Translations under genes and position numbers: made by a program
The notes under the pieces: generated by a model
What the model saw: the letters and a program-made list of their open reading frames with translations, nothing else
Databases searched by the model: none
Told to the model about the DNA's origin: nothing
NCBI GenBank assembly: GCA_963815115.1
Contig: CAWFFN010000009.1
Coordinates: forward strand, 1,376,001-1,440,000
Source: an uncultured delta proteobacterium
GTDB taxonomy: Bacteria > Desulfobacterota > Binatia > DP-6
DNA: 64,000 nt
Direction: 5' to 3'
Shown: piece after piece, positions 1 to 64,000 of the stretch
Position numbering within the stretch: the first letter of the stretch is position 1
How the letters are laid out: every line of letters starts with the position of its first letter

Positions 1-249
1 GACCCAGAGCACCTGCCCCGCGTCGGCGGGGCTGGCGCACGCCGCGTCGATCGCGCGCATGTCGAGGCCCGCGGCGCGGAAGATCTCGAAGCTGCGCGCG
101 TTGACGACGTGCGCCGCCGGCGCCGACTGGGGCGATGAACGGCGCTCGACGATGCGGCTCGCGATGCCGAGCCGGGAGAGCAGGAGAGCGGCCGTCATTC
201 CTGCCGGACCGGCGCCCACGATCAGGACGGGAGCTTCGACGCGCGACAT
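1..249 (-). CDS. FAD-dependent monooxygenase (aromatic hydroxylase-like), 5' part, runs off the window
   Basis: Manual translation from ATG at 249: MSRVEAPVLIVGAGPAGMTAALLLSRLGIASRIVERR...AHVVNARSFEIFRAAG. It has the GxGxxG FAD motif and an N-terminus typical of FAD_binding_3 proteins. Not in the ORF track. Confidence 0.88.
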   Translation of the reverse strand, partial: MSRVEAPVLIVGAGPAGMTAALLLSRLGIASRIVERRSSPQSAPAAHVVNARSFEIFRAAGLDMRAIDAACASPADAGQVLWV

Positions 250-260
250 CGCGGAGGCGG

Positions 261-875
261 CTAGCGCAGCACGGCCTGGTCGTCGGCGATGCGGCGCGCG
301 ATCTCTGCACGCCACCCCTCGTACGGCTGGCAGTCACCGGTGGCGCGGCAGAGGTCCTCGGTGCGGCGGAGGATCTCGGCGTCGTCGAGCGAGAGATCGA
401 GGAACTCGCCGCACGGCTGGTGTACGTACCACGGGCTGTCGACGACGAACTCGAGGCCGTTGCCCTCGGGGTCGCGCGTGTAGAGCGACCACGAGTTGCC
501 GTGATTGATGGGGATGAAGTTCGTGTTTCCCTCGGCGGCGAGGCGCTCCTGCACGCGGCGCAGCGTGGCCAGATCGGCGAGCCGGAAGGTGAGCTGGAAG
601 ATGGCCGAGCCGAAGCTGCCGCCGAGCACCGGTCCGGCGAGGATCTCGCCCTCCGTCCGCCCCGACGCCAATACGAGTTGATGGTGCTCGGACGGATCGG
701 TGGTGAGGAAGACGAGGCGCGCCATCCCGCCCGGCACCTCGCCGCGATCGCTCACCGTCATGCCGAGGACGCGCGTGTAGAAGTCCTCCAGCCGGTCGAG
801 GTCGAAGCAGCTGAGTCCGACGTGGCTCAACGTGAGCTTCCTGCCGTCGACGTGTGCATCGGTTGCAGTCGTCAT
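261..875 (-). CDS. VOC/glyoxalase-superfamily protein (extradiol dioxygenase-like)
   Basis: Motifs LSHVGL..DLDRLEDFYTRVLG, HHQLVL and HGNSWSLYTRDPEGNGLEF. Start taken at ATG 875, after a GGAGA-like RBS. Confidence 0.85.
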   Translation of the reverse strand: MTTATDAHVDGRKLTLSHVGLSCFDLDRLEDFYTRVLGMTVSDRGEVPGGMARLVFLTTDPSEHHQLVLASGRTEGEILAGPVLGGSFGSAIFQLTFRLADLATLRRVQERLAAEGNTNFIPINHGNSWSLYTRDPEGNGLEFVVDSPWYVHQPCGEFLDLSLDDAEILRRTEDLCRATGDCQPYEGWRAEIARRIADDQAVLR

Positions 876-932
876 CGCATCTCTCCCGAGTCTCGCCACC
901 GGCTGTCAGCGCGGCGCAGCATGAGTTACTCG

Positions 933-947
933 GCCGTATAATACGGC
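933..947. promoter_or_regulatory. Palindromic operator candidate (GCCGTAT-A-ATACGGC) in the divergent VOC/TetR promoter
   Basis: Perfect 7-bp inverted repeat in an AT-rich intergenic region. It overlaps a TTGACT...TATTAT-like promoter on the minus strand. Confidence 0.55.
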
Positions 948-985
948 TTGCACGAATTAGTCAAGGGAGTAAATAGGGTTGTCGG

Positions 986-1678
986 ATGGCAGGGGCTCGG
1001 CAAACCGGCGATCGGGTCGAGGACGGCGCACGCGAACGCATCCTGGCCGCGGCGCTCGAGGTCTTCGCCGAGCGCGGCTTCGACGGCGCGCGCACGCGGG
1101 AGATCGCCGACCGGGCCGGCGCCAACCTGGGCCTGATCAAGTACTACTTCGATGGCAAGGAGCGCCTGTGGAGGGCTGCGGTGACACGCGCGTTCGCCGA
1201 GCTGCAAGCGGAGCTCGCGGAGGGCGCCCGGTCGAGCGATGACGACGATCCGCTCGCCTGGCTGGACCGCGTGGTCCGGCGGTTCGTCCACTTCGTCGCA
1301 CGGCATCCCGAGTTCATGCGGCTCATGAACGACGAGGGAAAGCGCGACGGCCGCCGCATGCGCTGGCTCGCGGATCGCTTCGTGCGGCCGATGAGCCAGG
1401 TGGTGAGCGCGCACCTCGATCGCGCGCAGGCGGAGGGCCTGGTGCCTCCGATCCCGTCGGTGACCCTGCGCTACATCGTGCTGGGCGCCGCGGGCCTGAT
1501 CTTCAGCCAGGCGCCCGAGTGCAAGTACGTCACCGGCGTCGATCCGACCGATCCGCAGTTCGCCGAGCGACACGCGGATGCGGTGCTCCAGCTGCTGACG
1601 GGCAGGGGAGGGCAGCCGCAATCGCCGAGAGCGGTGCGGAAGAGAGCGGCTTCGAAACGGCCTCGGTCGCGTGCGTGA
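986..1678 (+). CDS. TetR/AcrR family transcriptional regulator
   Basis: TetR HTH: RERILAAALEVFAERGFDGARTREIADRAGANLGLIKYYFDGKERLW. Confidence 0.93.
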   Translation: MAGARQTGDRVEDGARERILAAALEVFAERGFDGARTREIADRAGANLGLIKYYFDGKERLWRAAVTRAFAELQAELAEGARSSDDDDPLAWLDRVVRRFVHFVARHPEFMRLMNDEGKRDGRRMRWLADRFVRPMSQVVSAHLDRAQAEGLVPPIPSVTLRYIVLGAAGLIFSQAPECKYVTGVDPTDPQFAERHADAVLQLLTGRGGQPQSPRAVRKRAASKRPRSRA

Positions 1679-1732
1679 GCCGCCGGGCCCCGGCCCCATG
1701 CGGCGGTTGGCTGGAGATGGAGCGGACCATGC

Positions 1733-3181
1733 TCAGTGCGCCGCGACCTTTTCGACGTCGGGAAGCACCCAGGTCTTCTCGAACAGGGCCTTGGTGGGCG
1801 CATAGGCGCGGAACATGAGCTCGAACTTGCGCGCCGGGTCGGTCGGAACCCAGTTGCTGTCATTGCCCGCCGGCGCCGTCGGGCCGAAATAGAGGTCGAT
1901 CGAGCCGTCCGCGTTCTTCTGCAGCTCGGGAATCTGCGACGAACGGCTCGCGCGCGGCATGTTGCGGATCAGCGCATGGGTCTGGCGGTCGTAGGCGGTC
2001 ACGGACCAGTACTGCTCGACCGGTGCGTTGGGCGGCACGCTCAGGCGATAGGTCTTGCTGCCGTCGAACGCCTCGCCGGCCTTGTCTCTGATCGAGATCA
2101 AGTACATCTGTCCGACGCCCAGATGCTTGAGGCCGATGAACGCATAGCTGTAGGCGAGCCCGCGGCTGTCGACCGGATAGGTGTTCGGGTCGGCATACCC
2201 ATCCTGCGCCGCCTTGACGAGGTCGGGAGGGGCCGGGAACGTCCACCGGCTGTTCGCGGAGAAGTACGGCGGAAGGCCGGCATCGTACTTCTGCTCGAGC
2301 CATGCGCCGGCGTCGCGCGCTGCTGACGTCAGCCGCGCCTTGGTCGCATCGTCGGGTTGGAACGGCTTGCCCTTCTCGATGCCGAGCGACTTGAGCTGGT
2401 CGATCATCGCGCGGTCGCGTTGCAGCCAGGGCTCGTTCTGCACGATCCGGTCGAGGTGCTCGAAGAAGCTCGCGTCGTAGCGGATCGTGGAGTCGAAGGT
2501 GACGTCCTTCACGTCGGTGAAGACGGTTGCGGGCGGATTGGCCGCCTGCGCGAGCGGATAGACCTTGACCTTCCTGCCGTACGCGATCGACTTCGCGACA
2601 TCCGCATCGCCGTGGCTGGCGAGGTTCGAGCGGATCAGGGCATAGCCGCCGAACGTGTCGGATTGCAGCGGGATGTATCCCTTGGGCGGCATGCCCTTGT
2701 AGCCCGGCGGGAGAATCAGAAACTTGCCGCCCCTGCCCTTGTCCACACCGAGCAAGCCCGCGTCTTCGAGCGGCATCTGCCACACGGTGACGATGTTGCC
2801 GTTGAACGATCCGTTCTTGTCCCCGGGCGGCAGGTCGAGCACGCTCGGCCCGTCCTTCGTGTCGAAGAACGTCATGAAGTAGAGCGCGTCGGGATTGGGT
2901 GTGAGCGTCTGGTTGTTCGAGTCGAGCGGACGACCCCAGTAGATGACCTGCCCGACCTTGCCCGCCGCCTTGGTGAGCATCTCCTGAAGCATCAGATCGT
3001 AGTTGACCGCGGGCATGCCCCAGATGACCGCCTCGACGGCACGCCGCTGCAGCGCGCGCTCGGCCAGCTCCGCCGAACTGAAATGCGAATCGGATGGCTG
3101 CTCCTGGGCACCGGCGGCGTTCGTCAGCCCGGTGAACAGGACGCCGGTGAGCAGCGCTGCGGTGGCCAGAGTCGTTCGCAT
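1733..3181 (-). CDS. Secreted DUF1254/DUF1214 domain protein
   Basis: Signal peptide, plus RRAVEAVIWGMPAVN, TPNPDALY, PPNAPVEQYWSVTAYD and NADGSIDLYFGP..NWVPT motifs. Confidence 0.9.
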   Translation of the reverse strand: MRTTLATAALLTGVLFTGLTNAAGAQEQPSDSHFSSAELAERALQRRAVEAVIWGMPAVNYDLMLQEMLTKAAGKVGQVIYWGRPLDSNNQTLTPNPDALYFMTFFDTKDGPSVLDLPPGDKNGSFNGNIVTVWQMPLEDAGLLGVDKGRGGKFLILPPGYKGMPPKGYIPLQSDTFGGYALIRSNLASHGDADVAKSIAYGRKVKVYPLAQAANPPATVFTDVKDVTFDSTIRYDASFFEHLDRIVQNEPWLQRDRAMIDQLKSLGIEKGKPFQPDDATKARLTSAARDAGAWLEQKYDAGLPPYFSANSRWTFPAPPDLVKAAQDGYADPNTYPVDSRGLAYSYAFIGLKHLGVGQMYLISIRDKAGEAFDGSKTYRLSVPPNAPVEQYWSVTAYDRQTHALIRNMPRASRSSQIPELQKNADGSIDLYFGPTAPAGNDSNWVPTDPARKFELMFRAYAPTKALFEKTWVLPDVEKVAAH

Positions 3182-3333
3182 GGTGTTCCCTTCTTTGCCC
3201 CGTGACGTGGCGACCGGTGGTTCGAGAGGCAGATACTACCGATGGTCGAGGACGGAATCACGGTGCCGGTGGACCACCTCTCGAGTGCGGCTGCGCGGTT
3301 GACAGCCGCCGAGGCCCCTCCGATGCTTTGCTC

Positions 3334-4287
3334 GTGCTGACGCTCGGGGTCCAGACCTGGGGCACGGACGTCGCGTCCCTTCAACGATATTGGGCGGCTG
3401 CCGAAGCGCTCGGCTACGATCGTGTCGTCTACGGCGACGGGCTCTGGCCGTGGACGTGTGACGGGTGGACGATGCTGGGCGCACTGGCCGTGCAGACGCG
3501 GAGGGTGCGCATCGGTCCCGCCGTGACGTACGCCATCGATCCGTCGTCGCACCACCCGTCATGGCTGGCGAAGCGCGCGACCACCGTCGATCAGCTCTCG
3601 AACGGCCGACTCGATCTGCGGCTGGGCATCGGAGCAGACGACGACGCGACCATGGACCTGTGGGAGAGTCATGGCGTTCCATATCCGCCGCGGGCCGAGC
3701 GCGTGGTCCGTCTCGCGGAAGCGGTCGAGATCATTCGCGCGCTCTGGCAGGGCGGCCCCGTCGATCGACGCGGGCGGTTCGGCGACCTCGTCGGCGCGGT
3801 CGGGGGACCGCCCCCGGTGCAGCGTCCTGGGCCGCCAGTATGGATCGCGGCCATGAGTGAACAGGCGCTGGCGCTGGTGGCCCGACTGGCCGATGGCTGG
3901 GAGGCGTCCTATCTGTCTCCCGCCGGGTTCGCACGGTGCTGGCGGGAGCTTCGCCGCCTCCTCGCGGCCGAGCGCCGCCGTCCCGAGAGCGTGCGCCGCT
4001 CGATCGAGGTCGACGTCGTGCTCGGCCAGTCCATGGCTGACGCCACGCTCGCTCTCGGGCGGTTTTGCGCTGCGCGCGGTATCGATCGGTACCATCGCCT
4101 CGTGGCCACGCTACTCGCCGGGGACGCGACGGCGGTGCAGCAGGCCGCGAGGGCCTACGAAGCGGCAGGTGCGACCGACCTGCTGCTCGGCTTTGCCGAC
4201 TTTCCTGCGACCGACATGTTGGAGGCGTTCGCGGCGACGGTGGTCCCCGCCCTGCGTGCCCAGGCAGCCGAGGCGAGCGTTCGGTGA
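3334..4287 (+). CDS. LLM-class flavin-dependent oxidoreductase
   Basis: Motifs AEALGYD, DGWTMLGALAVQTRRVRIG, LAKRATTVDQLSNGRLDLRLG and PVQRPGPPVWIA. GTG start at 3334 is inferred. Confidence 0.88.
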   Translation: MLTLGVQTWGTDVASLQRYWAAAEALGYDRVVYGDGLWPWTCDGWTMLGALAVQTRRVRIGPAVTYAIDPSSHHPSWLAKRATTVDQLSNGRLDLRLGIGADDDATMDLWESHGVPYPPRAERVVRLAEAVEIIRALWQGGPVDRRGRFGDLVGAVGGPPPVQRPGPPVWIAAMSEQALALVARLADGWEASYLSPAGFARCWRELRRLLAAERRRPESVRRSIEVDVVLGQSMADATLALGRFCAARGIDRYHRLVATLLAGDATAVQQAARAYEAAGATDLLLGFADFPATDMLEAFAATVVPALRAQAAEASVR

Positions 4288-4353
4288 CCCCCCAGATTCG
4301 GATCACGCACCTGTTTCGTCCCCGGCTACATGGCACCAGGGGTTGCCCCGGCC

Positions 4354-4480
4354 ACGAACCGGACAGCGAGTGGCCGCAGGCCCCCGGCGGGGACGAGAAG
4401 CTGACGACCGCACTGCTCGAGCGGATCGCGCACCAGGGCGACGCTCGTCACCACACACGCGGCGCAGTTTCCGGCCCAGG
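4354..4480 (+). pseudogene. Degraded IS21-family IstB ATPase C-terminal remnant
   Basis: Translates as TN..SEWPQAPGGDEKLTTALLERIAH, close to the IstB motif TNLxFSEWxxVFGDxKLTTALLDRLxHH. No start codon, and neighbouring frames are broken. Confidence 0.6.
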
Positions 4481-4888
4481 CACCGTGACGGCAGACCCCA
4501 CGACGTTCCTCCGCCCTCGCTGGAGGCCGCCTACCTGTCGCGATGTGGCGGACTGCTTGCGACGGGAGCCGGTGTTCAACGACGCAGCCGGTCCAAGGGT
4601 GCACGGGAAGCGCGAACATGGCCCCGAGCCACTCCACCAGGCCACCCGCCACCGCGCTGCTGCCCCGGTGAACGATGGGGCGCGCGGCCGCCTCGCAAAA
4701 GAACGGGTACGGAGCCAGAGCACCCCCAAAAACACCAGCCGCCAGCCATCTGCACTTGCCGCGGTCAAATGCCTCGCACTATGGTGCACCCCGTTCCGCT
4801 ACTCCTGGCCAGGAGACACCGCCGCGTCGGCTTCTGGTTATCATAGTAAGCTAGCTGACCTCCGGCGCTCTTGGGGAGACGCACATCG

Positions 4889-5905
4889 ATGAACTCGAAG
4901 CTCAAGGTCCTTGCCGTATTGCTTCTCGCGCCCGCACTGATGGGAGGCTGTCCCTATGGGATGAATGCCTCCTACTCGGGGTACCCCTTCACGAACGACT
5001 ATCACCTCTCGATAGCGAGCTCGTACCTGATCCCATCGATTCGCATCACCGTGCGCTGGGACGTCGTCCAACCATACTCAGCAGCGGATTTCGACATCTC
5101 ATCGCTAACACCTCTGGTCGATGCCGCGGTCGCCAGGCACATGCAAATTCTCATGGTCTTCCAGCAGGCCACCACCCCAGGGTGGGCTCGAGGCAGCAAG
5201 AACCGCAACTGCTCGAACAACAAGCCCGAAGCGTATCCTCCGAAGAACGACACTGATTTCGGGACTTTCGCCGGCAGGATCGCCCTCGCATTCAAGGGCA
5301 AGATCGAAGCCTAGGAGATCATGGCCGAGGTCAACCGCTGCTTTGGTTGGCAAGGTACACAAGGCGGGTTTGTCAGTAAGGTTCTCACACCTGCGTTCGA
5401 CGCGATTCGGGCACAGGACCCGGCCGCAAAGATCGTCGCCCCTGGCTTGCACAATGCTACGAACTTCAACGACTGGATAGCCTATGAGAAGAATCACAAG
5501 CACTACCTCTGGAGAGCGTTCGACTTTATCGCCATCCATGCGTACGGCGAGGTCGGCGCCAACAAGGGCTGGATCGACCAGGCGGCTCAGTACAACGTGT
5601 GCACCGAGGATGGTCATTGCCCGGCGGGCTTCTGGATCACGGAGTACGGCAACTTCAAGGACGATGACTCCTTCTCAAACCCGAATTGCAAGAACCGCGA
5701 ACGCTCGCCGGACCCGGGTGGCGAGGCGCTGGCCACGCTTCAGCACTGCTTAGACACCCCGAAGTGCAAAAAGGCCTTCTACTGGAATCTCAACGAGAAG
5801 GACGATTTCTGCGGTCTTGGAGTCATCGATGGAGCAGGCGCAGTAAGACCAGAATACCAAGGGTTCTTGAACTTCATGAAGGCCAATCCCGTCGACAGGC
5901 CTTGA
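4889..5905 (+). pseudogene. Lipoprotein-type clan GH-A glycoside hydrolase (GH39/GH5-like) interrupted by an in-frame TAG at 5312-5314
   Basis: ORFs 4871-5314 and 5321-5905 are in the same frame. The junction reads KGKIEA*EIMAEVN (compare xYEIWNEPN). Also IRAQDPAAKIVAPGL, FDFIAIHAY, FWITEYG and a lipobox-like LMGGC. GC is lower than the flanks. Confidence 0.75.
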
Positions 5906-6470
5906 GAAAGACCCGCCTGCGAAGCATCTTGGTCGTCCCGTCCTCACGGGGATGGTCCGCTCGCTGTTGAACGCGCCAGAGCGGCGGCTCGGATGCTGGG
6001 CGCTACGCGACCTCCTTTCGGCTGTCCAGAGTCTGGCGATCGAGCGCGCGGATGAATGCGGGGAGCTCGGTGATCTGCCGGCCTCGCCAACGTACACGTG
6101 CGAGTCGTACAGCCGGCCTTTCTCGACGGGCCCTACGAGCAGCTTCCGGAGGTGTCGATGATCAAACAGAAGGCCGCAGTGGTAGCGGCGGGGGTAGCCA
6201 GTGCCGACGAGGACGACACGGCACATGCTGAGTTGCTGGCGTTCAGCGCCGACGGCACCACTCTCGTCGCGGCACCGAGGATGATCCAAGCCTGGGCTCG
6301 GTCCGTAGGGCCTCACATGCCGCACGGGCCGTCGCGACTCAGCGCATGGCGGGTGGCGCACGCGGCTCTCCCGACGTGCTTGCGTTCCAGTCCGTTTCCG
6401 GGCGACAAGAACCGGCCGTGCTCCCGGTCGGCTCCCTCCGGGCGCGCGACATCTTTCCCGGGAAGGACGC

Positions 6471-7871
6471 ATGACGCTCAAGAAGGTGCTCATCACTGTC
6501 GCGAAGACGGTCGTCACCGTCGCCATCTTCGTGTCGCTGTTCGTGGAGATCGGGGGTGGGACGGTCGCGGTGTCTCGCACGGGCTTTGCAGACGGCTCGA
6601 TCTTCTACCGCGCGAATCCCGCCGCACCGGGCATCGTCGGACGCCTGAAGGCGCGCCTCACGGGCGCGGCGCTGCCCGATCCCTACACGCCCCTCCCGGG
6701 CGACCAGGTCTGCACGCTCGCGGTCGAGGGCGCCCCGGTGTTCGTTCGCACCGAGACGGGGGCGATCGTGAAGCTCCGCGCCCTGCACCATTGCGTGGAC
6801 GGACACCTCGGGCTCGTCCTCGCCGGCCCTCGCGACGAGCGCAAGGTCCCGCTGGCGGACGCCACCGGCGCGACGGTCTGGGTGGAAAAGCAAGGCGTGC
6901 AGCGGGTGCCCATGACCGTCGGCGACCTCTGGGCCGAGGTGCGCGGGCTCGACCTCTCGGTCTTCCTGCCGTGGCTGCTGTTCGCCACCTTCATCAAGTT
7001 CCTCGGCATCATGGCCAACATCGTGCGCTGGCAGGTGCTGCTCGCGGGACAGGATCTCCACTTCGGGTTCGGGTGGCTCACCGCGAGCTACTTCGTCGGT
7101 CGCTTCTTCGGCATCGTCATGCCCTCCACGCTCGGCCTCGACGGCTGGCGGCTCTACGACACGATTCGCATCTCGCGGAAGCCGGTCGAGTGCACCACGG
7201 TGCTCGCCGTCGAGCGCGTGACGGGCCTCGTCGGGCTCCTGGCGTCCATCCTGCTCTTCATGCCATTCGCCGACCTGCAGGGTCGGGGCATCGCCGACGT
7301 CCTGCAGTCGATGGCGGTCCCCCTCGGCGCCGTGGTCCTGTTCGGGTTCCTGCTGCTGCTGCGGCCCGAGCTGTTCGCGCCGCTCATCAGGCTGGTGCCG
7401 ATTGCCAGGCTGCGCCGTTTCCTCGAGAGCGCCATCCGCAGCGCGACGGCCTACTCGAGCAAACGCAGTGCGCTCGTCATCGCGCTGCTGTGCGCGGTCA
7501 TCGGCCAGGTCACCACGATGACCATGTACTTCGGGAATGCCATGGCGCTGCAGGTCGAAGGGGTCACCATGCTGCAGGTCTTCTACGCCGCAGCGGTCAT
7601 GACGCTCTTCACCTTCATCATCCCGACCGCCGCGGGGGAAGGCGTGCGCGAGTTCATGTTCGTCGATCTGCTCGGCGGCCGCATTCCTACCGCCAAGGCG
7701 TTCCTCATCGGGCACGTCGGCTTCTGGATCGAGAAGCTCCTCCTCTCCTTCCAGGGCGGCATCTTCCTCCTCTGGGCGCCCAAGTCGTATCAGCGCGTCA
7801 CGCGGGAGGACCTCGAACGCCTGAAGGAGGAAACGGCGAGCGAGCAGGCGGCCCGCGTCACCGCCGCGTGA
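6471..7871 (+). CDS. Lysylphosphatidylglycerol-synthase TM / flippase-like (UPF0104) membrane protein with an extra N-terminal soluble insert
   Basis: RWQVLL, YFVGRFFGIVMPSTLGLDGWR, VERVTGL and PTAAGEGVRE motifs, with multiple TM helices. Confidence 0.8.
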   Translation: MTLKKVLITVAKTVVTVAIFVSLFVEIGGGTVAVSRTGFADGSIFYRANPAAPGIVGRLKARLTGAALPDPYTPLPGDQVCTLAVEGAPVFVRTETGAIVKLRALHHCVDGHLGLVLAGPRDERKVPLADATGATVWVEKQGVQRVPMTVGDLWAEVRGLDLSVFLPWLLFATFIKFLGIMANIVRWQVLLAGQDLHFGFGWLTASYFVGRFFGIVMPSTLGLDGWRLYDTIRISRKPVECTTVLAVERVTGLVGLLASILLFMPFADLQGRGIADVLQSMAVPLGAVVLFGFLLLLRPELFAPLIRLVPIARLRRFLESAIRSATAYSSKRSALVIALLCAVIGQVTTMTMYFGNAMALQVEGVTMLQVFYAAAVMTLFTFIIPTAAGEGVREFMFVDLLGGRIPTAKAFLIGHVGFWIEKLLLSFQGGIFLLWAPKSYQRVTREDLERLKEETASEQAARVTAA

Positions 7872-7879
7872 CCGGGGCA

Positions 7880-8020
7880 GCGCGGCGCCGCGCCAAAACG
7901 GAAGGCGTGAAGGCGTGGATCGATCCAGAGGGATACCGGCGTTTCATCGCCGGGAAGCGACGCGCTTTCGAAGACGAGGTCGACAAGGAACTTGGAGCCC
8001 CGACGAGTGCGGCGAAGTGA
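7880..8020 (+). pseudogene. C-terminal remnant resembling a subclass B3 metallo-beta-lactamase
   Basis: RRRAKTEGVKAWIDPEGYRRFIAGKRRAFEDEVDKELG* resembles the xxxIDPxGY C-terminal helix of B3 MBLs (recalled, not searched). No start codon or catalytic part. Confidence 0.55.
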
Positions 8021-8183
8021 ACTGCCCCCGAGCCGGCCCACGTGCCCCTCGGGGAAGTTCGGGCCGTGCTGGAAACGGTCGTGCAGCCAGTGCGCGATCA
8101 ATGCACGATAGACGTCCGTTTCAGCCTCATCCCTTCGCCCTTCTGCCAGGAGCCGCGCCTTCGAGCTCATGTGCGCACGGGCG

Positions 8184-8395
8184 AAGAGCTCTGGGGCGCC
8201 CGCATGCTGCACGACGTCATCGACCGCCCCAATACAGGTGCACGGCGCCCGCGGCGTGACGGGCGGTACGCCGCTCGAGTTCATGTACCGCGAAGCGCGC
8301 GACGCCGTCTCTACGACGGCCCGACGAGGTGCACCGCATGGTCGTCGCCCGCCGCCTGCCGAAGGACCCGGTCGCCGGCACGCCCTGGGCGCGAC
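8184..8395 (+). pseudogene. Acyl-CoA dehydrogenase C-terminal remnant (frameshifted)
   Basis: Stitching frames gives GARMLHDVIDR-IQVHGARGVTGGTPLEFMYREAR-LYDGPDEVHRMVVARRL, the ACAD C-terminal signature. Confidence 0.75.
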
Positions 8396-8406
8396 GTGGG
8401 CGCCGG

Positions 8407-9180
8407 TCAGGGGGGCGGGGGCTGCGCTTGCTCGGCGCGCAGGCGATCGAGCAGCGCCACGTAGGACTGCGGGCCGAGCGTGAGGGCGCCACGAAACGGC
8501 GTCTGCGTCTCGTGAATCAGGATCAGCGTCGAGCAGATGGTGGCCGCGAGCGCGCCCGCGATCACCCGGTGCGTGCGGACGCTCTCCATCCCGAACAGGT
8601 AGGTGAAGGCGACCGTGACGATGCCGAACACCACCAGGTAGCCCCACACGATGGCGGGAACGTTCCGGTTGGCGAACAGCACGCGCTCGCGTCGCGCCGT
8701 GCTGAGCGCATCCATCTGCTCGACGGTCGTCTGCCAGAGGGAGGTCTGCTTGTCGCCGTGCAGCTCGATGCCGAGCACGGCCGTCCACAGCCGGGCGTAC
8801 TCGTCCCAGCCTTCCGAGCTGGCCTCGGCGCGCTCCATCGCCGGCCACTCGTCCTGGATCACGATGCGCAGGTAGTCGGCGAGAGCCGTGCGCAGGCGGG
8901 CGGCGTCCGCCGGCGAGAAGCCCTGCGCGTGCCGGCTCAGGTTGCCGGCGGCATCGACCTCCATCTCGAGGGTGTGCCTGACGTTCTCGAACTGCTCCCA
9001 CGAGTCCACCAGCACGAACGCGAGGATGACGCCGTACAGCGTCGCCAGCACGGCGTAGGCGATCCCGGCGACCTCGTGCTGCTTGCGCAGGGCGTCCAGC
9101 GACACGCGACGTTCCACCACCACCAGGCCGAGGACGGCGAGCGTCACTGCCAGAACCAGGACGACGAGTTCGGTCAGCAC
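8407..9180 (-). CDS. DUF4239 family membrane protein
   Basis: Motifs LYGVILAFVLVDSWEQF, YLRIVIQDEWPAM, LSTARRERV and PFRGALTLGP, with 4 TM helices. Confidence 0.85.
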   Translation of the reverse strand: MLTELVVLVLAVTLAVLGLVVVERRVSLDALRKQHEVAGIAYAVLATLYGVILAFVLVDSWEQFENVRHTLEMEVDAAGNLSRHAQGFSPADAARLRTALADYLRIVIQDEWPAMERAEASSEGWDEYARLWTAVLGIELHGDKQTSLWQTTVEQMDALSTARRERVLFANRNVPAIVWGYLVVFGIVTVAFTYLFGMESVRTHRVIAGALAATICSTLILIHETQTPFRGALTLGPQSYVALLDRLRAEQAQPPPP

Positions 9181-9428
9181 GATTCCCTACCGCTCTTATT
9201 CACCCATTCCACGACGCTCGATAGCATCGCGGCTGCGAAAGGACGACGTGGGCGATCACGAATCGACGACGGGTGAGCGCGATCCGGCACGGAATGGGCC
9301 TGCCGTTCCAGGGGAGCCCGTGGCGGTCCCCGCGAGAGTGGGGTAGTCACGGGGCGCGACGCACTCGGAGGCGCGCCGGGTCTCCAGCACGCTTTGGGCG
9401 GGCCGCTTCACGGGTGCAGAGCAGGGAG

Positions 9429-10467
9429 ATGACGAGGTCGAGTCTGGCGCTGGACCGCGGCGGGGTCCTCTGGGGCGCAGTGGCCGTTGCGCTCGCCCTC
9501 GCGCTCGGAGCGCTCGGCAGCGGTGGTCTGCGGTGGTTCGACGCGGCACTCGCCGGCTATCTGCTCGGGACGCTGTTCGCCATCTTCGGGACCGTTTACC
9601 GCTACCGCGTGTGGTTGCGGCGCCCGCCCACCGCACTGCTCAACCGCCGGGGATGGGAAGCGTTCCGGCGCGGGGGCGTGGGGAACGTCGCGCGTCTGCT
9701 CGGGCTGGTATCGACCAACCTCGTCGGGCAGGCGTTCATACGCCACCGCTCCACCTCGCGCTGGATCGCGCACCAGCTCGTCTTCTGGGGCTGCGTCCTG
9801 GCCGCGCTCGTGACCTTCCCACTCGTCTTCGGCTGGCTCCACTTCGAGTCGGTCGGCCAGGACGCCGTCACGGTATCGCGCCTTCGTCGCGAACGTCGCC
9901 GTTCTCGGCTTCGATTCCCACGGCATCGTCGGCTGGCTGATGTTCCACGCGCTCGACGTCGCCGCTGTCCTCGTCCTGGCGGGCGTCTTCCTGTTTCTCG
10001 GCCGCCGCGTTCGCGACCCCGGGGCGCTCGCGGTCGAGCGCGCCAACGACTTCCTCGCCCTCGCCGGCCTGTTCGCCGTGTCCGTGACCGGTTTGATGCT
10101 CACGGCCTCGGCGCTCTGGATGGGCGGCCGCTTCTACACGTTCCTGACCACCGTGCACGCCCTGACCGTGATCATGGGGCTGATGTACCTCCCGTTCGGC
10201 AAGCTCTTCCACATCTTCCAGCGACCCGCGAATCTCGGCGTGCAGTTCTACCGGCAGGCCGGCGCCGACGGGCCGCCGCAGCACTGCTGCGAGTGCGGCG
10301 CCGCGTTCGCCTCCGCGCTGCAGGTCGGGGATCTCAAGGACGTCCTGCCGCAGGTCGGATTCGACTACGCGCTGGCGGGCGGCGGTCACTATCAGGACGT
10401 CTGCCCGGCCTGCCGCCGGCGCCTGGTGGCGCTCGCGCAGACGCGACGCGTCGCGGGGTTCGGCTGA
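9429..10467 (+). CDS. NarI/nitrate-reductase-gamma-like multi-TM protein with C-terminal Zn-ribbon (frameshift near 9870)
   Basis: ATG 9429 after GGGAG. TM helices with WIAHQL, FHALD and VHALTVIMGLMYLPFGKLFHIFQRP (His pair 18 residues apart). C-terminal CCECG...CPACR. Removing one extra G at about 9872 joins the two ORFs. Confidence 0.75.
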
Positions 10468-12705
10468 TGGCCACGCCCCCCGCTGAGCGACGCGGAGCTG
10501 ATCGCGCGCTACGGACCGCACCTCAACGAGGCGCCCCCGGGCGGATGGAACCAGGGCCTGGACGTCGACCGCGAGGTGAAGACGCATTGCTGCTTCTGCG
10601 GCCAGCAGTGCGGCATCATCCTCAAGGTGAAGGACGAGCGGGTGGTCGGGTTCGAACCCTGGTACGAGTTCCCCTTCAACGAAGGCAAGCTCTGCCCGAA
10701 GGGCGTCAAGCGGTACCTGCAGGGCGAACCATCCCGATCGCCTGCTCGAGCCACTCGAGCGTGCGCCGGACGCGCCGGGCGGCTTCCGGCCGATCGGCTG
10801 GGACGCCGCCCTCGATCGCGTGGTGGCCGAGATCCGGCGCATCCAGGGCGCCCACGGTCCCGATGCGTTCGCGATGCTCTCGGGCGTCTCGCTGACGAAC
10901 GAGAAGTCCTACCTGGTCGGCAAGTTCGCCCGCCTGGCGCTGGGCACGGCCAATCTCGACTACAACGGCCGGCTCTGCATGGTCTCGGCCGGCGCCGCGA
11001 ACAAGAAGGCGCTCGGCATCGACCGGGCGAGCAACCCGTGGAGCGACATCCGCCTGGCCGACGTGGTGTTCGTCGCCGGGGCGAACGTCGCCGAGTGCGC
11101 TCCCGATCACCACCAGCTACATCTGGCAGGCGCGCGACCGGGGCGCGACGCTGATCGTCGCCGATCCCCGCGTCACCCCGCTGGCGCGCACCGCCGACGT
11201 GTTTCTCGGCCTGCGTCCGGGCACCGATTCGGCGCTCATGGGCACGATCCTGCACGTGCTCATCGTGCGCGACTGGCTCGATCACGACTTCATCGATCAG
11301 CACACCGAGGGCTTCGCGGAAGCGGCCGAGGCCGTGCGCGACTACACGCCGGCCTGGGGCGCCCGCGTGACCGGCGTCCCGGCGGCGCGCATCGAGCGCG
11401 CCGCCGAGCTCTGGGGAACCGCGAGGACGGGTATGCTTGCTGCACGCGCGCGGGATCGAGCACCACACCAAGGGCGTCGAGAACGTCCTGTCGTGCATCA
11501 ATCTCGGGCTGGCGACCGGCAAGTACGGCAAGCCCGGGTGCGGCGTGACGACGATCACGGGCCAGGGCAACGGCCAGGGCGGCCGCGAGCAGGGACACAA
11601 GTGCGACCAGCTGCCGGGCAATCGCGACATCACGAATCCCGAGCACCGCGCCTACGTCGCCTCCGTGTGGGGCTGCGACGTCGCCGAGATCCCGGGCAAG
11701 GGCAAGACCGCACAGGAGATCATGGACGCGATCCATGCCGGCGAGATCAAGGGCCTGCTCTCGATCTGCTTCAATCCCGCGGTCTCGCTGCCCGACACCA
11801 CCTTCACCGCCGCGGCGCTGGACCGCCTCGAGTTCTATGCCGTCATCGACTTCTTCCTCTCGGAGTCCGCGCGACACGCCGACGTCGTCCTGCCGGGATC
11901 GCTGCACGAGGAGGACGAGGGCACCTCGACGACGGTGGAGGGACGCGTCGTCAAGATCAATGCCGCCATCCGCCCGCCCGGCAAGGCCCGGCGCGATTGG
12001 CAGATCCTCGTCGACCTGGCGCACCGGCTCGGGAAGGGCCGGTACTTCCCCTACGGCAGCACGCGGCAGATCTTCGACGAGCTGCGCGTCGCCTCGCACG
12101 GCGGGACCGCCGACTACACCGGGATCACCTGGCAACGCGTCGAGGACGAGCTCGGCGTCTTCTGGCCGTGCCCGGCGGAGGGCCATCCCGGCACGCCGCG
12201 CCTGTTCGAAGGCGGGCGCTTCTACACCGACACCGGCCGAGCCAGGTTCCACCCCGTCCGCCATCGCCCGCCCGCCGAGGTCGTCGACGACGAGTTCCCG
12301 GTCTGGCTGACCACCGGTCGCGTCGTGAGCCAGTACCTGTCGGGGACCCAGACCCGCCGCATCGCGCCGCTGGTCGCGCAGTATCCGGAGCCACTGTGCG
12401 AGATGCATCCGCTCCTCGCCGCGCGCCACGGCATCCAGGACGGGGACGTGGTCCGGGTGACGTCGCGCCGCGGCGCCATGACCCTGCCGGCGGCGGTCGT
12501 CGAGACCATCCGGCCCGACACGGTCTTCATCCCCTATCACTGGGCCGGACGGCAGGCCGCCAATCAGCTCACCCATCGCGACCTCGACCCGATCTCGAAG
12601 ATCCCGGAGTACAAGGTGTCGGCGGTCCGTATCGAGCGCGTGGGTCCGGGCGGTGCGGTGCGAGATGCGCGCGACCTGTCGCTGCGCACGGGGAGCGCGT
12701 CGTGA
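10467..12705 (+). CDS. Mo-bisPGD oxidoreductase catalytic subunit, NasA/NarB (nitrate reductase)-like; 4 frameshifts
   Basis: 4Fe-4S motif [11 protein letters not shown]...GKLCPKG, Mo-Cys ligand motif [23 protein letters not shown], and a C-terminal LTTGR..SGTQTRR...[10 protein letters not shown] domain. ATG overlaps the upstream TGA. Single-base insertions at about 10480, 10726, 11104 and 11437. Confidence 0.85.
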
Positions 12706-13331
12706 CCCGTCTCGCGGGCGTCGGGGAGAAGATCTTCGTCATCGATCAGAGCCGCTGCATCGGCTGCCAGTCGTGCGTCCAGGCCTGCGGCGAGTGCGGC
12801 ACCCATCGCGGGCACTCGATGATCCATCTGGACTTCGTCGACCGCGGCGCCAGCACGCAGACGGCTCCGATGGTGTGCATGCATTGCGAGGACCCGACGT
12901 GCGCCGAGGTGTGTCCCGCCGACGCCATCAAGCAGAACGAGGACGGCATCGTGCAGTCGGCGCTGAAGCCGCGATGCATCGCCTGCGCCAACTGCGTCCT
13001 GGCCTGCCCCTTCGGGGTCCCGAAGCTCCTGGTCGAGCTCAACCAGATGATGAAGTGCGACATGTGCTACGACCGCACCTCGCAGGACCTCGCCCCGATG
13101 TGCGCCTCGGTCTGTCCGAGCCAGGCGTTGTGGTTCGGGACGCGCGAGCAGTTCGCCGCCGGCCGCGCCGGCGTGCTCGTGAACGACTTCGTGTTCGGGC
13201 GCCAGGCCGTGCGCACCAAGGTCTACACGGTCGCGCGCGAGGCCGGACCGCTCGACGTGCTGGCGGGGCGGCAGGCACGAGCGTGGCAGGACGATCCCTT
13301 CGGCCTCGACGAGGAGGGCGCGCATGGCTGA
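12702..13331 (+). CDS. 4Fe-4S dicluster electron-transfer subunit (DmsB/NrfC-like)
   Basis: [37 protein letters not shown] and [13 protein letters not shown] motifs. GTGA overlap with the upstream gene. Confidence 0.92.
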
Positions 13332-13822
13332 CGCGGACACCCCGAAGTGGCGGGTCGATTTCCCGTTCACGGCCGCCGGCGAGGACGACGTGACGCGCCG
13401 GGAATTCGCGCGCTATCTGGTGCTCGCGTCGGGGACGTTCGCCGCCGGCAGCGTCGGCGTCGCCCTGCTGACGACCCTGCGCCCGGTCAAGCGCGGCGCG
13501 CCGCGGGCGATCGTCGCCTCGCACGCGCTGCCTCCGGGCGCGACGTACCTGTTCCGTTACCCCACGGAGTTCGACCCGGCCATGCTGGTGCGCTTTCGCG
13601 GCGGTGATCTGCGCGCCTATAGCCAGAAGTGCACGCACCTCGGCTGTGTCGTCACCTGGGATCCGGCGAGCGAGCAGATGCTCTGTCCCTGTCACGAGGG
13701 CGTGTTCGACGCGCGCAGCGGGCTGGTCGTCGCCGGGCCGCCGCAGCGTCCGCTCGGGCGCATCGAGGTCGAGGAGCGGGCCGACGGCATGGTGTGGGCG
13801 CTCGGGGCGGGAGGTCGACTGA
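13324..13822 (+). CDS. Rieske [2Fe-2S] protein with twin-arginine-like signal/anchor (apparent fusion to the next gene is a frameshift artefact)
   Basis: [15 protein letters not shown] followed by a TM helix, then [14 protein letters not shown] and GPPQRPL. Removing one G at about 13806 gives ...LGREVD* ending at TGA 13820-13822. Confidence 0.88.
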
Positions 13823-14013
13823 TGGCCCGGGCGCGCCAGGTGTCCTCCGCGATCGGGATATTCGTCGGCGTGCTGCTCGCGCTGCAGGTCTTCCTGCTCT
13901 CGGTCGGGCTCGACGCCCTGCACGCGCACGACGAGCGGCTCGCGTGGACCGCGGCAGCGCTCTCGGTCGTGCTCGCCGCCGGGTCGGGCGCCTTCTACCG
14001 GTATCTGCGCTGA
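13822..14013 (+). CDS. Small 2-TM protein (DUF6755-like)
   Basis: GGAGG RBS upstream and TGATG overlap. [33 protein letters not shown]...WTAAALSVVLAAGSG. Confidence 0.7.
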   Translation: MARARQVSSAIGIFVGVLLALQVFLLSVGLDALHAHDERLAWTAAALSVVLAAGSGAFYRYLR

Positions 14014-14695
14014 TGGCGGGCGAGCCGGGTCGCGTCCCGCCCGCACCACCCGGGTCCGATCGGCGGCGACATGGCGGCGGTCCTGTGGGGCATCGCGCGC
14101 CGGCTCCAGCTGCCGGCCCTCGAGGCCCGTCATTCCCAGATCGGCGTCCTCGGTCTGTTCGCCCTGGTGAACGGCGTCATCTCCATCGGGCTGATGGCGA
14201 TGGCAGCCTTGCTGACGGGCGCTCCGTTCATCTTCCCGTCGCTGGGACCCACCGCGTTTCTGCTCTTCTACACGCCGACCCTCCCCGCGGCGTCGCCGCG
14301 CAACACGCTCGGCGGGCATCTGATCGGCGCCCTCGCCGGCTATCTGGCGCTGGTCGTCTTCGGCCTCACGGAACGCGGCCCGGCGCTGGCCTCCGGGGTG
14401 GAGTGGGCGAACGTCGGCGCGGCCGCGCTGTCGCTCGGTCTGACCAGCGGCGCCATGGTCTGGCTGCAAGGTTCCGCACCCGCCGGCAGGCGCGACCACC
14501 CTCATCGTCTCGCTCGGCATCCTGCACCGGCCCTGGCAGCTCGCCGTGCTGATGCTCGCCGTCGCCCTCCTGCTCGTCCAGGGCTTCGTGATCAACCGCC
14601 TGGCGGGCATCGACTATCCGGTCTGGGCGCCGCGGCCGGGTCCGGCACCAGGCGCGCCGCCCGCGCGCGTCCCCGATCGGACGAGCGTCACCTGA
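14013..14695 (+). CDS. HPP family transporter (frameshifted)
   Basis: FPSLGPTAFLLF..P.ASPRNTLGGH. After removing an extra A at about 14469 it reads VPHPPAGATTLIVSLG (HPP motif) to TGA 14693-14695. Confidence 0.85.
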
Positions 14696-15004
14696 GGCTC
14701 GTGCGGCCGCTCCGTGAGCGTGCCGCGATGCGGTCGACGCCGATCAGTCGAATCCTTTGTGCGACGATGGCGAGCACCTTCACTTCAGCGTATGTGGGAA
14801 CGTTTCTCTCGTCGCGCTGCCGACACCGCGATCGGCCAATCGCGGGCGCGACGAGCGATATCCCGAGCGTGGGCTCGCAGCCTACCGAGCATCCGGCTCG
14901 TGTGGTGGCCGGAGCAGGAACAGGACCCTGCCTAGCGTGACGTGAGGAAGATGCTCCCACTGGAGGCGGTTGGGCGGTTTGCGCGCGCTGCGTCGTTTGA
15001 CGTC

Positions 15005-15885
15005 TCACTCCGGCGCGCCGAAGTTGTTGGGCTCGAGAGCCTGGCGGGGGGTGAGCCCGAAGCCGATGTGGGTGCCGAAGACCGCCATTGCGAGCGCCTG
15101 GAATGCGGGCGGAGGTGTGATCGCGTTGGGCTGCTTCGTGGACACCACTTCGATCGTCGTCCGGCGGGCGGGCGAGTACATCGCGATCGACTCGTAGCCG
15201 GCGAAGCTGCCGGTTCCACCGATGAAGCCACCGGTCTTGACGAAGCCCAGTCCGTACTTCCATCGCCCCGGTCCGTTGTAGCCCCCTGCGAACTCGAACG
15301 GCACCGCATCCTTGTTCGCCGCCTTCCACACTGCCCGTTTGAGCAGCGCACCGGTCGCCAATGCCCGGGCCCACACGCGCATGTCAGCGAGTGTGGAGAC
15401 CATGCCCCCGTGCGCCCACAGGCACGACGCCGGCAAGGGCGTGGCGTCATCCGAGGCCGTCGGCGCCTGCGTCGGGAAGGTCTCTCCGGTCCCGTACCCG
15501 TGGGTGAACGGCGCGCTCAGGCCGTTGCCCGAGGTTGGAAGGAGGGTTCGACGGAGACCCAGCGGCGTGGCGATGCGTTGCTGAAGCGCCGTGCTGAGAT
15601 CCTGGCCGGTGACCAGCTCCACAACCCGGCCGAGCAGGTTGTAGCCGTAGTTGCTGTAAGACCATTTCGTACCCGGTGCCGCGATCGGAGGAGCCGTCGC
15701 CTCGATCGTGAGCAGCTCGTCGACGGTACAGCCGGTGGCGAGCTTCGCCTGGATGGCCGGGAGGGAGAAGCCATCCCCGAGACCGCTGGTGTGATTGAGC
15801 AGCTGTCGGATCGTGACCTGATCTCCGTTGGGGACAGCAGCGATCCACTTGGAGATGTGGTCATCGAGAGAGACCGTGCGCTCAG
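15005..15885 (-). pseudogene. 5'-truncated serine hydrolase (beta-lactamase/peptidase S12 family)
   Basis: SLDDHISKW, TIRQLLNHTSG, WSYSNYGYNLLG and WAHGGMVST motifs. The frame is closed by TGA just upstream (about 15909), so the SxxK motif and start are missing. Confidence 0.75.
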
Positions 15886-16311
15886 CCCCCGTTCGGACCC
15901 GCTCGGGTCAGTCGTCCTCACTGCCGTGCCCGTGAGGAAGCCAGGCGTCGACTCGCACTCCTGCTGGCCCCGGTCAAGCCAGCGTCCGCGAACGCCGAGC
16001 CGCTGCTGTCGCAACCGGCGCCGCCGTCGCCGCGCTTCCGCGTCTTCGCCGGTCGACCAGCTGGGAACGATAAACGCCCGTTTCGGCGAACGCTGACCGA
16101 ATGCCCCGTTCTCAGACGTTCCTCTGGACACATCCGCCGTCTATTGCCACTGCTCGCGGTGTCGCACGCGAGTGGCGCCGCTTTCGGGGCGAATGCCGAC
16201 GTCCGGCGGAAGCACTGGACGCTGGCCTCGGGCGAGGATCTCCTCCGTGAGTTCGATTCTCCTCTGTTTCTCGGTCCCTCGGCATCGTCAGCTGCGACGC
16301 GTCGGATTCGC

Positions 16312-16680
16312 CTACGGCGCCGGATAGACTGCTTCGATCATCGAGCTGCTCGACAGCACTTCGACCGACGCGCGGATGGAGCTCCTGCCACCGTCAACGG
16401 TGATCTCGCAGAAGCGATCGCCTGACGCGCCGTGGCCTGGCGCAGCTCGCGTTTCAAGCGGCGGGATGGTGAACCCCACGTGCCCGGTCGTTCCCCCGTT
16501 CAGATCGAAGACGTCGATCCTGGCGACGACGGTCTTGAGGCTCACGTTCGTCACCAGACAGAAGAAGGTCCCGTCGTCGTCTGGGATCACTGGTGGGGTG
16601 AAGATGGTCGTCGCGTGCGCTGCCGCGGCCAGGATCACGGGAAGCACGCTGGCAAGCACAAGTCTTGGGAAGAAGTTCAT
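16312..16680 (-). CDS. Small secreted hypothetical protein (beta-rich, 2 Cys)
   Basis: Signal peptide MNFFPRLVLASVLPVILAAAAHA, preceded by an AAAGGA RBS. Confidence 0.7.
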   Translation of the reverse strand: MNFFPRLVLASVLPVILAAAAHATTIFTPPVIPDDDGTFFCLVTNVSLKTVVARIDVFDLNGGTTGHVGFTIPPLETRAAPGHGASGDRFCEITVDGGRSSIRASVEVLSSSSMIEAVYPAP

Positions 16681-16880
16681 CAGACACATCCTTTCGGGCG
16701 CGCGGCGCCCGGCTTTGGTCTTGGTCCGCTGATCGTTCACGGAACCGTCTGGAGCTTGGAGAGCATCAGCACCACGGAAGGGCGCTCCCTTTCGGGGTAG
16801 CGGCTGCGAACGGAACCGCCGAGACGGTATCGGTCCGACGGGAGACATGGCGGCCCGTAGCAGCGCTGAGCCGACTGCGG

Positions 16881-18311
16881 TCAGGGTATGCCCCTACCGG
16901 CCGGTCCACCTTCGGGATCTATCGCGCCGTTCCCAGGAGAGCTCGTGGTCGTGGTCGAGGTGGCTACTGCGCTGAACCGGTCCTGCTGGACGTTGAAGCG
17001 CACGCCATCGGACTGCAGCCACACGGCGATCGCGTTGCCGTTCGCGTCCGCGCCGACGGCCGGATTGAAGGCGCTGCCGGCGTCGTCGGATTCGAGCAGC
17101 TGCGCCGCGGCGCCCCACCCGGAGCCCGGACCGGAACCTTGCGCGTAGCGGTTTGCGTAGATACTCCAATTCGTCCCGGAGCCAGTGTTCTGCACCCACA
17201 CGGCAATTGCATTGCCGCTCGGGTCCATGGTGATCGCAGGAGCGACCGCTTCCCCGACATTGGACTCGACCAGCTGCGCACCGCCCCAGTAGTTCGAATC
17301 CAAGGTGTATCGGTTCGCCCGGATGTGTCCTGACTCAGCCCATACGGCCGTGGCATTGCCGGCGGGGTCGACGGCGACCTTGGCCGAAGTGATGGAGAGG
17401 GACAACCCATCGGATATCTGCAGCGGCGTACTCCACGAACCGAAATTATCGAAATAGTGGGCTGCCCAGACGCTCAGGAGCCCACCGAGACCGAGACCGT
17501 ATTGCTGCCGCCACACCGCGATCGGGATGCCCGACTGGTCTGCCGCAATCTCGACATCGAAGGCTTCGACCCCCTCGGGCTGCGAGACCAAGACAGGTGG
17601 ATCCCAGGTACCGAACAAGGACTGAAAACGGGTCGAGTACACGCCGAAGTGTTGGCCGTCGTACTGGGTCCATACAGCGAGCGCGTTGATATTGAGGGGG
17701 TCGATGACGACCTTCGGCAGGCTCGCGTCGCCGGGCCTGTGCTCGAGGAGTATCGGTGCACCCCACACGTCATTGAAGGAGTGCGCGGCGTAGATGCTGT
17801 AGCTGTTGCTCTCGATATCCTGCTGCGCCCACACGGCCCAGGCCGAGCCCTCCGGGTCGACCGCGATCCGGGGCGCTTGCGTATCCGTGAGCACGGACTG
17901 GAGGTATTTCGGCGCACTCCATCCAGAACCCGGAACAAAGCGGCTCGCCCGGATTCTCGGCGTCGTGCCGTCATGCTGCAGCCAGATGGCGTGCGCGATG
18001 CCATTTGGAGCGATGGCGACTCGGGGATACTGCGCATCGCCCGAGGCGATGGTTTCGATCAGCTGGAGCGTGCCCAAGCCAGAACCCGTTGTGTAGTTTC
18101 GCGCCCAAATGTTCGTGCGCGGCCCATCGGTCTGCACCCACACGGCGACGGCGTTGCCGTTCGCTGCAACGGCGATGTCGGCGCCCGTCGCGTTGCCCGG
18201 ATCGTTCTCGATCGGTTCCGACGTGCCCCAGCCTTGACCATACGCATTCAGCGAGACCAGAACCCCCAGCGTTGCAATCCACCTGATGACGATTGCCAGC
18301 GCGCGCGTCAT
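16881..18311 (-). CDS. Secreted repeat protein, probable beta-propeller
   Basis: Signal peptide and about 8 repeats of the type PxVAxDxxGNAxAVWxQ...I.A.RY....W..P..LE, with a short Thr-rich tail. Confidence 0.8.
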   Translation of the reverse strand: MTRALAIVIRWIATLGVLVSLNAYGQGWGTSEPIENDPGNATGADIAVAANGNAVAVWVQTDGPRTNIWARNYTTGSGLGTLQLIETIASGDAQYPRVAIAPNGIAHAIWLQHDGTTPRIRASRFVPGSGWSAPKYLQSVLTDTQAPRIAVDPEGSAWAVWAQQDIESNSYSIYAAHSFNDVWGAPILLEHRPGDASLPKVVIDPLNINALAVWTQYDGQHFGVYSTRFQSLFGTWDPPVLVSQPEGVEAFDVEIAADQSGIPIAVWRQQYGLGLGGLLSVWAAHYFDNFGSWSTPLQISDGLSLSITSAKVAVDPAGNATAVWAESGHIRANRYTLDSNYWGGAQLVESNVGEAVAPAITMDPSGNAIAVWVQNTGSGTNWSIYANRYAQGSGPGSGWGAAAQLLESDDAGSAFNPAVGADANGNAIAVWLQSDGVRFNVQQDRFSAVATSTTTTSSPGNGAIDPEGGPAGRGIP

Positions 18312-18847
18312 GACGAACCTCCCATTCTCCGTTCGCACCTCGTGTGCGGTCGTGGGACGCCGCTCCGGGCGCTCCCATGGGTCTCGCTCGCGCGTCTTCG
18401 AGTGGGGGCCGTCGTGCTCCGCGCGCGAGCTAGTGACGTGTCCGGACGCGGACGACCCGCGGCGGGATGCGCGCCGCGTGCACGGGTCGGCGGGCACACG
18501 GATGGTTCCACCCCCACCGCGTCACGCGGGGGACCGGACCAGTCAGCAGCCTGATAGACTGGTAGCGTGCATCCAGGCCGACGCGTATCGGTCTGCGCGG
18601 CCCCGTTCAGCAACGCTCCCTGTCGCCGCGCGGTACGCATCCTGGTGCTCATGCGCTACCCTTCGGGTAGCGGCCCGCTACCCGGTCGTCGTTCGTGCAA
18701 CGCGCGGCGCGGTGCGCCGGCGAACCGAAGATCCGGTCGCTGCGACTACACCCGTACGAACGCCCGCAGCTTGCGAGCAGTGTCGCTGGCACCGAGCCGA
18801 TGCCACACTCACCGTACGCGAGGCGGTGCGCGCGAGAGAGCATCGCT

Positions 18848-19270
18848 TCACTCGCCGACGCGCACCGCGGCGACGCCTGATGCCGGCCAGCCGTTCTCGG
18901 CGAGAGAATCCGGGGGGCGCACGGACCGATGCGCTCCTGACGATCTCGGCGACGTCGGGAACCGCAGCCTCTTCACGAAGTGCTCGTAGTGGTCTTGCGT
19001 CGAAGCGAGCCCCGCGGAGGCGCGCGAGCAGGACGAGGCGCCGGTGGCGGCGCGCAGAAGCCGCAGGCGGAGAGGGACGTCGTCTTCGATGTGCTCCTTT
19101 CGGCTGTCGGGTGAATCGGGACCCGAGTGGCCGATGTGCCACCCGGCGTCATATCCCCTACGCACGACACCGGATGGCGGATCACCCGCCGCCCCAAAAT
19201 GCCCCCCGAGCGACTCGACGGTGCGGGTGCGCTCCGGCGCGATCGCGCCGGGATACGTGGGCCCGTCCAT
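18848..19270 (-). pseudogene. Possible highly eroded alpha/beta-hydrolase remnant
   Basis: Scattered motif-like pieces (PERTRTVESLG, GDP, GYDA, IGHS, HFV) in a 140-aa ORF. Weak evidence. Confidence 0.25.
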
Positions 19271-19378
19271 GGGCCGCGTACGAGAGCCTGGCCGAAAAAC
19301 CGATGGTAACGTTCGCCGAAGGCGAAAATGGGCCGCGGGCGTTGACGCCAGCGGGAGGGAGGCAGTAGTCAGGGCCCC

Positions 19379-21016
19379 ATGCCAGAGTACTCCGTCAACC
19401 CCGCCGGCGAGCGCTTTCCTCTTCCGGAGAAGAGCGAGTATGCGACCGAGCTCGCCCGGCTCGAGCAGCTCGCGAAGGCGGCCCGCGCAGAAGGCAAGGA
19501 AGTCGTGGTGGTCATGGGCGTCGGCTTCGTCGGCGCCGTCATGGCCGCGATCGTCGCCGACACGGTCGGCCCTGACGGGAAGCCGAGCAAGTTCGTGATC
19601 GGCTGCCAGCGCCCGAGCACGCGCAGCTACTGGAAGATCCCGATGCTGAACCGGGGTCTGTCACCGGTGAAGGCCGAGGACCCCGAAGTCGATCCGATGA
19701 TCCGGCGCTGCGTCCTCGAGAAGAAGACGCTGACCGCCACCTTCAACCCCGACTGCCTCCAGCTCGCCGATTGCGTCGTGGTCGACGTCCAGTGCGACTA
19801 CTCGAAGCGGAACCTCGGCAACATGCGCACCGGCGAGGTCGAGATGGGCGCGCTCGAGGCCACGCTGCGCACGATCGGCGACAAGATCGGGCCCGACTGC
19901 CTGACGCTCATCGAGACCACGGTCGCGCCGGGCACGACGGAGTTCGTCGCCTGGCCGATCCTGCAGCGCGCGTTCGCCGCGCGCGGCATCTCGTCGATGC
20001 CGGTGCTCGCGCACAGCTACGAGCGCGTGATGCCCGGCCGGGAGTACGTCGCCAGCATTCGCGACTTCTGGCGCGTGTGCAGCGGCTGCGACAAACCCGC
20101 GCGCGAGCGCGTGGTCAAGTTCCTCACCGAGGTGCTCAACACGAAGAAGTTCCCGCTCACCGTCCTCGACCGGCCGATCGAGTCGGAGACGGCGAAGATC
20201 GTCGAGAACTCGTACCGCGCCACCACGCTCGCGTTCCTGAACGAGTGGAGCCTCTTCTCCGAGCGCAACGGCGTGGACCTCACGAAGGTGATCAAGGCCA
20301 TCAAGGTCCGGCCCACGCACAGCAACATGATCTTCCCGGGCCCCGGCATCGGCGGCTACTGCCTGCCGAAGGACGGCGGGCTCGGCTACTGGGCCTACAA
20401 GCACATCCTGGGATTCGACGACGGCGACCAAGTGTTCAAGATGAGCACCACCGCCATCGACGTGAACGACACGCGCGGGCTGCACGTCGCCACGCTGACG
20501 CGCGACGCGCTCCGCAACATGGGGCGCTACATCGCCGGCGCCGAGGTGCTGATCTGCGGCGCCAGCTATCGGCAGGACGTCGGCGACACGCGGTACAGCG
20601 GCTCCGAGGTGGTCGTGCGTCGACTCACCGAGATGGGCGCCGACATGCGGGTGCACGACCCCTACGTCGAGCACTGGTTCGAGTTCGAGGAGCAGGACAC
20701 GTACCCGTCGCCGGGCCATTCGCTCGCGCGCTTCTTCCGCAACCAGGCGAACCTGACCGAGCTGCGCGTGCAGTCCGACCTGAAGGCGGCGCTCCACGGC
20801 GTCGAGGCGGTCATCCTCGCCGTGCCGCACGAGCCCTACCTGGCGCTGACGCCGGAAGAGGTCGTCGAGATGGCGGGCGGCCCCCTGGCCGTGATCGACT
20901 GCTTCGGCATCCTCGACGACGACAAGATCCGCCGGTTCTTCGAGCTCGGCTGCGAGGTGAAGGGCCTGGGTCGCGGGCACATCCAGCGCCTCAAGCAGGA
21001 AGTGCACGAACGGTAG
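19379..21016 (+). CDS. Nucleotide-sugar dehydrogenase (UDP-glucose/GDP-mannose/UDP-ManNAc dehydrogenase family)
   Basis: Rossmann motif VMGVGFVG, plus IETTVAPGTT, ERVMPG, AKIVENSYR, PGIGGYCLPKD and SYRQDVGDTRYS. Confidence 0.92.
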   Translation: MPEYSVNPAGERFPLPEKSEYATELARLEQLAKAARAEGKEVVVVMGVGFVGAVMAAIVADTVGPDGKPSKFVIGCQRPSTRSYWKIPMLNRGLSPVKAEDPEVDPMIRRCVLEKKTLTATFNPDCLQLADCVVVDVQCDYSKRNLGNMRTGEVEMGALEATLRTIGDKIGPDCLTLIETTVAPGTTEFVAWPILQRAFAARGISSMPVLAHSYERVMPGREYVASIRDFWRVCSGCDKPARERVVKFLTEVLNTKKFPLTVLDRPIESETAKIVENSYRATTLAFLNEWSLFSERNGVDLTKVIKAIKVRPTHSNMIFPGPGIGGYCLPKDGGLGYWAYKHILGFDDGDQVFKMSTTAIDVNDTRGLHVATLTRDALRNMGRYIAGAEVLICGASYRQDVGDTRYSGSEVVVRRLTEMGADMRVHDPYVEHWFEFEEQDTYPSPGHSLARFFRNQANLTELRVQSDLKAALHGVEAVILAVPHEPYLALTPEEVVEMAGGPLAVIDCFGILDDDKIRRFFELGCEVKGLGRGHIQRLKQEVHER

Positions 21017-21089
21017 GTCGGCCGCCCGCACGCCTGCATCTCGACCCCCGGGCCTGACACCGCGCCCCACCGCGTGCTACGAGCCTCGC

Positions 21090-21899
21090 ATGCCGGAGCC
21101 CGTGCTGCTGATCGACCGCGCCGACGGGGTCGCGACCCTGACGCTCAATCGCCCGCAGGCGCTGAACGCCCTCTCCCGCGAGCTGCGCCGGAATCTGCGC
21201 GACGCCTTCGCCGACCTGCCGCGCGCGGGCGACGTCGACGTGCTCATCCTCACCGGCGCTGGCCGGGCCTTCTGCGCCGGGCTCGATCTGAAGGAGCTGG
21301 GCGGAGAGACCTCGAGCCAGGGCGAGATCGCGTCCGCCATCGGCGGCGAGGACAGCCTGCTCGACGTCATGGGGCGCTGCCCGATTCCCATCATCGGCGC
21401 GATCAACGGCTTCGCGATCACGGGCGGCTTCGAGCTGGCGCTCGGTTGCGACGTGCTGATCGCGTCCACCGAGGCACGCTTCGCCGACACGCACGCGCGC
21501 GTCGGCATCATGCCGGGCTGGGGACTCAGCCAGAAGCTCTCCCGAGCGATCGGCATCTCTCGCGCCAAGGAGCTGTCGCTCACCGGCAACTACCTGCTGG
21601 CCGAGCAGGCGGCGGCGTGGGGCCTGGTGAACCGGGTGGTCGCCCCGGCCGAGCTGCTTCCCGCGTGCCGCGCGCTGGCGCAGGACATGCGCTCGTGCGC
21701 GCCGGAGGTGGTGCGGGCGTACAAGCGCGTCATCGACGAGGGCTTCGCGACCACCTTCGCCGACGGCCTCCGCATCGAGGCGGTCGCCAACCGGGAGCAC
21801 GCGCGCGCCCTCACGCCGGACGCCATCGCGGCGCGGCGCGCGAGCGTGCAGGCCCGCGGGCGCGATCAGTCGAAGAAGGTCACGCCGCCAGGGGCTTGA
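21090..21899 (+). CDS. Enoyl-CoA hydratase/isomerase
   Basis: TLNRPQALNAL, AFCAGLDLKE, INGFAITGGFELALGCD and ARVGIMPGWG motifs. Confidence 0.93.
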   Translation: MPEPVLLIDRADGVATLTLNRPQALNALSRELRRNLRDAFADLPRAGDVDVLILTGAGRAFCAGLDLKELGGETSSQGEIASAIGGEDSLLDVMGRCPIPIIGAINGFAITGGFELALGCDVLIASTEARFADTHARVGIMPGWGLSQKLSRAIGISRAKELSLTGNYLLAEQAAAWGLVNRVVAPAELLPACRALAQDMRSCAPEVVRAYKRVIDEGFATTFADGLRIEAVANREHARALTPDAIAARRASVQARGRDQSKKVTPPGA

Positions 21900-21952
21900 G
21901 CGGCAGCACCGGCAGGCGCTGCAGCGTCTGGGTCACCGGATCGGGCGCGCTC

Positions 21953-23599
21953 CTAGCGCACGACGACCGCCCCGCCGTCCTTGCGCGGATCGCCGACGGC
22001 CCGCGGCGTGCCGTCGGCGCCGAGCGCGACGGCGGAGATCGCGCCGAGGTTGGGGTACACGCGCACGGGATGGCAGTAGCGGGCCAGCTCGTCGCGCGTC
22101 GCCTCCGGCACGCCCGGCTCGGCGAGGAGCACGGCGGGCGTTCCCTGATCGTGGATGCGCGGAGCCGTCACGGCGGTCTCGACGTCGTGCCCGAACGCCA
22201 CGACGCCGAGCAGCACCTGGAGCACGCCCGAGATGATGAAGGGACCGCCCGAGCCGCCGACCACCAGCTCCGGGCGTTCGCCGTCGAGGACGATGGTCGG
22301 CGACAGGCTCGACAGCGGGCGCTTGCCCGGCGCGATGCTGTTGGCGGCGGAGCCGACGAGACCGTAGACGTTCGCCACGCCGGGTGCGACGGCGAAGTCG
22401 TCCATCTCGTTGTTCAGCACGATGCCGGTGCCGCCGGCCATGATGCCGGCGCCGAAGCCGGTGTTGATGGTGGTCGTCAGGGCGACCGCGTTGCCCTCGC
22501 CGTCGACCACGGACACGTTCGCGGTGCCGGCGTCACGGGCGAGCGTGGTCTCCGCCTCGGGACACTGGCGCGCGCTCATCTCGGCGCGCAGGCGGGCAAG
22601 CCGTGCCGGCGCCAGGAGCGCGGCGACCGGAACGGAGGTGAATTCGGGATCGCCGTACCAGCGCGCGCGGTCGGCGAACGACTGCACCATCACGTCGGCG
22701 AGGAGATGCAACCACCTCGCCGGCTCCGCGGCCAGGGCGGCGGGATCGTCGCCGGCGAGCAGGCCGAGCGCCTCGAGCACGATGCCGCCCGAGGCGGGCG
22801 GCGGAAAGGCGATCACCGAGCGGCCGCGGTAGCGCGCGACCAGCGGCTTCCGCCAGCGCACGCGGTAGTCCGAGAGGTCGCGGGCGGTCAGCACACCGCC
22901 GCGACCCTGCACCGTCGCGACGATCGCCGATGCGACGGGGCCGGCATAGAAGGATCCGGCGCCGTGGGCGCCGATCGCCTCCAGCGTGCGGGCGAGGTCG
23001 GCCTGGACGACGCGGAAGCCCGGTCCGGGCACCTGGCCGTCCGGCTGCAGGAACACCGCGCGCAGGCCGGGGTCACCCTGGAGCAGCGCACGCGAGCGCT
23101 CGATCTGCTGGCGGAGGTGCGGCGCCTGGTCGAGCGCGAAGCCGTCGCGTGCCAGCCGGATCGCCGGCGCCAGCACGGTGGCGAGCGGCAGGCGGCCGAA
23201 GCGGGCGTGCAGGGCCTCCCAGCCCGCCACCTCTCCGGGGACCGCGACGGCGAGCCCGCCCCGTTGCAGGCGCTCGGGGTGCGGCACGCCGCTCTCGAGA
23301 TAGCGGTCCTGCGTGGCGCCTGCCGGCGCGCGCTCGCGAAAATCGAGTGCGAACGACGTGCCGCCGGCGAGACGGCCGAGCGCGAAGCCGCCGCCACCGA
23401 CGCCGCACGACGACGCGTGCACGATGCAGCCCGCCGCCGCCGCGGCGACGGCCGCGTCCACGGCACTCCCGCCGAGCCGCAGCACTTCCGCGCCGGCCTC
23501 GGCGGCGAGGCGGTGCTCGGCGGCGACGGCGCCCACGCGGGCGTCGGCGGCCAGCGGGCACGCGAGCAGCAGAGCCAGCCAGATGGCGAGACGAAGCAC
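21953..23599 (-). CDS. ggt: Gamma-glutamyltransferase
   Basis: GGSAVDAAVA, GVGGGGF, LDFRERAP, VAVPG, GTANVSVVD (Thr nucleophile), LNNEMDDF, PGKRPLSS and GDPRKDG motifs. Confidence 0.92.
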   Translation of the reverse strand: MLRLAIWLALLLACPLAADARVGAVAAEHRLAAEAGAEVLRLGGSAVDAAVAAAAAGCIVHASSCGVGGGGFALGRLAGGTSFALDFRERAPAGATQDRYLESGVPHPERLQRGGLAVAVPGEVAGWEALHARFGRLPLATVLAPAIRLARDGFALDQAPHLRQQIERSRALLQGDPGLRAVFLQPDGQVPGPGFRVVQADLARTLEAIGAHGAGSFYAGPVASAIVATVQGRGGVLTARDLSDYRVRWRKPLVARYRGRSVIAFPPPASGGIVLEALGLLAGDDPAALAAEPARWLHLLADVMVQSFADRARWYGDPEFTSVPVAALLAPARLARLRAEMSARQCPEAETTLARDAGTANVSVVDGEGNAVALTTTINTGFGAGIMAGGTGIVLNNEMDDFAVAPGVANVYGLVGSAANSIAPGKRPLSSLSPTIVLDGERPELVVGGSGGPFIISGVLQVLLGVVAFGHDVETAVTAPRIHDQGTPAVLLAEPGVPEATRDELARYCHPVRVYPNLGAISAVALGADGTPRAVGDPRKDGGAVVVR

Positions 23600-23678
23600 C
23601 CTCGGGCTGGTATATCGCCGGTCCAGCAGCGGCAAACGCTTGCCGCTTCGGCCGCGTGTGCTAAGGGGGCGTCGAGCG

Positions 23679-24923
23679 ATGGCGAAGCCGCCCCGGAGGC
23701 GACAGGGCGCCCAGCCCTACGGGGAGAAGGAATTCTACCTCGAGGAGTTTCGCGGGCGCAGCGTGCTCATCGCCGTCGCGCCGGCGACGGTGGCGAGCCG
23801 GGCGTCGCTCAAGTCACTGGGCGCGGCGGTGGCGGCGCTGGTGCGCAACGACACCCTCGTCGTTCTCTGGTGGCCGCACGTGGTTCCACACTCCGAGCGG
23901 CGTCTCCTCGCCGCGCTCGGCCGGGGACCCCGCAAGGTTGCGCGCGGATACCGCAAGCGTCGGCGCGTGCGCCGGCGCCGCCTGCCGTCGCCGGTGCTGC
24001 GCGTGGGGAACGGTGCGCTCGACCTGCCGCGTAACGCCGCCGACCTGCGCAGCGCCATGTGGTCCCGGCTGCGGACGGGCGGGCTGTGCGTGCTCGCCGT
24101 GAGCGGCCTCGCCGTCTTCCCGCGGCATCCGCTCGAGCTCGCGGTCGCGCTGCGCGTGCCCAAGGCGGTGCTGGTCGACCCCCGGGGCGGGCTCGACGCG
24201 GAGGGCGGCCGCCTCTCCTTCGTCGACGAGAACGTGCTCGAGACCGTGCTCCTCCAGGGTCAGGCCGAGTGGACCGGGCTCGGGGACCGCCGCGCCCTCC
24301 TGGTCGCCGTGCGGGAGGCGCTCGAGAGCGGCGTCGAGCAGGTGAACCTCTGCCCGCCCGATGGCGTGACCGAGGAGCTGTTCAGCTACACCGGCTCGGG
24401 GACGCTGTTCACCGAGGGGGACTACACGCGCGTCGGCCCGCTCGCGCTCGACGAGTACGAGCAGGCGGAGCGCCTGCTCGAGCGCGGCGCGCGCGAGGGC
24501 GTGCTCAAGCTCCGCTCCACCGACGAGGTCGCCCGGGTGCTGGGCGCCGGCTTCGGCGTCACGGTGTGCGGGCGCCACCTGGCGGGAGTGGCCGGCCTGC
24601 TCACGGCGCCGTACGCCGAGGAGCACGCGGGCGAGATCGTGGGCCTCTACACCATCAACCGCTTCAAGGGAGAAGGGCTGGGCGACCGACTGGTGGCCCG
24701 CATCGTGCAGGAAGGGGAGGCCCTCGGCCTCGACTTCGTGTTCGCCTGCACCGTGGACGAGCACGCGCAGCAGTTCTTCGAGCGCCAGGGCTTCGTCCGC
24801 GTCGGTGCCGACGACGTGCCACGGAGCAAGTGGGTGGGCTACGACGCGCGGCGCCGGCAACGCGTGGCGGTCCTGCGCGCGACGCTGCCCGCCCGTGTCT
24901 CGGCGGCGGATCGCGCCTCGTGA
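23679..24923 (+). CDS. ArgA (N-acetylglutamate synthase)-like protein: degenerate amino-acid-kinase domain plus GNAT domain
   Basis: N-terminus FYLEEFRGRSVLIA, ArgA-type linker ELFSYTGSGTL, and GNAT motif A in RFKGEGLGDRLV and FFERQGF. Confidence 0.7.
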   Translation: MAKPPRRRQGAQPYGEKEFYLEEFRGRSVLIAVAPATVASRASLKSLGAAVAALVRNDTLVVLWWPHVVPHSERRLLAALGRGPRKVARGYRKRRRVRRRRLPSPVLRVGNGALDLPRNAADLRSAMWSRLRTGGLCVLAVSGLAVFPRHPLELAVALRVPKAVLVDPRGGLDAEGGRLSFVDENVLETVLLQGQAEWTGLGDRRALLVAVREALESGVEQVNLCPPDGVTEELFSYTGSGTLFTEGDYTRVGPLALDEYEQAERLLERGAREGVLKLRSTDEVARVLGAGFGVTVCGRHLAGVAGLLTAPYAEEHAGEIVGLYTINRFKGEGLGDRLVARIVQEGEALGLDFVFACTVDEHAQQFFERQGFVRVGADDVPRSKWVGYDARRRQRVAVLRATLPARVSAADRAS

Positions 24924-25204
24924 GCGCCTGGCTGCGCGCCCTGGGGGCGCTCGTGCTCGGGCTCGGGCTCGGGACCGCGGCGGTCGCGGGCTGGCACTTC
25001 ACGCGCGACACCCAGTTCGCGGAGATCCTGGCGGCGTACGAGCGTCACCCGGAGCACGCCCTTTTCCAGGCCGATTACTGGATCGCCGCCGCGCGCCACT
25101 ACGGCCTGCTGGCGCTCGTCGTGGGCTCGTTCCTCTTCGGCCTCACGGCGGGCAGCGTGCTCCTCGGACTGGGCGAGGTGCTGCGCCGCGTGCCCCGTCG
25201 CTGA
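24920..25204 (+). CDS. Small 2-TM membrane protein
   Basis: GTGA overlap with the upstream stop and two hydrophobic helices. Confidence 0.7.
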   Translation: MSAWLRALGALVLGLGLGTAAVAGWHFTRDTQFAEILAAYERHPEHALFQADYWIAAARHYGLLALVVGSFLFGLTAGSVLLGLGEVLRRVPRR

Positions 25205-25215
25205 TCGGGAGCGGC

Positions 25216-25253
25216 AAAAGAAAAGGCCGGATGGACCCGGGGTCCATCCGGCC
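25216..25253 (-). terminator. Rho-independent terminator of the SCP2 gene
   Basis: GGCCGGATGGACC/GGTCCATCCGGCC stem followed on the minus strand by TTTTCTTTT. Confidence 0.85.
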
Positions 25254-25275
25254 GATGGGCACGATACGGAACGCG

Positions 25276-25599
25276 TCAGGCCGGGCGCTTGAACAGGGTC
25301 TGCATCTTCATCGCCAGACCCATGTCGCCGGAGATCTTGAGCTTGCCGCTCATGAACGCCATCTGCCCGTTCAGCTTGCCCGTGGTCATGTCGACATAGT
25401 CCTGCGCGGACATCGACATGGTCATGTTCGCCGACGGCGCGGTCCCCTCGTGGACCTCGGCCTTGCCGTCCTTGATGTTCACGTACCACTGACCGCCGTT
25501 GTCGCCGCTCAGGTTGAACTGGATGGTCGAGTTCATGCCCTTGGCGGCGTTCGCGTCGAGCTGGTTCGGCATCTCTGCGAAAATATCCTTGGGGGTCAT
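25276..25599 (-). CDS. SCP2 sterol/lipid-binding domain protein
   Basis: TIQFNLSG..GGQWY and GKLNGQMAFMSGKLKISGDMGLAMK motifs, with a strong GAGGAG RBS. Confidence 0.93.
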   Translation of the reverse strand: MTPKDIFAEMPNQLDANAAKGMNSTIQFNLSGDNGGQWYVNIKDGKAEVHEGTAPSANMTMSMSAQDYVDMTTGKLNGQMAFMSGKLKISGDMGLAMKMQTLFKRPA

Positions 25600-25675
25600 T
25601 CCGAAACTCCTCCTCTCAATGGGTGGTGGGGGCTGACCGGCTTAGGTAGGCTAGGAGGGCGGAGCTTGTCAAGGT

Positions 25676-26446
25676 ATGGAGCCGTTGCTCGAGAGGCTGC
25701 GGGCGCGCCTCGCGCCGCACGGTCTGAATCTCGTCGGCATGGCCGAGATTGCGGCATACGACGCCGTCGCTCCGCCCGCCTGGGCGGTGGGCCCGCGGAT
25801 CCGCGATGCCCGCACGGCGGTGGTGATTGGCAGCGGCGGTGGTGCGTTCTGGGCCGCGTTCCAGCGCCACCTCGACGACGACCCAGCGGCCGCTCGCCAG
25901 CCCGATCCACTCGATGCCTTCACCCGGCACGTGGTCACCCAGGCCATCGCGCCGTTGCGGGACCAGCTCGGCACCGGCGCGCGCCTCGTCTACCCGTTCG
26001 AGTGCCACGTGGTGCCGGTGTCGTTCATGCACCTCGCGGAATGCGCCGGCCTGGGTCGGGCAAGCCTCCTCGGCGTGCTCGTGCATCCCGACTACGGGCC
26101 GTGGATGGCGCTGCGGGCGGCGATCCTGCTGCCCTTCGCGCTGACGGCTCCGCGACCGGCCGACGGGTTCGATCCGTGCCCCACGTGCGTCGAGCGTCCA
26201 TGCATCGCGGCGTGCCCGGTCGGTGCCGTGGGGCCTGCCGGCTGGGACGTGCCGCGGTGCATCGCGCATCGCGTCTCTCCGGCCGACGGCTGCGGCACCG
26301 GCTGCCACGCGCGGCTCGCCTGCGTCTACGGCCGTGAGCACCACTACCCGCCCGACGCGCTCGCCTTCCACCAAGGCTACGCCCGGGGGGCGATCGGAGC
26401 CGCGCCCGGGCCCCCCAACGAATCTCCTGAAACCCCCGCTCGCTAG
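25676..26446 (+). CDS. Fe-S protein with QueG/CblC-like cobalamin-binding fold features
   Basis: AGLG..S.LG..VHPDYGPWMALRAA, CPTCVERPCIAACPVGA and C..GCHARLAC motifs. Confidence 0.6.
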   Translation: MEPLLERLRARLAPHGLNLVGMAEIAAYDAVAPPAWAVGPRIRDARTAVVIGSGGGAFWAAFQRHLDDDPAAARQPDPLDAFTRHVVTQAIAPLRDQLGTGARLVYPFECHVVPVSFMHLAECAGLGRASLLGVLVHPDYGPWMALRAAILLPFALTAPRPADGFDPCPTCVERPCIAACPVGAVGPAGWDVPRCIAHRVSPADGCGTGCHARLACVYGREHHYPPDALAFHQGYARGAIGAAPGPPNESPETPAR

Positions 26447-26518
26447 GTGTCCTGTCCGACCCACCCGAGGGTCGGCTCGATCGCCCTACGTCGGCCCACC
26501 GACCCGCCGGGCGAAGCG

Positions 26519-27862
26519 TCAGTCGACGAATGCTCCCGATGGTGAGCCCTTGATCCGTGCACGCAGCTCGAGCGGACCGTTCAGGCGCGCCTCCCGGAAG
26601 GCGGCCTCCCAACAACTGCCCTCCGAGCTCTGCAGCTGCACCAGGACTGGCAGCTCCGCCGGAAGCGGCGCGAGACCGACGCTCGGCCCCTTCGCGAGGA
26701 TCGACAGCTCGGCCCTCTTGCGGTCGCCCGCCTCGAGATCCACCGAACGAACACCGTCGGACGCGCCAGACCGGTCGGTATAGCGATAGCCGTTGCGCTT
26801 GGGGATCCAGCAGGGCTTGCCGCCGCACGAGCCGCCAGCCGGGACTTCGAGACCGGCCAGGAGGCTGAGCCCGAAGAACGGTTCGGTCTCGAACACGCAC
26901 AGCTGGTAGGAGGTGTCCGAGCGCGGATCGCCGAGCTCGCCAATCGCGATGCCGGTTTCGGGCGCCAGTTGCCAGGCGACCACGTCCTTCTTGTCGTGCG
27001 GATCGTCACGCAGGCGAAGGGTGGAGCGCCCGGAGCCGAGCGAGGAGCAGGAGAATGCCGGCCGCGCGACGCAGCCCTCGAAGAAGTCGCACTGCGAGCA
27101 GGGTCCGCACTCGACGGGGGTCGCCCCGAAGCAGAATCCGTCGTCGCAAGCGTCACCGGTCGTGCATTGGTTGAAGTCGTCGCAGCTGGTCCCGTCGGCC
27201 ACGACCTCGCCCCGACAGAAGCCGTCGACGCACGTGTCATCCGTCGTGCATTGGTTGAAGTCGTCGCACGGACCATCGATCGGGACGGTCTGGCAGCTGC
27301 CACTCCCGTTGCATGTCGCCGACGTACAGGGCCCTGAGAAGCCGCAGGGCGTGCCCTCGGGAGCGACCGAGTCGCAGCTGGCCGAACAGCAGTCGAAGTC
27401 GAACTGGTTCCCGTCGTCGCACACCTCACCAGGGTCAAGCGCGCCGTTTCCGCAGCGACTGCCTGTGACATTGATCGGATACGGGAACGTGGAAATCCCG
27501 CATTGGGCCACGGCGGTGAAGGCGCGCCCATCCGGAGCGACAGTTCCGGACAGGGTCACTGCGCTTCCGCAGAATGACTGGTCGGAGCCGCTCATCGTGA
27601 ACGCACCGCTGGTCGAATCGATCGTGCCGGCCAGCTGGAGTGACAACACGGAGCAGGGAGGGGACGACGTGGCGAGCATCGAACCCGTCTGCGTCAGGCC
27701 GAGCGTGCAGCTGACGACGATCGGCGGCGACAGGGTGCTGAGGGTGGTGAACCAGAGCCCGCTCGCGTTGATGGTGGCATTCGCCGGCGGCGCCATAATC
27801 CCCAGGAGCAGCGTGACGGCAATTCCAGCTAGCGGCTTCGTGCGGTCCGTTCGCTCGTCCAT
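26519..27862 (-). CDS. Secreted Cys-rich repeat protein (myxococcal Cys-rich/DUF4215-like repeat plus conserved C-terminal domain)
   Basis: Signal peptide, CGNGALDPGEVCDDGN, two CDDFNQCT repeats, and a C-terminus ending GSPSGAFVD. Confidence 0.82.
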   Translation of the reverse strand: MDERTDRTKPLAGIAVTLLLGIMAPPANATINASGLWFTTLSTLSPPIVVSCTLGLTQTGSMLATSSPPCSVLSLQLAGTIDSTSGAFTMSGSDQSFCGSAVTLSGTVAPDGRAFTAVAQCGISTFPYPINVTGSRCGNGALDPGEVCDDGNQFDFDCCSASCDSVAPEGTPCGFSGPCTSATCNGSGSCQTVPIDGPCDDFNQCTTDDTCVDGFCRGEVVADGTSCDDFNQCTTGDACDDGFCFGATPVECGPCSQCDFFEGCVARPAFSCSSLGSGRSTLRLRDDPHDKKDVVAWQLAPETGIAIGELGDPRSDTSYQLCVFETEPFFGLSLLAGLEVPAGGSCGGKPCWIPKRNGYRYTDRSGASDGVRSVDLEAGDRKRAELSILAKGPSVGLAPLPAELPVLVQLQSSEGSCWEAAFREARLNGPLELRARIKGSPSGAFVD

Positions 27863-28131
27863 GACGCCTCCGTTGATCGGGTCCCAGTGCCAGGAGATCG
27901 ACCCCGCTCGCCGCGAGTACACCAGTACAGGAGTATCCTCATATAGCACTCGCGCATCAATATCAACGGTCTAGCATATTATTTGGACAGTCGCAATCTC
28001 AGATTGGCCCTGCAATGGCTTCTTTCGTGCAGAGGGTGTGGCGACCTGTCGATGGATCGCTCGCGCCGCGGTGGATGCATCTTTGATTGGTGCTCCGACG
28101 CCGCGCGGGGCGCCGGACACCGCAGCAGCAG

Positions 28132-28845
28132 CTATCCCAGCGCCTCCACGAACCCCCGCGCCAGTGCCGGTGCCCGTCCCTCGTCGTGCTTCAGGAAGAC
28201 GTACACCCGTCCCCATCCCTCCACCGCACGCAACCGCGCCGCCCAGTCGGTCAGCTCTGCGGGCTCGTAGTCGCGCCGGAGCCGGACGTAGCCGAAGGGC
28301 GCCGTACGCACGAGCGGCGTGTCGAGGTCGTCGGTCTGGGCGATGCAGAGGGCGGCGCCGTGCGCTCGCAGCAGCGACCAGGTCGCGTCCTGGAACCATG
28401 ACTCGTGCCGGAACTCGAACGCCGGCTCGGTGCCGGGGGGCAGCGCGATGAGGAAGGTCTCGAGCCGGGGCAGATCGGCCTTCAAATTGGGTGGGAGCTG
28501 GAAGAGCAGGGGGCCGCGCTTGTGCTCCAGCGCCTCGCTGCGCCGCACGAACTCGCGCGCCGGCTCGGCGGCTTCCTTCAGACGCAGCCGGTGCGTGATC
28601 TGCTGCGGTGCCTTGAGCGCGAAGCGGAAGTGCGCCGGCGTCTGCGCCGTCCAGGAGGAGAGCAGCGCCGGGGCGGGCATGCGGTAGAAGGTGTTGTTGA
28701 TCTCGACGGTGGGGAAGACGCCGGCGTAGAAGCCCAGCATGCCGGCGGCAGGGAGCTTCTCGGGATAGAACGGCCCGCGCCAGGCCGGGTAGCTGAAGCC
28801 GGACGTCCCGACGAGGAACTCGGTCGGCTGGGTGCTGTTCGCCAC
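28132..28845 (-). CDS. DUF72 (YecE-like) protein
   Basis: VGTSGFSYPAWRGPFYP, TVEINNTFYRMP, FALKAPQQITH, LFQLPP, FEFRHESW and YVRLR motifs. Confidence 0.93.
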   Translation of the reverse strand: MANSTQPTEFLVGTSGFSYPAWRGPFYPEKLPAAGMLGFYAGVFPTVEINNTFYRMPAPALLSSWTAQTPAHFRFALKAPQQITHRLRLKEAAEPAREFVRRSEALEHKRGPLLFQLPPNLKADLPRLETFLIALPPGTEPAFEFRHESWFQDATWSLLRAHGAALCIAQTDDLDTPLVRTAPFGYVRLRRDYEPAELTDWAARLRAVEGWGRVYVFLKHDEGRAPALARGFVEALG

Positions 28846-28855
28846 GGCGCCTCGC

Positions 28856-29716
28856 TCACGGCTGCTCGCGCCCCAGGCGGCGATAGATCGCGAGATGGCG
28901 GATGGCCTCGTGGCGGCGTCCGGCGCGCTCGTAGAGCAGGCTCAGGTTCCAGTGCGCGTCGGCCAACGTCTCGTCCGCCTGCACCGCGGCTTCGTAGCAC
29001 GGCAGTGCCTCGCCGGCACGCTCCGCGTCCTCGAGCACGACGCCCAGGTCGTACCAGGCGAGCGCGCAGTGGGGTTCGTGCCGCAGGGCCTCGCGGAAGT
29101 GGGACTCGGCTCCGATCAGGTTGCCCGCGCCGTGCAGCAGCCGCCCGAGGTTGATGCGGGCGACCACGTGGGCGGGATCGAGGTCGAGCGCGTGATGGTA
29201 GGCCGCGCGTGCCTCCAGCGGCGAGGCGTCCTCGATGTCCATGGCGAGGTCGCACCACTGCTCCGCGCTGAGGTTCGGCAGCTCGGCTGCACGTGCCGGC
29301 TCGCGCAGCTGGGCGAGCCGGCCCGCCGGTGGCTCGAGGCGGTCGGCGTCGAAGTTGAAGAGGAACTGGCCCGACTCGGGACTCCAGCGTCGCGTCCCGT
29401 CGCACGCGACGACCCGGTCGCCGTCCCGGAAGACGCTGAGGCGGGTGAGCGGACGATCGCCGAGCTGGCGGCGCAACGAGCGCAGGGCGCGGCCGATGCG
29501 ACCCAGCGGCACGTGCTGGTCGAGCAGCGCGCGTGTCGTGCGCAGGAGCACCAGGTCGAGGAAGTCGAAGCAGAGTCGCCCGCGGCGATCCCGCTCGGGT
29601 GCGACCAGCCCCGCCCGTACACACTGCCGCAGGCGGCCGGGGGGCAGACCAACGATGCGCGCGGCCTGCGCGGTGTCGAAGCGTGCCTGCGCTGCCGCCC
29701 GTCCCCGCCCCGCCAC
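28856..29716 (-). CDS. MerR-like HTH plus tetratricopeptide-repeat protein
   Basis: N-terminal AARIVGL..GRLRQ..RAGLVAP...FDFLDLVLLR, then SGQFLFNF and 3-4 TPRs (ARINLGRLLH, AWYDLGVVLED, AHWNLSLLYE). Confidence 0.85.
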   Translation of the reverse strand: MAGRGRAAAQARFDTAQAARIVGLPPGRLRQCVRAGLVAPERDRRGRLCFDFLDLVLLRTTRALLDQHVPLGRIGRALRSLRRQLGDRPLTRLSVFRDGDRVVACDGTRRWSPESGQFLFNFDADRLEPPAGRLAQLREPARAAELPNLSAEQWCDLAMDIEDASPLEARAAYHHALDLDPAHVVARINLGRLLHGAGNLIGAESHFREALRHEPHCALAWYDLGVVLEDAERAGEALPCYEAAVQADETLADAHWNLSLLYERAGRRHEAIRHLAIYRRLGREQP

Positions 29717-29717
29717 G

Positions 29718-30593
29718 CTACTTCTTCTTGCCGCCCGACCGCGCCGCCCTGGGCGCCTCCTCGCCGGCCGCCCGCCGCCGTCCCTCGACCGCCTGCACCG
29801 GCCGCGGCGTGGAACGACCGCCCTCGCGGCTCAAGCTCTGCTTCAGCGCCTCCATCAGATCGATGACCTTGGCCTGCGCGGGCTGGACCGCCGGCACCGC
29901 CACCTCCTCGCCGGCGACCTTCCTGTCGACCGCCTCCTGCAGGCGCTCGCGCCAGTGGTCGTGATACTGCTGCGGCGCGAACCCGTCGGCGGCGAGCTGC
30001 TCGATCAGCTTGCGAGCGAGGTTGGTCTCCGCCGGCTTCACCGTCGCCTTCGGCCCGCGCTCGATCTCGTCGAAGGCGCGCACCTCGTCGGCGTAGTAGA
30101 GCGTGTGCAGCGCGAGGCCCTCGTCGAAGGGTCGGATCAGGACCAGGCGCTCCTTCCCCCGCGAGACGTGCTGCGCCAGCGCCACCATGCCGGTGTCGCG
30201 CATGGCCTCGGCGAGCAGCTGGTACGCCTTGTCGCCGGCCTTGTCCGGCCCGAGGTAGTGCGTGTCCTGGAAGTAGACGGGATCGACGCCGGCCAGCGGT
30301 ACGAACTCCTGGATGTCGATCGCCTGGCTCGCCGCCGCCTCCAGCGCTTTCAGCTCTTCGTCCGTGAAGAGCACGAACTGGTCCTTCGCCACCTCGCGGC
30401 CCTTCACCAGTTCGCTGCGCTCGACGACGCGTTCGCAGCGCGGGCACCAGGTCTGCTGCTTGATGCGAGACTTGCATACCCCGTGAATGAGGTTGAACGA
30501 CGGTTGCTCGGAATGGGTGGCGACGTAGAGACGTACGGGAATGGACACCAGCCCGAAGCTCACCGTCGCCGACCCGATCGCGCGTGCTGGCAT
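29718..30593 (-). CDS. ku: Non-homologous end-joining protein Ku
   Basis: SFGLVSIPVRLY, ELVKG, YQLLAEAM, HTLYYADEVR and KVIDLMEALKQSL motifs, with a basic tail. Confidence 0.95.
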   Translation of the reverse strand: MPARAIGSATVSFGLVSIPVRLYVATHSEQPSFNLIHGVCKSRIKQQTWCPRCERVVERSELVKGREVAKDQFVLFTDEELKALEAAASQAIDIQEFVPLAGVDPVYFQDTHYLGPDKAGDKAYQLLAEAMRDTGMVALAQHVSRGKERLVLIRPFDEGLALHTLYYADEVRAFDEIERGPKATVKPAETNLARKLIEQLAADGFAPQQYHDHWRERLQEAVDRKVAGEEVAVPAVQPAQAKVIDLMEALKQSLSREGGRSTPRPVQAVEGRRRAAGEEAPRAARSGGKKK

Positions 30594-30626
30594 GGCAGCC
30601 AGGAAAAGCCCAGCAGGCTGGGGTTG

Positions 30627-30887
30627 TCAAACCTCGATCGTGATGCGCCAGCACGGTGCCTCGACGGCGACCGCGGAGACGTGATGCCCCACGGCCTCGG
30701 CCGCACGCGGGATGTCGCGCGCGGCCTGCGCGTCGTCGACCAGCAGCTCGAGCTCCTCGCCGCGGGGCAGGGTCTCCAGCACGACGCGTGCTTTCGCCCA
30801 CGAGAGCGGGCAGCGGACGCCGCGCAGATCGAGCGTTCGTCGTGTGGGCCGGGGGTCGTCAGCGCCGCGTGGGCCATGCGCCGCCAT
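30627..30887 (-). CDS. TusA/SirA family sulfur-carrier protein
   Basis: LDLRGVRCP motif and GEELELLVDD...DIP. Confidence 0.85.
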   Translation of the reverse strand: MAAHGPRGADDPRPTRRTLDLRGVRCPLSWAKARVVLETLPRGEELELLVDDAQAARDIPRAAEAVGHHVSAVAVEAPCWRITIEV

Positions 30888-30968
30888 GACGGTCCAACTA
30901 CTCCCCGCGTGGGACGAGGACAATGGTCGCGCCGCTGGACCGGCCGCGACGGTCCTCTCCCGGACGGG

Positions 30969-31625
30969 ATGAAGCCGCGCGAGCCGAGCACGGCAATGCC
31001 GGTCCTGCTCGCCGGACTCTTCCTCCTGGCCGCAGCCTGCAGCGGACCTTCTCCCCGGCCGTCGTCCCCGGATCTCGTGAACCTGGCGGCGGTCGACCCC
31101 ACCATCCAGCTCGATCTGCGCTACGCCACGACCGACAACTTCACCGGCGTCGCTCTCTATCCGGTCGCGCGCTGCCTGCTCCGCCGCGATGCCGCCGACC
31201 GCCTCGCCCGCGTGCAGCGTCGCCTGCGCGCCGACGGATTCGGCCTCCTCGTCTGGGATTGCTACCGGCCCCTGTCGGTCCAGGAGCGCCTCTGGGCGCT
31301 GGTGCCCGACGAGCGCTACGTCGCGCGGCCGGAGCGTCGCGACGGCCGGCCCCTCGCCGGATCGAAGCACAACCGGGGCGCGGCCGTGGATGTGACGCTG
31401 GTGGACGCGACGGGCAAGAAGCTCGAGATGCCCACCGGCTTCGACGACTTCGGCGAGCGCGCCCACCGCGGAGCGTCCGCGGTGCCGGCGGTCGCGCGCG
31501 CGAACGCCGCACGGCTCGAGTCCGCCATGACGGCCGAGGGCTTCGAGCCGCTGGCCACCGAGTGGTGGCACTTCGACGCGCCGGGTTGGCAGGTCTACCA
31601 GCTCCTCGACGTGCCGCTGCAGTAG
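30969..31625 (+). CDS. ddpX: D-Ala-D-Ala dipeptidase (VanX/M15D), lipoprotein
   Basis: Lipobox LAAAC, plus LRYATTDNFTG, WDCYRP, SKHNRGAAVD, MPTGFDDF and EWWHF. Confidence 0.92.
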   Translation: MKPREPSTAMPVLLAGLFLLAAACSGPSPRPSSPDLVNLAAVDPTIQLDLRYATTDNFTGVALYPVARCLLRRDAADRLARVQRRLRADGFGLLVWDCYRPLSVQERLWALVPDERYVARPERRDGRPLAGSKHNRGAAVDVTLVDATGKKLEMPTGFDDFGERAHRGASAVPAVARANAARLESAMTAEGFEPLATEWWHFDAPGWQVYQLLDVPLQ

Positions 31626-31695
31626 ACCGGCGCCCGCGCATTTCATTGCCTCGGCTCGCAGATCCAGTGCATGACACGGTGCGCAGGAGGTCGTC

Positions 31696-32721
31696 GTGTC
31701 GAAACCGCTCTCACCCGCAATGATCCTCGAACTCGCGCGCGCCTTCATGGGCTCGAAGGTGCTCCTCGTCGCCGCGAAGCTCCATCTCTTCGACGAGCTG
31801 CGCGACGGCCTGCTCACCGGGAGCCAGATCCGCGAGCGCCTCGAGCTCCATCCCCGCGCCATCCCCGACTTCCTCGACGCCCTGGTCGCGCTCGGCATGC
31901 TCGCTCGGGAGGGCGACGGTGCCGCAGCGCGCTACGCGAACACGCCCGAGGCGGCGCGCTTCCTCGTCCGGACGAGCGAGGACTACATGGGCGGGGCGCT
32001 CGAGATGTTCAACGATCGCCTGTTCCGCTTCTGGAGCGACCTGGAGGAGGCCCTGCGCACCGGCAAGCCGCAGAACGAGGTCAAGCACGCCGGCGCCTCG
32101 ATGTTCCAGGAGCTGTATAGCGAGCCGGCGCGCCTCGAGCAGTTCATGGCCGCGATGAGCGGCCTCTCGCGCCCCAACTTCGTGGCGCTCGCCGAGCGGT
32201 TCGACTTCGGTCCCTACCGCACGCTGTGCGACGTGGGCGGCGCGTCCGCGGTGCTGTCGTGTGCGGTCGCCGCGCGCCATCCGCACCTGCGCTGCATCTC
32301 GTTCGACCTGCCACAGGTGGAACCCATCGCGCGTGCCGCCATCGCGCGCCGCGGGCTCGCCGACCGCGTCACGACCCGGTCCGGCGACTTCTTCCGGGAT
32401 CCGCTGCCGCGCGCCGACGTGATCACGATGGGCATGATCCTGCACGACTGGAACCTCGACAAGAAGAAGGGGCTGATCCGGGCCGCCTACGAGGCGCTCT
32501 CCCCTGGCGGCGTCTTCATTGCGGTGGAGCACCTCATCGACGACCAGCGCCGGGAGAACGGGTTCGGCCTGCTGATGTCGCTCAACATGCTGATCGAGTT
32601 CGGCGACGCCTTCGACTTCACGGGTGCGGATTTCCTCGCCTGGTGCTCCGAGGCCGGCTTCCGGCGCTGCACGATCCTGCCGCTCGGCGGTCCGGCGGCC
32701 GCGGGCGTCGCGTACAAGTAG
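31696..32721 (+). CDS. O-methyltransferase (dimerisation domain plus Methyltransf_2)
   Basis: CDVGGASA, FDLP, GDFF and ILHDWN motifs. Confidence 0.92.
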   Translation: MSKPLSPAMILELARAFMGSKVLLVAAKLHLFDELRDGLLTGSQIRERLELHPRAIPDFLDALVALGMLAREGDGAAARYANTPEAARFLVRTSEDYMGGALEMFNDRLFRFWSDLEEALRTGKPQNEVKHAGASMFQELYSEPARLEQFMAAMSGLSRPNFVALAERFDFGPYRTLCDVGGASAVLSCAVAARHPHLRCISFDLPQVEPIARAAIARRGLADRVTTRSGDFFRDPLPRADVITMGMILHDWNLDKKKGLIRAAYEALSPGGVFIAVEHLIDDQRRENGFGLLMSLNMLIEFGDAFDFTGADFLAWCSEAGFRRCTILPLGGPAAAGVAYK

Positions 32722-32734
32722 GTACCGGCAGCGA

Positions 32735-32863
32735 GGCTAGGAGAGCGACCCGAGACGTCGTCTCGGGTCGAGACGGAGGGCGAGGATCAGACTCGATGAA
32801 CCGTGCGTTCGTCGTGCCGCGAGCGGCGAAGCCGCCGCGGCAAACGTCTCGGGTCTCCCTCCT
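32735..32863. repeat. MITE/REP-like element with about 24-bp imperfect terminal inverted repeats; its right end is split by the IS110 insertion
   Basis: GGCTAGGAGAGCGACCCGAGACGT (32735-32758) matches at 22/24 the reverse complement of 32844-32863 joined to 34401-34404. There is also an internal hairpin at 32746-32770. Confidence 0.65.
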
Positions 32864-32879
32864 GATATGGAACGACCCG

Positions 32880-33170
32880 TCAAGCGTACCAACGTCCTCA
32901 TTGATTCTGCACGCGGTTGCGGCGACGGAGCAGAGCGAGCGACGGTCGAAGGGCAGCATCGACGGTTGATCACGCTGATATTCGCGGATCGGCCCCGAGG
33001 GCGCGCCAGCATAATCGTGATCCGTCGGGAGCTGCCTCGGACTAGTGTCGCGGGTCTGGCCAGGGGCCTGTCGCATAGGAGGCACGAGGATTCTCCTTCC
33101 CGTGAGCCCTCCGACCCCCGCTCGCTCTGCTCGTCCCCGCCGCCTCATGTGTCGTTCGTCCTCTCGCCCT
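32880..33170 (-). ncRNA. Candidate bridge/seek RNA in the IS1111 3' non-coding end
   Basis: About 300 nt non-coding. It contains CCTCCTA (matches the target bottom strand) and ATATCAG (matches the donor junction), and its position is typical for IS1111-group guide RNAs. Boundaries are approximate. Confidence 0.6.
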
Positions 33171-33172
33171 GG

Positions 33173-34297
33173 TTACGCCGCGTGGGAAGCTTCGTCCTGC
33201 TCGACCTGGACCCCGATCGCCCACACGAAGCCCAACAGCTCGCGGCCGACGGCGGTGATGACCTTGGGGATCGGCTTCCCCTTCCCGCTGAGATGGCGGT
33301 AGCGCGCATGCAGCCGATGTTGTGCCGTCCAGGCGATCGCTTTGGTCTCCTCACTGAGCCCACGCTGGCGGACGCGCAGGGTGTGCCCGACCGCCGGGCG
33401 ATGCCGATAGGCATGGGCCGCCTCCATCAGGATGCGGCGCAGGTGGGCATTGCCCGTCTTGGTGATCGCCCCGCGCCGCGTCTTGGGCCCGCTCGAGCGC
33501 TCGCGCGGGACGGCCCCGCTGTAGCCCATGAGCGCGCCGGCGTGTGCGAAGCGGGAGAGCTGGCCGACCTCGGTCACGATCGTCACGGCGCCGAGCGCCG
33601 CGATGCCGCGCAGCGCTTGGAGGGCCGCAATCACGGCCCGCTGCGGCGCGGGGGCTGCCGCGACCACGGCGGCGAGCGCCCGTTCGAGGCGGGCGATCCG
33701 CTCGGTCGCATGGTCGACCTCGTGGCGGTAGTCCACGAGCGTCGCCTCCTGCGCGGGCGCCTCGAAGCGCACGGTGAGCAGCCACGCGCTGTGCTTCGCG
33801 CCCCACGCCTTGCGACCGGCGGGGGCCCGGCGCCCGTGGCGCAGCAAGAACTTGCTCAACCGATGCCGCGCGCGCAGCTGGTCCTGCTTCGCCGCTTCGC
33901 GGGCGCGCACCAGATCGCGCAGGGCCTCGTGGCCGGCGTCGGGCACCCACACCGCCGTCAAATCCCCGCTGCGGTAGCTCCGCGCCAGCTTCTCGGCATC
34001 ACGCCGATCGGTCTTCACCCGATCGCCGGCTTTCACCGGCACGAGCGTTGGCGCGATCACATCGCAGTGGACGTTGAGCGCGGTCAGCTGCCGGTGCACG
34101 ACGTAGCCGGTCGGGCCGGCCTCGTAGCACACGCGCAGCCGCTCCCGTGGCCCGAGCTTCGTGACCAAGCGACGCACGGCCTCCGGGGTGTTGGGGATCG
34201 TCCCCAGCGAGCGTACCGTCCCATCCGCCTCCGCGACCGCACCCGCGATCGTCTCGGCATGTACATCCAGGCCCACGAATCGGCTATCCTCCGTCAT
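33173..34297 (-). CDS. IS110 family transposase/recombinase (DEDD RuvC-like plus Tnp20)
   Basis: FVGLDVHAETI, CYEAGPTGY, KTDRRDA, RDLVRARE, GAVPRERSSG, ITKTGNAHLRR and AVGRELLGFVWAI motifs, with an AAAGGAG RBS. Confidence 0.96.
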   Translation of the reverse strand: MTEDSRFVGLDVHAETIAGAVAEADGTVRSLGTIPNTPEAVRRLVTKLGPRERLRVCYEAGPTGYVVHRQLTALNVHCDVIAPTLVPVKAGDRVKTDRRDAEKLARSYRSGDLTAVWVPDAGHEALRDLVRAREAAKQDQLRARHRLSKFLLRHGRRAPAGRKAWGAKHSAWLLTVRFEAPAQEATLVDYRHEVDHATERIARLERALAAVVAAAPAPQRAVIAALQALRGIAALGAVTIVTEVGQLSRFAHAGALMGYSGAVPRERSSGPKTRRGAITKTGNAHLRRILMEAAHAYRHRPAVGHTLRVRQRGLSEETKAIAWTAQHRLHARYRHLSGKGKPIPKVITAVGRELLGFVWAIGVQVEQDEASHAA

Positions 34298-34398
34298 CGA
34301 CCGGCTCCTTTCGCATGTAGCTCTGCGCTCCGGGTTGCTGATCCGATCCGCAGCGTAACCTACGACGCTGCGAATCGGAGCCGGTCGTTCCATTGTGA

Positions 34399-35262
34399 CT
34401 AGCCGAGGAAGTCCAGCGTCGCGCGCGCGACCTCCGCGGGCTTCTCCTCGTGCACCAGGAGGCGCCCGCCCGCAATCTCCACGAGGCGGGCGTCGGGGAG
34501 CTGGTGCACCATCCTGCGGGCGTACTCGACGGGGAAGGTGGGGTCGTCGGCGCCCCAGAGCAGCTCCACCGGCATCCCGATGCGCGCATGGTCCCGCTCG
34601 AGAGCGTCGACCGGCCCCCACGCGAGGCCGCGCAGGTAGCGCGCCATGCCTTCCATCCGTCGCCGGGAGTCGACCATGGGCTGGATCACGTGGTCGTGAA
34701 AATCGCCCTCCAGCAGGCGAAGGTCGGTGAAGCATCCGCCGAATCCCATGCCGGAGCGCACGAACGGCCCCGTCCGCAGCAGCATGCCGAAGAAGGCCAG
34801 CGATCCGGGCAGGGCGATCAGCTGCTGGTAGAGCGGAATCCACGGCGGGCGATGATGGGGAACCTCGGTGTTGATCAGGACCAGCTTCTCGACCCGCGCT
34901 CCGTCTGCCAGCGCAAGGTAGCGCGCGAAGGTGCCACCGGTGTCCTGCGCCAGGACGCTGTAGCGCTCCAGACCCAGACGGTCGGCCAACGCCTTCAGCG
35001 TCTGTCCCTGCCCCGGGAAGCTGAAGTCGGTGGCATCCGTCCATTCCGACTCGCCCATGCCGGGAAGGTCCGGCACCCAGCAGGTATGGTGCTGCGACAG
35101 CTCGGGTAGCACCTTGCGCCAGGTGAAGCCGGAGAGGGGGAAGCCGTGCACGAGGAGCAGCGGCGAGCCGCGACCGAACCGCCGGCAGGCGAGGCGCGCC
35201 GTGCCGGTGTCCACCCGCTCCACCGGCGCATCGAGGTAGAACCGCGCGATCGCCTCGGCCAT
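34399..35262 (-). CDS. Alpha/beta hydrolase (haloalkane dehalogenase/epoxide hydrolase-like)
   Basis: LLVHGFP, PDLPGMGES, AQDTGG (Asp nucleophile), WGADD and HEEKP motifs. The stop codon forms the IS junction. Confidence 0.9.
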   Translation of the reverse strand: MAEAIARFYLDAPVERVDTGTARLACRRFGRGSPLLLVHGFPLSGFTWRKVLPELSQHHTCWVPDLPGMGESEWTDATDFSFPGQGQTLKALADRLGLERYSVLAQDTGGTFARYLALADGARVEKLVLINTEVPHHRPPWIPLYQQLIALPGSLAFFGMLLRTGPFVRSGMGFGGCFTDLRLLEGDFHDHVIQPMVDSRRRMEGMARYLRGLAWGPVDALERDHARIGMPVELLWGADDPTFPVEYARRMVHQLPDARLVEIAGGRLLVHEEKPAEVARATLDFLG

Positions 35263-35280
35263 GGCTCCTCGCCGAGAGAG

Positions 35281-35794
35281 CTACTTCTTCTTGCAGCGCG
35301 GATCGCCCGCCTGGATCGTCGCCAGCTGCTCGTCGGTCAACCCGAGCCCGGCGGCACCGATGACGAATCCGCACACGAGGTCGTGGTTCTGTGCCAGCAG
35401 CCGGTGGCAGGCCTGGCAGGAGCCGAGCGCGTTCGCCACCTCGCCCTTGCCGTCTGCGAGGATCTTGCTGCGCCCATCTGGAGTCGGCTCGAGCCTCACG
35501 AACTCCCAGTCGTTGCCATCCGGATTGAACCCGTGCCGCCGCTTGATCATGGCCTCGAGCGGAAGAACCTGAAGGATGGTCCCGACCGGATAGCCCTCGG
35601 CGGGTAACTCCCCGGTCTCCGACATGGCGACGGCCCGGCGGAGCTTCGCCGGGTTGCGATTGAAGACGAAGAAGTTCCTGCCCGCGGGCTTCTTGCCCTT
35701 GAGCAGGCAGCGGAAGTCTCTCGGCCTGGCATGCGGCTCCGGCGGCGACGGCGAGGGCCAGCACCAGCGAGACGGAGAGCGCGAGCAGACGCAT
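35281..35794 (-). CDS. Secreted c-type cytochrome, P460/cytochrome c'-beta-like (frameshift near 35730)
   Basis: Signal MRLLALSVSLVLALAVAAG is in one frame. YPVGTIL..EAMIKR..GFNPDGNDWEF...CQACH is in another. Confidence 0.6.
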
Positions 35795-35945
35795 GATACA
35801 GGGCCTATCCGTAGGGGTGTTTTCGAGTCAATGGATACATCGGGCGAGCGGTCGAACGTGCGACCCGGCCGCCCGGGCGGCCGCTCGAACCGCGGCGGCC
35901 GCTCCCGCCTTGAGGTCCCGGCCGCTGCTCGGGTAGTGCATCCTC

Positions 35946-38492
35946 GTGCGCCTCCGGCTGCCCCTGGCAATCGCGAGCGTAGTCCTCGCCGCGGCCGGTG
36001 CTCTCGCGGGCTCCGCCGGCGAGGTCACCATTCTTCGCGATCGCTGGGGCGTGCCGCACATCTTCGAGAGCGGTCGCGGCGCGAGCGACCGCTCCGCCTA
36101 TGCCAACGGCTATGCCCAGGCGGAGGATCGCCTCTTCGAGATGGACATCCTGCGACGAGCCGGCAGCGGTCGCCTCGCCGAGGCGCTCGGTCCGAGCTAC
36201 CTCTTGATGGACGAGGTGGTGCGGCGCGATGGCTACACCGCCACGGAACGCCGCCGGTTGTTCGGACGCCTCGCGGCACGCGATCGGCGCGCGCTCGAGG
36301 CCTATCGCGACGGCGTGAACGCGTTCATCGCGGAGGCAGCCGCCGACCCGAAGCGCCTCCCCATCGAGTTCGGCGGGATCGTTCCTACCCCGTGGACGAT
36401 CGAGGACTCGGTGGCGGCGGCGGTGCTCGAGCTGCTCGTCGAGGGAGCGAACGGCGGCCAGGAGGTGCTGCAGGCCGATCTGCTGCTCGATCTCCTCGCC
36501 CGCTTTCCGGAGGCCGAGGCGCGCGGAATCTTCGACGACCTCCTGTGGAGCGACGAGCCCGCGGCGCCGACGACGATCGCCGCCGCCGACGCGCCCTCGC
36601 GGCGCGCCAACCGTGATCGCATCGAGCGCTTCGCCGCCGCCCAGCTCGATCTCGTGCGGACCCACGCGGCGGCCATCCGGCGGGCGGCCGCCTCGCTGCG
36701 GCAGGAGCAGGGTCTCATGGGCGGTCTCGGCGGCCAGCCGCCGTTCCCGCTCGGGCTGCACCGTCACGCGAGCAACGCCATCGTGGTGAGCCCGGCGTTC
36801 TCGGCGACCGGCCATCCCATCCTGCTCGGCGGCCCGCAGACCGGGCTCGACGTGCCCAGCTTCTTCTGGGAGGTCGGCCTCCACGACGGCTCCTACGAGG
36901 CCGAGGGGGTGATCGCGCCGGCGGGGCCCGGCGTGCTGATCGGGCGCGGGCGGAACTTCGCGCTGACGCTGACCTCCGGCATCGACGACGCGGTCGACAC
37001 CTACGTCGAGATCCTCGACCCGCAGGATCCCGCGCGCTACCGCTTCAAGGGACGGTGGAAGCGCTTCGAGCGCCGCGTGGAGACGTTCAAGGTCGCCGGC
37101 CAGAGCGACGTCACGCTCGAGGTGCTGCGCAGCGTCCACGGGCCCGTCTTCTTCGTCGATCGCGACGGCGGCCTCGCCTTCAGCCGCCGGGCGGCCTTCC
37201 GCGGTCACGAGCTCGAGTCGGCTGCCGCGCTGCTCGGCCTGGGTCGCGTTCGCAGCCTCCGTGACTTCCGCCGCCTGGCCGATGGCATGTCGATGTCGTT
37301 CAACTTCCACTACGCCGACACGGCCGGGAACATCGCCTACTTCCATCGTGGCCGCCTTCCGCGCCGCCCGCCGCGCACCGATCCCCGCCTGCCGCTCGAC
37401 GGCGGCGGCGCGATGGAGTGGCGCGGCATCGACGTACCCGCCCGCCTGCCGGCCGTGGTCAATCCGCGACGCGGCTTCATCGCCAACTGGAACAACAAGC
37501 CCGTGGCGGACTGGTCCGCGGGCGAGCAGCGCGAGCTGTGGGGCGTCGCGGACCGGGTGCAGGGCCTCAGCGACGCGCTCGACTCCGCCCGCGCCGCCGG
37601 CAAGAAGGTTTCCGTCGACGACGTCAAGGAGCTCATGCGTCACGCCGCGGGGTCCGACGTCTTCGCCGTCCGGATCGCGCCGTTCCTCGAGGACGCGGTG
37701 GCGTCACTGCCCGCCGTCCCGGAGAACGATGCGCTCCGCGAAGCGGTCGGACGGGTGCGCGCGTGGGTGGACGCGGGCGCATCGCTCGCAGCGGTGCCCG
37801 ACGGCCACGGCGTGGTGCCGCTTCCCGGCGCCGCCATCTATACCGCCGTTCGCACCGCGGCCCAGACGGCGATCTTCGGCGACGAGCTCGGGAGCGCGTT
37901 CCGCGCGATGTACTTCCCGGACGTGCTCGTCGGCGACCAGGAGGACGACCACGGATCGTTCGGGACGCCGGACGCGCTCTTCCTGCGGGTGCTCCTCGCC
38001 GCCGGTCCGGTGGCGGGAGGACCGCCGGCGGACGGCGTGCTCCCGGTGTCGCGCGACTACTTCGCCGACGCCGGCACCGGCGCGGCGCACAGCCGCGCCG
38101 ACGTGCTCGCGGGCGCGTTGCGCGCCGCGCTCGCGACCCTGGGGTCCCGCTTCGGCACCGCCGACCAGTCGCGCTGGCAGCTCCCGGCGCTGCGCGAGAC
38201 CTACCGCGATCTCGGGATCGTCTCGGCCGTCTTCGGACCCACCGAGATGGAGCGGGAGAATCGCGGCTCGTTCAATCTCGTGGTCGATCTCGGTGCGCCG
38301 GTGCGCGGCGAGATCGTCGTCCCGCCGGGCGAATCGGGCACCGTCACGGCGTCGGACGTCGACGAGCCCCCGCACCTGCGCGATCAGCTGCCACTCTACG
38401 AGTCGTTCGGCTACCGGCGGCAGCCGTTCGCGCCCGGGGAGCTCGAGCCGCCGGTGACCGCGAAGACGATCCGGGTCGTCCGCGCGCGCTGA
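35946..38492 (+). CDS. Penicillin acylase family (S45 Ntn-hydrolase), secreted
   Basis: RDRWGVPHI, GYAQAEDRLF, ASNA (beta-chain Ser nucleophile), RSVHGPV, YADTAGNIAY and NWNNKP motifs. Confidence 0.93.
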   Translation: MRLRLPLAIASVVLAAAGALAGSAGEVTILRDRWGVPHIFESGRGASDRSAYANGYAQAEDRLFEMDILRRAGSGRLAEALGPSYLLMDEVVRRDGYTATERRRLFGRLAARDRRALEAYRDGVNAFIAEAAADPKRLPIEFGGIVPTPWTIEDSVAAAVLELLVEGANGGQEVLQADLLLDLLARFPEAEARGIFDDLLWSDEPAAPTTIAAADAPSRRANRDRIERFAAAQLDLVRTHAAAIRRAAASLRQEQGLMGGLGGQPPFPLGLHRHASNAIVVSPAFSATGHPILLGGPQTGLDVPSFFWEVGLHDGSYEAEGVIAPAGPGVLIGRGRNFALTLTSGIDDAVDTYVEILDPQDPARYRFKGRWKRFERRVETFKVAGQSDVTLEVLRSVHGPVFFVDRDGGLAFSRRAAFRGHELESAAALLGLGRVRSLRDFRRLADGMSMSFNFHYADTAGNIAYFHRGRLPRRPPRTDPRLPLDGGGAMEWRGIDVPARLPAVVNPRRGFIANWNNKPVADWSAGEQRELWGVADRVQGLSDALDSARAAGKKVSVDDVKELMRHAAGSDVFAVRIAPFLEDAVASLPAVPENDALREAVGRVRAWVDAGASLAAVPDGHGVVPLPGAAIYTAVRTAAQTAIFGDELGSAFRAMYFPDVLVGDQEDDHGSFGTPDALFLRVLLAAGPVAGGPPADGVLPVSRDYFADAGTGAAHSRADVLAGALRAALATLGSRFGTADQSRWQLPALRETYRDLGIVSAVFGPTEMERENRGSFNLVVDLGAPVRGEIVVPPGESGTVTASDVDEPPHLRDQLPLYESFGYRRQPFAPGELEPPVTAKTIRVVRAR

Positions 38493-38563
38493 CGCAGCGA
38501 CCTCGATCGGGCCGTGGACGTGCGGGCTGGTGTGCCCGCCGGTCGCTTGCTAGAGGACGGGCC

Positions 38564-39421
38564 GTGGACGACGTCCTCGTGACGAGCCAGATGTGTCGCC
38601 CGGCACGGCTTGCGGGACTGGTCGACCATCTGTGGAACAGCACCGGGATCATCCCGGACCGCCGCGAACGCGTGCTGCCCACGGGCACCTTCGAGCTCGT
38701 GCTCGCGCTCGGCGAGCGCCATCGTCTGGTCGGCCCCGGAGGGACTTCCGTCCTGCCGGTCGCGTCGTTCGGCGGCCTCCAGGCCCGCCCGTTCGTGCTC
38801 GAGCACCCGGATCGGTGCGACACGCTGGGGATCGTGCTCCGGCCGGCCGGTGCCTATGCGCTCCTGGGCCGGCCCCTGTCGGAAATCAGCGGCCTGATGC
38901 TGGACGGCCGCGACGTGGTCGGGAGCGGCGTGGAGGAGCTCGTCGAGCGCTGCGCCGGCAGCCCCAGATCCCGAGATCGCTTCACGCTGATCGGGCGCTG
39001 GCTGATGGAACGCTTCGCCCGCGCCCAGGTGCCCGATCGAGCCGTCGCGTGGATGGCGGCGGAGATCGAGCGAAGCGGAGGGGAGCGTCGGGTCGGAGCG
39101 CTCCAGAAGGAGACCGGCCTCTCGAAGGCTCGCGTCATCGACCGGTTCCGCGAGCAGATCGGAGCGCGACCGAAGCTCTACGCGCGCCTCGTCCGCTTCC
39201 GCCGCGTCCTCGACCGCTTGCAGGCGGGGCACGTCGCACTCACCGACGTCGCCCTCGAGGCGGGCTACTACGACCAGGCGCACATGAACGCGGAGTTTCG
39301 CGAGTTCGCGGGCATGTCGCCGACGGCGTTCATCCGAGCCCTGTACCGGGGGGGCGCCGGGAACACGGCGCGCGAGCCGTCCGGTCCGAGCGCCGCGCGC
39401 GAATCGATCGACGCGGTGTGA
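38564..39421 (+). CDS. AraC family transcriptional regulator
   Basis: ERVLPTGTFEL at the N-terminus, then FREQIGARPKLYARLVRF and AGYYDQAHMNAEFREFAGMSP. Confidence 0.9.
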   Translation: MDDVLVTSQMCRPARLAGLVDHLWNSTGIIPDRRERVLPTGTFELVLALGERHRLVGPGGTSVLPVASFGGLQARPFVLEHPDRCDTLGIVLRPAGAYALLGRPLSEISGLMLDGRDVVGSGVEELVERCAGSPRSRDRFTLIGRWLMERFARAQVPDRAVAWMAAEIERSGGERRVGALQKETGLSKARVIDRFREQIGARPKLYARLVRFRRVLDRLQAGHVALTDVALEAGYYDQAHMNAEFREFAGMSPTAFIRALYRGGAGNTAREPSGPSAARESIDAV

Positions 39422-39437
39422 CGCCGGCGCCCTGCGC

Positions 39438-40112
39438 TCACGAGCCGGGCGCCGGACGTTCGCGCACGGCCGACGCCGAGCGGGCGAGCAGCTCGGGAAC
39501 ACGCTCGGGGTCGAGGGGGTCGCGACCGTCGAGCGCCAGCTCGAGGTGCTCGATCCGGTCGTTGCCCCAGAACAGCCGGTCTCCCCCGAGCATCGTCGGC
39601 ACCCCGAACACCCCGCGCGCGATGGCGTCGCCGGTGTGCCGGCGAAGCGCTTCCTTGGCGGCCGGCTCGCTCGCGCGCGCGACCAGCCCGCGCCCGTCGA
39701 GGCCGCGGCCATCGAGCGCCAGCGCGATCGCGTCGGCCGATCCGAGATCGATCCCGCTGGCCCAGCCGGCCGACCAGAGCGCGTCGACCACGTCCCCCTG
39801 GCGGTCGCCGGCGACCTCCGGCAGCGCCACCCGGAGTGCGGTCACGGGATTGAAGGGGTGGTGCGCCGGGAAGGTGAAGGGGACGCCCTGCAGCGCCGCG
39901 ATACGCAGGCAATCCATCACCAGCCACCCGCGCTTCGCCGGTATCTCCGCCGGCCCGCGCTGACCGCCATGGTTCAGCAGCGCGGCAAAGAGCACGGGAT
40001 GCAGCGTGAGTCCGATGCCTCGTCGCTGACAGAGCGCGCGTACCCGGGGCCACGCCAGGTACGAGTACGGCGAGATGAAGTCGAAGAAGAACTCGACCCG
40101 CGCGGTAGCCAC
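39438..40112 (-). CDS. 2-hydroxychromene-2-carboxylate isomerase / DsbA (GST-kappa) family
   Basis: FFFDFISPYSYL, HPFNP, RGVFGVPT and FWGNDR motifs. Confidence 0.92.
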   Translation of the reverse strand: MATARVEFFFDFISPYSYLAWPRVRALCQRRGIGLTLHPVLFAALLNHGGQRGPAEIPAKRGWLVMDCLRIAALQGVPFTFPAHHPFNPVTALRVALPEVAGDRQGDVVDALWSAGWASGIDLGSADAIALALDGRGLDGRGLVARASEPAAKEALRRHTGDAIARGVFGVPTMLGGDRLFWGNDRIEHLELALDGRDPLDPERVPELLARSASAVRERPAPGS

Positions 40113-40218
40113 CGCACAGAGTCTAGAGCAAGGCGCTCGAGCCCGCCATGCGGGATGACGAGCGCCGGAGATAATTGCCTATTGACCGCTCCGGAGCCTG
40201 CGTGGGAGGTATGCTGGC

Positions 40219-41887
40219 ATGGCCGAGCTGGCGGCGAACGAGCTGCTCCCGCTCTCCGCGCCCGCCGCGGGACGGCCGCTCCGCGTCGTGCTCGTGACGT
40301 TCTACAACTACGAGTCGCACGCGATCAGGATCTTTCATCCTCTCCTTCGCCGGCGCGGGCACGACGTCCACTCGATCTTCTTCAAGAACTACTTCACCTA
40401 CCAGGTTCCGACCTCGACCGAGGAGGACATGGTCGTCGACCTGGTCTCGCGGCTGCGGCCCGACGTCGTCGGGATGAGCGTGTGGTCGACCTACTTCCGT
40501 CTCGCGGGGCGGCTGACCGATCGCATCAAGGCGGCGGTCGACCCGGTGGTGGTGTGGGGGGGCATCCATCCCCAGACCCGTCCGCTGGACTGCCTCGAGC
40601 ACGCCGACGTCGCCTGCATGGGCGAGGGTGAGCACGTGCTCGCCGAGCTCACCGACCGCGTCGGGCTCGACGAGCCCTGGGACGATCTGCACGGCTGCTG
40701 GGTCAGGACCGCCGACGGCGTCCGGCGCAATCCGCCGCGCATGCTCATCCCGGATCTCGACGTGCTGCCTCCCGCCGATCTCTCGCCGGACAACAAGTAC
40801 TATCTCGGCGTGAACGCCTGGCGCGACGTCGAGCGCTGGAACGAGCTGGCCCTGTTCTACGACGTCATGGGATGTCGCGGCTGCCCGTTCGAGTGCACGT
40901 TCTGCATCCACAACTTCACCCGGACGGCGACGAAGGGCCTCGGCACCTACCTGCGCCGCCGCAGCGTCGATCACGTCATCGCGGAGCTGCGCGAGGCTCG
41001 CCGCCTGCGCCCGCGCTTGCGAGCCGTCGCCTTCAGCGACGACATCTTCGCGCCGCCCCGGCCGTGGCTGGAGGAGTTCTGCGCGCGCTACAAGGCGGAG
41101 ATCGGCCTGCCCTTCATCATCTACTCCTTTCCGGGGATGGTCGACGAGCAGCGGACCAGGCTGCTGAGCGAAGCCGGCCTCTGGTCGTCCACGATGGGCA
41201 TCCAGTCGGGCTCCGAGCGCATCCGCAAGGAGTGCTACGAGCGCGAGACGTCGGACGAGGAGATCATCCGCGCCTGCGAGATCCTCGAGCGACACGGCGT
41301 CGAGCGGAATCTCGACTTCATCGGTGACAATCCGTACGAGACCGAGGCCGACCACCGCGCAACGGTGGACCTGCTCTGCCGCCTGCCCAAGCCGTTCTAC
41401 TTCAACTACTTCTCGCTGACGTACTTTCCCGGCGTCGACCTCACCGAGCGCGCCTTGAAGGACGGTCACATCGCTGCGGACGACGTCGAGGACGTGGCCC
41501 AGAAGGGATATCACTTCTACGGCGGTGCCCTGATGAACGTGCGCACGCCGGAGCAGTTGCGTTGGGACGTCGCGTACACCTTCGCGGTCCACGGCGTGCC
41601 GCGCGCGGTGATACATCGATTGCTCGACTCGATGCTCTTCATGCGGCGGATCGACATGTTCGCGCAGATGGCACGTGCGCTGCGCGCCACCGTCCGCCGC
41701 AAGGCGCATCTGGTCGAGCGGCTGACGGGACGTCCGGACGTCCTCGATCTCCTGATCGCCAAACACCAATCGCGATCAGACCTTCGGCGAAGACCTCTGC
41801 ATCCAGCCCAACATCGACAGCTCGCCGTTCAGCCAGCCGCCGTCCCGCCGGCCTCGCGTGGTGGCGGCCGGGGCACCCGGCTCGTAG
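40219..41887 (+). CDS. Cobalamin-binding radical SAM protein (frameshift near 41762)
   Basis: B12 domain (PDVVGMS, WGGIHP, GEGE), RGCPFECTFC, FSDDIF and GIQSGSERI. Removing an extra A at about 41762 gives a stop at 41885-41887. Confidence 0.88.
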
Positions 41888-42272
41888 CGACCGCCGGACT
41901 GCCCTCGGCCCGGGCGCGCGATGCGGCGCCCCGGAAGAGAAGACGCGGGCGAAGGCCGCGATCCGGGTACCCTCCGACCTTCGTCGCACGCCCGCTGGCA
42001 GGGATTTCTCACCCATCAGTCGTAGCCGTCGTGCACGATCGCGCTACTCTCGCTCGAGTGGGGCCAGCCCGCGCGTTCACCCGGGCTCTTCCCTCACTTC
42101 ACCGTTGACCTGAGGGCGGTGCTCCGCGTACGTCATGGGTCTGATGCGGCACGCGTCTCCTCTCGTCGGCTCGATGATGGGCTCACGCTGGTCGCACCGC
42201 TCCTCATCGCTGTAGCGCGAGGTGTCCGACCTACTCCGTGTGCAAGCGGTGAGCGAGCAAGGGGGTTCCGGA

Positions 42273-44973
42273 ATGTTCGGATGGACGAAGCCTCTGAGGA
42301 TGCGAGCCCGCAGCAGGTCTCGAGCAACGAGTCTCCGCGCGGCGCTGGTCGTCGCCCTGCTCGGCTCCATCGGGTGGTCGGTGCCGGCGTTCGCGCAATG
42401 CGGCGGAACGCAGCTGTGCGCTCCGGGCGCTGGCGACTGCAGGATATCCGCGGACTGTACGATCACCATTCCGGACGCCGGGCTGACCATCGACCTCGGC
42501 GCCCGCAAGCTGGTGATCACGAAGACCCTCACGGTCGCGGGACCGGCAGGCGCGAGCCTCGCCATCAACGCCGGGAGCTTCCTCCTCGACGGAGGCACCA
42601 TCGCCGCGCCCGGCGCCGACGGCGTTGCGGGCAACTTGACGATCAATCTCACCGCCGACGCCACGGTGCAGAACAACGGCCTCATCGACGTCAGCGCCGC
42701 GATCTCCGGGGGTTCGGTCGACATCGAAGCGCTCGGCGGCAACATGAACTTCGCGGGACGCATCAAGGCCAATGCCACGACGCGTGCAGGCGACGGCGGA
42801 GAAATCACGCTGTTCGGTCTCGGCAACCTCACGGCAAGCGGTTCGATGGACGCCTCCGCGGGCGACATGGGGTTCGGGGGCAGCATCGACCTGACCTCCG
42901 AGAACGGCTTCACGAGCGTGAGCAACGTGCTGAACGCCGCGGGGGGACGGCGGCGACGTCAGCGTCTTCGCGGGCACCACGCTCAACCTCCCGGCGTCCG
43001 CGACGATGATGGTGAACGCCAACGGCGACGCGGGCAGCGGCGGTGAGATCGACCTGGAGTCCGGCGGCGACATGGTCGTCAACGCGGACTCGGACGGCAC
43101 GGGCTCGCCGGCCGCCAGCAGTCAGGACATGCAGGCCGGAGGCGACGGCGCCGACGTCAGCATGACGTCCGACACCGGCAGCATCACCTTGAACGGCAAG
43201 ATCGACGCCAGCGGCGCGGCCGGTGGCACGGGCGGCAACATCGACCTGGAGGCGACCGTCAACCTCAACTACTCGAAGCAGCTGTTCGCCATGTCGACGG
43301 GCGACGGAGCCTTCGGCGGCGACGTGAACCTCTTCGCGGGCGGCAACCTGACGATGCCGCAGCAGGTGAACACGAACGGCGGGACCGGGAGCGGCGGTAC
43401 CGTCGAGGCCACGGCCGGCGAGCTGCTGACGGTGTCCGCGCAGGTGATCACCGACGGCACGCAGGGCGGAGGCGCCACGCTCCTCTACGGGTGCACGGTG
43501 AACATCACGCCGTCGGGCCTGCTCTCCGCGCTCGGTCCCGGCGGTTCGTTCGCGGGGACCAACACCATCCAGGCCAGCTCCACGATGACCATCAACGGGA
43601 CGCTCAAGGCGGGCGTGCAGAACCTGCTCCAGTACAGGATGGCGCCCGCGCCGACGATCGGATCGAAGGCCGTCGTCCAGCCCGCGGCGACGATCCAGCT
43701 CACCCCGTCGCTCCCCTGCTGCGTCAACTGCCCGGTCACGACCACGACCACGACCACCAGCACGACGTCCACCTCGTCGGTCACGACCACGACCAAGACC
43801 ACCACGACCGGACCCGGGACCACCACCACGACGCTCGGGGCGACCTGCGGCGATCACGTGGTGAACGGCAACGAGCAGTGCGACGGCGGCGACTGCTGCT
43901 CCGCGACGTGCACCTTCCAAGCGCCGGGAAGCCCGTGCACGAGCGACAACAACGCCTGCACCTCGGACGTATGCAACGCGACCGGCACCTGCACGCACCC
44001 CGCCGGCAACGCCAACGCCGTGTGCCGGACCGCCAGCGGCCAGTGCGACGCGCCCGAGAGCTGCAACGGCACGTCGCCCAACTGTCCGCCCGACATCGCG
44101 GCGACCGCGGGCACGCCGTGCCGGCCGTCTGCCGGGATGTGCGACGTCGCCGAGACCTGCGACGGGACGTCGAAGTCCTGTCCGGCGGATGCGAAGCGAA
44201 CCGACGAGTGCCGTCCGGCGAACGGAGCATGCGACGTGGCCGAGAACTGCGACGGCGTGAACAACGCATGCCCGCCCGACGTGAAGAAGCCGAACGGGAC
44301 GGACTGCTCGCCCGATGCCTGCACGACCGGGGCGGTCTGCGCCGGCGGCACCTGCTCGGGCGGCACGCAGGTCACGTGCCCGTCCTGCGAGTCCTGTGAT
44401 CCCAGCGACGGAGCGTGCGTGGTGCAGCCGCGATCGAGCTGCACCCTGCCGGTGAAGTCGGGCAAGGCCGCCTTCCAGGTGAAGAAGTCCTCGAAGGGAG
44501 CCAAGGGCGACCAGGTGGTGTGGAAGTGGGTGACCGGCGGCGCGACCACGACCGGTGAGTTCGGCAATCCGCTCGCCAGCGATGGTGTGACGTTGTGTGT
44601 CTACGACCGCTCGCAGGCCACGCCGAGCCTGCTCTTCAGCGCCGACGTCGCGGCGGGGGGAACGTGCGACACCAAGCCCTGCTGGAAGGCCAACAAGGAC
44701 AAGGGATTCAGCTTCGCGAGCAAGACCGGCGACACCACGGGCGGGGTGGTCAACCTGAAGCTCGTGTCAGGGGAAGCCGGCAAGGCGAAGATCCAGGTGA
44801 AGGGGAAGGGTACGGCGCTCTCGGGGCGGCCGTTCGGGATCCCGCAGCCGCCGCTCGACGTGCCCATCACGGTGCAGCTGCAGTCGGAGAGCGGCGCGTG
44901 CTGGGAGGCCCACTTCTCGCAAGCCGGCCTCGACAAGAACGACGACCAGCAGTTCAGCGGCAAGGCAGACTGA
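42273..44973 (+). CDS. Large secreted protein: Gly-rich beta-helix-like N-domain, Thr linker, Cys-rich/disintegrin-like repeats, conserved C-terminal domain (frameshift near 42945)
   Basis: Signal peptide ending PAFA, GGxIDL repeats, and three CRxxxGxCDxxExCxG..xCPxD repeats. The two ORFs join across a G homopolymer. Confidence 0.8.
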
Positions 44974-44984
44974 CGATGTGAAGG

Positions 44985-45017
44985 CGACGCGGGCCGGCAG
45001 ACCGCCGGCCCGCGTCG
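44985..45017. terminator. GC-rich hairpin between convergent genes
   Basis: CGACGCGGGCCGGC-agacc-GCCGGCCCGCGTCG, a 14-bp perfect stem with no U-tract. Confidence 0.6.
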
Positions 45018-45018
45018 A

Positions 45019-45270
45019 TCACTGCGACTCGCACTGGCTGGTGCAGCCCGCGTACGCGTCGTGGCAGCTCTGGTCGCACTGGCGGTAGAGATACGATTCC
45101 TGCTGCCGCCCGGAATCCCGCTCCACCTGACAGTCCTGCTTGCAGGACCGGAGGGTGATGCTGCAGTTCTGCTTGCACTTCTGCTTCACCTCGTCCTTCG
45201 CCCATCCGGACCTGGGCAGCGCCAGGCTGGCGGCAAGGACGAGCATGCAGGCGATTCGGCGTCTGCTCAT
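45019..45270 (-). CDS. Small secreted Cys-rich helical protein
   Basis: Signal peptide, then CxxxC...CxxxC and CxxxC...CxxxC (8 Cys). GAGG RBS. Confidence 0.7.
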   Translation of the reverse strand: MSRRRIACMLVLAASLALPRSGWAKDEVKQKCKQNCSITLRSCKQDCQVERDSGRQQESYLYRQCDQSCHDAYAGCTSQCESQ

Positions 45271-45476
45271 GGCGCCGCCTCTCTAGCGCCCCGATCCCGT
45301 TCTGCACAAGGCGACGGATCGGCGCCGCACTGACCCCTGCCCGATGGCGGGACGACGGTCGGGCCCTGCCGCCCCCTCACGGTCGATCTGCCGCGCCGGA
45401 TGGAGGTCGAGTGATTGCCATTCGTCTGGGCGTCCCACCCGGCACGATTGCCATATTGCCAACTTGACAAGGAGAT

Positions 45477-48400
45477 GTGATCGACGCTAAGACCCCAACT
45501 TCCGCGAAGAGTCCGAAGGGGGGCGGCATTCCGCGCGAACGGACATCGCTGCTGGTCGTGGTCATGGGTTTCGCGGCAGCGGCGCTGGCGGCCAGCGCTG
45601 CCGGCGGCGCGGTCCAGCGTCGATGCATCGCCGGCAAGATCAAGTGCATCTCGACGGCAGCGGGAGCGCTGCTGACGTGCGAGCAGAAGGCGGAGCAACC
45701 CGGAAACTCGACAGATCCGAATGACAAGGGGTGTGTCGAAAAGGCGACGTCGAAGTTCGACGGCGACGGCGATCCGGCCAAGAGCTGCTTCGGGAAGCTC
45801 GAGAGAAAGCGCAAGAGCGACTGCGTCACGATTGACGACCGCGTTCTGGCCGGCGCGCTGGCCCAATCCTGTGTCGCTGGCCTCGTGGCCGCCATAGACC
45901 CGCCGCCGCTCGATCAGACGAAGTGTGGCGTCGGCAAGAAGAAGTGCATCGCCACCGCCCTGAAGGGTCTCCTCGCCTGCCACCGGAAGTCCGCCACGCC
46001 TGGGGAGTCGCCCGACCCGAACGCCAAGGGATGCCTCGACGAGGCGCGAGCGAAGTTCAGCGGCGGGGCCGAGCCGTCCAGGGGCTGCTTCGTCAAGCTC
46101 GAGCGCAAGTCGAAGAACGATTGCATCCCGCCGCTCGGAAACGCCGGCGCCGTGGAGGCCATCGCCGAGGCGTGCGTCATGGACATCGAAGCGCTGCTCG
46201 ACGGCGCCACGACGACCTCGACGACCGTCACGACGACCTCGACGTCCACGACGACGCTACCGCCGTTCATTCACATCGATGGGCGCGTCCTGTCGGTGGC
46301 CGGGACGCCAATTCCCAAGGCGGACGTTCGCATCGGACGGTCACCGATCGTGACCACGGCTGCGAGCGACGGATTCTTCGTTGCCGACGTGCCCGTCGAT
46401 GAGATGACCGGCGATGTGCTGCTCCTCGAGGCCCACGCGGATGGATTCACCGATGGACTGGTGAAGATTCCGGGCGACGGGAGCGCCGCCTCCGTGGTCA
46501 CCGTGACGCTGCAACGTGTCGCCGTGGACATGACGGCCGACGACCCGGACATCGGGATCGTGGCCGAGACCTCCGATGCCAAGCTGACGATTCCCGGCGG
46601 GGTGCTCCCCACGTCGAACCCGGTACGCGTCGAGTTCACGCCGCTCGATCCGACCGGTCCCGAGATCGCGGCGTTCCCCGGTCGGGACTTCCTGGCGGGC
46701 GCGGCCGCCACTGCCGCCAACAACGGGACCGGCCGTACCCTTCTCGAGAGCCTCGTCCTCGCGGAGGTCCGGGTCACCGATCTCGTGAGTGGCACGCCGG
46801 TCACGGATCTCCGCGGGCTCGCCACCCTCGAGCTGAGGCTCCCCGACGCCGTGCAAAATACCGTCGAGGCCGGGGGGCGGGTGCCGTGGTGGTTCTTCGA
46901 CGAGCGCGCGGGCGTGTGGCTGCAAGACGGGGAAGCGGAGATCTTCATCGGTCCCGACGGGGCGAAATGGGTCCGTGCGACGGCCCGGCATTTCACCTGG
47001 TGGAACGCGGACAACCCGATCGAAACGCACACGTGCTTCAAGGCTCGCTTCGTGCGTGCGGCCGACGGCGCTCCTCTCGGTGACCTTGGTGCGTTCGCCG
47101 AAGGAGTGACCTACGTCGGCAGCTCGCCCGCCCGGTACACAGGCTACGATACGGCCGATGGCGAGACGGCCTGCTTCACGGTCAAGCGAGGTGGACCACA
47201 GGCCCAGTCAGTGCGGATAAGCGTCGTCGAGGGGGGCAGGCGCGGGTACCTGCGCGACACGGGAGGTGGCGTGTACGACGTCGTGGACGACCCCGCCTCG
47301 GCGACGGCCTTCGACGATCCGGCGGTTGCCGCGAGCTGCCTGTGGAACCTCGACACGGCCGACTGCGAAGACCTCGGCACCCTTCGCGTCAATCTGAACC
47401 GGGGTCCCGTCCTGTCGGTGACTCCCAGTGCGTCGATCGCCTGCCCCTCCCGACCCACGGTGACCGTCGACGTGCTGGCGACCGATCCCGAAGGGGATCC
47501 TGTCACCCTGACGTTCACACCGACGGGAGGGACGTTTGCCTCGCCCGTCTGGACGCTGCCGGCCACACCGGGAGTCTACGAGCTGCGCATCGACGCCACG
47601 GACGCGCTCGGCGCAACCTCCTCGCGAACCGTCTCGGTCCGGGTCGCACAGAACTGTCCTCCCGAGATCACGAGCTTCGACGTTCCTGCGCTCATCGACC
47701 CGAAAACCACGCCGGTGGTGATGCTGTCGGCGACGGCGACCGATCCCGACCCGGGCACGGTGCTGGTGTACACCTGGCGGATCGGAGCAACGGAGCTCAT
47801 CGGACCTGCCGTAACCTGGCCCGTGCGTGGCGGCGGGGGAGTGTCCGTGAGCGTCTCCGTGTCGGATGGCATCGACACGGTCTCGCGCTCGACCTTCATC
47901 CCGATCCTCAACGCCTCGCCCATCGTCAGCGCCTTGACGGTCGACCCCGCCGTTCTGACCTGCACGACGACGCAGGCGACGATCACGACGACTGCCTCGG
48001 ACCCGGATGGCGACCCTCTCACCTATGCCTGGAGCACGAATCTTGGAACCATCGACCAGGTCGATGCGCCCACGACCACCTGGTCGCGCCCCGCGGCTCC
48101 GCAGCTCTTTGCGTCGATCAATCTCGTCGTGAGTGATCCGTACGGCGGCTCGGCGAGCCGCTACGTGTTCCTGACAGTACCGAACGACTATCCCCGGGTG
48201 ACGATCAGCGCCGATCGCGTCATGGTGTCCCCGGGCGACGTGGTCATGCTCAGCGCCGTCGCGAGCGACGACGGCACGATCGTCAGCTACCAGTGGTCGG
48301 CACCGGCAGGTACCTTGATCCCGAACGGCGCTAGCGCGACCTGGACGGCGCCAGCGTTTCAGGTGAGCCTGCCGTACTATATCAGCGTGACGGTCACCGA

Positions 48401-49550
48401 CGACTGTGGCGCAACGCGGTCGGCATACACGCGCATCGACGTGGTCAGCGTGTCGACGACCTCGACGATAACTTTCCCGACCACGACCAGCACCACGACG
48501 AGTACCACCACCACCAGTACAACCACCACCAGTACGACACTCACCACGACCACCACCTCGTCGACGACCACGACGTCATCCACGACGACGACCACGTCGA
48601 GCCCTACCACCACGACGCGGCCACCTTCCACGATCCTGGAGTTCACTTTCGGCACCGCCGGTGGAACCTGCGGTCGGACGCTGAACGGTAGCTTCATGAC
48701 GATCGGGAACCTCACCTGTGGCACCCTGCGCATCGGAGGTGGCACGTCCGCGGCCCCCGAGTTCCCCCTGGCCGACGGGACGACGAGCCGGTTCTCGCTC
48801 AGCTGCGCCGGCTCGAACTGCACGATCGGCCCGATATCCACCTCCCCCTCCGTCAACACGGCAATGCCCGACTGCACCGACACCGGCTGCTTGCTCGGCG
48901 CGCCGCTTCCGATGCCGAATCCCGTGTCCCCCGCCCTGAGCGCGTGCGCGTTGAACACCTGGACCGCTCCCGCCAGTGGCACGGTCAATCTCGCCGCAGG
49001 CGACTCGACGTTGACTGCCCTGCTCAGCGCCGACGTGTATCTCACCGGCAATCTGACCCAGCCGTGTCCTCGCTGCACGGCCGTCGGTACCCCCACGAGC
49101 CCTGGCTTTGGAACCTGCGACCGCGGCCCGCGCGCGGGATTGGCGTGCACGACGACGAACTCGGCGGGACTGACACGCGACTGCCAGACCGGCGGTGCGA
49201 GTCCCCCAACGAAGCCGTGCACACCCGGGGGCGGCCTCTGCATCGACGGGACGCACGTTGGCCAGCTTCCTCTTGGGGGCCTGCTGGCTACCGGGGTAGT
49301 CGCGACGACGGCCGCCAGCGGACTGTTCTGCCCGGGCCAGTCCTTGGAAGGATGCTTCGGGAGTGCGGCATGTCGGGAAATCGAGCAGGATGGATCGCCG
49401 GCGGGCGGTCTCACGCCAGGGGTTTCGGCTCCCGTGGTGCTGGTCTCCAACCTCTGCGTGCCGGCGAGCGGTAGCGCGCAGGTGAACGCCTCGCTCGGCC
49501 TGCCCGGCCCCGGTACGATCTCCCTGGCTGGCCAGTTCAAGTTGAACTGA
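45477..49550 (+). CDS. 1357-aa secreted multidomain surface protein (duplicated Cys-helical N-repeat, carboxypeptidase-regulatory-like, Ig/PKD repeats, Thr linkers, Cys-rich C-domain)
   Basis: Signal peptide, two GKxKC..LLxC..K..PG..DPN.KGC..KF.G..CF.KLERK repeats, DPDGDPLTYxW Ig-like repeats and poly-Thr tracts. Confidence 0.85.
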   Translation: MIDAKTPTSAKSPKGGGIPRERTSLLVVVMGFAAAALAASAAGGAVQRRCIAGKIKCISTAAGALLTCEQKAEQPGNSTDPNDKGCVEKATSKFDGDGDPAKSCFGKLERKRKSDCVTIDDRVLAGALAQSCVAGLVAAIDPPPLDQTKCGVGKKKCIATALKGLLACHRKSATPGESPDPNAKGCLDEARAKFSGGAEPSRGCFVKLERKSKNDCIPPLGNAGAVEAIAEACVMDIEALLDGATTTSTTVTTTSTSTTTLPPFIHIDGRVLSVAGTPIPKADVRIGRSPIVTTAASDGFFVADVPVDEMTGDVLLLEAHADGFTDGLVKIPGDGSAASVVTVTLQRVAVDMTADDPDIGIVAETSDAKLTIPGGVLPTSNPVRVEFTPLDPTGPEIAAFPGRDFLAGAAATAANNGTGRTLLESLVLAEVRVTDLVSGTPVTDLRGLATLELRLPDAVQNTVEAGGRVPWWFFDERAGVWLQDGEAEIFIGPDGAKWVRATARHFTWWNADNPIETHTCFKARFVRAADGAPLGDLGAFAEGVTYVGSSPARYTGYDTADGETACFTVKRGGPQAQSVRISVVEGGRRGYLRDTGGGVYDVVDDPASATAFDDPAVAASCLWNLDTADCEDLGTLRVNLNRGPVLSVTPSASIACPSRPTVTVDVLATDPEGDPVTLTFTPTGGTFASPVWTLPATPGVYELRIDATDALGATSSRTVSVRVAQNCPPEITSFDVPALIDPKTTPVVMLSATATDPDPGTVLVYTWRIGATELIGPAVTWPVRGGGGVSVSVSVSDGIDTVSRSTFIPILNASPIVSALTVDPAVLTCTTTQATITTTASDPDGDPLTYAWSTNLGTIDQVDAPTTTWSRPAAPQLFASINLVVSDPYGGSASRYVFLTVPNDYPRVTISADRVMVSPGDVVMLSAVASDDGTIVSYQWSAPAGTLIPNGASATWTAPAFQVSLPYYISVTVTDDCGATRSAYTRIDVVSVSTTSTITFPTTTSTTTSTTTTSTTTTSTTLTTTTTSSTTTTSSTTTTTSSPTTTTRPPSTILEFTFGTAGGTCGRTLNGSFMTIGNLTCGTLRIGGGTSAAPEFPLADGTTSRFSLSCAGSNCTIGPISTSPSVNTAMPDCTDTGCLLGAPLPMPNPVSPALSACALNTWTAPASGTVNLAAGDSTLTALLSADVYLTGNLTQPCPRCTAVGTPTSPGFGTCDRGPRAGLACTTTNSAGLTRDCQTGGASPPTKPCTPGGGLCIDGTHVGQLPLGGLLATGVVATTAASGLFCPGQSLEGCFGSAACREIEQDGSPAGGLTPGVSAPVVLVSNLCVPASGSAQVNASLGLPGPGTISLAGQFKLN

Positions 49551-49713
49551 GGGTCGCCCGTCGCAACCGAGCCGTGAGAATGGCCGGCTGAATCGGCTGA
49601 CGCGGGAGCCCGCAATCGTCGCGTGACCTCCGCCACGCCACTGGAACCCACCCCGTGGATGTGACAATCTAGCCTGTCCGAGCGGACGGGTTCCTGGGGC
49701 AAAGGAGGAGGTC

Positions 49714-50121
49714 ATGGGGAGGACGGCCACCGCGCTGGTCGGGTTCGCCGGCTGGTTCGCGTTGCTCAGCATCGCGCTCGGCCTCTATCGCGTTGCGCTC
49801 GTGCTGGGCAGGAGCAAGGCGGTCAACACGTTCGCCACCGACGGGCAGGATCTCGATCCGCTCGGTCATCGGCTGACGCGCGCTCGCAACAACTGCTACG
49901 AGACGCTGCCGGCGTTCGCGGCGCTGGCGCTCGGCGCGAGCATCGGCGGCCGTCTCGATGTGACGGATCCGCTCGCGATGTGGGTGCTCTACGCCCGGAT
50001 CGGACAGTCGTTGACCCACATCGTCTCGACCAGCGTGCCCGCCGTCCAGCTGCGCGCGGTCTTCTTCTTCGCCCAGATCCTGATCTACCTCTGGTGGGCG
50101 GCGCGGCTTCTCGGCTACTGA
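49714..50121 (+). CDS. MAPEG family membrane protein
   Basis: RLTRARNNCYETLP and YARIGQSLTH motifs, with an AGGAGG RBS. Confidence 0.85.
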   Translation: MGRTATALVGFAGWFALLSIALGLYRVALVLGRSKAVNTFATDGQDLDPLGHRLTRARNNCYETLPAFAALALGASIGGRLDVTDPLAMWVLYARIGQSLTHIVSTSVPAVQLRAVFFFAQILIYLWWAARLLGY

Positions 50122-50241
50122 GCGCGGGGACGGAAGCCCGGAACGGGCACGGATCGCCGGCCGAGGGACGCCGTCCCATCGTCTCGTGCTCCCCTCGCCG
50201 ATGCCATTGACAGCAGTGGCGCACCCGGCGACAAGCCGGCC

Positions 50242-50794
50242 ATGCGCCCGATCGTGCTGACCCTGCTTCTCTGGCCGGCGCTCGCGGCCGCCGGCGTGCT
50301 GAACGTCGAGTTCAAGTTCACGCCCTTCACGGGGGACGCCGCGAAGGCGGACCACGTCGAGTCCGTCGCCGGACAGGCGCGCGTGCTGCTGAACGGCGTG
50401 CCCCATACCGATCAGCCGGCTCGCGAAGCTGGTGGCGGACCGCGTGGGATGGTTCGTTCCGCCGTACGATGCGATCTACAAGGCCCTCGACGCGCAGCAG
50501 GGCGTGAAGACCGCCGAGGTGCGCAAGGCGAAGTGTCTCGATGCCGCCCACGCCGCCGGCGTGCGCTTCCCCGCGCCTGCCGCCGACCAGCTCGAGTTCC
50601 TCACGCCTGGAGGTCCCGAGGTGGTGGTGCAGCGCAAGGACGGGACGCCGCTCTACATGCCGGACGAGGCGGCCTTCGCGAAGATCAAGGGGGACGAGAA
50701 GCAGATGTGCGCCAGCGTGGCGCTCATGGTGGCGTTCCCGCCGCGGCTGGTCGTCGTGAAGACGCCGGAAGGGGCGTGGCAGAGCGTTTCCTGA
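50242..50794 (+). CDS. Secreted hypothetical protein, split by a frameshift or internal deletion near 50410
   Basis: Signal MRPIVLTLLLWPALAAA, then coding-like sequence switches frame to ...ADRVGWFVPPYDAIYKAL...WQSVS*. Confidence 0.55.
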
Positions 50795-51698
50795 GACCGC
50801 GGTCCCAGGGCGGGATGCCGGCGAAGCGCGCGACGAGGAAGTCCACGAAGGCGCGCACGGCCAGGGGCACGTGGCGGCGAGTCGGTTGCAGCACCCACAC
50901 CGCCGGATCGCCGTCGAGCTGATCGGGAAGCACTTCCTCGAGCCGGCCCTCGCGCAGGTCGTCGGCGACCAGGAACGTCGGCAGGAGAGCGATGCCGCAG
51001 CCGTCCAGGGCGAGGACGCGCAGCACGTCGCCGTTGTTCGACATCACCGGCCCGTGGACGCGTACCAGCCGGCGGCCGTCGCGGGTGCGGAACGGCCAGT
51101 CGCAGCCCGACGCCATGTAGGCGTAGCCGATGCAGCGATGGCCGGCGAGCTCGTCGGGCGTGGCCGGCGTGCCGTGGCGGGCGAGATACCCGTGAGCGGC
51201 GCACAGGACGCGCCGGCTGGCGCACAGGCGGCGCGCGACCAGCGACGAGTCGCGCAGCTCGGCGACGCGGACCGCCACGTCGAACCCCTCCGCGAGGAGG
51301 TCGACGAAGCGGTCGTCGAGGACGAGGTCGACCTCGACGTCGGGATTGCGCGCCAGGAACGCGCTCACCACCGGGCCGATGTGGCGCTGGCCGAAGCTCA
51401 TCGGGGCGCTGACCCGGACGCGGCCGCGCGGCGTCGCCTGGCGCTCGGCGACCTCGCGCTCGGCGTCCTCGAGGTCGGCGAGGATGCGCTGGCAGCGCTC
51501 GTGGAAGCGCTGGCCCGCCTCGGTGAGGCGCACCTGCCGCGTGGTGCGGTGGAGGAGGCGGACGCCGAGCCGATCCTCCAGCGCGCGCACCTGCTTGCTC
51601 ACCGCCGCCACCGACAGCCCCAGCGCCCGCGCCGCACCGGCGAAGCTCCCCGCCGCCACCACGCCCTCGAACGCCGGGATGCCCGCGAGCCGGTCCAT
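50724..51698 (-). CDS. LysR family transcriptional regulator (divergent from pirin)
   Basis: GSFAGAARALGLSVAAVSKQVRALEDRLGVRLLHRTTR and DLLAEGFDVAVR. The 3' end overlaps the convergent gene, so the end is uncertain. Confidence 0.93.
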   Translation of the reverse strand: MDRLAGIPAFEGVVAAGSFAGAARALGLSVAAVSKQVRALEDRLGVRLLHRTTRQVRLTEAGQRFHERCQRILADLEDAEREVAERQATPRGRVRVSAPMSFGQRHIGPVVSAFLARNPDVEVDLVLDDRFVDLLAEGFDVAVRVAELRDSSLVARRLCASRRVLCAAHGYLARHGTPATPDELAGHRCIGYAYMASGCDWPFRTRDGRRLVRVHGPVMSNNGDVLRVLALDGCGIALLPTFLVADDLREGRLEEVLPDQLDGDPAVWVLQPTRRHVPLAVRAFVDFLVARFAGIPPWDRGLRKRSATPLPASSRRPAAAGTPP

Positions 51699-51789
51699 GA
51701 GCCCTCCGCCGCACCGTCAACCTCGCGTCAACGGTGCCTTGCCGGAGAGCCCCCTTACCATGACCGCGGCCCGGGCCTAAGAAGCGGTC

Positions 51790-52491
51790 ATGATCACGGT
51801 ACGACCGGCAAAGGAGCGCGGGCGGACGCGGCTCGACTGGCTGGACAGCTGGCACAGCTTCTCGTTCGGCGACTACTACGACCCCGCCCACATGGGGTTC
51901 GGCCCCCTGCGGGTCATCAACGACGACGTCGTGGACGCCGGCCGGGGGTTCGGAACCCATCCGCATCGCGACATGGAGATCCTCACCTGGGTGCTCGACG
52001 GCGAGCTCCAGCACCGCGACAGCCTCGGCACCGGCTCGGTGATCCGTCCGGGCGAGGTGCAGATCATGAGCGCGGGCACCGGCATCCAGCACAGCGAGTT
52101 CAACCCGTCGCCGCTGGAGCCGGTACGCCTGCTGCAGATCTGGATCCTGCCGGAGCAGCGAGGCCTGCCGCCGCGCTACGACCAGCAGGAGGTGGCGCTC
52201 GAGCAGGGTGTGCTGCGCCAGATCGCGGCCCGCGAGCCCGAGGCCGGCGCCGTGCGTCTCTTCCAGGATGCGTCGGTGCACGCCGCGCGGCTCGCAGGCG
52301 GGCAGCGTGTCGAGCATGCTCTCCGCACCGGACGGACGGCGTGGGTACAGGTCGCACGAGGCGCGGTCCGATTGGATGGAACCTCGCTTCGCGAAGGCGA
52401 CGGCGCCGCGGTCACGGGGCAGGATCGGCTCGCCATCCAGGCCGATGGCGACGCCGAGGTGCTGGTGTTCGATCTGTCGATGCGGCACTGA
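51790..52491 (+). CDS. Pirin family protein (YhhW-like)
   Basis: HSFSF, LRVINDD, GFGTHPHRDMEI, HRDSLG, MSAGTGIQHSE and LQIWI motifs. Confidence 0.95.
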   Translation: MITVRPAKERGRTRLDWLDSWHSFSFGDYYDPAHMGFGPLRVINDDVVDAGRGFGTHPHRDMEILTWVLDGELQHRDSLGTGSVIRPGEVQIMSAGTGIQHSEFNPSPLEPVRLLQIWILPEQRGLPPRYDQQEVALEQGVLRQIAAREPEAGAVRLFQDASVHAARLAGGQRVEHALRTGRTAWVQVARGAVRLDGTSLREGDGAAVTGQDRLAIQADGDAEVLVFDLSMRH

Positions 52492-52517
52492 CACCGCCGT
52501 GGTAGGGTGTGGGCGCG

Positions 52518-52928
52518 ATGCGCGCCCACACCGACTACCTCTGGTTCAACACGACGAAGCGCCACGAGCTGGTGAACATCACCGACCGCGTGGCCGAGGT
52601 CGTCGCGGCGTCCCGGGTGCAGGAGGGCATGTGCCTCGTCTCCGCGATGCACATCACCGCCGGCATCTGGGTGAACGACGAGGAGAGCGGGCTCAAGCAC
52701 GACGTGATGGAGTGGCTCGAGCGGCTCGCACCCAGAGGGGACTACCGCCACCACCAGACGGGCGAGGACAACGCGGACGCGCATCTGAAGCGCACCCTGA
52801 TCCATCATCAGGTGATCCTGCCCGTCACCAAGGGCGCCCTCGATCTCGGTCCCTGGGAGCAGGTGTTCTACGCCGAGTTCGACGGCCGGCGGAAGAAGCG
52901 CGTGGTGGTGAAGATCCTCGGCGAGTGA
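52518..52928 (+). CDS. yjbQ: YjbQ/UPF0047 family protein
   Basis: [26 protein letters not shown] motifs. Confidence 0.9.
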
Positions 52929-52946
52929 CCCGTCCCCCGGAGGCGC

Positions 52947-54083
52947 ATGATCGACGGAGAGTGTGATTCCCGGTTCGCGGCGGTGCGGGACACGTTCGCG
53001 GCCAGCTTCGCGGCCGGCCGCGAGGTCGGAGCGTCGTTCGCGGCCACGATCGGCGGCCGGCTGGTCGTCGATCTGTGGGGCGGCCACGCCGACGCGGCCC
53101 GGACGCGGCCGTGGCAGCGTGACACCATCGTCAACGTCTTCTCGACCACCAAGGCGATGACGGCGCTGTGCGCGCACCTCCTCGTCGACCGCGGCCTCCT
53201 CGACCTCGATGCGCCGGTGGCTCGCTACTGGCCGGAGTTCGCCGCGGCCGGCAAGGAGGCGCTGCCGGTGCGCATGCTGCTCAGCCACACGGCCGGTCTC
53301 GCGGCGGTCCGCCCGCGCATCTCGCTGGACACGGTCTACGACTGGGACCGCTATGCCGCCGTCATCGCCGCCGAGGCGCCGTGGTGGGAGCCCGGCACCG
53401 CCAACGGCTATCACGCCCTCACCTTCGGCCATCTCGTCGGCGAGCTGATCCGTCGCATCAGCGGCAAGAGCGTGGGGCAGTTTCTCCGCGACGAGGTGAC
53501 CGGGCCGCTCGGTGCCGACTTCCACGTCGGACTGCGCGCGTCCGAGGAGAGCCGCTGCGCCGAGATGATCGCACCGACGATCGCGGAGGAGGCGGCGGCC
53601 GGAGTTCCCGATCCGCCGCCCGGCTCGCTGCGCGCCAAGGTGTTCGGCAACCCCCCGCTGCACCCCGCGAAGGCCAACACCAGCGCGTGGCGCCGCGCCG
53701 AGATCCCGGCCGCCAACGGGCATGGCAATGCGCGCTCGGTGGCACGCGTGCTGGCCGCGCTCGCCTGCGGGGGCGGCGTCGACGGCGTGCGCCTGCTGAG
53801 TGCCGGTTCGATCGCCCGCGCGATCGAGCCGCAGGCCTACGACCGCGACCTCGTCCTCGGCTTCAAGATCAAGTGGGGACTCGGCTTCATGCTCACGAGC
53901 GCCGAGCTGCCGCTCAGCCCGAATCCCCGCGCGTTCGGGCACGGCGGGTGGGGAGGATCGCTCGGCTTCGCCGACCTCGACGCGGGGGTCAGCTGGGCCT
54001 ACGTGATGAACAAGATGGCCCCCGGCACGGCGGGCGACACTCGTGGGGGCTCACTGATGGCGGCGCTGTACGGCGCGCTCTGA
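52947..54083 (+). CDS. Serine hydrolase/esterase (beta-lactamase family, EstB-like)
   Basis: SxxK in FSTTK, plus LLSHTAGL, GYHALTFG and FGHGGWGGS. Confidence 0.93.
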   Translation: MIDGECDSRFAAVRDTFAASFAAGREVGASFAATIGGRLVVDLWGGHADAARTRPWQRDTIVNVFSTTKAMTALCAHLLVDRGLLDLDAPVARYWPEFAAAGKEALPVRMLLSHTAGLAAVRPRISLDTVYDWDRYAAVIAAEAPWWEPGTANGYHALTFGHLVGELIRRISGKSVGQFLRDEVTGPLGADFHVGLRASEESRCAEMIAPTIAEEAAAGVPDPPPGSLRAKVFGNPPLHPAKANTSAWRRAEIPAANGHGNARSVARVLAALACGGGVDGVRLLSAGSIARAIEPQAYDRDLVLGFKIKWGLGFMLTSAELPLSPNPRAFGHGGWGGSLGFADLDAGVSWAYVMNKMAPGTAGDTRGGSLMAALYGAL

Positions 54084-54097
54084 CCCGGAGGAACTGC

Positions 54098-54517
54098 ATG
54101 GAAGACGTTGCCCGACCACGCGATCGATGGGTCACGGTGCTGGCGGTCCTGATGGGACTCACCGCGCTGTCGAACTTCTGGAAGCCCGTCGCACAGACGA
54201 TGGCGCCCGGGAGCGACGCCGGGTTCGTGTTCTTCGGCACGCGTCTTCACGGCGTGGCGAACGCCGTCATGGGCCCGCTGTTCGGCGTCCTCCTGGCGGC
54301 CTATGCCTACGGAGCGTGGACGCTCCGGCGCTGGGTCGTCCCGCTCGCCTTCGCCTACGCGGGCTACGTGATCGTCAACCTGCTCCTGTACACGGCGAAC
54401 ACGCCTGCGGAGCAGATGCCGCCCATGCTCGGGATGATCGCGTACGCCGCGGTCGCCATCGGCGTCTCTGCGGGCGGCGCGTACCATCTCTGGAGCCGGC
54501 GCGCAGCGCTCCGCTGA
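54098..54517 (+). CDS. Hypothetical 4-TM membrane protein
   Basis: GGAGG RBS and four hydrophobic helices. Confidence 0.75.
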   Translation: MEDVARPRDRWVTVLAVLMGLTALSNFWKPVAQTMAPGSDAGFVFFGTRLHGVANAVMGPLFGVLLAAYAYGAWTLRRWVVPLAFAYAGYVIVNLLLYTANTPAEQMPPMLGMIAYAAVAIGVSAGGAYHLWSRRAALR

Positions 54518-54541
54518 CGGGCCGGCTCCGCTGTCGGCGCG

Positions 54542-55000
54542 CTAGCGTCCGATGGTCCAGAGCGAGAAGATCGCGCTGGCCCCGCCGCACACGGCGAGCC
54601 CGATCCGGTCGCCCAGCGAGAGGCCGCGCTCGGCGGCGACGTCGGCCCGCGCGCCGAGCCGGCGTTCGCGGGCGATCAGGAACAGCGGGAACGTGACGCT
54701 GATCGCGATCAGCAAGCCGAGGATCACGTAGAGCCAGGGCAGGCGGACGTCGAGCCGCCGCGCCTCCACGACCATGAAGATCGCCGCGGCGAGGAAGAAG
54801 AGACCCAGGTCGACGGTGATCGAGGTGCTGGCCGGGCTCGCGAGGGTCTCCGGCCAGAACCGGCCGGTCGCCAGCACGAATCCGAGCAGCCAGCCGTCCT
54901 GAGCATGGAAGTACGAGACGTTCTGACTCCACGTCCCGATCAGGGCGAGGAGCGCGATGGCGCCGTAGACCCAGCACAGGAGCATGCGAGCGCGCGTCAT
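54542..55000 (-). CDS. DUF2834 membrane protein
   Basis: SITVDL, EARRL and IAISVTFPLFLIARE motifs. Confidence 0.8.
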   Translation of the reverse strand: MTRARMLLCWVYGAIALLALIGTWSQNVSYFHAQDGWLLGFVLATGRFWPETLASPASTSITVDLGLFFLAAAIFMVVEARRLDVRLPWLYVILGLLIAISVTFPLFLIARERRLGARADVAAERGLSLGDRIGLAVCGGASAIFSLWTIGR

Positions 55001-55093
55001 GCCACCTCGTACCACGGCTCGGGACGGCGCGTGAATCGAGGGTGCGGCTCCGCCCGTCGCGTTCGTGCGACCGTCCCGATCCGTTTCGGCGGG

Positions 55094-55501
55094 TCAGCCC
55101 GGGTAGCGTTCGAAGGCGGGCACTCCCTCGGGAAGCTGATGGAACGTCTGCTTGTCGATGGTGAAGATCACCATCTGCGGCGCGCCGAAGACGCCGGGAT
55201 CATCGAGCGTCCCGACCTTGATGAGCGCCGCTCCCGGCAGCGCCGCCGTCCTGGTCGTCAGGTGCGTCCCGCACTCGCCGCAGAATTCACGCGTCACCGG
55301 GTTCGGGATGTCACTCCGGCGGAACTGCTTGGGCGCGCCCTTGACGTACGAGAAGCCCGAGTCGGGCATCCCCATGACGACGTTGGGATGGCCGCCGGAG
55401 ATGTACTGGCATTCCCGACAATGACACTGGCCCTTGAAGAGCGGGTCGCCCGCGGCCTGGTATCGGACTGCCCCGCAGTAGCATCCGCCTTTCACTTCCA
55501 T
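55094..55501 (-). CDS. GFA (glutathione-dependent formaldehyde-activating/CENP-V) family protein
   Basis: GGCYCGAVRY, CHCRECQ, FCGECGT and GTLDDP motifs. Confidence 0.93.
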   Translation of the reverse strand: MEVKGGCYCGAVRYQAAGDPLFKGQCHCRECQYISGGHPNVVMGMPDSGFSYVKGAPKQFRRSDIPNPVTREFCGECGTHLTTRTAALPGAALIKVGTLDDPGVFGAPQMVIFTIDKQTFHQLPEGVPAFERYPG

Positions 55502-55695
55502 GACGTCCTCCGTTTCTGGCGTGCGCTCATGCGGCGCACGCCGTCAAAAGGCTTTTTCCCGACGAAGGACCCTAGCACCGCTGCGAAGCGTTCGCATACC
55601 ACCCGGCGATCTCGTTCGGGATCGAGGGAGCTCCGGCTGCGCGGCGCTTCACTCGACCTCGTGCGTCGATCCCGCTACAACGAAGCAATCCCCGG

Positions 55696-57705
55696 ATGGA
55701 TACCTACACGCTCCGCGCACGCTCGGACGCTCAGCCCTCGCCACGATTCCGCATCGACTATGCGGGCGAGCTGAACGAGGCGCAGCATCGCGCCGCGACC
55801 ACCGTCGACGGCCCCGTGCTGGTGATCGCGGGCGCGGGAAGCGGCAAGACGCGTACGCTGGTGTACCGCGTGGCGCGCCTCGTCGAGTCGGGCGTGCCGC
55901 CGGCCCAGATTCTGCTCCTCACCTTCACGCGCAAGGCGTCCGAGGAGATGCTCGGTCGCGCCTCCGTCCTGGTGGGCGGCAACTGCGACCGGGTCGCGGG
56001 TGGCACCTTCCACTCCTTCGCGAACAGCGTGCTGCGCCGGGCGGGTCGCCCGGTCGGTCTCGAACCCGGTTTCACCATCCTCGACCGCAGCGACGCGGAG
56101 GACGTGGTGAACCTGCTGCGCAGTCGCGCGGGGCTCGACCGGAAGGACCGCCGCTTCCCTCGCAAGGGCGCCATCCTCGAGATGCTGAGCATGGCGGTGA
56201 ACCGCAGCCGGAGCGTTCCCGACACCATCGCGGAGGGCTGGCCGCACCTGATGGACCACCTCGACGACCTCGTGAGCCTGGGCGAGAAGTACCAGCGCTA
56301 CAAGCGCGAACGGGGCCTGGTCGACTACGACGACCTCCTGGTGCTCCTGCGCGATCTCCTGCGGGACGTCCCGGAGACCGCCGAGCGGTTGTCGCGCACC
56401 TACCGCTACGTCATGGTCGACGAGTACCAGGACACCAACCGGCTGCAGGCCGAGATCGTGCGCGGGCTCGCGGTCACGCACGACAACGTGATGGCGGTGG
56501 GTGACGACAGCCAGAGCATCTACTCGTTCCGCGGTGCCAACTTCCGCAACATCATGGACTTCATGCAGCTCTTCCCGGGCACCACGCTGGTGAAGCTCGA
56601 GGAGAACTACCGCTCGACCCCGCCGATCCTGAACCTCGCCAACGCCATCATCGACCGGGCGGCCGAGAAGTACACCAAGGTGCTGCGGGCGCAGGCGAAG
56701 ACCGGCCAGCGGCCGCTCCTGGTGCGCTGCCCCGACGACCGCGCCCAGTCGCGCTTCATCTGCCAGCGCATCCTCGAGCTCCGCGAGGAGGGCGTCTCGC
56801 TCGACGACGTCGCGGTGCTGTTCCGCTCCAGCTATCACTCCTTCGATCTCGAGCTCGAGCTGCAGCGGCACGACATCCCGTTCGTCAAGCGCGGCGGCTT
56901 CAAGTTCATCGAGACGGCACACGTGAAGGACGTGCTCGCCCACCTGCGCGTGGTCGCGAACCCGCGCGACGCGGTCTCGTGGCACCGGGTGCTCCTGCTG
57001 CTCGACGGGCTGGGTCCGCGCACCGCCGAGGACGTCGTGCGGCACGTCGGCGACGCCGGCGGGGTCGTGGATGCGGCGGATCGACTGGCCGACTATCCGC
57101 GCCGGGGGGCGTACACCAAGGAGCTCGGACGCCTGGCCCAGCTCCTGCGCGACGTCGCCGGGGAGGAGCGCCGGCCGGGCGATCAGGTCGAGCAGGTGGT
57201 GAGCTTCTACGCGCCCATGCTCCGCCACCTCCACCCCGACGACTTCCCCAAGCGCGAGAAGGACCTCGAGCACTTTCTCACGATCGCGGCGCGCTACCGC
57301 AGCCTGCCGTCGCTCCTCACCGACATGGCGCTCGAGCCGCCCTCGGACAGCGTGGGCGACGTCCTCGCGGCCGAGGTCGACGAGGGACTGCTGACGCTCT
57401 CGACCATCCACTCCGCCAAGGGCCTGGAGTGGCGAGCGGTGTTCGTGATCGGTCTGATCGACGGCCGCTTCCCGTCCTACCAGAACCTGCGCGACGCGGA
57501 GGAGGTGGAGGAGGAGCGCCGGCTCCTCTACGTCGCCGTCACGCGTGCCAAGGAGCACCTCTACCTCACGTATCCCATCGACATCTACGACCGCGCGACG
57601 GGCATGGTGCTCGGCAAGCCGTCGCGCTTCATCGAGGGCTTTCCCTCCTCGGTGCTGGGCGGGATGCAGGTGGTCGAGGAGGAGGACGAGATCGAGCCCG
57701 CCTGA
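55696..57705 (+). CDS. UvrD/PcrA/Rep family ATP-dependent DNA helicase
   Basis: AGAGSGKT, LTFTRKA, TFHS, VDEYQDTN, VGDDSQSIYSFRGA, NYRS, TIHSAKGLEW and EERRLLYVAVTRA motifs. Confidence 0.96.
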   Translation: MDTYTLRARSDAQPSPRFRIDYAGELNEAQHRAATTVDGPVLVIAGAGSGKTRTLVYRVARLVESGVPPAQILLLTFTRKASEEMLGRASVLVGGNCDRVAGGTFHSFANSVLRRAGRPVGLEPGFTILDRSDAEDVVNLLRSRAGLDRKDRRFPRKGAILEMLSMAVNRSRSVPDTIAEGWPHLMDHLDDLVSLGEKYQRYKRERGLVDYDDLLVLLRDLLRDVPETAERLSRTYRYVMVDEYQDTNRLQAEIVRGLAVTHDNVMAVGDDSQSIYSFRGANFRNIMDFMQLFPGTTLVKLEENYRSTPPILNLANAIIDRAAEKYTKVLRAQAKTGQRPLLVRCPDDRAQSRFICQRILELREEGVSLDDVAVLFRSSYHSFDLELELQRHDIPFVKRGGFKFIETAHVKDVLAHLRVVANPRDAVSWHRVLLLLDGLGPRTAEDVVRHVGDAGGVVDAADRLADYPRRGAYTKELGRLAQLLRDVAGEERRPGDQVEQVVSFYAPMLRHLHPDDFPKREKDLEHFLTIAARYRSLPSLLTDMALEPPSDSVGDVLAAEVDEGLLTLSTIHSAKGLEWRAVFVIGLIDGRFPSYQNLRDAEEVEEERRLLYVAVTRAKEHLYLTYPIDIYDRATGMVLGKPSRFIEGFPSSVLGGMQVVEEEDEIEPA

Positions 57706-57746
57706 GAGGCCGCAACGAGCGGGCCGGGCGGGTGTTGCAGGGGGAC

Positions 57747-58745
57747 GTGCGCTCCCGGATCGCCCTTGCCGCCCTGCTCGTCGGAGCGGCGGTCGCCTCT
57801 CCGGTGGAGGTCGCGCAGGCTCAGTACCCCTACGACGACCCGGGCGACGCGGCGCCGTCACTCGACAGCTACCAGCAGGCGCTCAGCCCCTATGGCTCCT
57901 GGCAGACCGATCCGGGCTACGGCCAGTACTGGCAGCCGCGGGTAGCGGCGGGCTGGCAGCCCTACTCGGAGGGCCAGTGGATCTGGACGGCGTACGGATG
58001 GACGTGGGTCTCGGACGAGCCGTGGAGCTGGACGTTCCACTACGGCCGGTGGGCGTACCTTCCGCCTCGGGGCTGGGTATGGATCCCGGGAACCGTCTGG
58101 GGACCCGCGTGGGTGAGCTGGGTGTCCTACGGCGGCTACATCGGCTGGGCACCGCTCTCCCCGTTCGGCGGGCCGGGCTTCAACGATTTCGTGTTCGTCC
58201 GCAACGCCGACTTCTGCGCGCCGCGACTTCGGACGGCGATCGTCAGGCGGGAGTTCCTTCCGCCGGCCGTCGTCACGCGCTGGCACGATCACGTCGTGCG
58301 CTCTCCCGAGCGGCGCTTCATCGAGGAGGTGTCGCGCCATCCGGTGCGCGTCATGCGCGACCGGCCGGCGAGCACGCTGCCTCCGCGGCAGCGCGCCGAC
58401 CGTGAGCCTGCGCTGCGGGGGGAGGATCCACCGGCGCCCGAGCACGCGGAGCGTCCGTGGTTCCGCCCGCCGCGCGGCGATCGGCCGCGCGGCGATGCTC
58501 CGCCCGCGGTGCAGCAGTCGCCACGGTTCGACGGCGATCGGCGCGTGCCGCGTTCGGCAAGCACGGCGGCCGACCCACCGTCTCGACGCGGCGGCATGCG
58601 ACCACCGCCCGGAGCGCACGGCGGCGGGGGCGGCGATGCTCCGCGACCGCGCCCCGCGGATCGTGGCGGTACCGGACGTGTCTTCTCCCATGGATCGGCG
58701 CCACCCGCGTCGGGCGGTGAGCCCACGCGCGCGCCCCACAAGTGA
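57747..58745 (+). CDS. Secreted Trp/Tyr-rich DUF6600-like protein with Pro/Arg-rich tail
   Basis: Signal peptide, then LSPYGSW, WQPYSEGQW, GWTWVSDEPW, FHYGRW, WGPAWVSW and IGWAPL. Confidence 0.82.
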   Translation: MRSRIALAALLVGAAVASPVEVAQAQYPYDDPGDAAPSLDSYQQALSPYGSWQTDPGYGQYWQPRVAAGWQPYSEGQWIWTAYGWTWVSDEPWSWTFHYGRWAYLPPRGWVWIPGTVWGPAWVSWVSYGGYIGWAPLSPFGGPGFNDFVFVRNADFCAPRLRTAIVRREFLPPAVVTRWHDHVVRSPERRFIEEVSRHPVRVMRDRPASTLPPRQRADREPALRGEDPPAPEHAERPWFRPPRGDRPRGDAPPAVQQSPRFDGDRRVPRSASTAADPPSRRGGMRPPPGAHGGGGGDAPRPRPADRGGTGRVFSHGSAPPASGGEPTRAPHK

Positions 58746-58753
58746 GCGGCTGC

Positions 58754-59593
58754 TCAGGGCCGTCGCGCAATCAGCTGCACGAGGCGCAGACGGCCGTCGG
58801 CGAGCGCCGCGGCGAGCGCGCCGCGCTCCTGCGAGAGGCGCCTCGAGTCGTCGTCGGTCGCGGCTTCGAGGCGAGCGTGTAACCGGGCGCGCGCTGCGCC
58901 GACGCGCGCGGAGCGCTCGCCTGCGTCGGCCACGGGGCGGACCGCGAGATCGACGAAGCCCGCGTTCCCGAGCGCGTCACGTCGATCATCGACGGTCGCG
59001 AAGCGCCAGCCGCCGACGACGGGCGCCGCACCGTCGCAAACGAGATCCTGCATCACCAGGTACCCGCCGGGGCGCACGACCCGGCGAGCTTCGGCGAGTG
59101 CGGCCGGCACGTCGCGCATCTGCGGCAGCGTCTCGACGACCCAGACGTGCGTGAAACGCGCGTCGCGGAAGGGCAGGGCCCCGGCCTCGGCACAGACATG
59201 GTGAACCTGACCGTGCAGCGCGGCGCGTCGGGTGAGCGCCCTGCCTCCTGACGCGACCTCGGCATCACCCGTGGTCGCCACGGCGGTGCAGCCGAGCCTG
59301 CCGGCGAGCCAGCGGGCGGTGGAGCCGAGGCCACCGCCGAGATCGAGCACCAGCTCGTACTTGCGGAAGATGCCATGTGCGCTGAGTGCCTCCAGCAGCT
59401 GGACCCCGCTGCCGCTCGGCCGCTCGAGGCCGAGGTAGGGGAGGCCGCGCGGGGCCGGAGCGGCGGCCGTCAATCGGCGCGTCAGATCCTCGATCATTGC
59501 GGCCAGGCGCGCCTCGCGCACCTGCCCGAGATAGCTGCTGCGCTGCACCCGGGTCCAGCCGCGCCCCGGAGGCGGCCTGGTTGCCTTCCTCAT
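58754..59593 (-). CDS. Class I SAM-dependent methyltransferase
   Basis: VLDLGGGLGSTARWLA, LPFRDARF and RVVRPGG motifs. The start could be 59593 or 59497. Confidence 0.82.
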   Translation of the reverse strand: MRKATRPPPGRGWTRVQRSSYLGQVREARLAAMIEDLTRRLTAAAPAPRGLPYLGLERPSGSGVQLLEALSAHGIFRKYELVLDLGGGLGSTARWLAGRLGCTAVATTGDAEVASGGRALTRRAALHGQVHHVCAEAGALPFRDARFTHVWVVETLPQMRDVPAALAEARRVVRPGGYLVMQDLVCDGAAPVVGGWRFATVDDRRDALGNAGFVDLAVRPVADAGERSARVGAARARLHARLEAATDDDSRRLSQERGALAAALADGRLRLVQLIARRP

Positions 59594-59616
59594 CGCCCCT
59601 GGGTACCGTCTGTCCA

Positions 59617-59960
59617 GTGTCTGCCCGCCTGCTCCTGGCGCTGGCCCTCGCCCTGGGTGTCCAGACCGTGTACGCGAATCCCGCCGTGTCGGCGGCCGAG
59701 CTGCGCGCGCTGAGCTGCTGCGGGCACTGTCCCGAGCCTCTGTCGCTGCCGTCCGCGCGGAGCTGCTGCGGCGTGACGGCCACCGCCAGCGGTCCCGCGG
59801 AAGCTCCCACGACCCGGGTCCCTGCCCCCCCTCCGGCCCGGTCGCGGCGCTGGCGGCTGCCGTCGTCTCGCCACCCGCGAGCTGGGTGCGGACGACGCGG
59901 GTGCGGCGGGCGGGCTCCGGCCCCCCGACCTTCCTCGCGCAGCGCCATCTGCTGCTCTGA
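59617..59960 (+). CDS. Small Cys-rich leader ORF upstream of the metal-efflux operon (frameshift in C-run near 59830)
   Basis: Signal-like LLLALALALG, then CCGHC...SCC, a Pro-rich linker, and C-terminal RAGSGPPTFLAQRHLLL*. Confidence 0.6.
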
Positions 59961-60074
59961 TCGGTCTCCCTCGCGCCCGCCGGGCCCGCACGGTCCGGCG
60001 ACCACGCTCGACGTGTGCCCGCCGGGCGCGTCCCCAGCGTGTCACCAACGACGTGAAGGGAGAGACCGATCATC

Positions 60075-61400
60075 ATGCTGCTCGACATCCGTGTCGCCCG
60101 CGCGATCCTCGCGCTGGCCACGCCGCTCACGCTCGCGCCGGCCCGCGCGACGGCAGAGCCGTCCGCCGCCCGCTTGCGCCTCGCCGACGTCCTGGCGCTC
60201 GCCCGGCAGGAGAACCCGGAGATCCTTGCGGCCCGGGCGAGAGCCCGCGCGGCCGAGTCCGGGCCCACCCGGGCGCGAGCCTGGGACGATCCCGTCGTCT
60301 CCTGGGAAGCGTGGAACGCCCCGAACAACTTCAACGTCGCGCACGCCGACAACAACATCTTCCGGCTCGCGCAGCGGATTCCCTTCCCCGGCAAGAAGGG
60401 GCTCGCGGCGGCCTCGGCGGCGGAGGACGCGCGCGCGATGGCGCGCAGCGCCGACGCCGTGGCGCTCGACGTCGAGGCCGCCGTCAAGCGCGCCTACTGG
60501 AGCCTGTGGCAGGCACAGCAGCGCGTTGCGGTCTACCAGCGCCAGCGTGTGCTGGCGGAGCGCTTCGCGAAGACGGCCGCGGAACGCTATACCACCGGCG
60601 GCGTGCCGCAGGCCGACGTCCTGCGGGCGCAGGTGGAGCTCAGCCACGCCATCACCGACGTGCAAACCGGCGCGCTCGCCATCGACACGGCGCGCGCCGG
60701 GCTGAACGCGCTTCTCAGCCGGCCGCCCGGCGACATGCTCGGGGATCCCGAGGACGCGGGCCTGCCGGAGCCCCCGCCCGCGGCCGACGCCCTGATCGAC
60801 GCCGCGCTCGCGCAGCGTCCCGAGCTGGCGGCGCAGGGCGCGACCATCGCGCGTGAGCAGCGCGCCCTCGATCTGGCGCGCAAGGCCTATCTCCCCGACT
60901 TCGAGCTGAGTGTCGGCCGCTTCGTCAACTACGGTGCCCGCGACGGGTTCGGGGCCATGGCGTCGGTCACGGTGCCGATCGCGAACAAGCCGAAGTACGA
61001 CGCCGGCGTCTCGGAGGCCACGGCGCGTATCGCGTCGGCGGAGGCCGACCGGCGGCGCCTCGAGGTCGGCGTGCGCCGCGACGTCGAGCAGGCCTGGTTG
61101 CGCGTGCGCACCGCGAAGCTCCGGCATGACCTCTTCGCCAGCACGCATCTCCCGCAGGCGGAGCAGGCGATGGCGGTGACCGAGGCCGCGTATGCGTCGG
61201 GGAGCGTCGACCTGCTCTCCCTGCTCGACACTCTGCGCGCCGTCGAGGCTGTCCACCTCGACCACATCGACAGCGCCGCGGAGATCGAGACGGCGTGGGC
61301 CGATCTCGAGCGCGCGGTCGGTGGACCGCTCCCCGCCGAACCCTCGACACCGACCGCAGCGACACCACATGGTGCCGCGGGGGGGCGCCGGCATGGGTAG
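60075..61400 (+). CDS. TolC family outer-membrane efflux protein (CusC/CzcC-like)
   Basis: NPEI, QRIPFPGK, YLPDF and AYASG..DLLSLLD motifs. Confidence 0.9.
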   Translation: MLLDIRVARAILALATPLTLAPARATAEPSAARLRLADVLALARQENPEILAARARARAAESGPTRARAWDDPVVSWEAWNAPNNFNVAHADNNIFRLAQRIPFPGKKGLAAASAAEDARAMARSADAVALDVEAAVKRAYWSLWQAQQRVAVYQRQRVLAERFAKTAAERYTTGGVPQADVLRAQVELSHAITDVQTGALAIDTARAGLNALLSRPPGDMLGDPEDAGLPEPPPAADALIDAALAQRPELAAQGATIAREQRALDLARKAYLPDFELSVGRFVNYGARDGFGAMASVTVPIANKPKYDAGVSEATARIASAEADRRRLEVGVRRDVEQAWLRVRTAKLRHDLFASTHLPQAEQAMAVTEAAYASGSVDLLSLLDTLRAVEAVHLDHIDSAAEIETAWADLERAVGGPLPAEPSTPTAATPHGAAGGRRHG

Positions 61401-62622
61401 GCGGGTAGTCGCGGTGCTCGCCCTGTGCACCCTCGCCGCGCTCGGTGCCGTCTGGTGGCACTGGCACGGGCCCGCGGGAGAGCCGCTCCCGCCGTCCCAC
61501 GGCGCGGCGGCGAAGAAACGGAAGTACCAGTGCGCGATGCACCCGCAGATCGTCTCCGACGCACCGGGGACCTGCCCCATCTGCGGGATGAAGCTCCAGC
61601 CGGTCGAGGACGAGCCGACGGCCGGATCGCGGGCCGATCGCAGGATCGCCTTCTATCGCCATCCCATGCGCCCCGACGTCACCTCGCCGACGCCAGCCAA
61701 GGACGAGATGGGCATGGCCTACACGCCGGTCTACGAGGACGAGCTGTCGGGCGGTGGGGGCGGCGGCGTCCCCGGGCACGCGCCGTTCGCGCTCTCGACG
61801 GCGCGCCAGCAGCTGATCGGCGTGCGGCGCGCGAAGGTCGAGTACCGCTCCCTCGCGATCGCGATCCGGGCGATCGGGACCGTCGCCTACGACCCGGGCC
61901 TGTACCAGGCCGTGGTCGAGTACCGGCAAGCGGTGCGGGCGAGGGAGCAGCTCGCACAGAGCACGTTGCCCGAGGCGCTGTCGGGTGCCGACGGGCTGGT
62001 GCGCGCCGCCGCCATCAAGCTCCGGCAGAAGGGCGTCCCCGAGGGGCAGCTCGCCGCCGTCGCCCGGGGCGGGGGCGACCCGACCAACCTGCTGCTGCCC
62101 GGCAAGAACGTCTGGGTGTACGCCCAGGTCTACGAGTACGAGCTCGGGCTGGTGCGCGTCGGGCAGCCCGTTGCGATCACCGCCCCCTCGCTACCCGGCC
62201 GCCGCTTCACCGCCCGCATCGCGGCCATCGATCCGATCCTCGACCCGGCGACCCGCACGGCCCGCGTACGTGTGCTGGTGGCGACCCCGCAGGCCGATCT
62301 GCGCCCGGAGAGCTTCGTCGACGTCACCATCGAGGTGCCGCTGGGCAACCGGCTCGCCGTGCCCGAAGACGCGGTGCTCGACACCGGGACGCGCCGTATC
62401 GTCTTCGTGGTGCATGGCGAGGGCGAGTTCGAACCGCGCGCCGTGGAGCTCGGCCGCGACGCCCAGGGTTTCTACGAGGTGCTGTCCGGCCTCAGCGCAG
62501 GCGAGGAGGTCGTCGTGGCGGCGAACTTCCTGATCGACTCGGAGTCGCGCTTCCGGGCCGCGCTGCGCTCGTTCGACGGCGGCGCGGGCACGGGGCCGCG
62601 GCGGCACGAGGCGCCCCGATGA
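61393..62622 (+). CDS. cusB: RND periplasmic adaptor with heavy-metal-binding domain (CusB-like)
   Basis: YQCAMHPQI..PGTCPICGMKL, HPM..KDEMGM..PVY, TRTARVR and FLIDSES motifs. Confidence 0.9.
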   Translation: MGRRVVAVLALCTLAALGAVWWHWHGPAGEPLPPSHGAAAKKRKYQCAMHPQIVSDAPGTCPICGMKLQPVEDEPTAGSRADRRIAFYRHPMRPDVTSPTPAKDEMGMAYTPVYEDELSGGGGGGVPGHAPFALSTARQQLIGVRRAKVEYRSLAIAIRAIGTVAYDPGLYQAVVEYRQAVRAREQLAQSTLPEALSGADGLVRAAAIKLRQKGVPEGQLAAVARGGGDPTNLLLPGKNVWVYAQVYEYELGLVRVGQPVAITAPSLPGRRFTARIAAIDPILDPATRTARVRVLVATPQADLRPESFVDVTIEVPLGNRLAVPEDAVLDTGTRRIVFVVHGEGEFEPRAVELGRDAQGFYEVLSGLSAGEEVVVAANFLIDSESRFRAALRSFDGGAGTGPRRHEAPR

Positions 62623-64000
62623 TCGAGCGAGTCATCGAGTTCAGCGCGAAGAACCGCGTCCTCGTGCTGCTGCTCACCGGCGCCGCGCTCCTCGGCGCCC
62701 TGTGGTGCATCCGGAGCATCCCGCTGGACGCCATCCCCGACCTCTCCGACACCCAGGTGATCGTCTTCTCGCGCTGGGACCGCAGCCCCGACGTCATCGA
62801 GGACCAGGTCACCTATCCGATCGTCACGGCGCTGCTGGGCGCGCCCAAGGTGAAGACGATCCGTGCCTTCTCCGATTTCGGCTACAGCTACGTCTACGTC
62901 ATCTTCCAGGACGGCACCGACCTCTACTGGGCGCGCTCGCGCGTCCTCGAATACCTGAGCAAGATTCAAGCGCGCCTGCCGCAGGGGGTGGAGACCGAGC
63001 TCGGCCCCGATGCCACCAGCGTCGGCTGGGTGTACCAGTACGCGCTGGTCGACCGGACGGGCCAGCACGACCTGGCGAGTCTCCGCAGCCTCCAGGACTG
63101 GTACCTGCGCTACCACCTGCAGTCGGTGCCGGGCGTGGCCGAGGTGGCGGCCGTGGGCGGCTTCGTCAAGCAGTATCAGGTCACCGTCGACCCGAACCGA
63201 CTGCTCGCCTACGGCATCCCGCTGCCGCAGGTGATCGACGCGGTCCGCAAGGGCAACGCCGAGACCGGCGGCCGCCTGCTCGAGTTCGCGGGCGCCGAGT
63301 ACATGGTGCGGGGGCGCGGCTACGTCACGTCGGCCGACGACATCGAGCGCATCGTCGTCAAGAGCGAGGCGGCGACCGGCACGCCGATCCTGGTGCGGCA
63401 GGTCGCCCAGGTCACGCTCGGTCCCGACATCCGCCGCGGGGTCGCCGACCTCGACGGCGAGGGCGACACGGTCGGCGGCATCGTCGTCATGCGGCAGGGC
63501 GAGAACGCGCTGGCGGTGATCGAGCGCGTGCGCGCACGGCTCGCCGAGCTCCGCCCCACGCTCCCGCCCGGGGTCGAGATCGTCACCACGTACGACCGCT
63601 CCGACCTGATCCACCGCGCCATCGACACCCTCCTGCACGCGCTGCGCGAGGGAATGGTGATCGTGAGCCTCGTCATCCTGGTCTTCCTGTGGCACGTGCC
63701 CTCGGCCATCATCCCCATCGTCACCATCCCGGTGTCGGTGCTGCTCGCGTTCATCCCGCTCTACCTGATGGGGGTGACCTCCAACGTCATGTCGCTGGCG
63801 GGCATCGCCATCTCGATCGGCGTGCTGGTGGATGGCGCCATCGTCGAGGTCGAGAACGCATACACGCGGCTGCACCAGTGGATCGCCGGCGGGCGGCAGG
63901 GCGACTTCCACGAGGTGCGTTTGGGGGCGCTCAAGGAGGTCGGGCCGTCGGTCTTCTTCTCGCTGCTCGTGATCTCGGTGGCATTCCTGCCGGTGTTCAC
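62619..64000 (+). CDS. cusA: CusA/CzcA family heavy-metal RND permease (Cu/Ag-type), 3' end outside the window
   Basis: Manual translation: MIERVIEFSAKNR..IPLDAIPDLSDTQVI..EDQVTYPI..LGPDATSVGWVYQY..NVMSLAGIAISIGVLVDGAIV. ATGA overlap with cusB. Confidence 0.93.
   Translation, partial: MIERVIEFSAKNRVLVLLLTGAALLGALWCIRSIPLDAIPDLSDTQVIVFSRWDRSPDVIEDQVTYPIVTALLGAPKVKTIRAFSDFGYSYVYVIFQDGTDLYWARSRVLEYLSKIQARLPQGVETELGPDATSVGWVYQYALVDRTGQHDLASLRSLQDWYLRYHLQSVPGVAEVAAVGGFVKQYQVTVDPNRLLAYGIPLPQVIDAVRKGNAETGGRLLEFAGAEYMVRGRGYVTSADDIERIVVKSEAATGTPILVRQVAQVTLGPDIRRGVADLDGEGDTVGGIVVMRQGENALAVIERVRARLAELRPTLPPGVEIVTTYDRSDLIHRAIDTLLHALREGMVIVSLVILVFLWHVPSAIIPIVTIPVSVLLAFIPLYLMGVTSNVMSLAGIAISIGVLVDGAIVEVENAYTRLHQWIAGGRQGDFHEVRLGALKEVGPSVFFSLLVISVAFLPVF

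Follow-up and report, generated by a model that had tools for sequence, protein, structure and literature searches.

A six-gene operon that probably encodes a membrane-anchored nitrate reductase of uncharacterised but widespread design

We analysed a window of 64,000 nucleotides from an uncultured delta proteobacterium and observed an operon of six genes on its forward strand (Table 1). In order, these encode a NarI-like cytochrome b, a NasC-like Mo subunit, a four-cluster FeS protein, a Tat-type Rieske protein, a DUF6755 protein and an HPP transporter; the outer limits given in the table coincide, to the base, with the first start and the last stop codon. The initial annotation had described overlapping stop and start codons through all six genes. 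Such overlaps were present at 5/5 junctions and, in identical form, in L001, an intact homologous locus that served as our reference for frames and identities. The domain assignments made earlier also agree with the Pfam and NCBIfam profile matches. A Shine-Dalgarno-like motif, read from the sequence, precedes the first ATG, and a sigma-70-like promoter was not detected between 9000 and 15200.

Table 1. Features of the operon (positions in the window)
Feature	Position	Strand	Remarks
Shine-Dalgarno-like AGGGAGA	9417-9423	+	before first ATG
NarI/HdrE-like dihaem cytochrome b	9429-10467	+	345 aa read through; insertion near 9864
Cytochrome b/Mo junction	10467	+	TGATG
NasC-like Mo-bisPGD catalytic subunit	10467-12705	+	744 aa read through; PF04879, PF00384, PF01568; four insertions
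Mo/FeS junction	12702-12705	+	GTGA
Four-cluster [4Fe-4S] electron-transfer subunit	12702-13331	+	about 208-209 aa, GTG start; Fer4_11 71.8 bits
FeS/Rieske junction	13324-13331	+	ATGGCTGA
Membrane-anchored Tat-type Rieske [2Fe-2S] protein	13324-13822	+	165 aa read through; PF00355 38.7 bits
Rieske/DUF6755 junction	13822	+	TGATG
DUF6755 two-TM protein	13822-14013	+	63 aa, intact
DUF6755/HPP junction	14013	+	TGATG
HPP-family membrane protein, putative nitrite/anion transporter	14013-14695	+	226 aa read through; two insertions
Inserted bases	near 9864; 10481, 10726, 11105, 11438; 13804; 14040, 14464		cytochrome b gene; Mo gene; Rieske/DUF6755; HPP gene

Relative to L001, the window copy carries eight uncompensated single-base insertions, and as written only the FeS and DUF6755 genes occupy a single frame. 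The insertion near 13804 joins the Rieske and DUF6755 frames into one ORF (13324-14013). Hence the six-gene layout of the initial annotation stands as to order and overlaps, but the window copy is frame-broken, and its Rieske and 2-TM genes are fused as written. Removal of the eight extra bases opens all six reading frames, with no internal stop. The repaired proteins (345, 744, 209, 165, 63 and 226 aa in operon order) are 79-93% identical to those of L001.

These eight frameshifts are most likely assembly errors. All of them are +1 insertions, and no deletion, nonsense codon or rearrangement was seen. At 2/2 sites covered by near-identical short-read contigs the extra base is absent; five of the eight sites lie outside such cover, and the covering contigs have a depth below 5. 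A contig of about 94% likeness lacks the base at a third site. In the HPP gene, the base missing from a short-read contig is at 14467. The genome has further patches of serial +1 frame switches elsewhere; at C9:1449583-1459111, 17 of 18 frame events are +1, and genome-wide +1 events number 417 vs 161 for +2. It is the short-read contigs and these other patches that make assembly error likelier than decay. We consider it rather unlikely that the six genes are true pseudogenes in the source genome, inactivated soon after horizontal acquisition. Eight frameshifts within 5.3 kb, when most long genes elsewhere in the window are intact, would fit such decay, as would a cassette foreign to the genus (0/4 genomes) of which no second copy was found in the genome. 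However, decay accords poorly with lesions of one kind only, with the bases missing from the short-read contigs, and with a genome-wide pattern that fits consensus errors. Substitutions relative to L001 also speak against it, since they are overwhelmingly synonymous (329 synonymous vs 117 non-synonymous codon differences), with 372/494 at third codon positions.

The catalytic subunit had been reported to contain RLCMVSA and a second motif of 11 residues and to have no TAT signal. Both motifs were found in the translations, and the first 40 residues of the L001 orthologue contain no RR. The protein has an N-terminal 4Fe-4S Cys motif and a Cys-Met ligand motif, and once repaired is about 92-93% identical to that of L001. 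NasC was the best HMM: the C-terminal fragment in the window scored 511 bits with NF047855, and the L001 protein 796 bits against a cut-off of 1100. As the L001 subunit fell under the curated cut-offs of the NasC, Fdh-alpha, NapA and NarG models, the enzyme is, as initially proposed, neither NarGHI, NapAB nor classical Nas. Placement in a family tree (44 rows, 27 of them operon-linked), an earlier suggestion, gathered all 27 operon-linked sequences into one clade (SH-aLRT 100) within the NasC-type clade (SH-aLRT 100), away from NapA and with FdhF outside (99). Outside the operon clade, the closest sequences are nirB-linked genes of Paenibacillus, Skermanella and D. aquaticus. The aligned motifs of the Mo subunit are Cys-Met, in contrast to Cys/Sec-His in five Fdh structures, and GGRE, which resembles the ARE of NapA and differs from the GA[CS]D or GSCD of four Fdh/YjgC chains. 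A grouping with formate dehydrogenases was rejected on the position of FdhF, on the ligand pair and on GGRE.

The repaired cytochrome b is 89.6% identical to that of L001. Six TM helices are predicted in it, and its C-terminal 4-Cys domain is cytoplasmic. PF02665 matched its second half with 24.1 bits in the window, and full-length L001 cytochrome b with 16.6 bits, under the cut-off of 22.9; the NCBIfam matches were TmcC, QmoC and HmcE (E 2e-8 to 2e-5). The AF2 model of the L001 protein (pLDDT 90.3) found NarI as its best fold match (Z 10.2, rmsd 5.4, 181 aligned) and also matched EtfD (Z 9.7, rmsd 3.9, 219 aligned), although scores of Z ~10 fall in the chance range for helical bundles. Across 28 aligned sequences, H115, H243 and H261 never vary and H173 hardly does. 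H243 and H261 lie 18 residues apart on the last helix, and NarI has two His on its last helix at the same spacing. The K/R-rich loops are on one side, and residues 59-111 form a large conserved cytoplasmic loop with 11 K+R.

The FeS gene has no frameshift and is intact in the window. Its product matches DmsB, FDH-beta and HybA, every score being under its cut-off, and the L001 protein has four Cys motifs and 17 Cys. The best NCBIfam matches of the Rieske protein were bc1 QcrA and b6f PetC. Among 26 aligned sequences, RR, F28, C-x-H-x-x-C, C-P-C-H and the disulfide cysteines are invariant, and the conserved cytoplasmic N-terminus of 20 residues is unusual for a mere signal peptide. PF20540 (cut-off 27) scored just under threshold in the window (21.3 bits) and in L001 (26.0 bits), and reached 59.6 and 28.4 bits at the orthologous positions of L050 and L049; RefSeq labels the Deinococcus orthologue 'DUF6755 family protein'. 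PF04982 (TM_HPP) gave 60.9 bits for the window fragment and 95 bits for L001, and the repaired HPP protein is 79.3% identical to its L001 counterpart.

Complex modelling, another of the checks put forward with the initial annotation, gave the Rieske-cytochrome b pair a score of 0.61 vs 0.00 for the best of three controls. The mark for this score was reached by 116/157 solved complexes and 2/215 mismatched pairs, a rough calibration since our own alignments were used. The runs agreed in at least 89% of contacts, with a partner pLDDT of at least 82. The modelled contacts join the Rieske cluster loops to residues 137-149, 163-172 and 224-240 of cytochrome b, which are K/R-poor loops, and the model supports docking of the Rieske protein on the outer face of cytochrome b.

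In the gene-order survey, also suggested at the outset, the order cytochrome b-Mo-FeS-Rieske was collinear in 61/80 related loci and conserved across phyla. The four-gene core was found in 67/68 loci long enough to judge. Of the 19 non-collinear loci, 12 end before the core is complete, four place FeS-Rieske upstream, on the same strand, two have broken HSPs and one is unexplained. This recurrence is far more than chance. The carrier loci bear the labels of eight or more phyla. Some come from cultured members of Deinococcus, Chitinophaga, Geothrix, Desertimonas and Brevibacillus, and that of Brevibacillus has the full core at 33-47% identity. Many carriers are aerobic (Deinococcus, Chitinophaga, Desertimonas). 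In the source genome the cassette is a recent horizontal acquisition: nucleotide similarity to L001 (87%) is confined to 9428-14634, and a Mo orthologue occurs in 0/4 same-genus and 6/24 same-family genomes. Same-family or same-class copies are mostly 61-67% identical to L001 (83% for the same-class G042), and the window copy 92%.

The flanks of the 80 loci, surveyed with crude ORF calls and annotated clusters, contained anion transporters (SLAC1-like channel 27, HPP 13, CLC 5), NO-stress genes (ScdA/hemerythrin, RIC-type, 13; Rrf2 9; globin 7; NnrS 3), YwiC (12) and Crp/Fnr (3). The Geothrix flank has NarK-type MFS genes and MoeA, and the Deinococcus flank an annotated 'nitrate/nitrite transporter'. 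Among the annotated clusters of these 80 loci there was no nirB cluster, and neither nirA and glutamine-synthetase clusters nor arsenic, selenium or chlorite-dismutase genes recurred. NarG was found in 0/5 carrier genomes and NapA over its cut-off likewise in 0/5, and at least three carriers have a second Nas/Nap-like gene elsewhere. In the source genome no NirB over cut-off, NirK or NrfA was found.

With a confidence somewhat above even, we propose that the product of the operon is a membrane-bound nitrate reductase whose architecture would be a fourth one beside those of Nar, Nap and classical Nas. The enzyme is best read as quinol-linked and facing the cytoplasm. The analysis shows the domains, the conserved gene order, the tree position, the motifs and the modelled contact of Rieske protein and cytochrome b; from context we infer the substrate, the donor, the role, and on which side the active site and the Mo and FeS subunits lie. 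The NasC-type, Cys-ligated Mo-bisPGD subunit and the four-cluster FeS subunit would sit on the cytoplasmic face of the NarI-type dihaem cytochrome b, which the Tat-inserted, disulfide-type Rieske protein and DUF6755 would join within the membrane, the Rieske cluster lying on the outer face beside the outer haem. (Mena)quinol may be oxidised at this outer Rieske/haem site, and electrons would pass through the two haems across the membrane and along the FeS chain to the Mo site, where nitrate would be reduced to nitrite in the cytoplasm; the path would be a redox loop like that of Nar. Transport of nitrite or nitrate through the membrane may fall to the adjacent HPP protein, whose place would be taken in other hosts by the product of a SLAC1/TehA-like, NarK-type MFS or CLC gene. 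A dissimilatory role (respiration or redox balancing) is more likely than an assimilatory one. The overall interpretation of the initial annotation is thus supported, each computed test that could have gone against it (tree, gene order, cut-offs) having come out in its favour. Standard nitrate-reduction marker genes would miss this operon type. Against this reading, a plain Nar-like loop offers no evident function for the Rieske protein, and the operon encodes no acceptor for it.

The same complex might instead serve nitrate assimilation, as an 'alternative Nas' fed by the quinol pool rather than by NADH or ferredoxin, with nitrite passed to an unlinked assimilatory nitrite reductase. An aerobic life style would fit an assimilatory or other non-respiratory role, the closest outside relatives of the Mo subunit are nirB-linked assimilatory enzymes, and Heylen and Keltjens suggested that the nasC-FeS-Rieske genes of Bacillus bataviensis form an alternative assimilatory system (PMC3475470). 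We regard this as unlikely: among the annotated clusters, the flanks recurrently carry RIC-type, Rrf2, globin, NnrS and Crp/Fnr genes and not nirB, nirA or glutamine-synthetase clusters, a second Nas/Nap-like gene is present in at least three carriers, and the source genome shows no NirB over cut-off. Selection of a substrate other than nitrate (chlorate/perchlorate, selenate, iodate, arsenite or formate), or a reverse nitrite oxidase, with the nitrogen-oxide context being secondary, is highly improbable. The score below the curated NasC cut-off and the long branch of the Mo clade relative to characterised Nas enzymes leave some room for it, and a Rieske protein brings to mind the arsenite and iodate enzymes, which have Rieske subunits AioB/IdrB. 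Yet Cys-Met and GGRE follow the pattern of nitrate reductases and not that of Fdh, the Mo subunit nests within nirB-linked nitrate reductases, and the flanks are nitrate/nitrite/NO-related, without recurrent arsenic, selenium or chlorite-dismutase genes among the annotated clusters.

A periplasmic enzyme is also improbable. Here the Mo and FeS subunits would be co-exported with the Tat-signal Rieske protein, leaving cytochrome b only as quinol dehydrogenase and anchor. The twin-arginine is invariant in the Rieske protein (26/26) and missing from the Mo and FeS subunits; a Tat-signal Rieske beside a signal-less Mo subunit is the arsenite oxidase arrangement, the Rieske protein weakly matches the arsenite oxidase small subunit (34.5-36.8 bits), and AioA was placed beside NasC/NasA by Wells et al. 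(PMC7331816). However, four or five anion transporter families lie in or beside the operon (HPP, SLAC1-like, NarK-type MFS, CLC, annotated nitrate/nitrite), as expected of a cytoplasmic active site. Loop 59-111 and the conserved cytoplasmic C-terminal domain of cytochrome b could dock the FeS subunit, and the conserved cytoplasmic N-terminus of the Rieske protein would be unusual in a mere signal peptide.

We compared the predicted complex with known systems. Like NarGHI (E. coli, PDB 1Q16), it combines Mo-bisPGD, four-cluster FeS and dihaem NarI-type cytochrome b subunits and has a genomic link to nitrate/nitrite transport, NarI being the best structural match of its cytochrome b. In contrast to NarG (about 1250 aa, Asp-ligated), its Mo subunit has 744 aa and is Cys-ligated. 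The narG and narH models gave 48.5 bits (cut-off 1084) and 36.7 bits (cut-off 524) on the Mo and FeS subunits. The operon cytochrome b further differs in its six helices and 4-Cys domain, Rieske and DUF6755 proteins are added, and no NarJ gene was seen. With bc1 and b6f it shares a Tat-type, membrane-anchored Rieske protein with both cluster boxes and disulfide cysteines, whose cluster tip is modelled against the outer side of a dihaem cytochrome b. This cytochrome has a NarI/HdrE and not a bc-type fold, no bc-type family being present among its Pfam and NCBIfam matches. The operon is also without cytochrome c1/f and subunit IV, and its electrons presumably end at the Mo site.

AioAB likewise joins a signal-less MopB subunit of the Nas/Nap/Aio group to a Tat-signal Rieske protein; Aio is periplasmic, AioA being co-exported with AioB. 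Unlike AioAB, the operon scores far under the AioA (148 vs 359 bits) and AioB (34.5 vs 95.65 bits) cut-offs, retains the Cys ligand, and adds the four-cluster protein, cytochrome b and anion transporters. The cytochrome b also resembles the HdrE/DsrM/TmcC/QmoC-type anchors (matching TmcC, QmoC, HmcE and DsrM by sequence, far under family cut-offs) and M. smegmatis EtfD (by fold), which are NarI-type cytochromes feeding cytoplasmic FeS proteins. To our knowledge, none of these systems has a Rieske or Mo-enzyme partner.

With NasC/NarB/NasA the operon shares its place in the NasC-type clade, the Cys ligand motif and the missing signal peptide, but its Mo subunit is below the NasC equivalog cut-off, and its partners are four-cluster FeS, cytochrome b and Rieske proteins rather than NasB/NirB, ferredoxin or flavodoxin. 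Wells et al. (2020; PMC7331816) write that members of this clade are not tied to four-cluster or membrane-anchor subunits. The initial annotation knew of no biochemical study of this architecture. We found no biochemical characterisation of, or experiment on, any member in the literature, but the nasC-FeS-Rieske linkage was noted in 2012, in passing, by Heylen and Keltjens (PMC3475470), who took it as an alternative assimilatory system. They described a 729-aa NasC of Bacillus bataviensis linked to iron-sulfur and Rieske-type genes, a linkage 'consistently shared with other species'; the passages concerned do not mention cytochrome b, membrane location or cross-phylum breadth. Judged from this published description, the B. 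bataviensis cluster is probably of the same operon type.

We compared the operon with L001, the intact homologous locus that serves as the reference for reading frames, identities and scores. The two sequences share 87.4% nucleotide identity in an alignment confined to 9428-14634 of the window, and their flanks are unrelated. Eight of the 13 gap columns in this alignment are uncompensated single-base insertions in the window; when these eight bases were omitted, the six genes, at 9429-14695 on the + strand, were open from start to stop without any internal stop codon and encoded 345, 744, 209, 165, 63 and 226 residues, with 79–93% identity to L001. The stop and start codons overlap at each junction (TGATG, GTGA, ATGGCTGA, TGATG and TGATG), and likewise in L001. 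The initial annotation had described a six-gene feature with such overlaps and had quoted motifs of the Mo subunit; the feature was confirmed and the motifs were found in the window translations. As to the intact layout, the six genes and their overlaps stood, but the frames are broken in the window, probably by assembly error.

Features of the operon, its sequence lesions and its surroundings (window positions, unless a contig or another locus is named; fractions are loci carrying the gene)
Feature	Location	Evidence or occurrence
NarI-like cytochrome b	first of six genes, +	PF02665, 24.1 bits; weak TmcC, QmoC, HmcE, DsrM matches
Molybdopterin oxidoreductase	second gene, +	best family NasC, 511 bits over C-terminal 422 residues
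Four-cluster ferredoxin-like subunit	third gene, +	Fer4_11; DmsB- and FDH-beta-like
Rieske protein	fourth gene, +	top matches are bc1 and b6f Rieske subunits
DUF6755-like small protein	fifth gene, +	Pfam/NCBIfam
HPP-family membrane protein	sixth gene, +	Pfam/NCBIfam
Single-base insertions against L001	near 9864, 10481, 10726, 11105, 11438, 13804, 14040, 14464	uncompensated
Other gaps against L001	12693/12696; 12716	compensated pair; in-frame 3-base insertion
Densest frame-switch patch	C9:1449583-1459111, ~9.6-19 kb past window end	18 events, 17 of them +1
Further frame-switch patches	C9:1726050-1729096; C8:834552-838835; C12:677838-683097	8; 5; 6 events
Frame-switch signatures outside operon	42944 and 50403 (+)	
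Weak terminator-like site	14734-14751	
Inverted repeat bracketing operon	9218-9233 / 14722-14737	16 nt, 88% complementary; short enough for chance
Bestrophin-like domain protein	8407-9180 (-), divergent, just upstream of operon	PF14023, 176 bits
Region of reduced G+C	~3157-6468	G+C falls to 0.58-0.63; no ORF with high-GC3 coding signal
Region of lower G+C	15000-19400	G+C 0.64-0.67
Beta-lactamase-family fragment	15005-15622	
538-aa ORF	16881-18497 (-)	no Pfam match
TrwC relaxase	L015 2259-4925, adjoining operon	complete Acidimicrobiia MAG chromosome
Two IS6 transposases	L101 2816-4580, upstream of operon	Deinococcus plasmid
Cytochrome b named 'MFS transporter'	L101 7889-9001	NCBI
SLAC1/TehA-like anion channel	directly downstream	27/80
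HPP	near operon	13/80
ScdA-hemerythrin (RIC-type) protein	near operon	13/80
YwiC	near operon	12/80
Rrf2 regulator	near operon	9/80
Truncated globin	near operon	7/80
ArsR-type regulator	near operon	6/80
CLC channel	near operon	5/80
NuoF-like (Complex1_51K + NADH_4Fe-4S)	near operon, e.g. L010 10290-11711	4/80
NnrS	near operon	3/80, L001 included
Crp/Fnr	near operon	3/80
Two MFS transporters, MoeA, MobB	near operon	Geothrix

Of the 494 substitutions against L001 in the four equally long genes (3963 nt), 372 fall at third codon positions, and the codon differences comprise 329 synonymous and 117 non-synonymous changes. This excess indicates that the reading frames were under purifying selection until very recently. 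The operon lesions are insertions in all eight cases, with no deletion and no nonsense codon, and the genome holds no second copy of the operon. We also scanned this genome (6.89 Mb) for shifts of the high-GC3 coding signal into another frame with no stop codon between. The scan returned 578 events, 417 of them +1, which cluster in patches, and it picked up five events in the operon; such patches suggest patchy consensus errors of this assembly. Two more signatures in the window, outside the operon, may be further frameshifts or simply neighbouring genes.

Reads bear on the same question. Only one public DNA run covered part of the stretch (share 0.19), and no RNA run was listed as covering it. 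Near-identical short contigs lacked the extra base at both sites that they cover, 10475 and 14467; in a 94%-like contig from another run, one base was missing at 10722. Near-identical cover was lacking at five of the eight insertion sites, and as contig depths were below 5, this read evidence is suggestive and not final. From these data we consider a local consensus error in the assembly to be the probable cause of the frameshifts. The alternative, a real and very recent inactivation of the operon, appears rather unlikely. Mo gene copies elsewhere (loci L021 and L039; relatives' genomes G012, G022 and G024) also have broken alignments or an in-frame TGA, so frame breaks in this gene are not peculiar to the assembly of the window.

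The Mo subunit falls short of the curated cut-offs of all four families NasC, Fdh-alpha, NapA and NarG. The L001 protein reached 796 bits against the NasC model NF047855 (cut-off 1100; the window fragments gave 511, 107 and 47 bits), 589 against Fdh-alpha TIGR01591 (666), 274–287 against NapA models including TIGR01706 (904–930), 48.5 against NarG TIGR01580 (1084) and 148 against AioA TIGR02693 (359). The Mo subunit carries the Cys ligand motif GRLCMVSA and an N-terminal 4Fe-4S domain (PF04879, 53.6 bits in the window), and the L001 protein has no RR in its first 40 residues, unlike NapA, which is recognized by a Tat signal. The top PDB sequence matches were formate dehydrogenases, and none of the 31 PDB matches listed was a Nas-named chain. 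At the ligand position, the Mo subunit has Cys-Met, whereas the five best-aligned Fdh chains have C/U-His; its second motif is GGRE, as against GA[CS]D or GSCD in four aligned Fdh/YjgC chains and ARE in Rhodobacter NapA.

The phylogeny of the Mo subunit was built from 44 rows in IQ-TREE (fast search, LG+G4 model), and SH-aLRT was the only support measure. Of 28 loci picked, L021 and L074 were left out for short coverage; the remaining 26, out of 72 whose coverage reached 90%, were joined by the Deinococcus plasmid copy and 17 plasmid-borne annotated references. The 27 operon-linked sequences form one clade (SH-aLRT 100). The Brevibacillus sequence, from a locus with the same operon, is sister to this clade (98). 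Together they nest with the nirB-adjoining nitrate reductases of Paenibacillus, Skermanella and Deinococcus aquaticus (100), while proteobacterial NasA and NapA make up a separate clade (98); several reference branches are long and of unsure exact position. The three FdhF rows fall outside all nitrate reductases (99), and the Mo subunit does not group with formate dehydrogenases. Its identification as a formate dehydrogenase was therefore rejected on the HMM score, the Cys-Met and GGRE motifs and the placement of FdhF in the tree.

The AF2 model of the L001 cytochrome b had a pLDDT of 90.3 and a pTM of 0.83. The PF02665 match of the window gene lies on its second half and exceeds the cut-off of 22.9, and full-length L001 scores 16.6 bits; Pfam and NCBIfam returned NarI-type hits alone and no bc-type cytochrome b. 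Foldseek against the PDB gave no match at E ≤ 0.001; M. smegmatis EtfD and NarI, the two hits to which it assigned a probability of 1.00, had weak E-values. In an exhaustive VIA-align comparison, NarI came top with Z 10.2 (rmsd 5.4, 181 aligned), followed by EtfD with Z 9.7 (rmsd 3.9, 219 aligned), Z values that helical bundles may reach by chance; the b6f cytochrome b scored only Z 5.6. In an alignment of 28 sequences, H115, H243 and H261 are invariant and H173 is nearly so, and the C-terminal CxxC...CxxC is conserved save in two Bacteroidota rows. The K+R counts assign the N-terminus (3), loop 59-111 (11), loop 192-207 (4) and the C-terminal domain (7) to the inner side, and loops 32-38, 135-166 and 231-238 to the outer side. 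From this pattern we infer that H173 and H243 may bind an outer haem and H115 and H261 an inner one. The names given to the protein (L101; protein clusters P0017, P0066 and P0111) differ: NCBI records have 'MFS transporter', which looks like a misannotation of a NarI-like cytochrome b, while some copies in JGI go under 'nitrate reductase gamma subunit'.

In the Rieske protein, the Tat consensus R25-R26-x-F28, the C-x-H-x-x-C and C-P-C-H boxes and both disulfide cysteines are invariant in all 26 aligned sequences, and a W-x-x-D-F-P stretch is conserved N-terminal of the twin arginines. Two disulfide cysteines are typical of bc-type Rieske proteins. Its QcrA/PetC family scores are ~53 bits, under their cut-offs, and AioB TIGR02694 gave 34.5 bits (cut-off 95.65). 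We predicted the complex of one pair, cytochrome b with the Rieske protein, along with three controls. The pair scored 0.61 against 0.00 for the best control; of the solved complexes, 116 of 157 attain the score mark, as do 2 of 215 mismatched pairs, a rough calibration since the alignments were custom-made. The runs share at least 89% of contacts, with partner pLDDT of at least 82. In the model, the cluster loops of the Rieske protein (105-112, 122-126 and 137-139) contact the outer face of cytochrome b at residues 137-149, 163-172 and 224-240. The TM helix of the Rieske protein packs against TM2 and TM6, and the Rieske N-terminal residues 7-24 contact residues 58-65 on the inner face. The prediction supports rather than demonstrates binding of the Rieske protein to cytochrome b, and because solved Rieske/cytochrome b complexes have a different cytochrome fold, it is less likely that the score reflects memorised structures.

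The FeS subunit, whose 17 Cys make up four classical motifs, scores 36.7 bits against NarH TIGR01660 (cut-off 524); it is thus a four-cluster protein of another subfamily. For the small fifth protein, PF20540 (DUF6755, cut-off 27) gave 21.3 bits in the window, 26.0 in L001 and 59.6 and 28.4 in positional orthologues, and the RefSeq label on the Deinococcus orthologue is DUF6755. The HPP protein is over the PF04982 cut-off of 27.2 (window fragment 60.9 bits, L001 95). An HPP protein transports nitrite (Maeda et al. 2014, as cited in the excerpt of PMC7438415 available).

A scan of a genome collection gave 584 Mo relatives among 600 pattern matches; we estimate ~2000 stored genome stretches with a Mo relative, some of which may be ordinary NasC. 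Among the best 80 of the 584, cyt b-Mo-FeS-Rieske is collinear and tightly spaced in 61 loci, and the gene order is conserved across phyla. Four loci (labelled Armatimonadetes, Chthonomonas, Chthonomonadaceae or only 'bacterium') have FeS-Rieske upstream of cyt b-Mo, with both pairs on one strand, two have all four core genes with broken Mo alignments, the core is cut by the locus end in 12, and one (L066) is without FeS and Rieske, not explained by its end. By record title, the carriers are Acidimicrobiia and other Actinomycetota, Binatia, Holophagaceae/Geothrix, Armatimonadota, Deinococcales, Planctomycetia, Omnitrophota, Gemmatimonadaceae, Thermodesulfobacteriota, Pseudomonadota and Bacteroidota, and Bacillota are represented by a replicon of Brevibacillus laterosporus, where the four core genes show 33–47% identity. 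Cultured carriers include Desertimonas flava, Geothrix alkalitolerans and Chitinophaga arvensicola. Four Deinococcus plasmids have the operon at 65–66% identity; on pDrdI of D. wulumuqiensis, the RefSeq order is 'MFS transporter' (the cytochrome b), 'molybdopterin oxidoreductase family protein', '4Fe-4S dicluster domain-containing protein', 'Rieske 2Fe-2S domain-containing protein', 'DUF6755 family protein' and 'nitrate/nitrite transporter'. In a large protein collection, the cytochrome b makes up at least 3379 clusters at 90% identity, with names such as 'hypothetical protein', 'nitrate reductase gamma subunit' and 'MFS transporter'.

The flanks of the 80 loci were surveyed by crude ORF calls that were clustered, with representatives annotated (see the table). 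Four or five unrelated anion-transporter families occupy the same place beside the operon, which argues that substrate or product must cross the membrane, and hence for a cytoplasmic Mo active site. The NO-stress neighbours fit with nitrite production. Of the recurrent flank clusters that were annotated, none was of nirB type. Three Geothrix-type loci have alternative complex III genes (ActD, NrfD-like) downstream of the operon. The Bestrophin-like neighbour in the window may be a further anion channel; it falls beyond the part that aligns with L001. We also searched five carrier genomes (that of the window, the three cultured species and a complete Acidimicrobiia MAG). Neither NarG nor NapA over cut-off was found in any of the five, so the enzyme may account for nitrate reduction there; in the genome of the window we found no NirB over cut-off, no NirK and no NrfA.

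A Mo orthologue was present in 10 of the 40 relatives' genomes searched (0/4 of the same genus, 6/24 of the same family). Copies from the same family or class are mostly 61–67% identical to L001, with a same-class copy (G042) at 83%, and that of the window is 92% identical. The patchy orthologues, the closeness of window and L001 and the unrelated flanks point to a recent horizontal gain of the 5.2-kb cassette. The relaxase and IS6 transposases at other loci hint at its mobility. The G+C of the operon region is 70–73%, as in most of the window, and the reduced-G+C region upstream may be foreign or non-coding DNA. Flanking repeats are only short, imperfect, chance-like pairs. Between 9000 and 15200, there were no sigma-70-like promoter sites and five terminator-like sites, all weak.

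These results suggest that the operon encodes a nitrate reductase, dissimilatory or assimilatory in role, joining a Nas-type catalytic subunit, a Nar-like electron-transfer logic and a Rieske subunit. The view that it is neither NarGHI, NapAB nor classical Nas agrees with scores under the NarG, NarH, NapA and NasC cut-offs, and the initial reading withstood every test computed (Mo tree, gene order and family cut-offs). It is conceivable, though improbable as a whole, that the NarI-type cytochrome b together with the Rieske protein makes up a novel type of Rieske/cytochrome b quinol oxidase, with a cytochrome non-homologous to that of bc1/b6f, that splits the two electrons of quinol. One electron would cross the membrane to cytoplasmic nitrate reduction, and the other would pass to a periplasmic carrier by way of the Rieske cluster on the outer face. 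The operon would then be a living intermediate between Nas-type nitrate reductases and the Rieske-containing arsenite/iodate oxidoreductases. If the nitrate-reductase reading holds, many bacteria reduce nitrate by an enzyme uncounted in narG/napA marker surveys; annotation pipelines file its Mo subunit as assimilatory NasA/NasC or generic 'molybdopterin oxidoreductase' and its cytochrome b as 'MFS transporter'. The pairing of a Rieske protein with a cytochrome b that is not of bc type would also bear on the evolution of quinol-oxidising sites. Several carriers are cultured, and the question is therefore directly testable.

In the full-text literature, subscription journals apart, we found no description or characterisation of the six-gene complex beyond a passing note, and no mention of 'DUF6755'. 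That note, in the portion available of Heylen and Keltjens 2012 (PMC3475470), reports nasC of Bacillus bataviensis linked to iron-sulfur and Rieske-type genes, as in other species, and suggests an alternative assimilatory system. The gene linkage itself had thus been noted; for the cytochrome b, membrane architecture, phylogenetic breadth and function, we found no record in the texts available. The corresponding portion of a 2023 survey by Wells et al. files 18.6% of MopB sequences as NasC/NasA (PMC10100899). Two published systems were set aside: the Caldithrix Nap cluster with Rieske/cytochrome b, which has a periplasmic NapA and a bc-type cytochrome b in the text available (PMC5317091), and the dual Sec-Tat proteins of PMC5449189, judged different from the excerpt at hand. 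According to the part available of Wells et al. 2020 (PMC7331816), members of the Fdh/Nas/Aio/Nap clade are without four-cluster or membrane-anchor subunits, a generalisation that the partners found here contradict.

Compared with known systems, the operon resembles the bc1/b6f complexes in its Rieske protein, which has a Tat-type anchor as well as the disulfide cysteines and both the CxH and the CxxH box, but the cytochrome b of those complexes is bc-type, whereas that of the operon is NarI-like. NasC systems have an NAD(P)H/ferredoxin module and an assimilatory nitrite reductase as partners, whereas here the partners of the catalytic subunit are the FeS protein, the Rieske protein and the cytochrome b.
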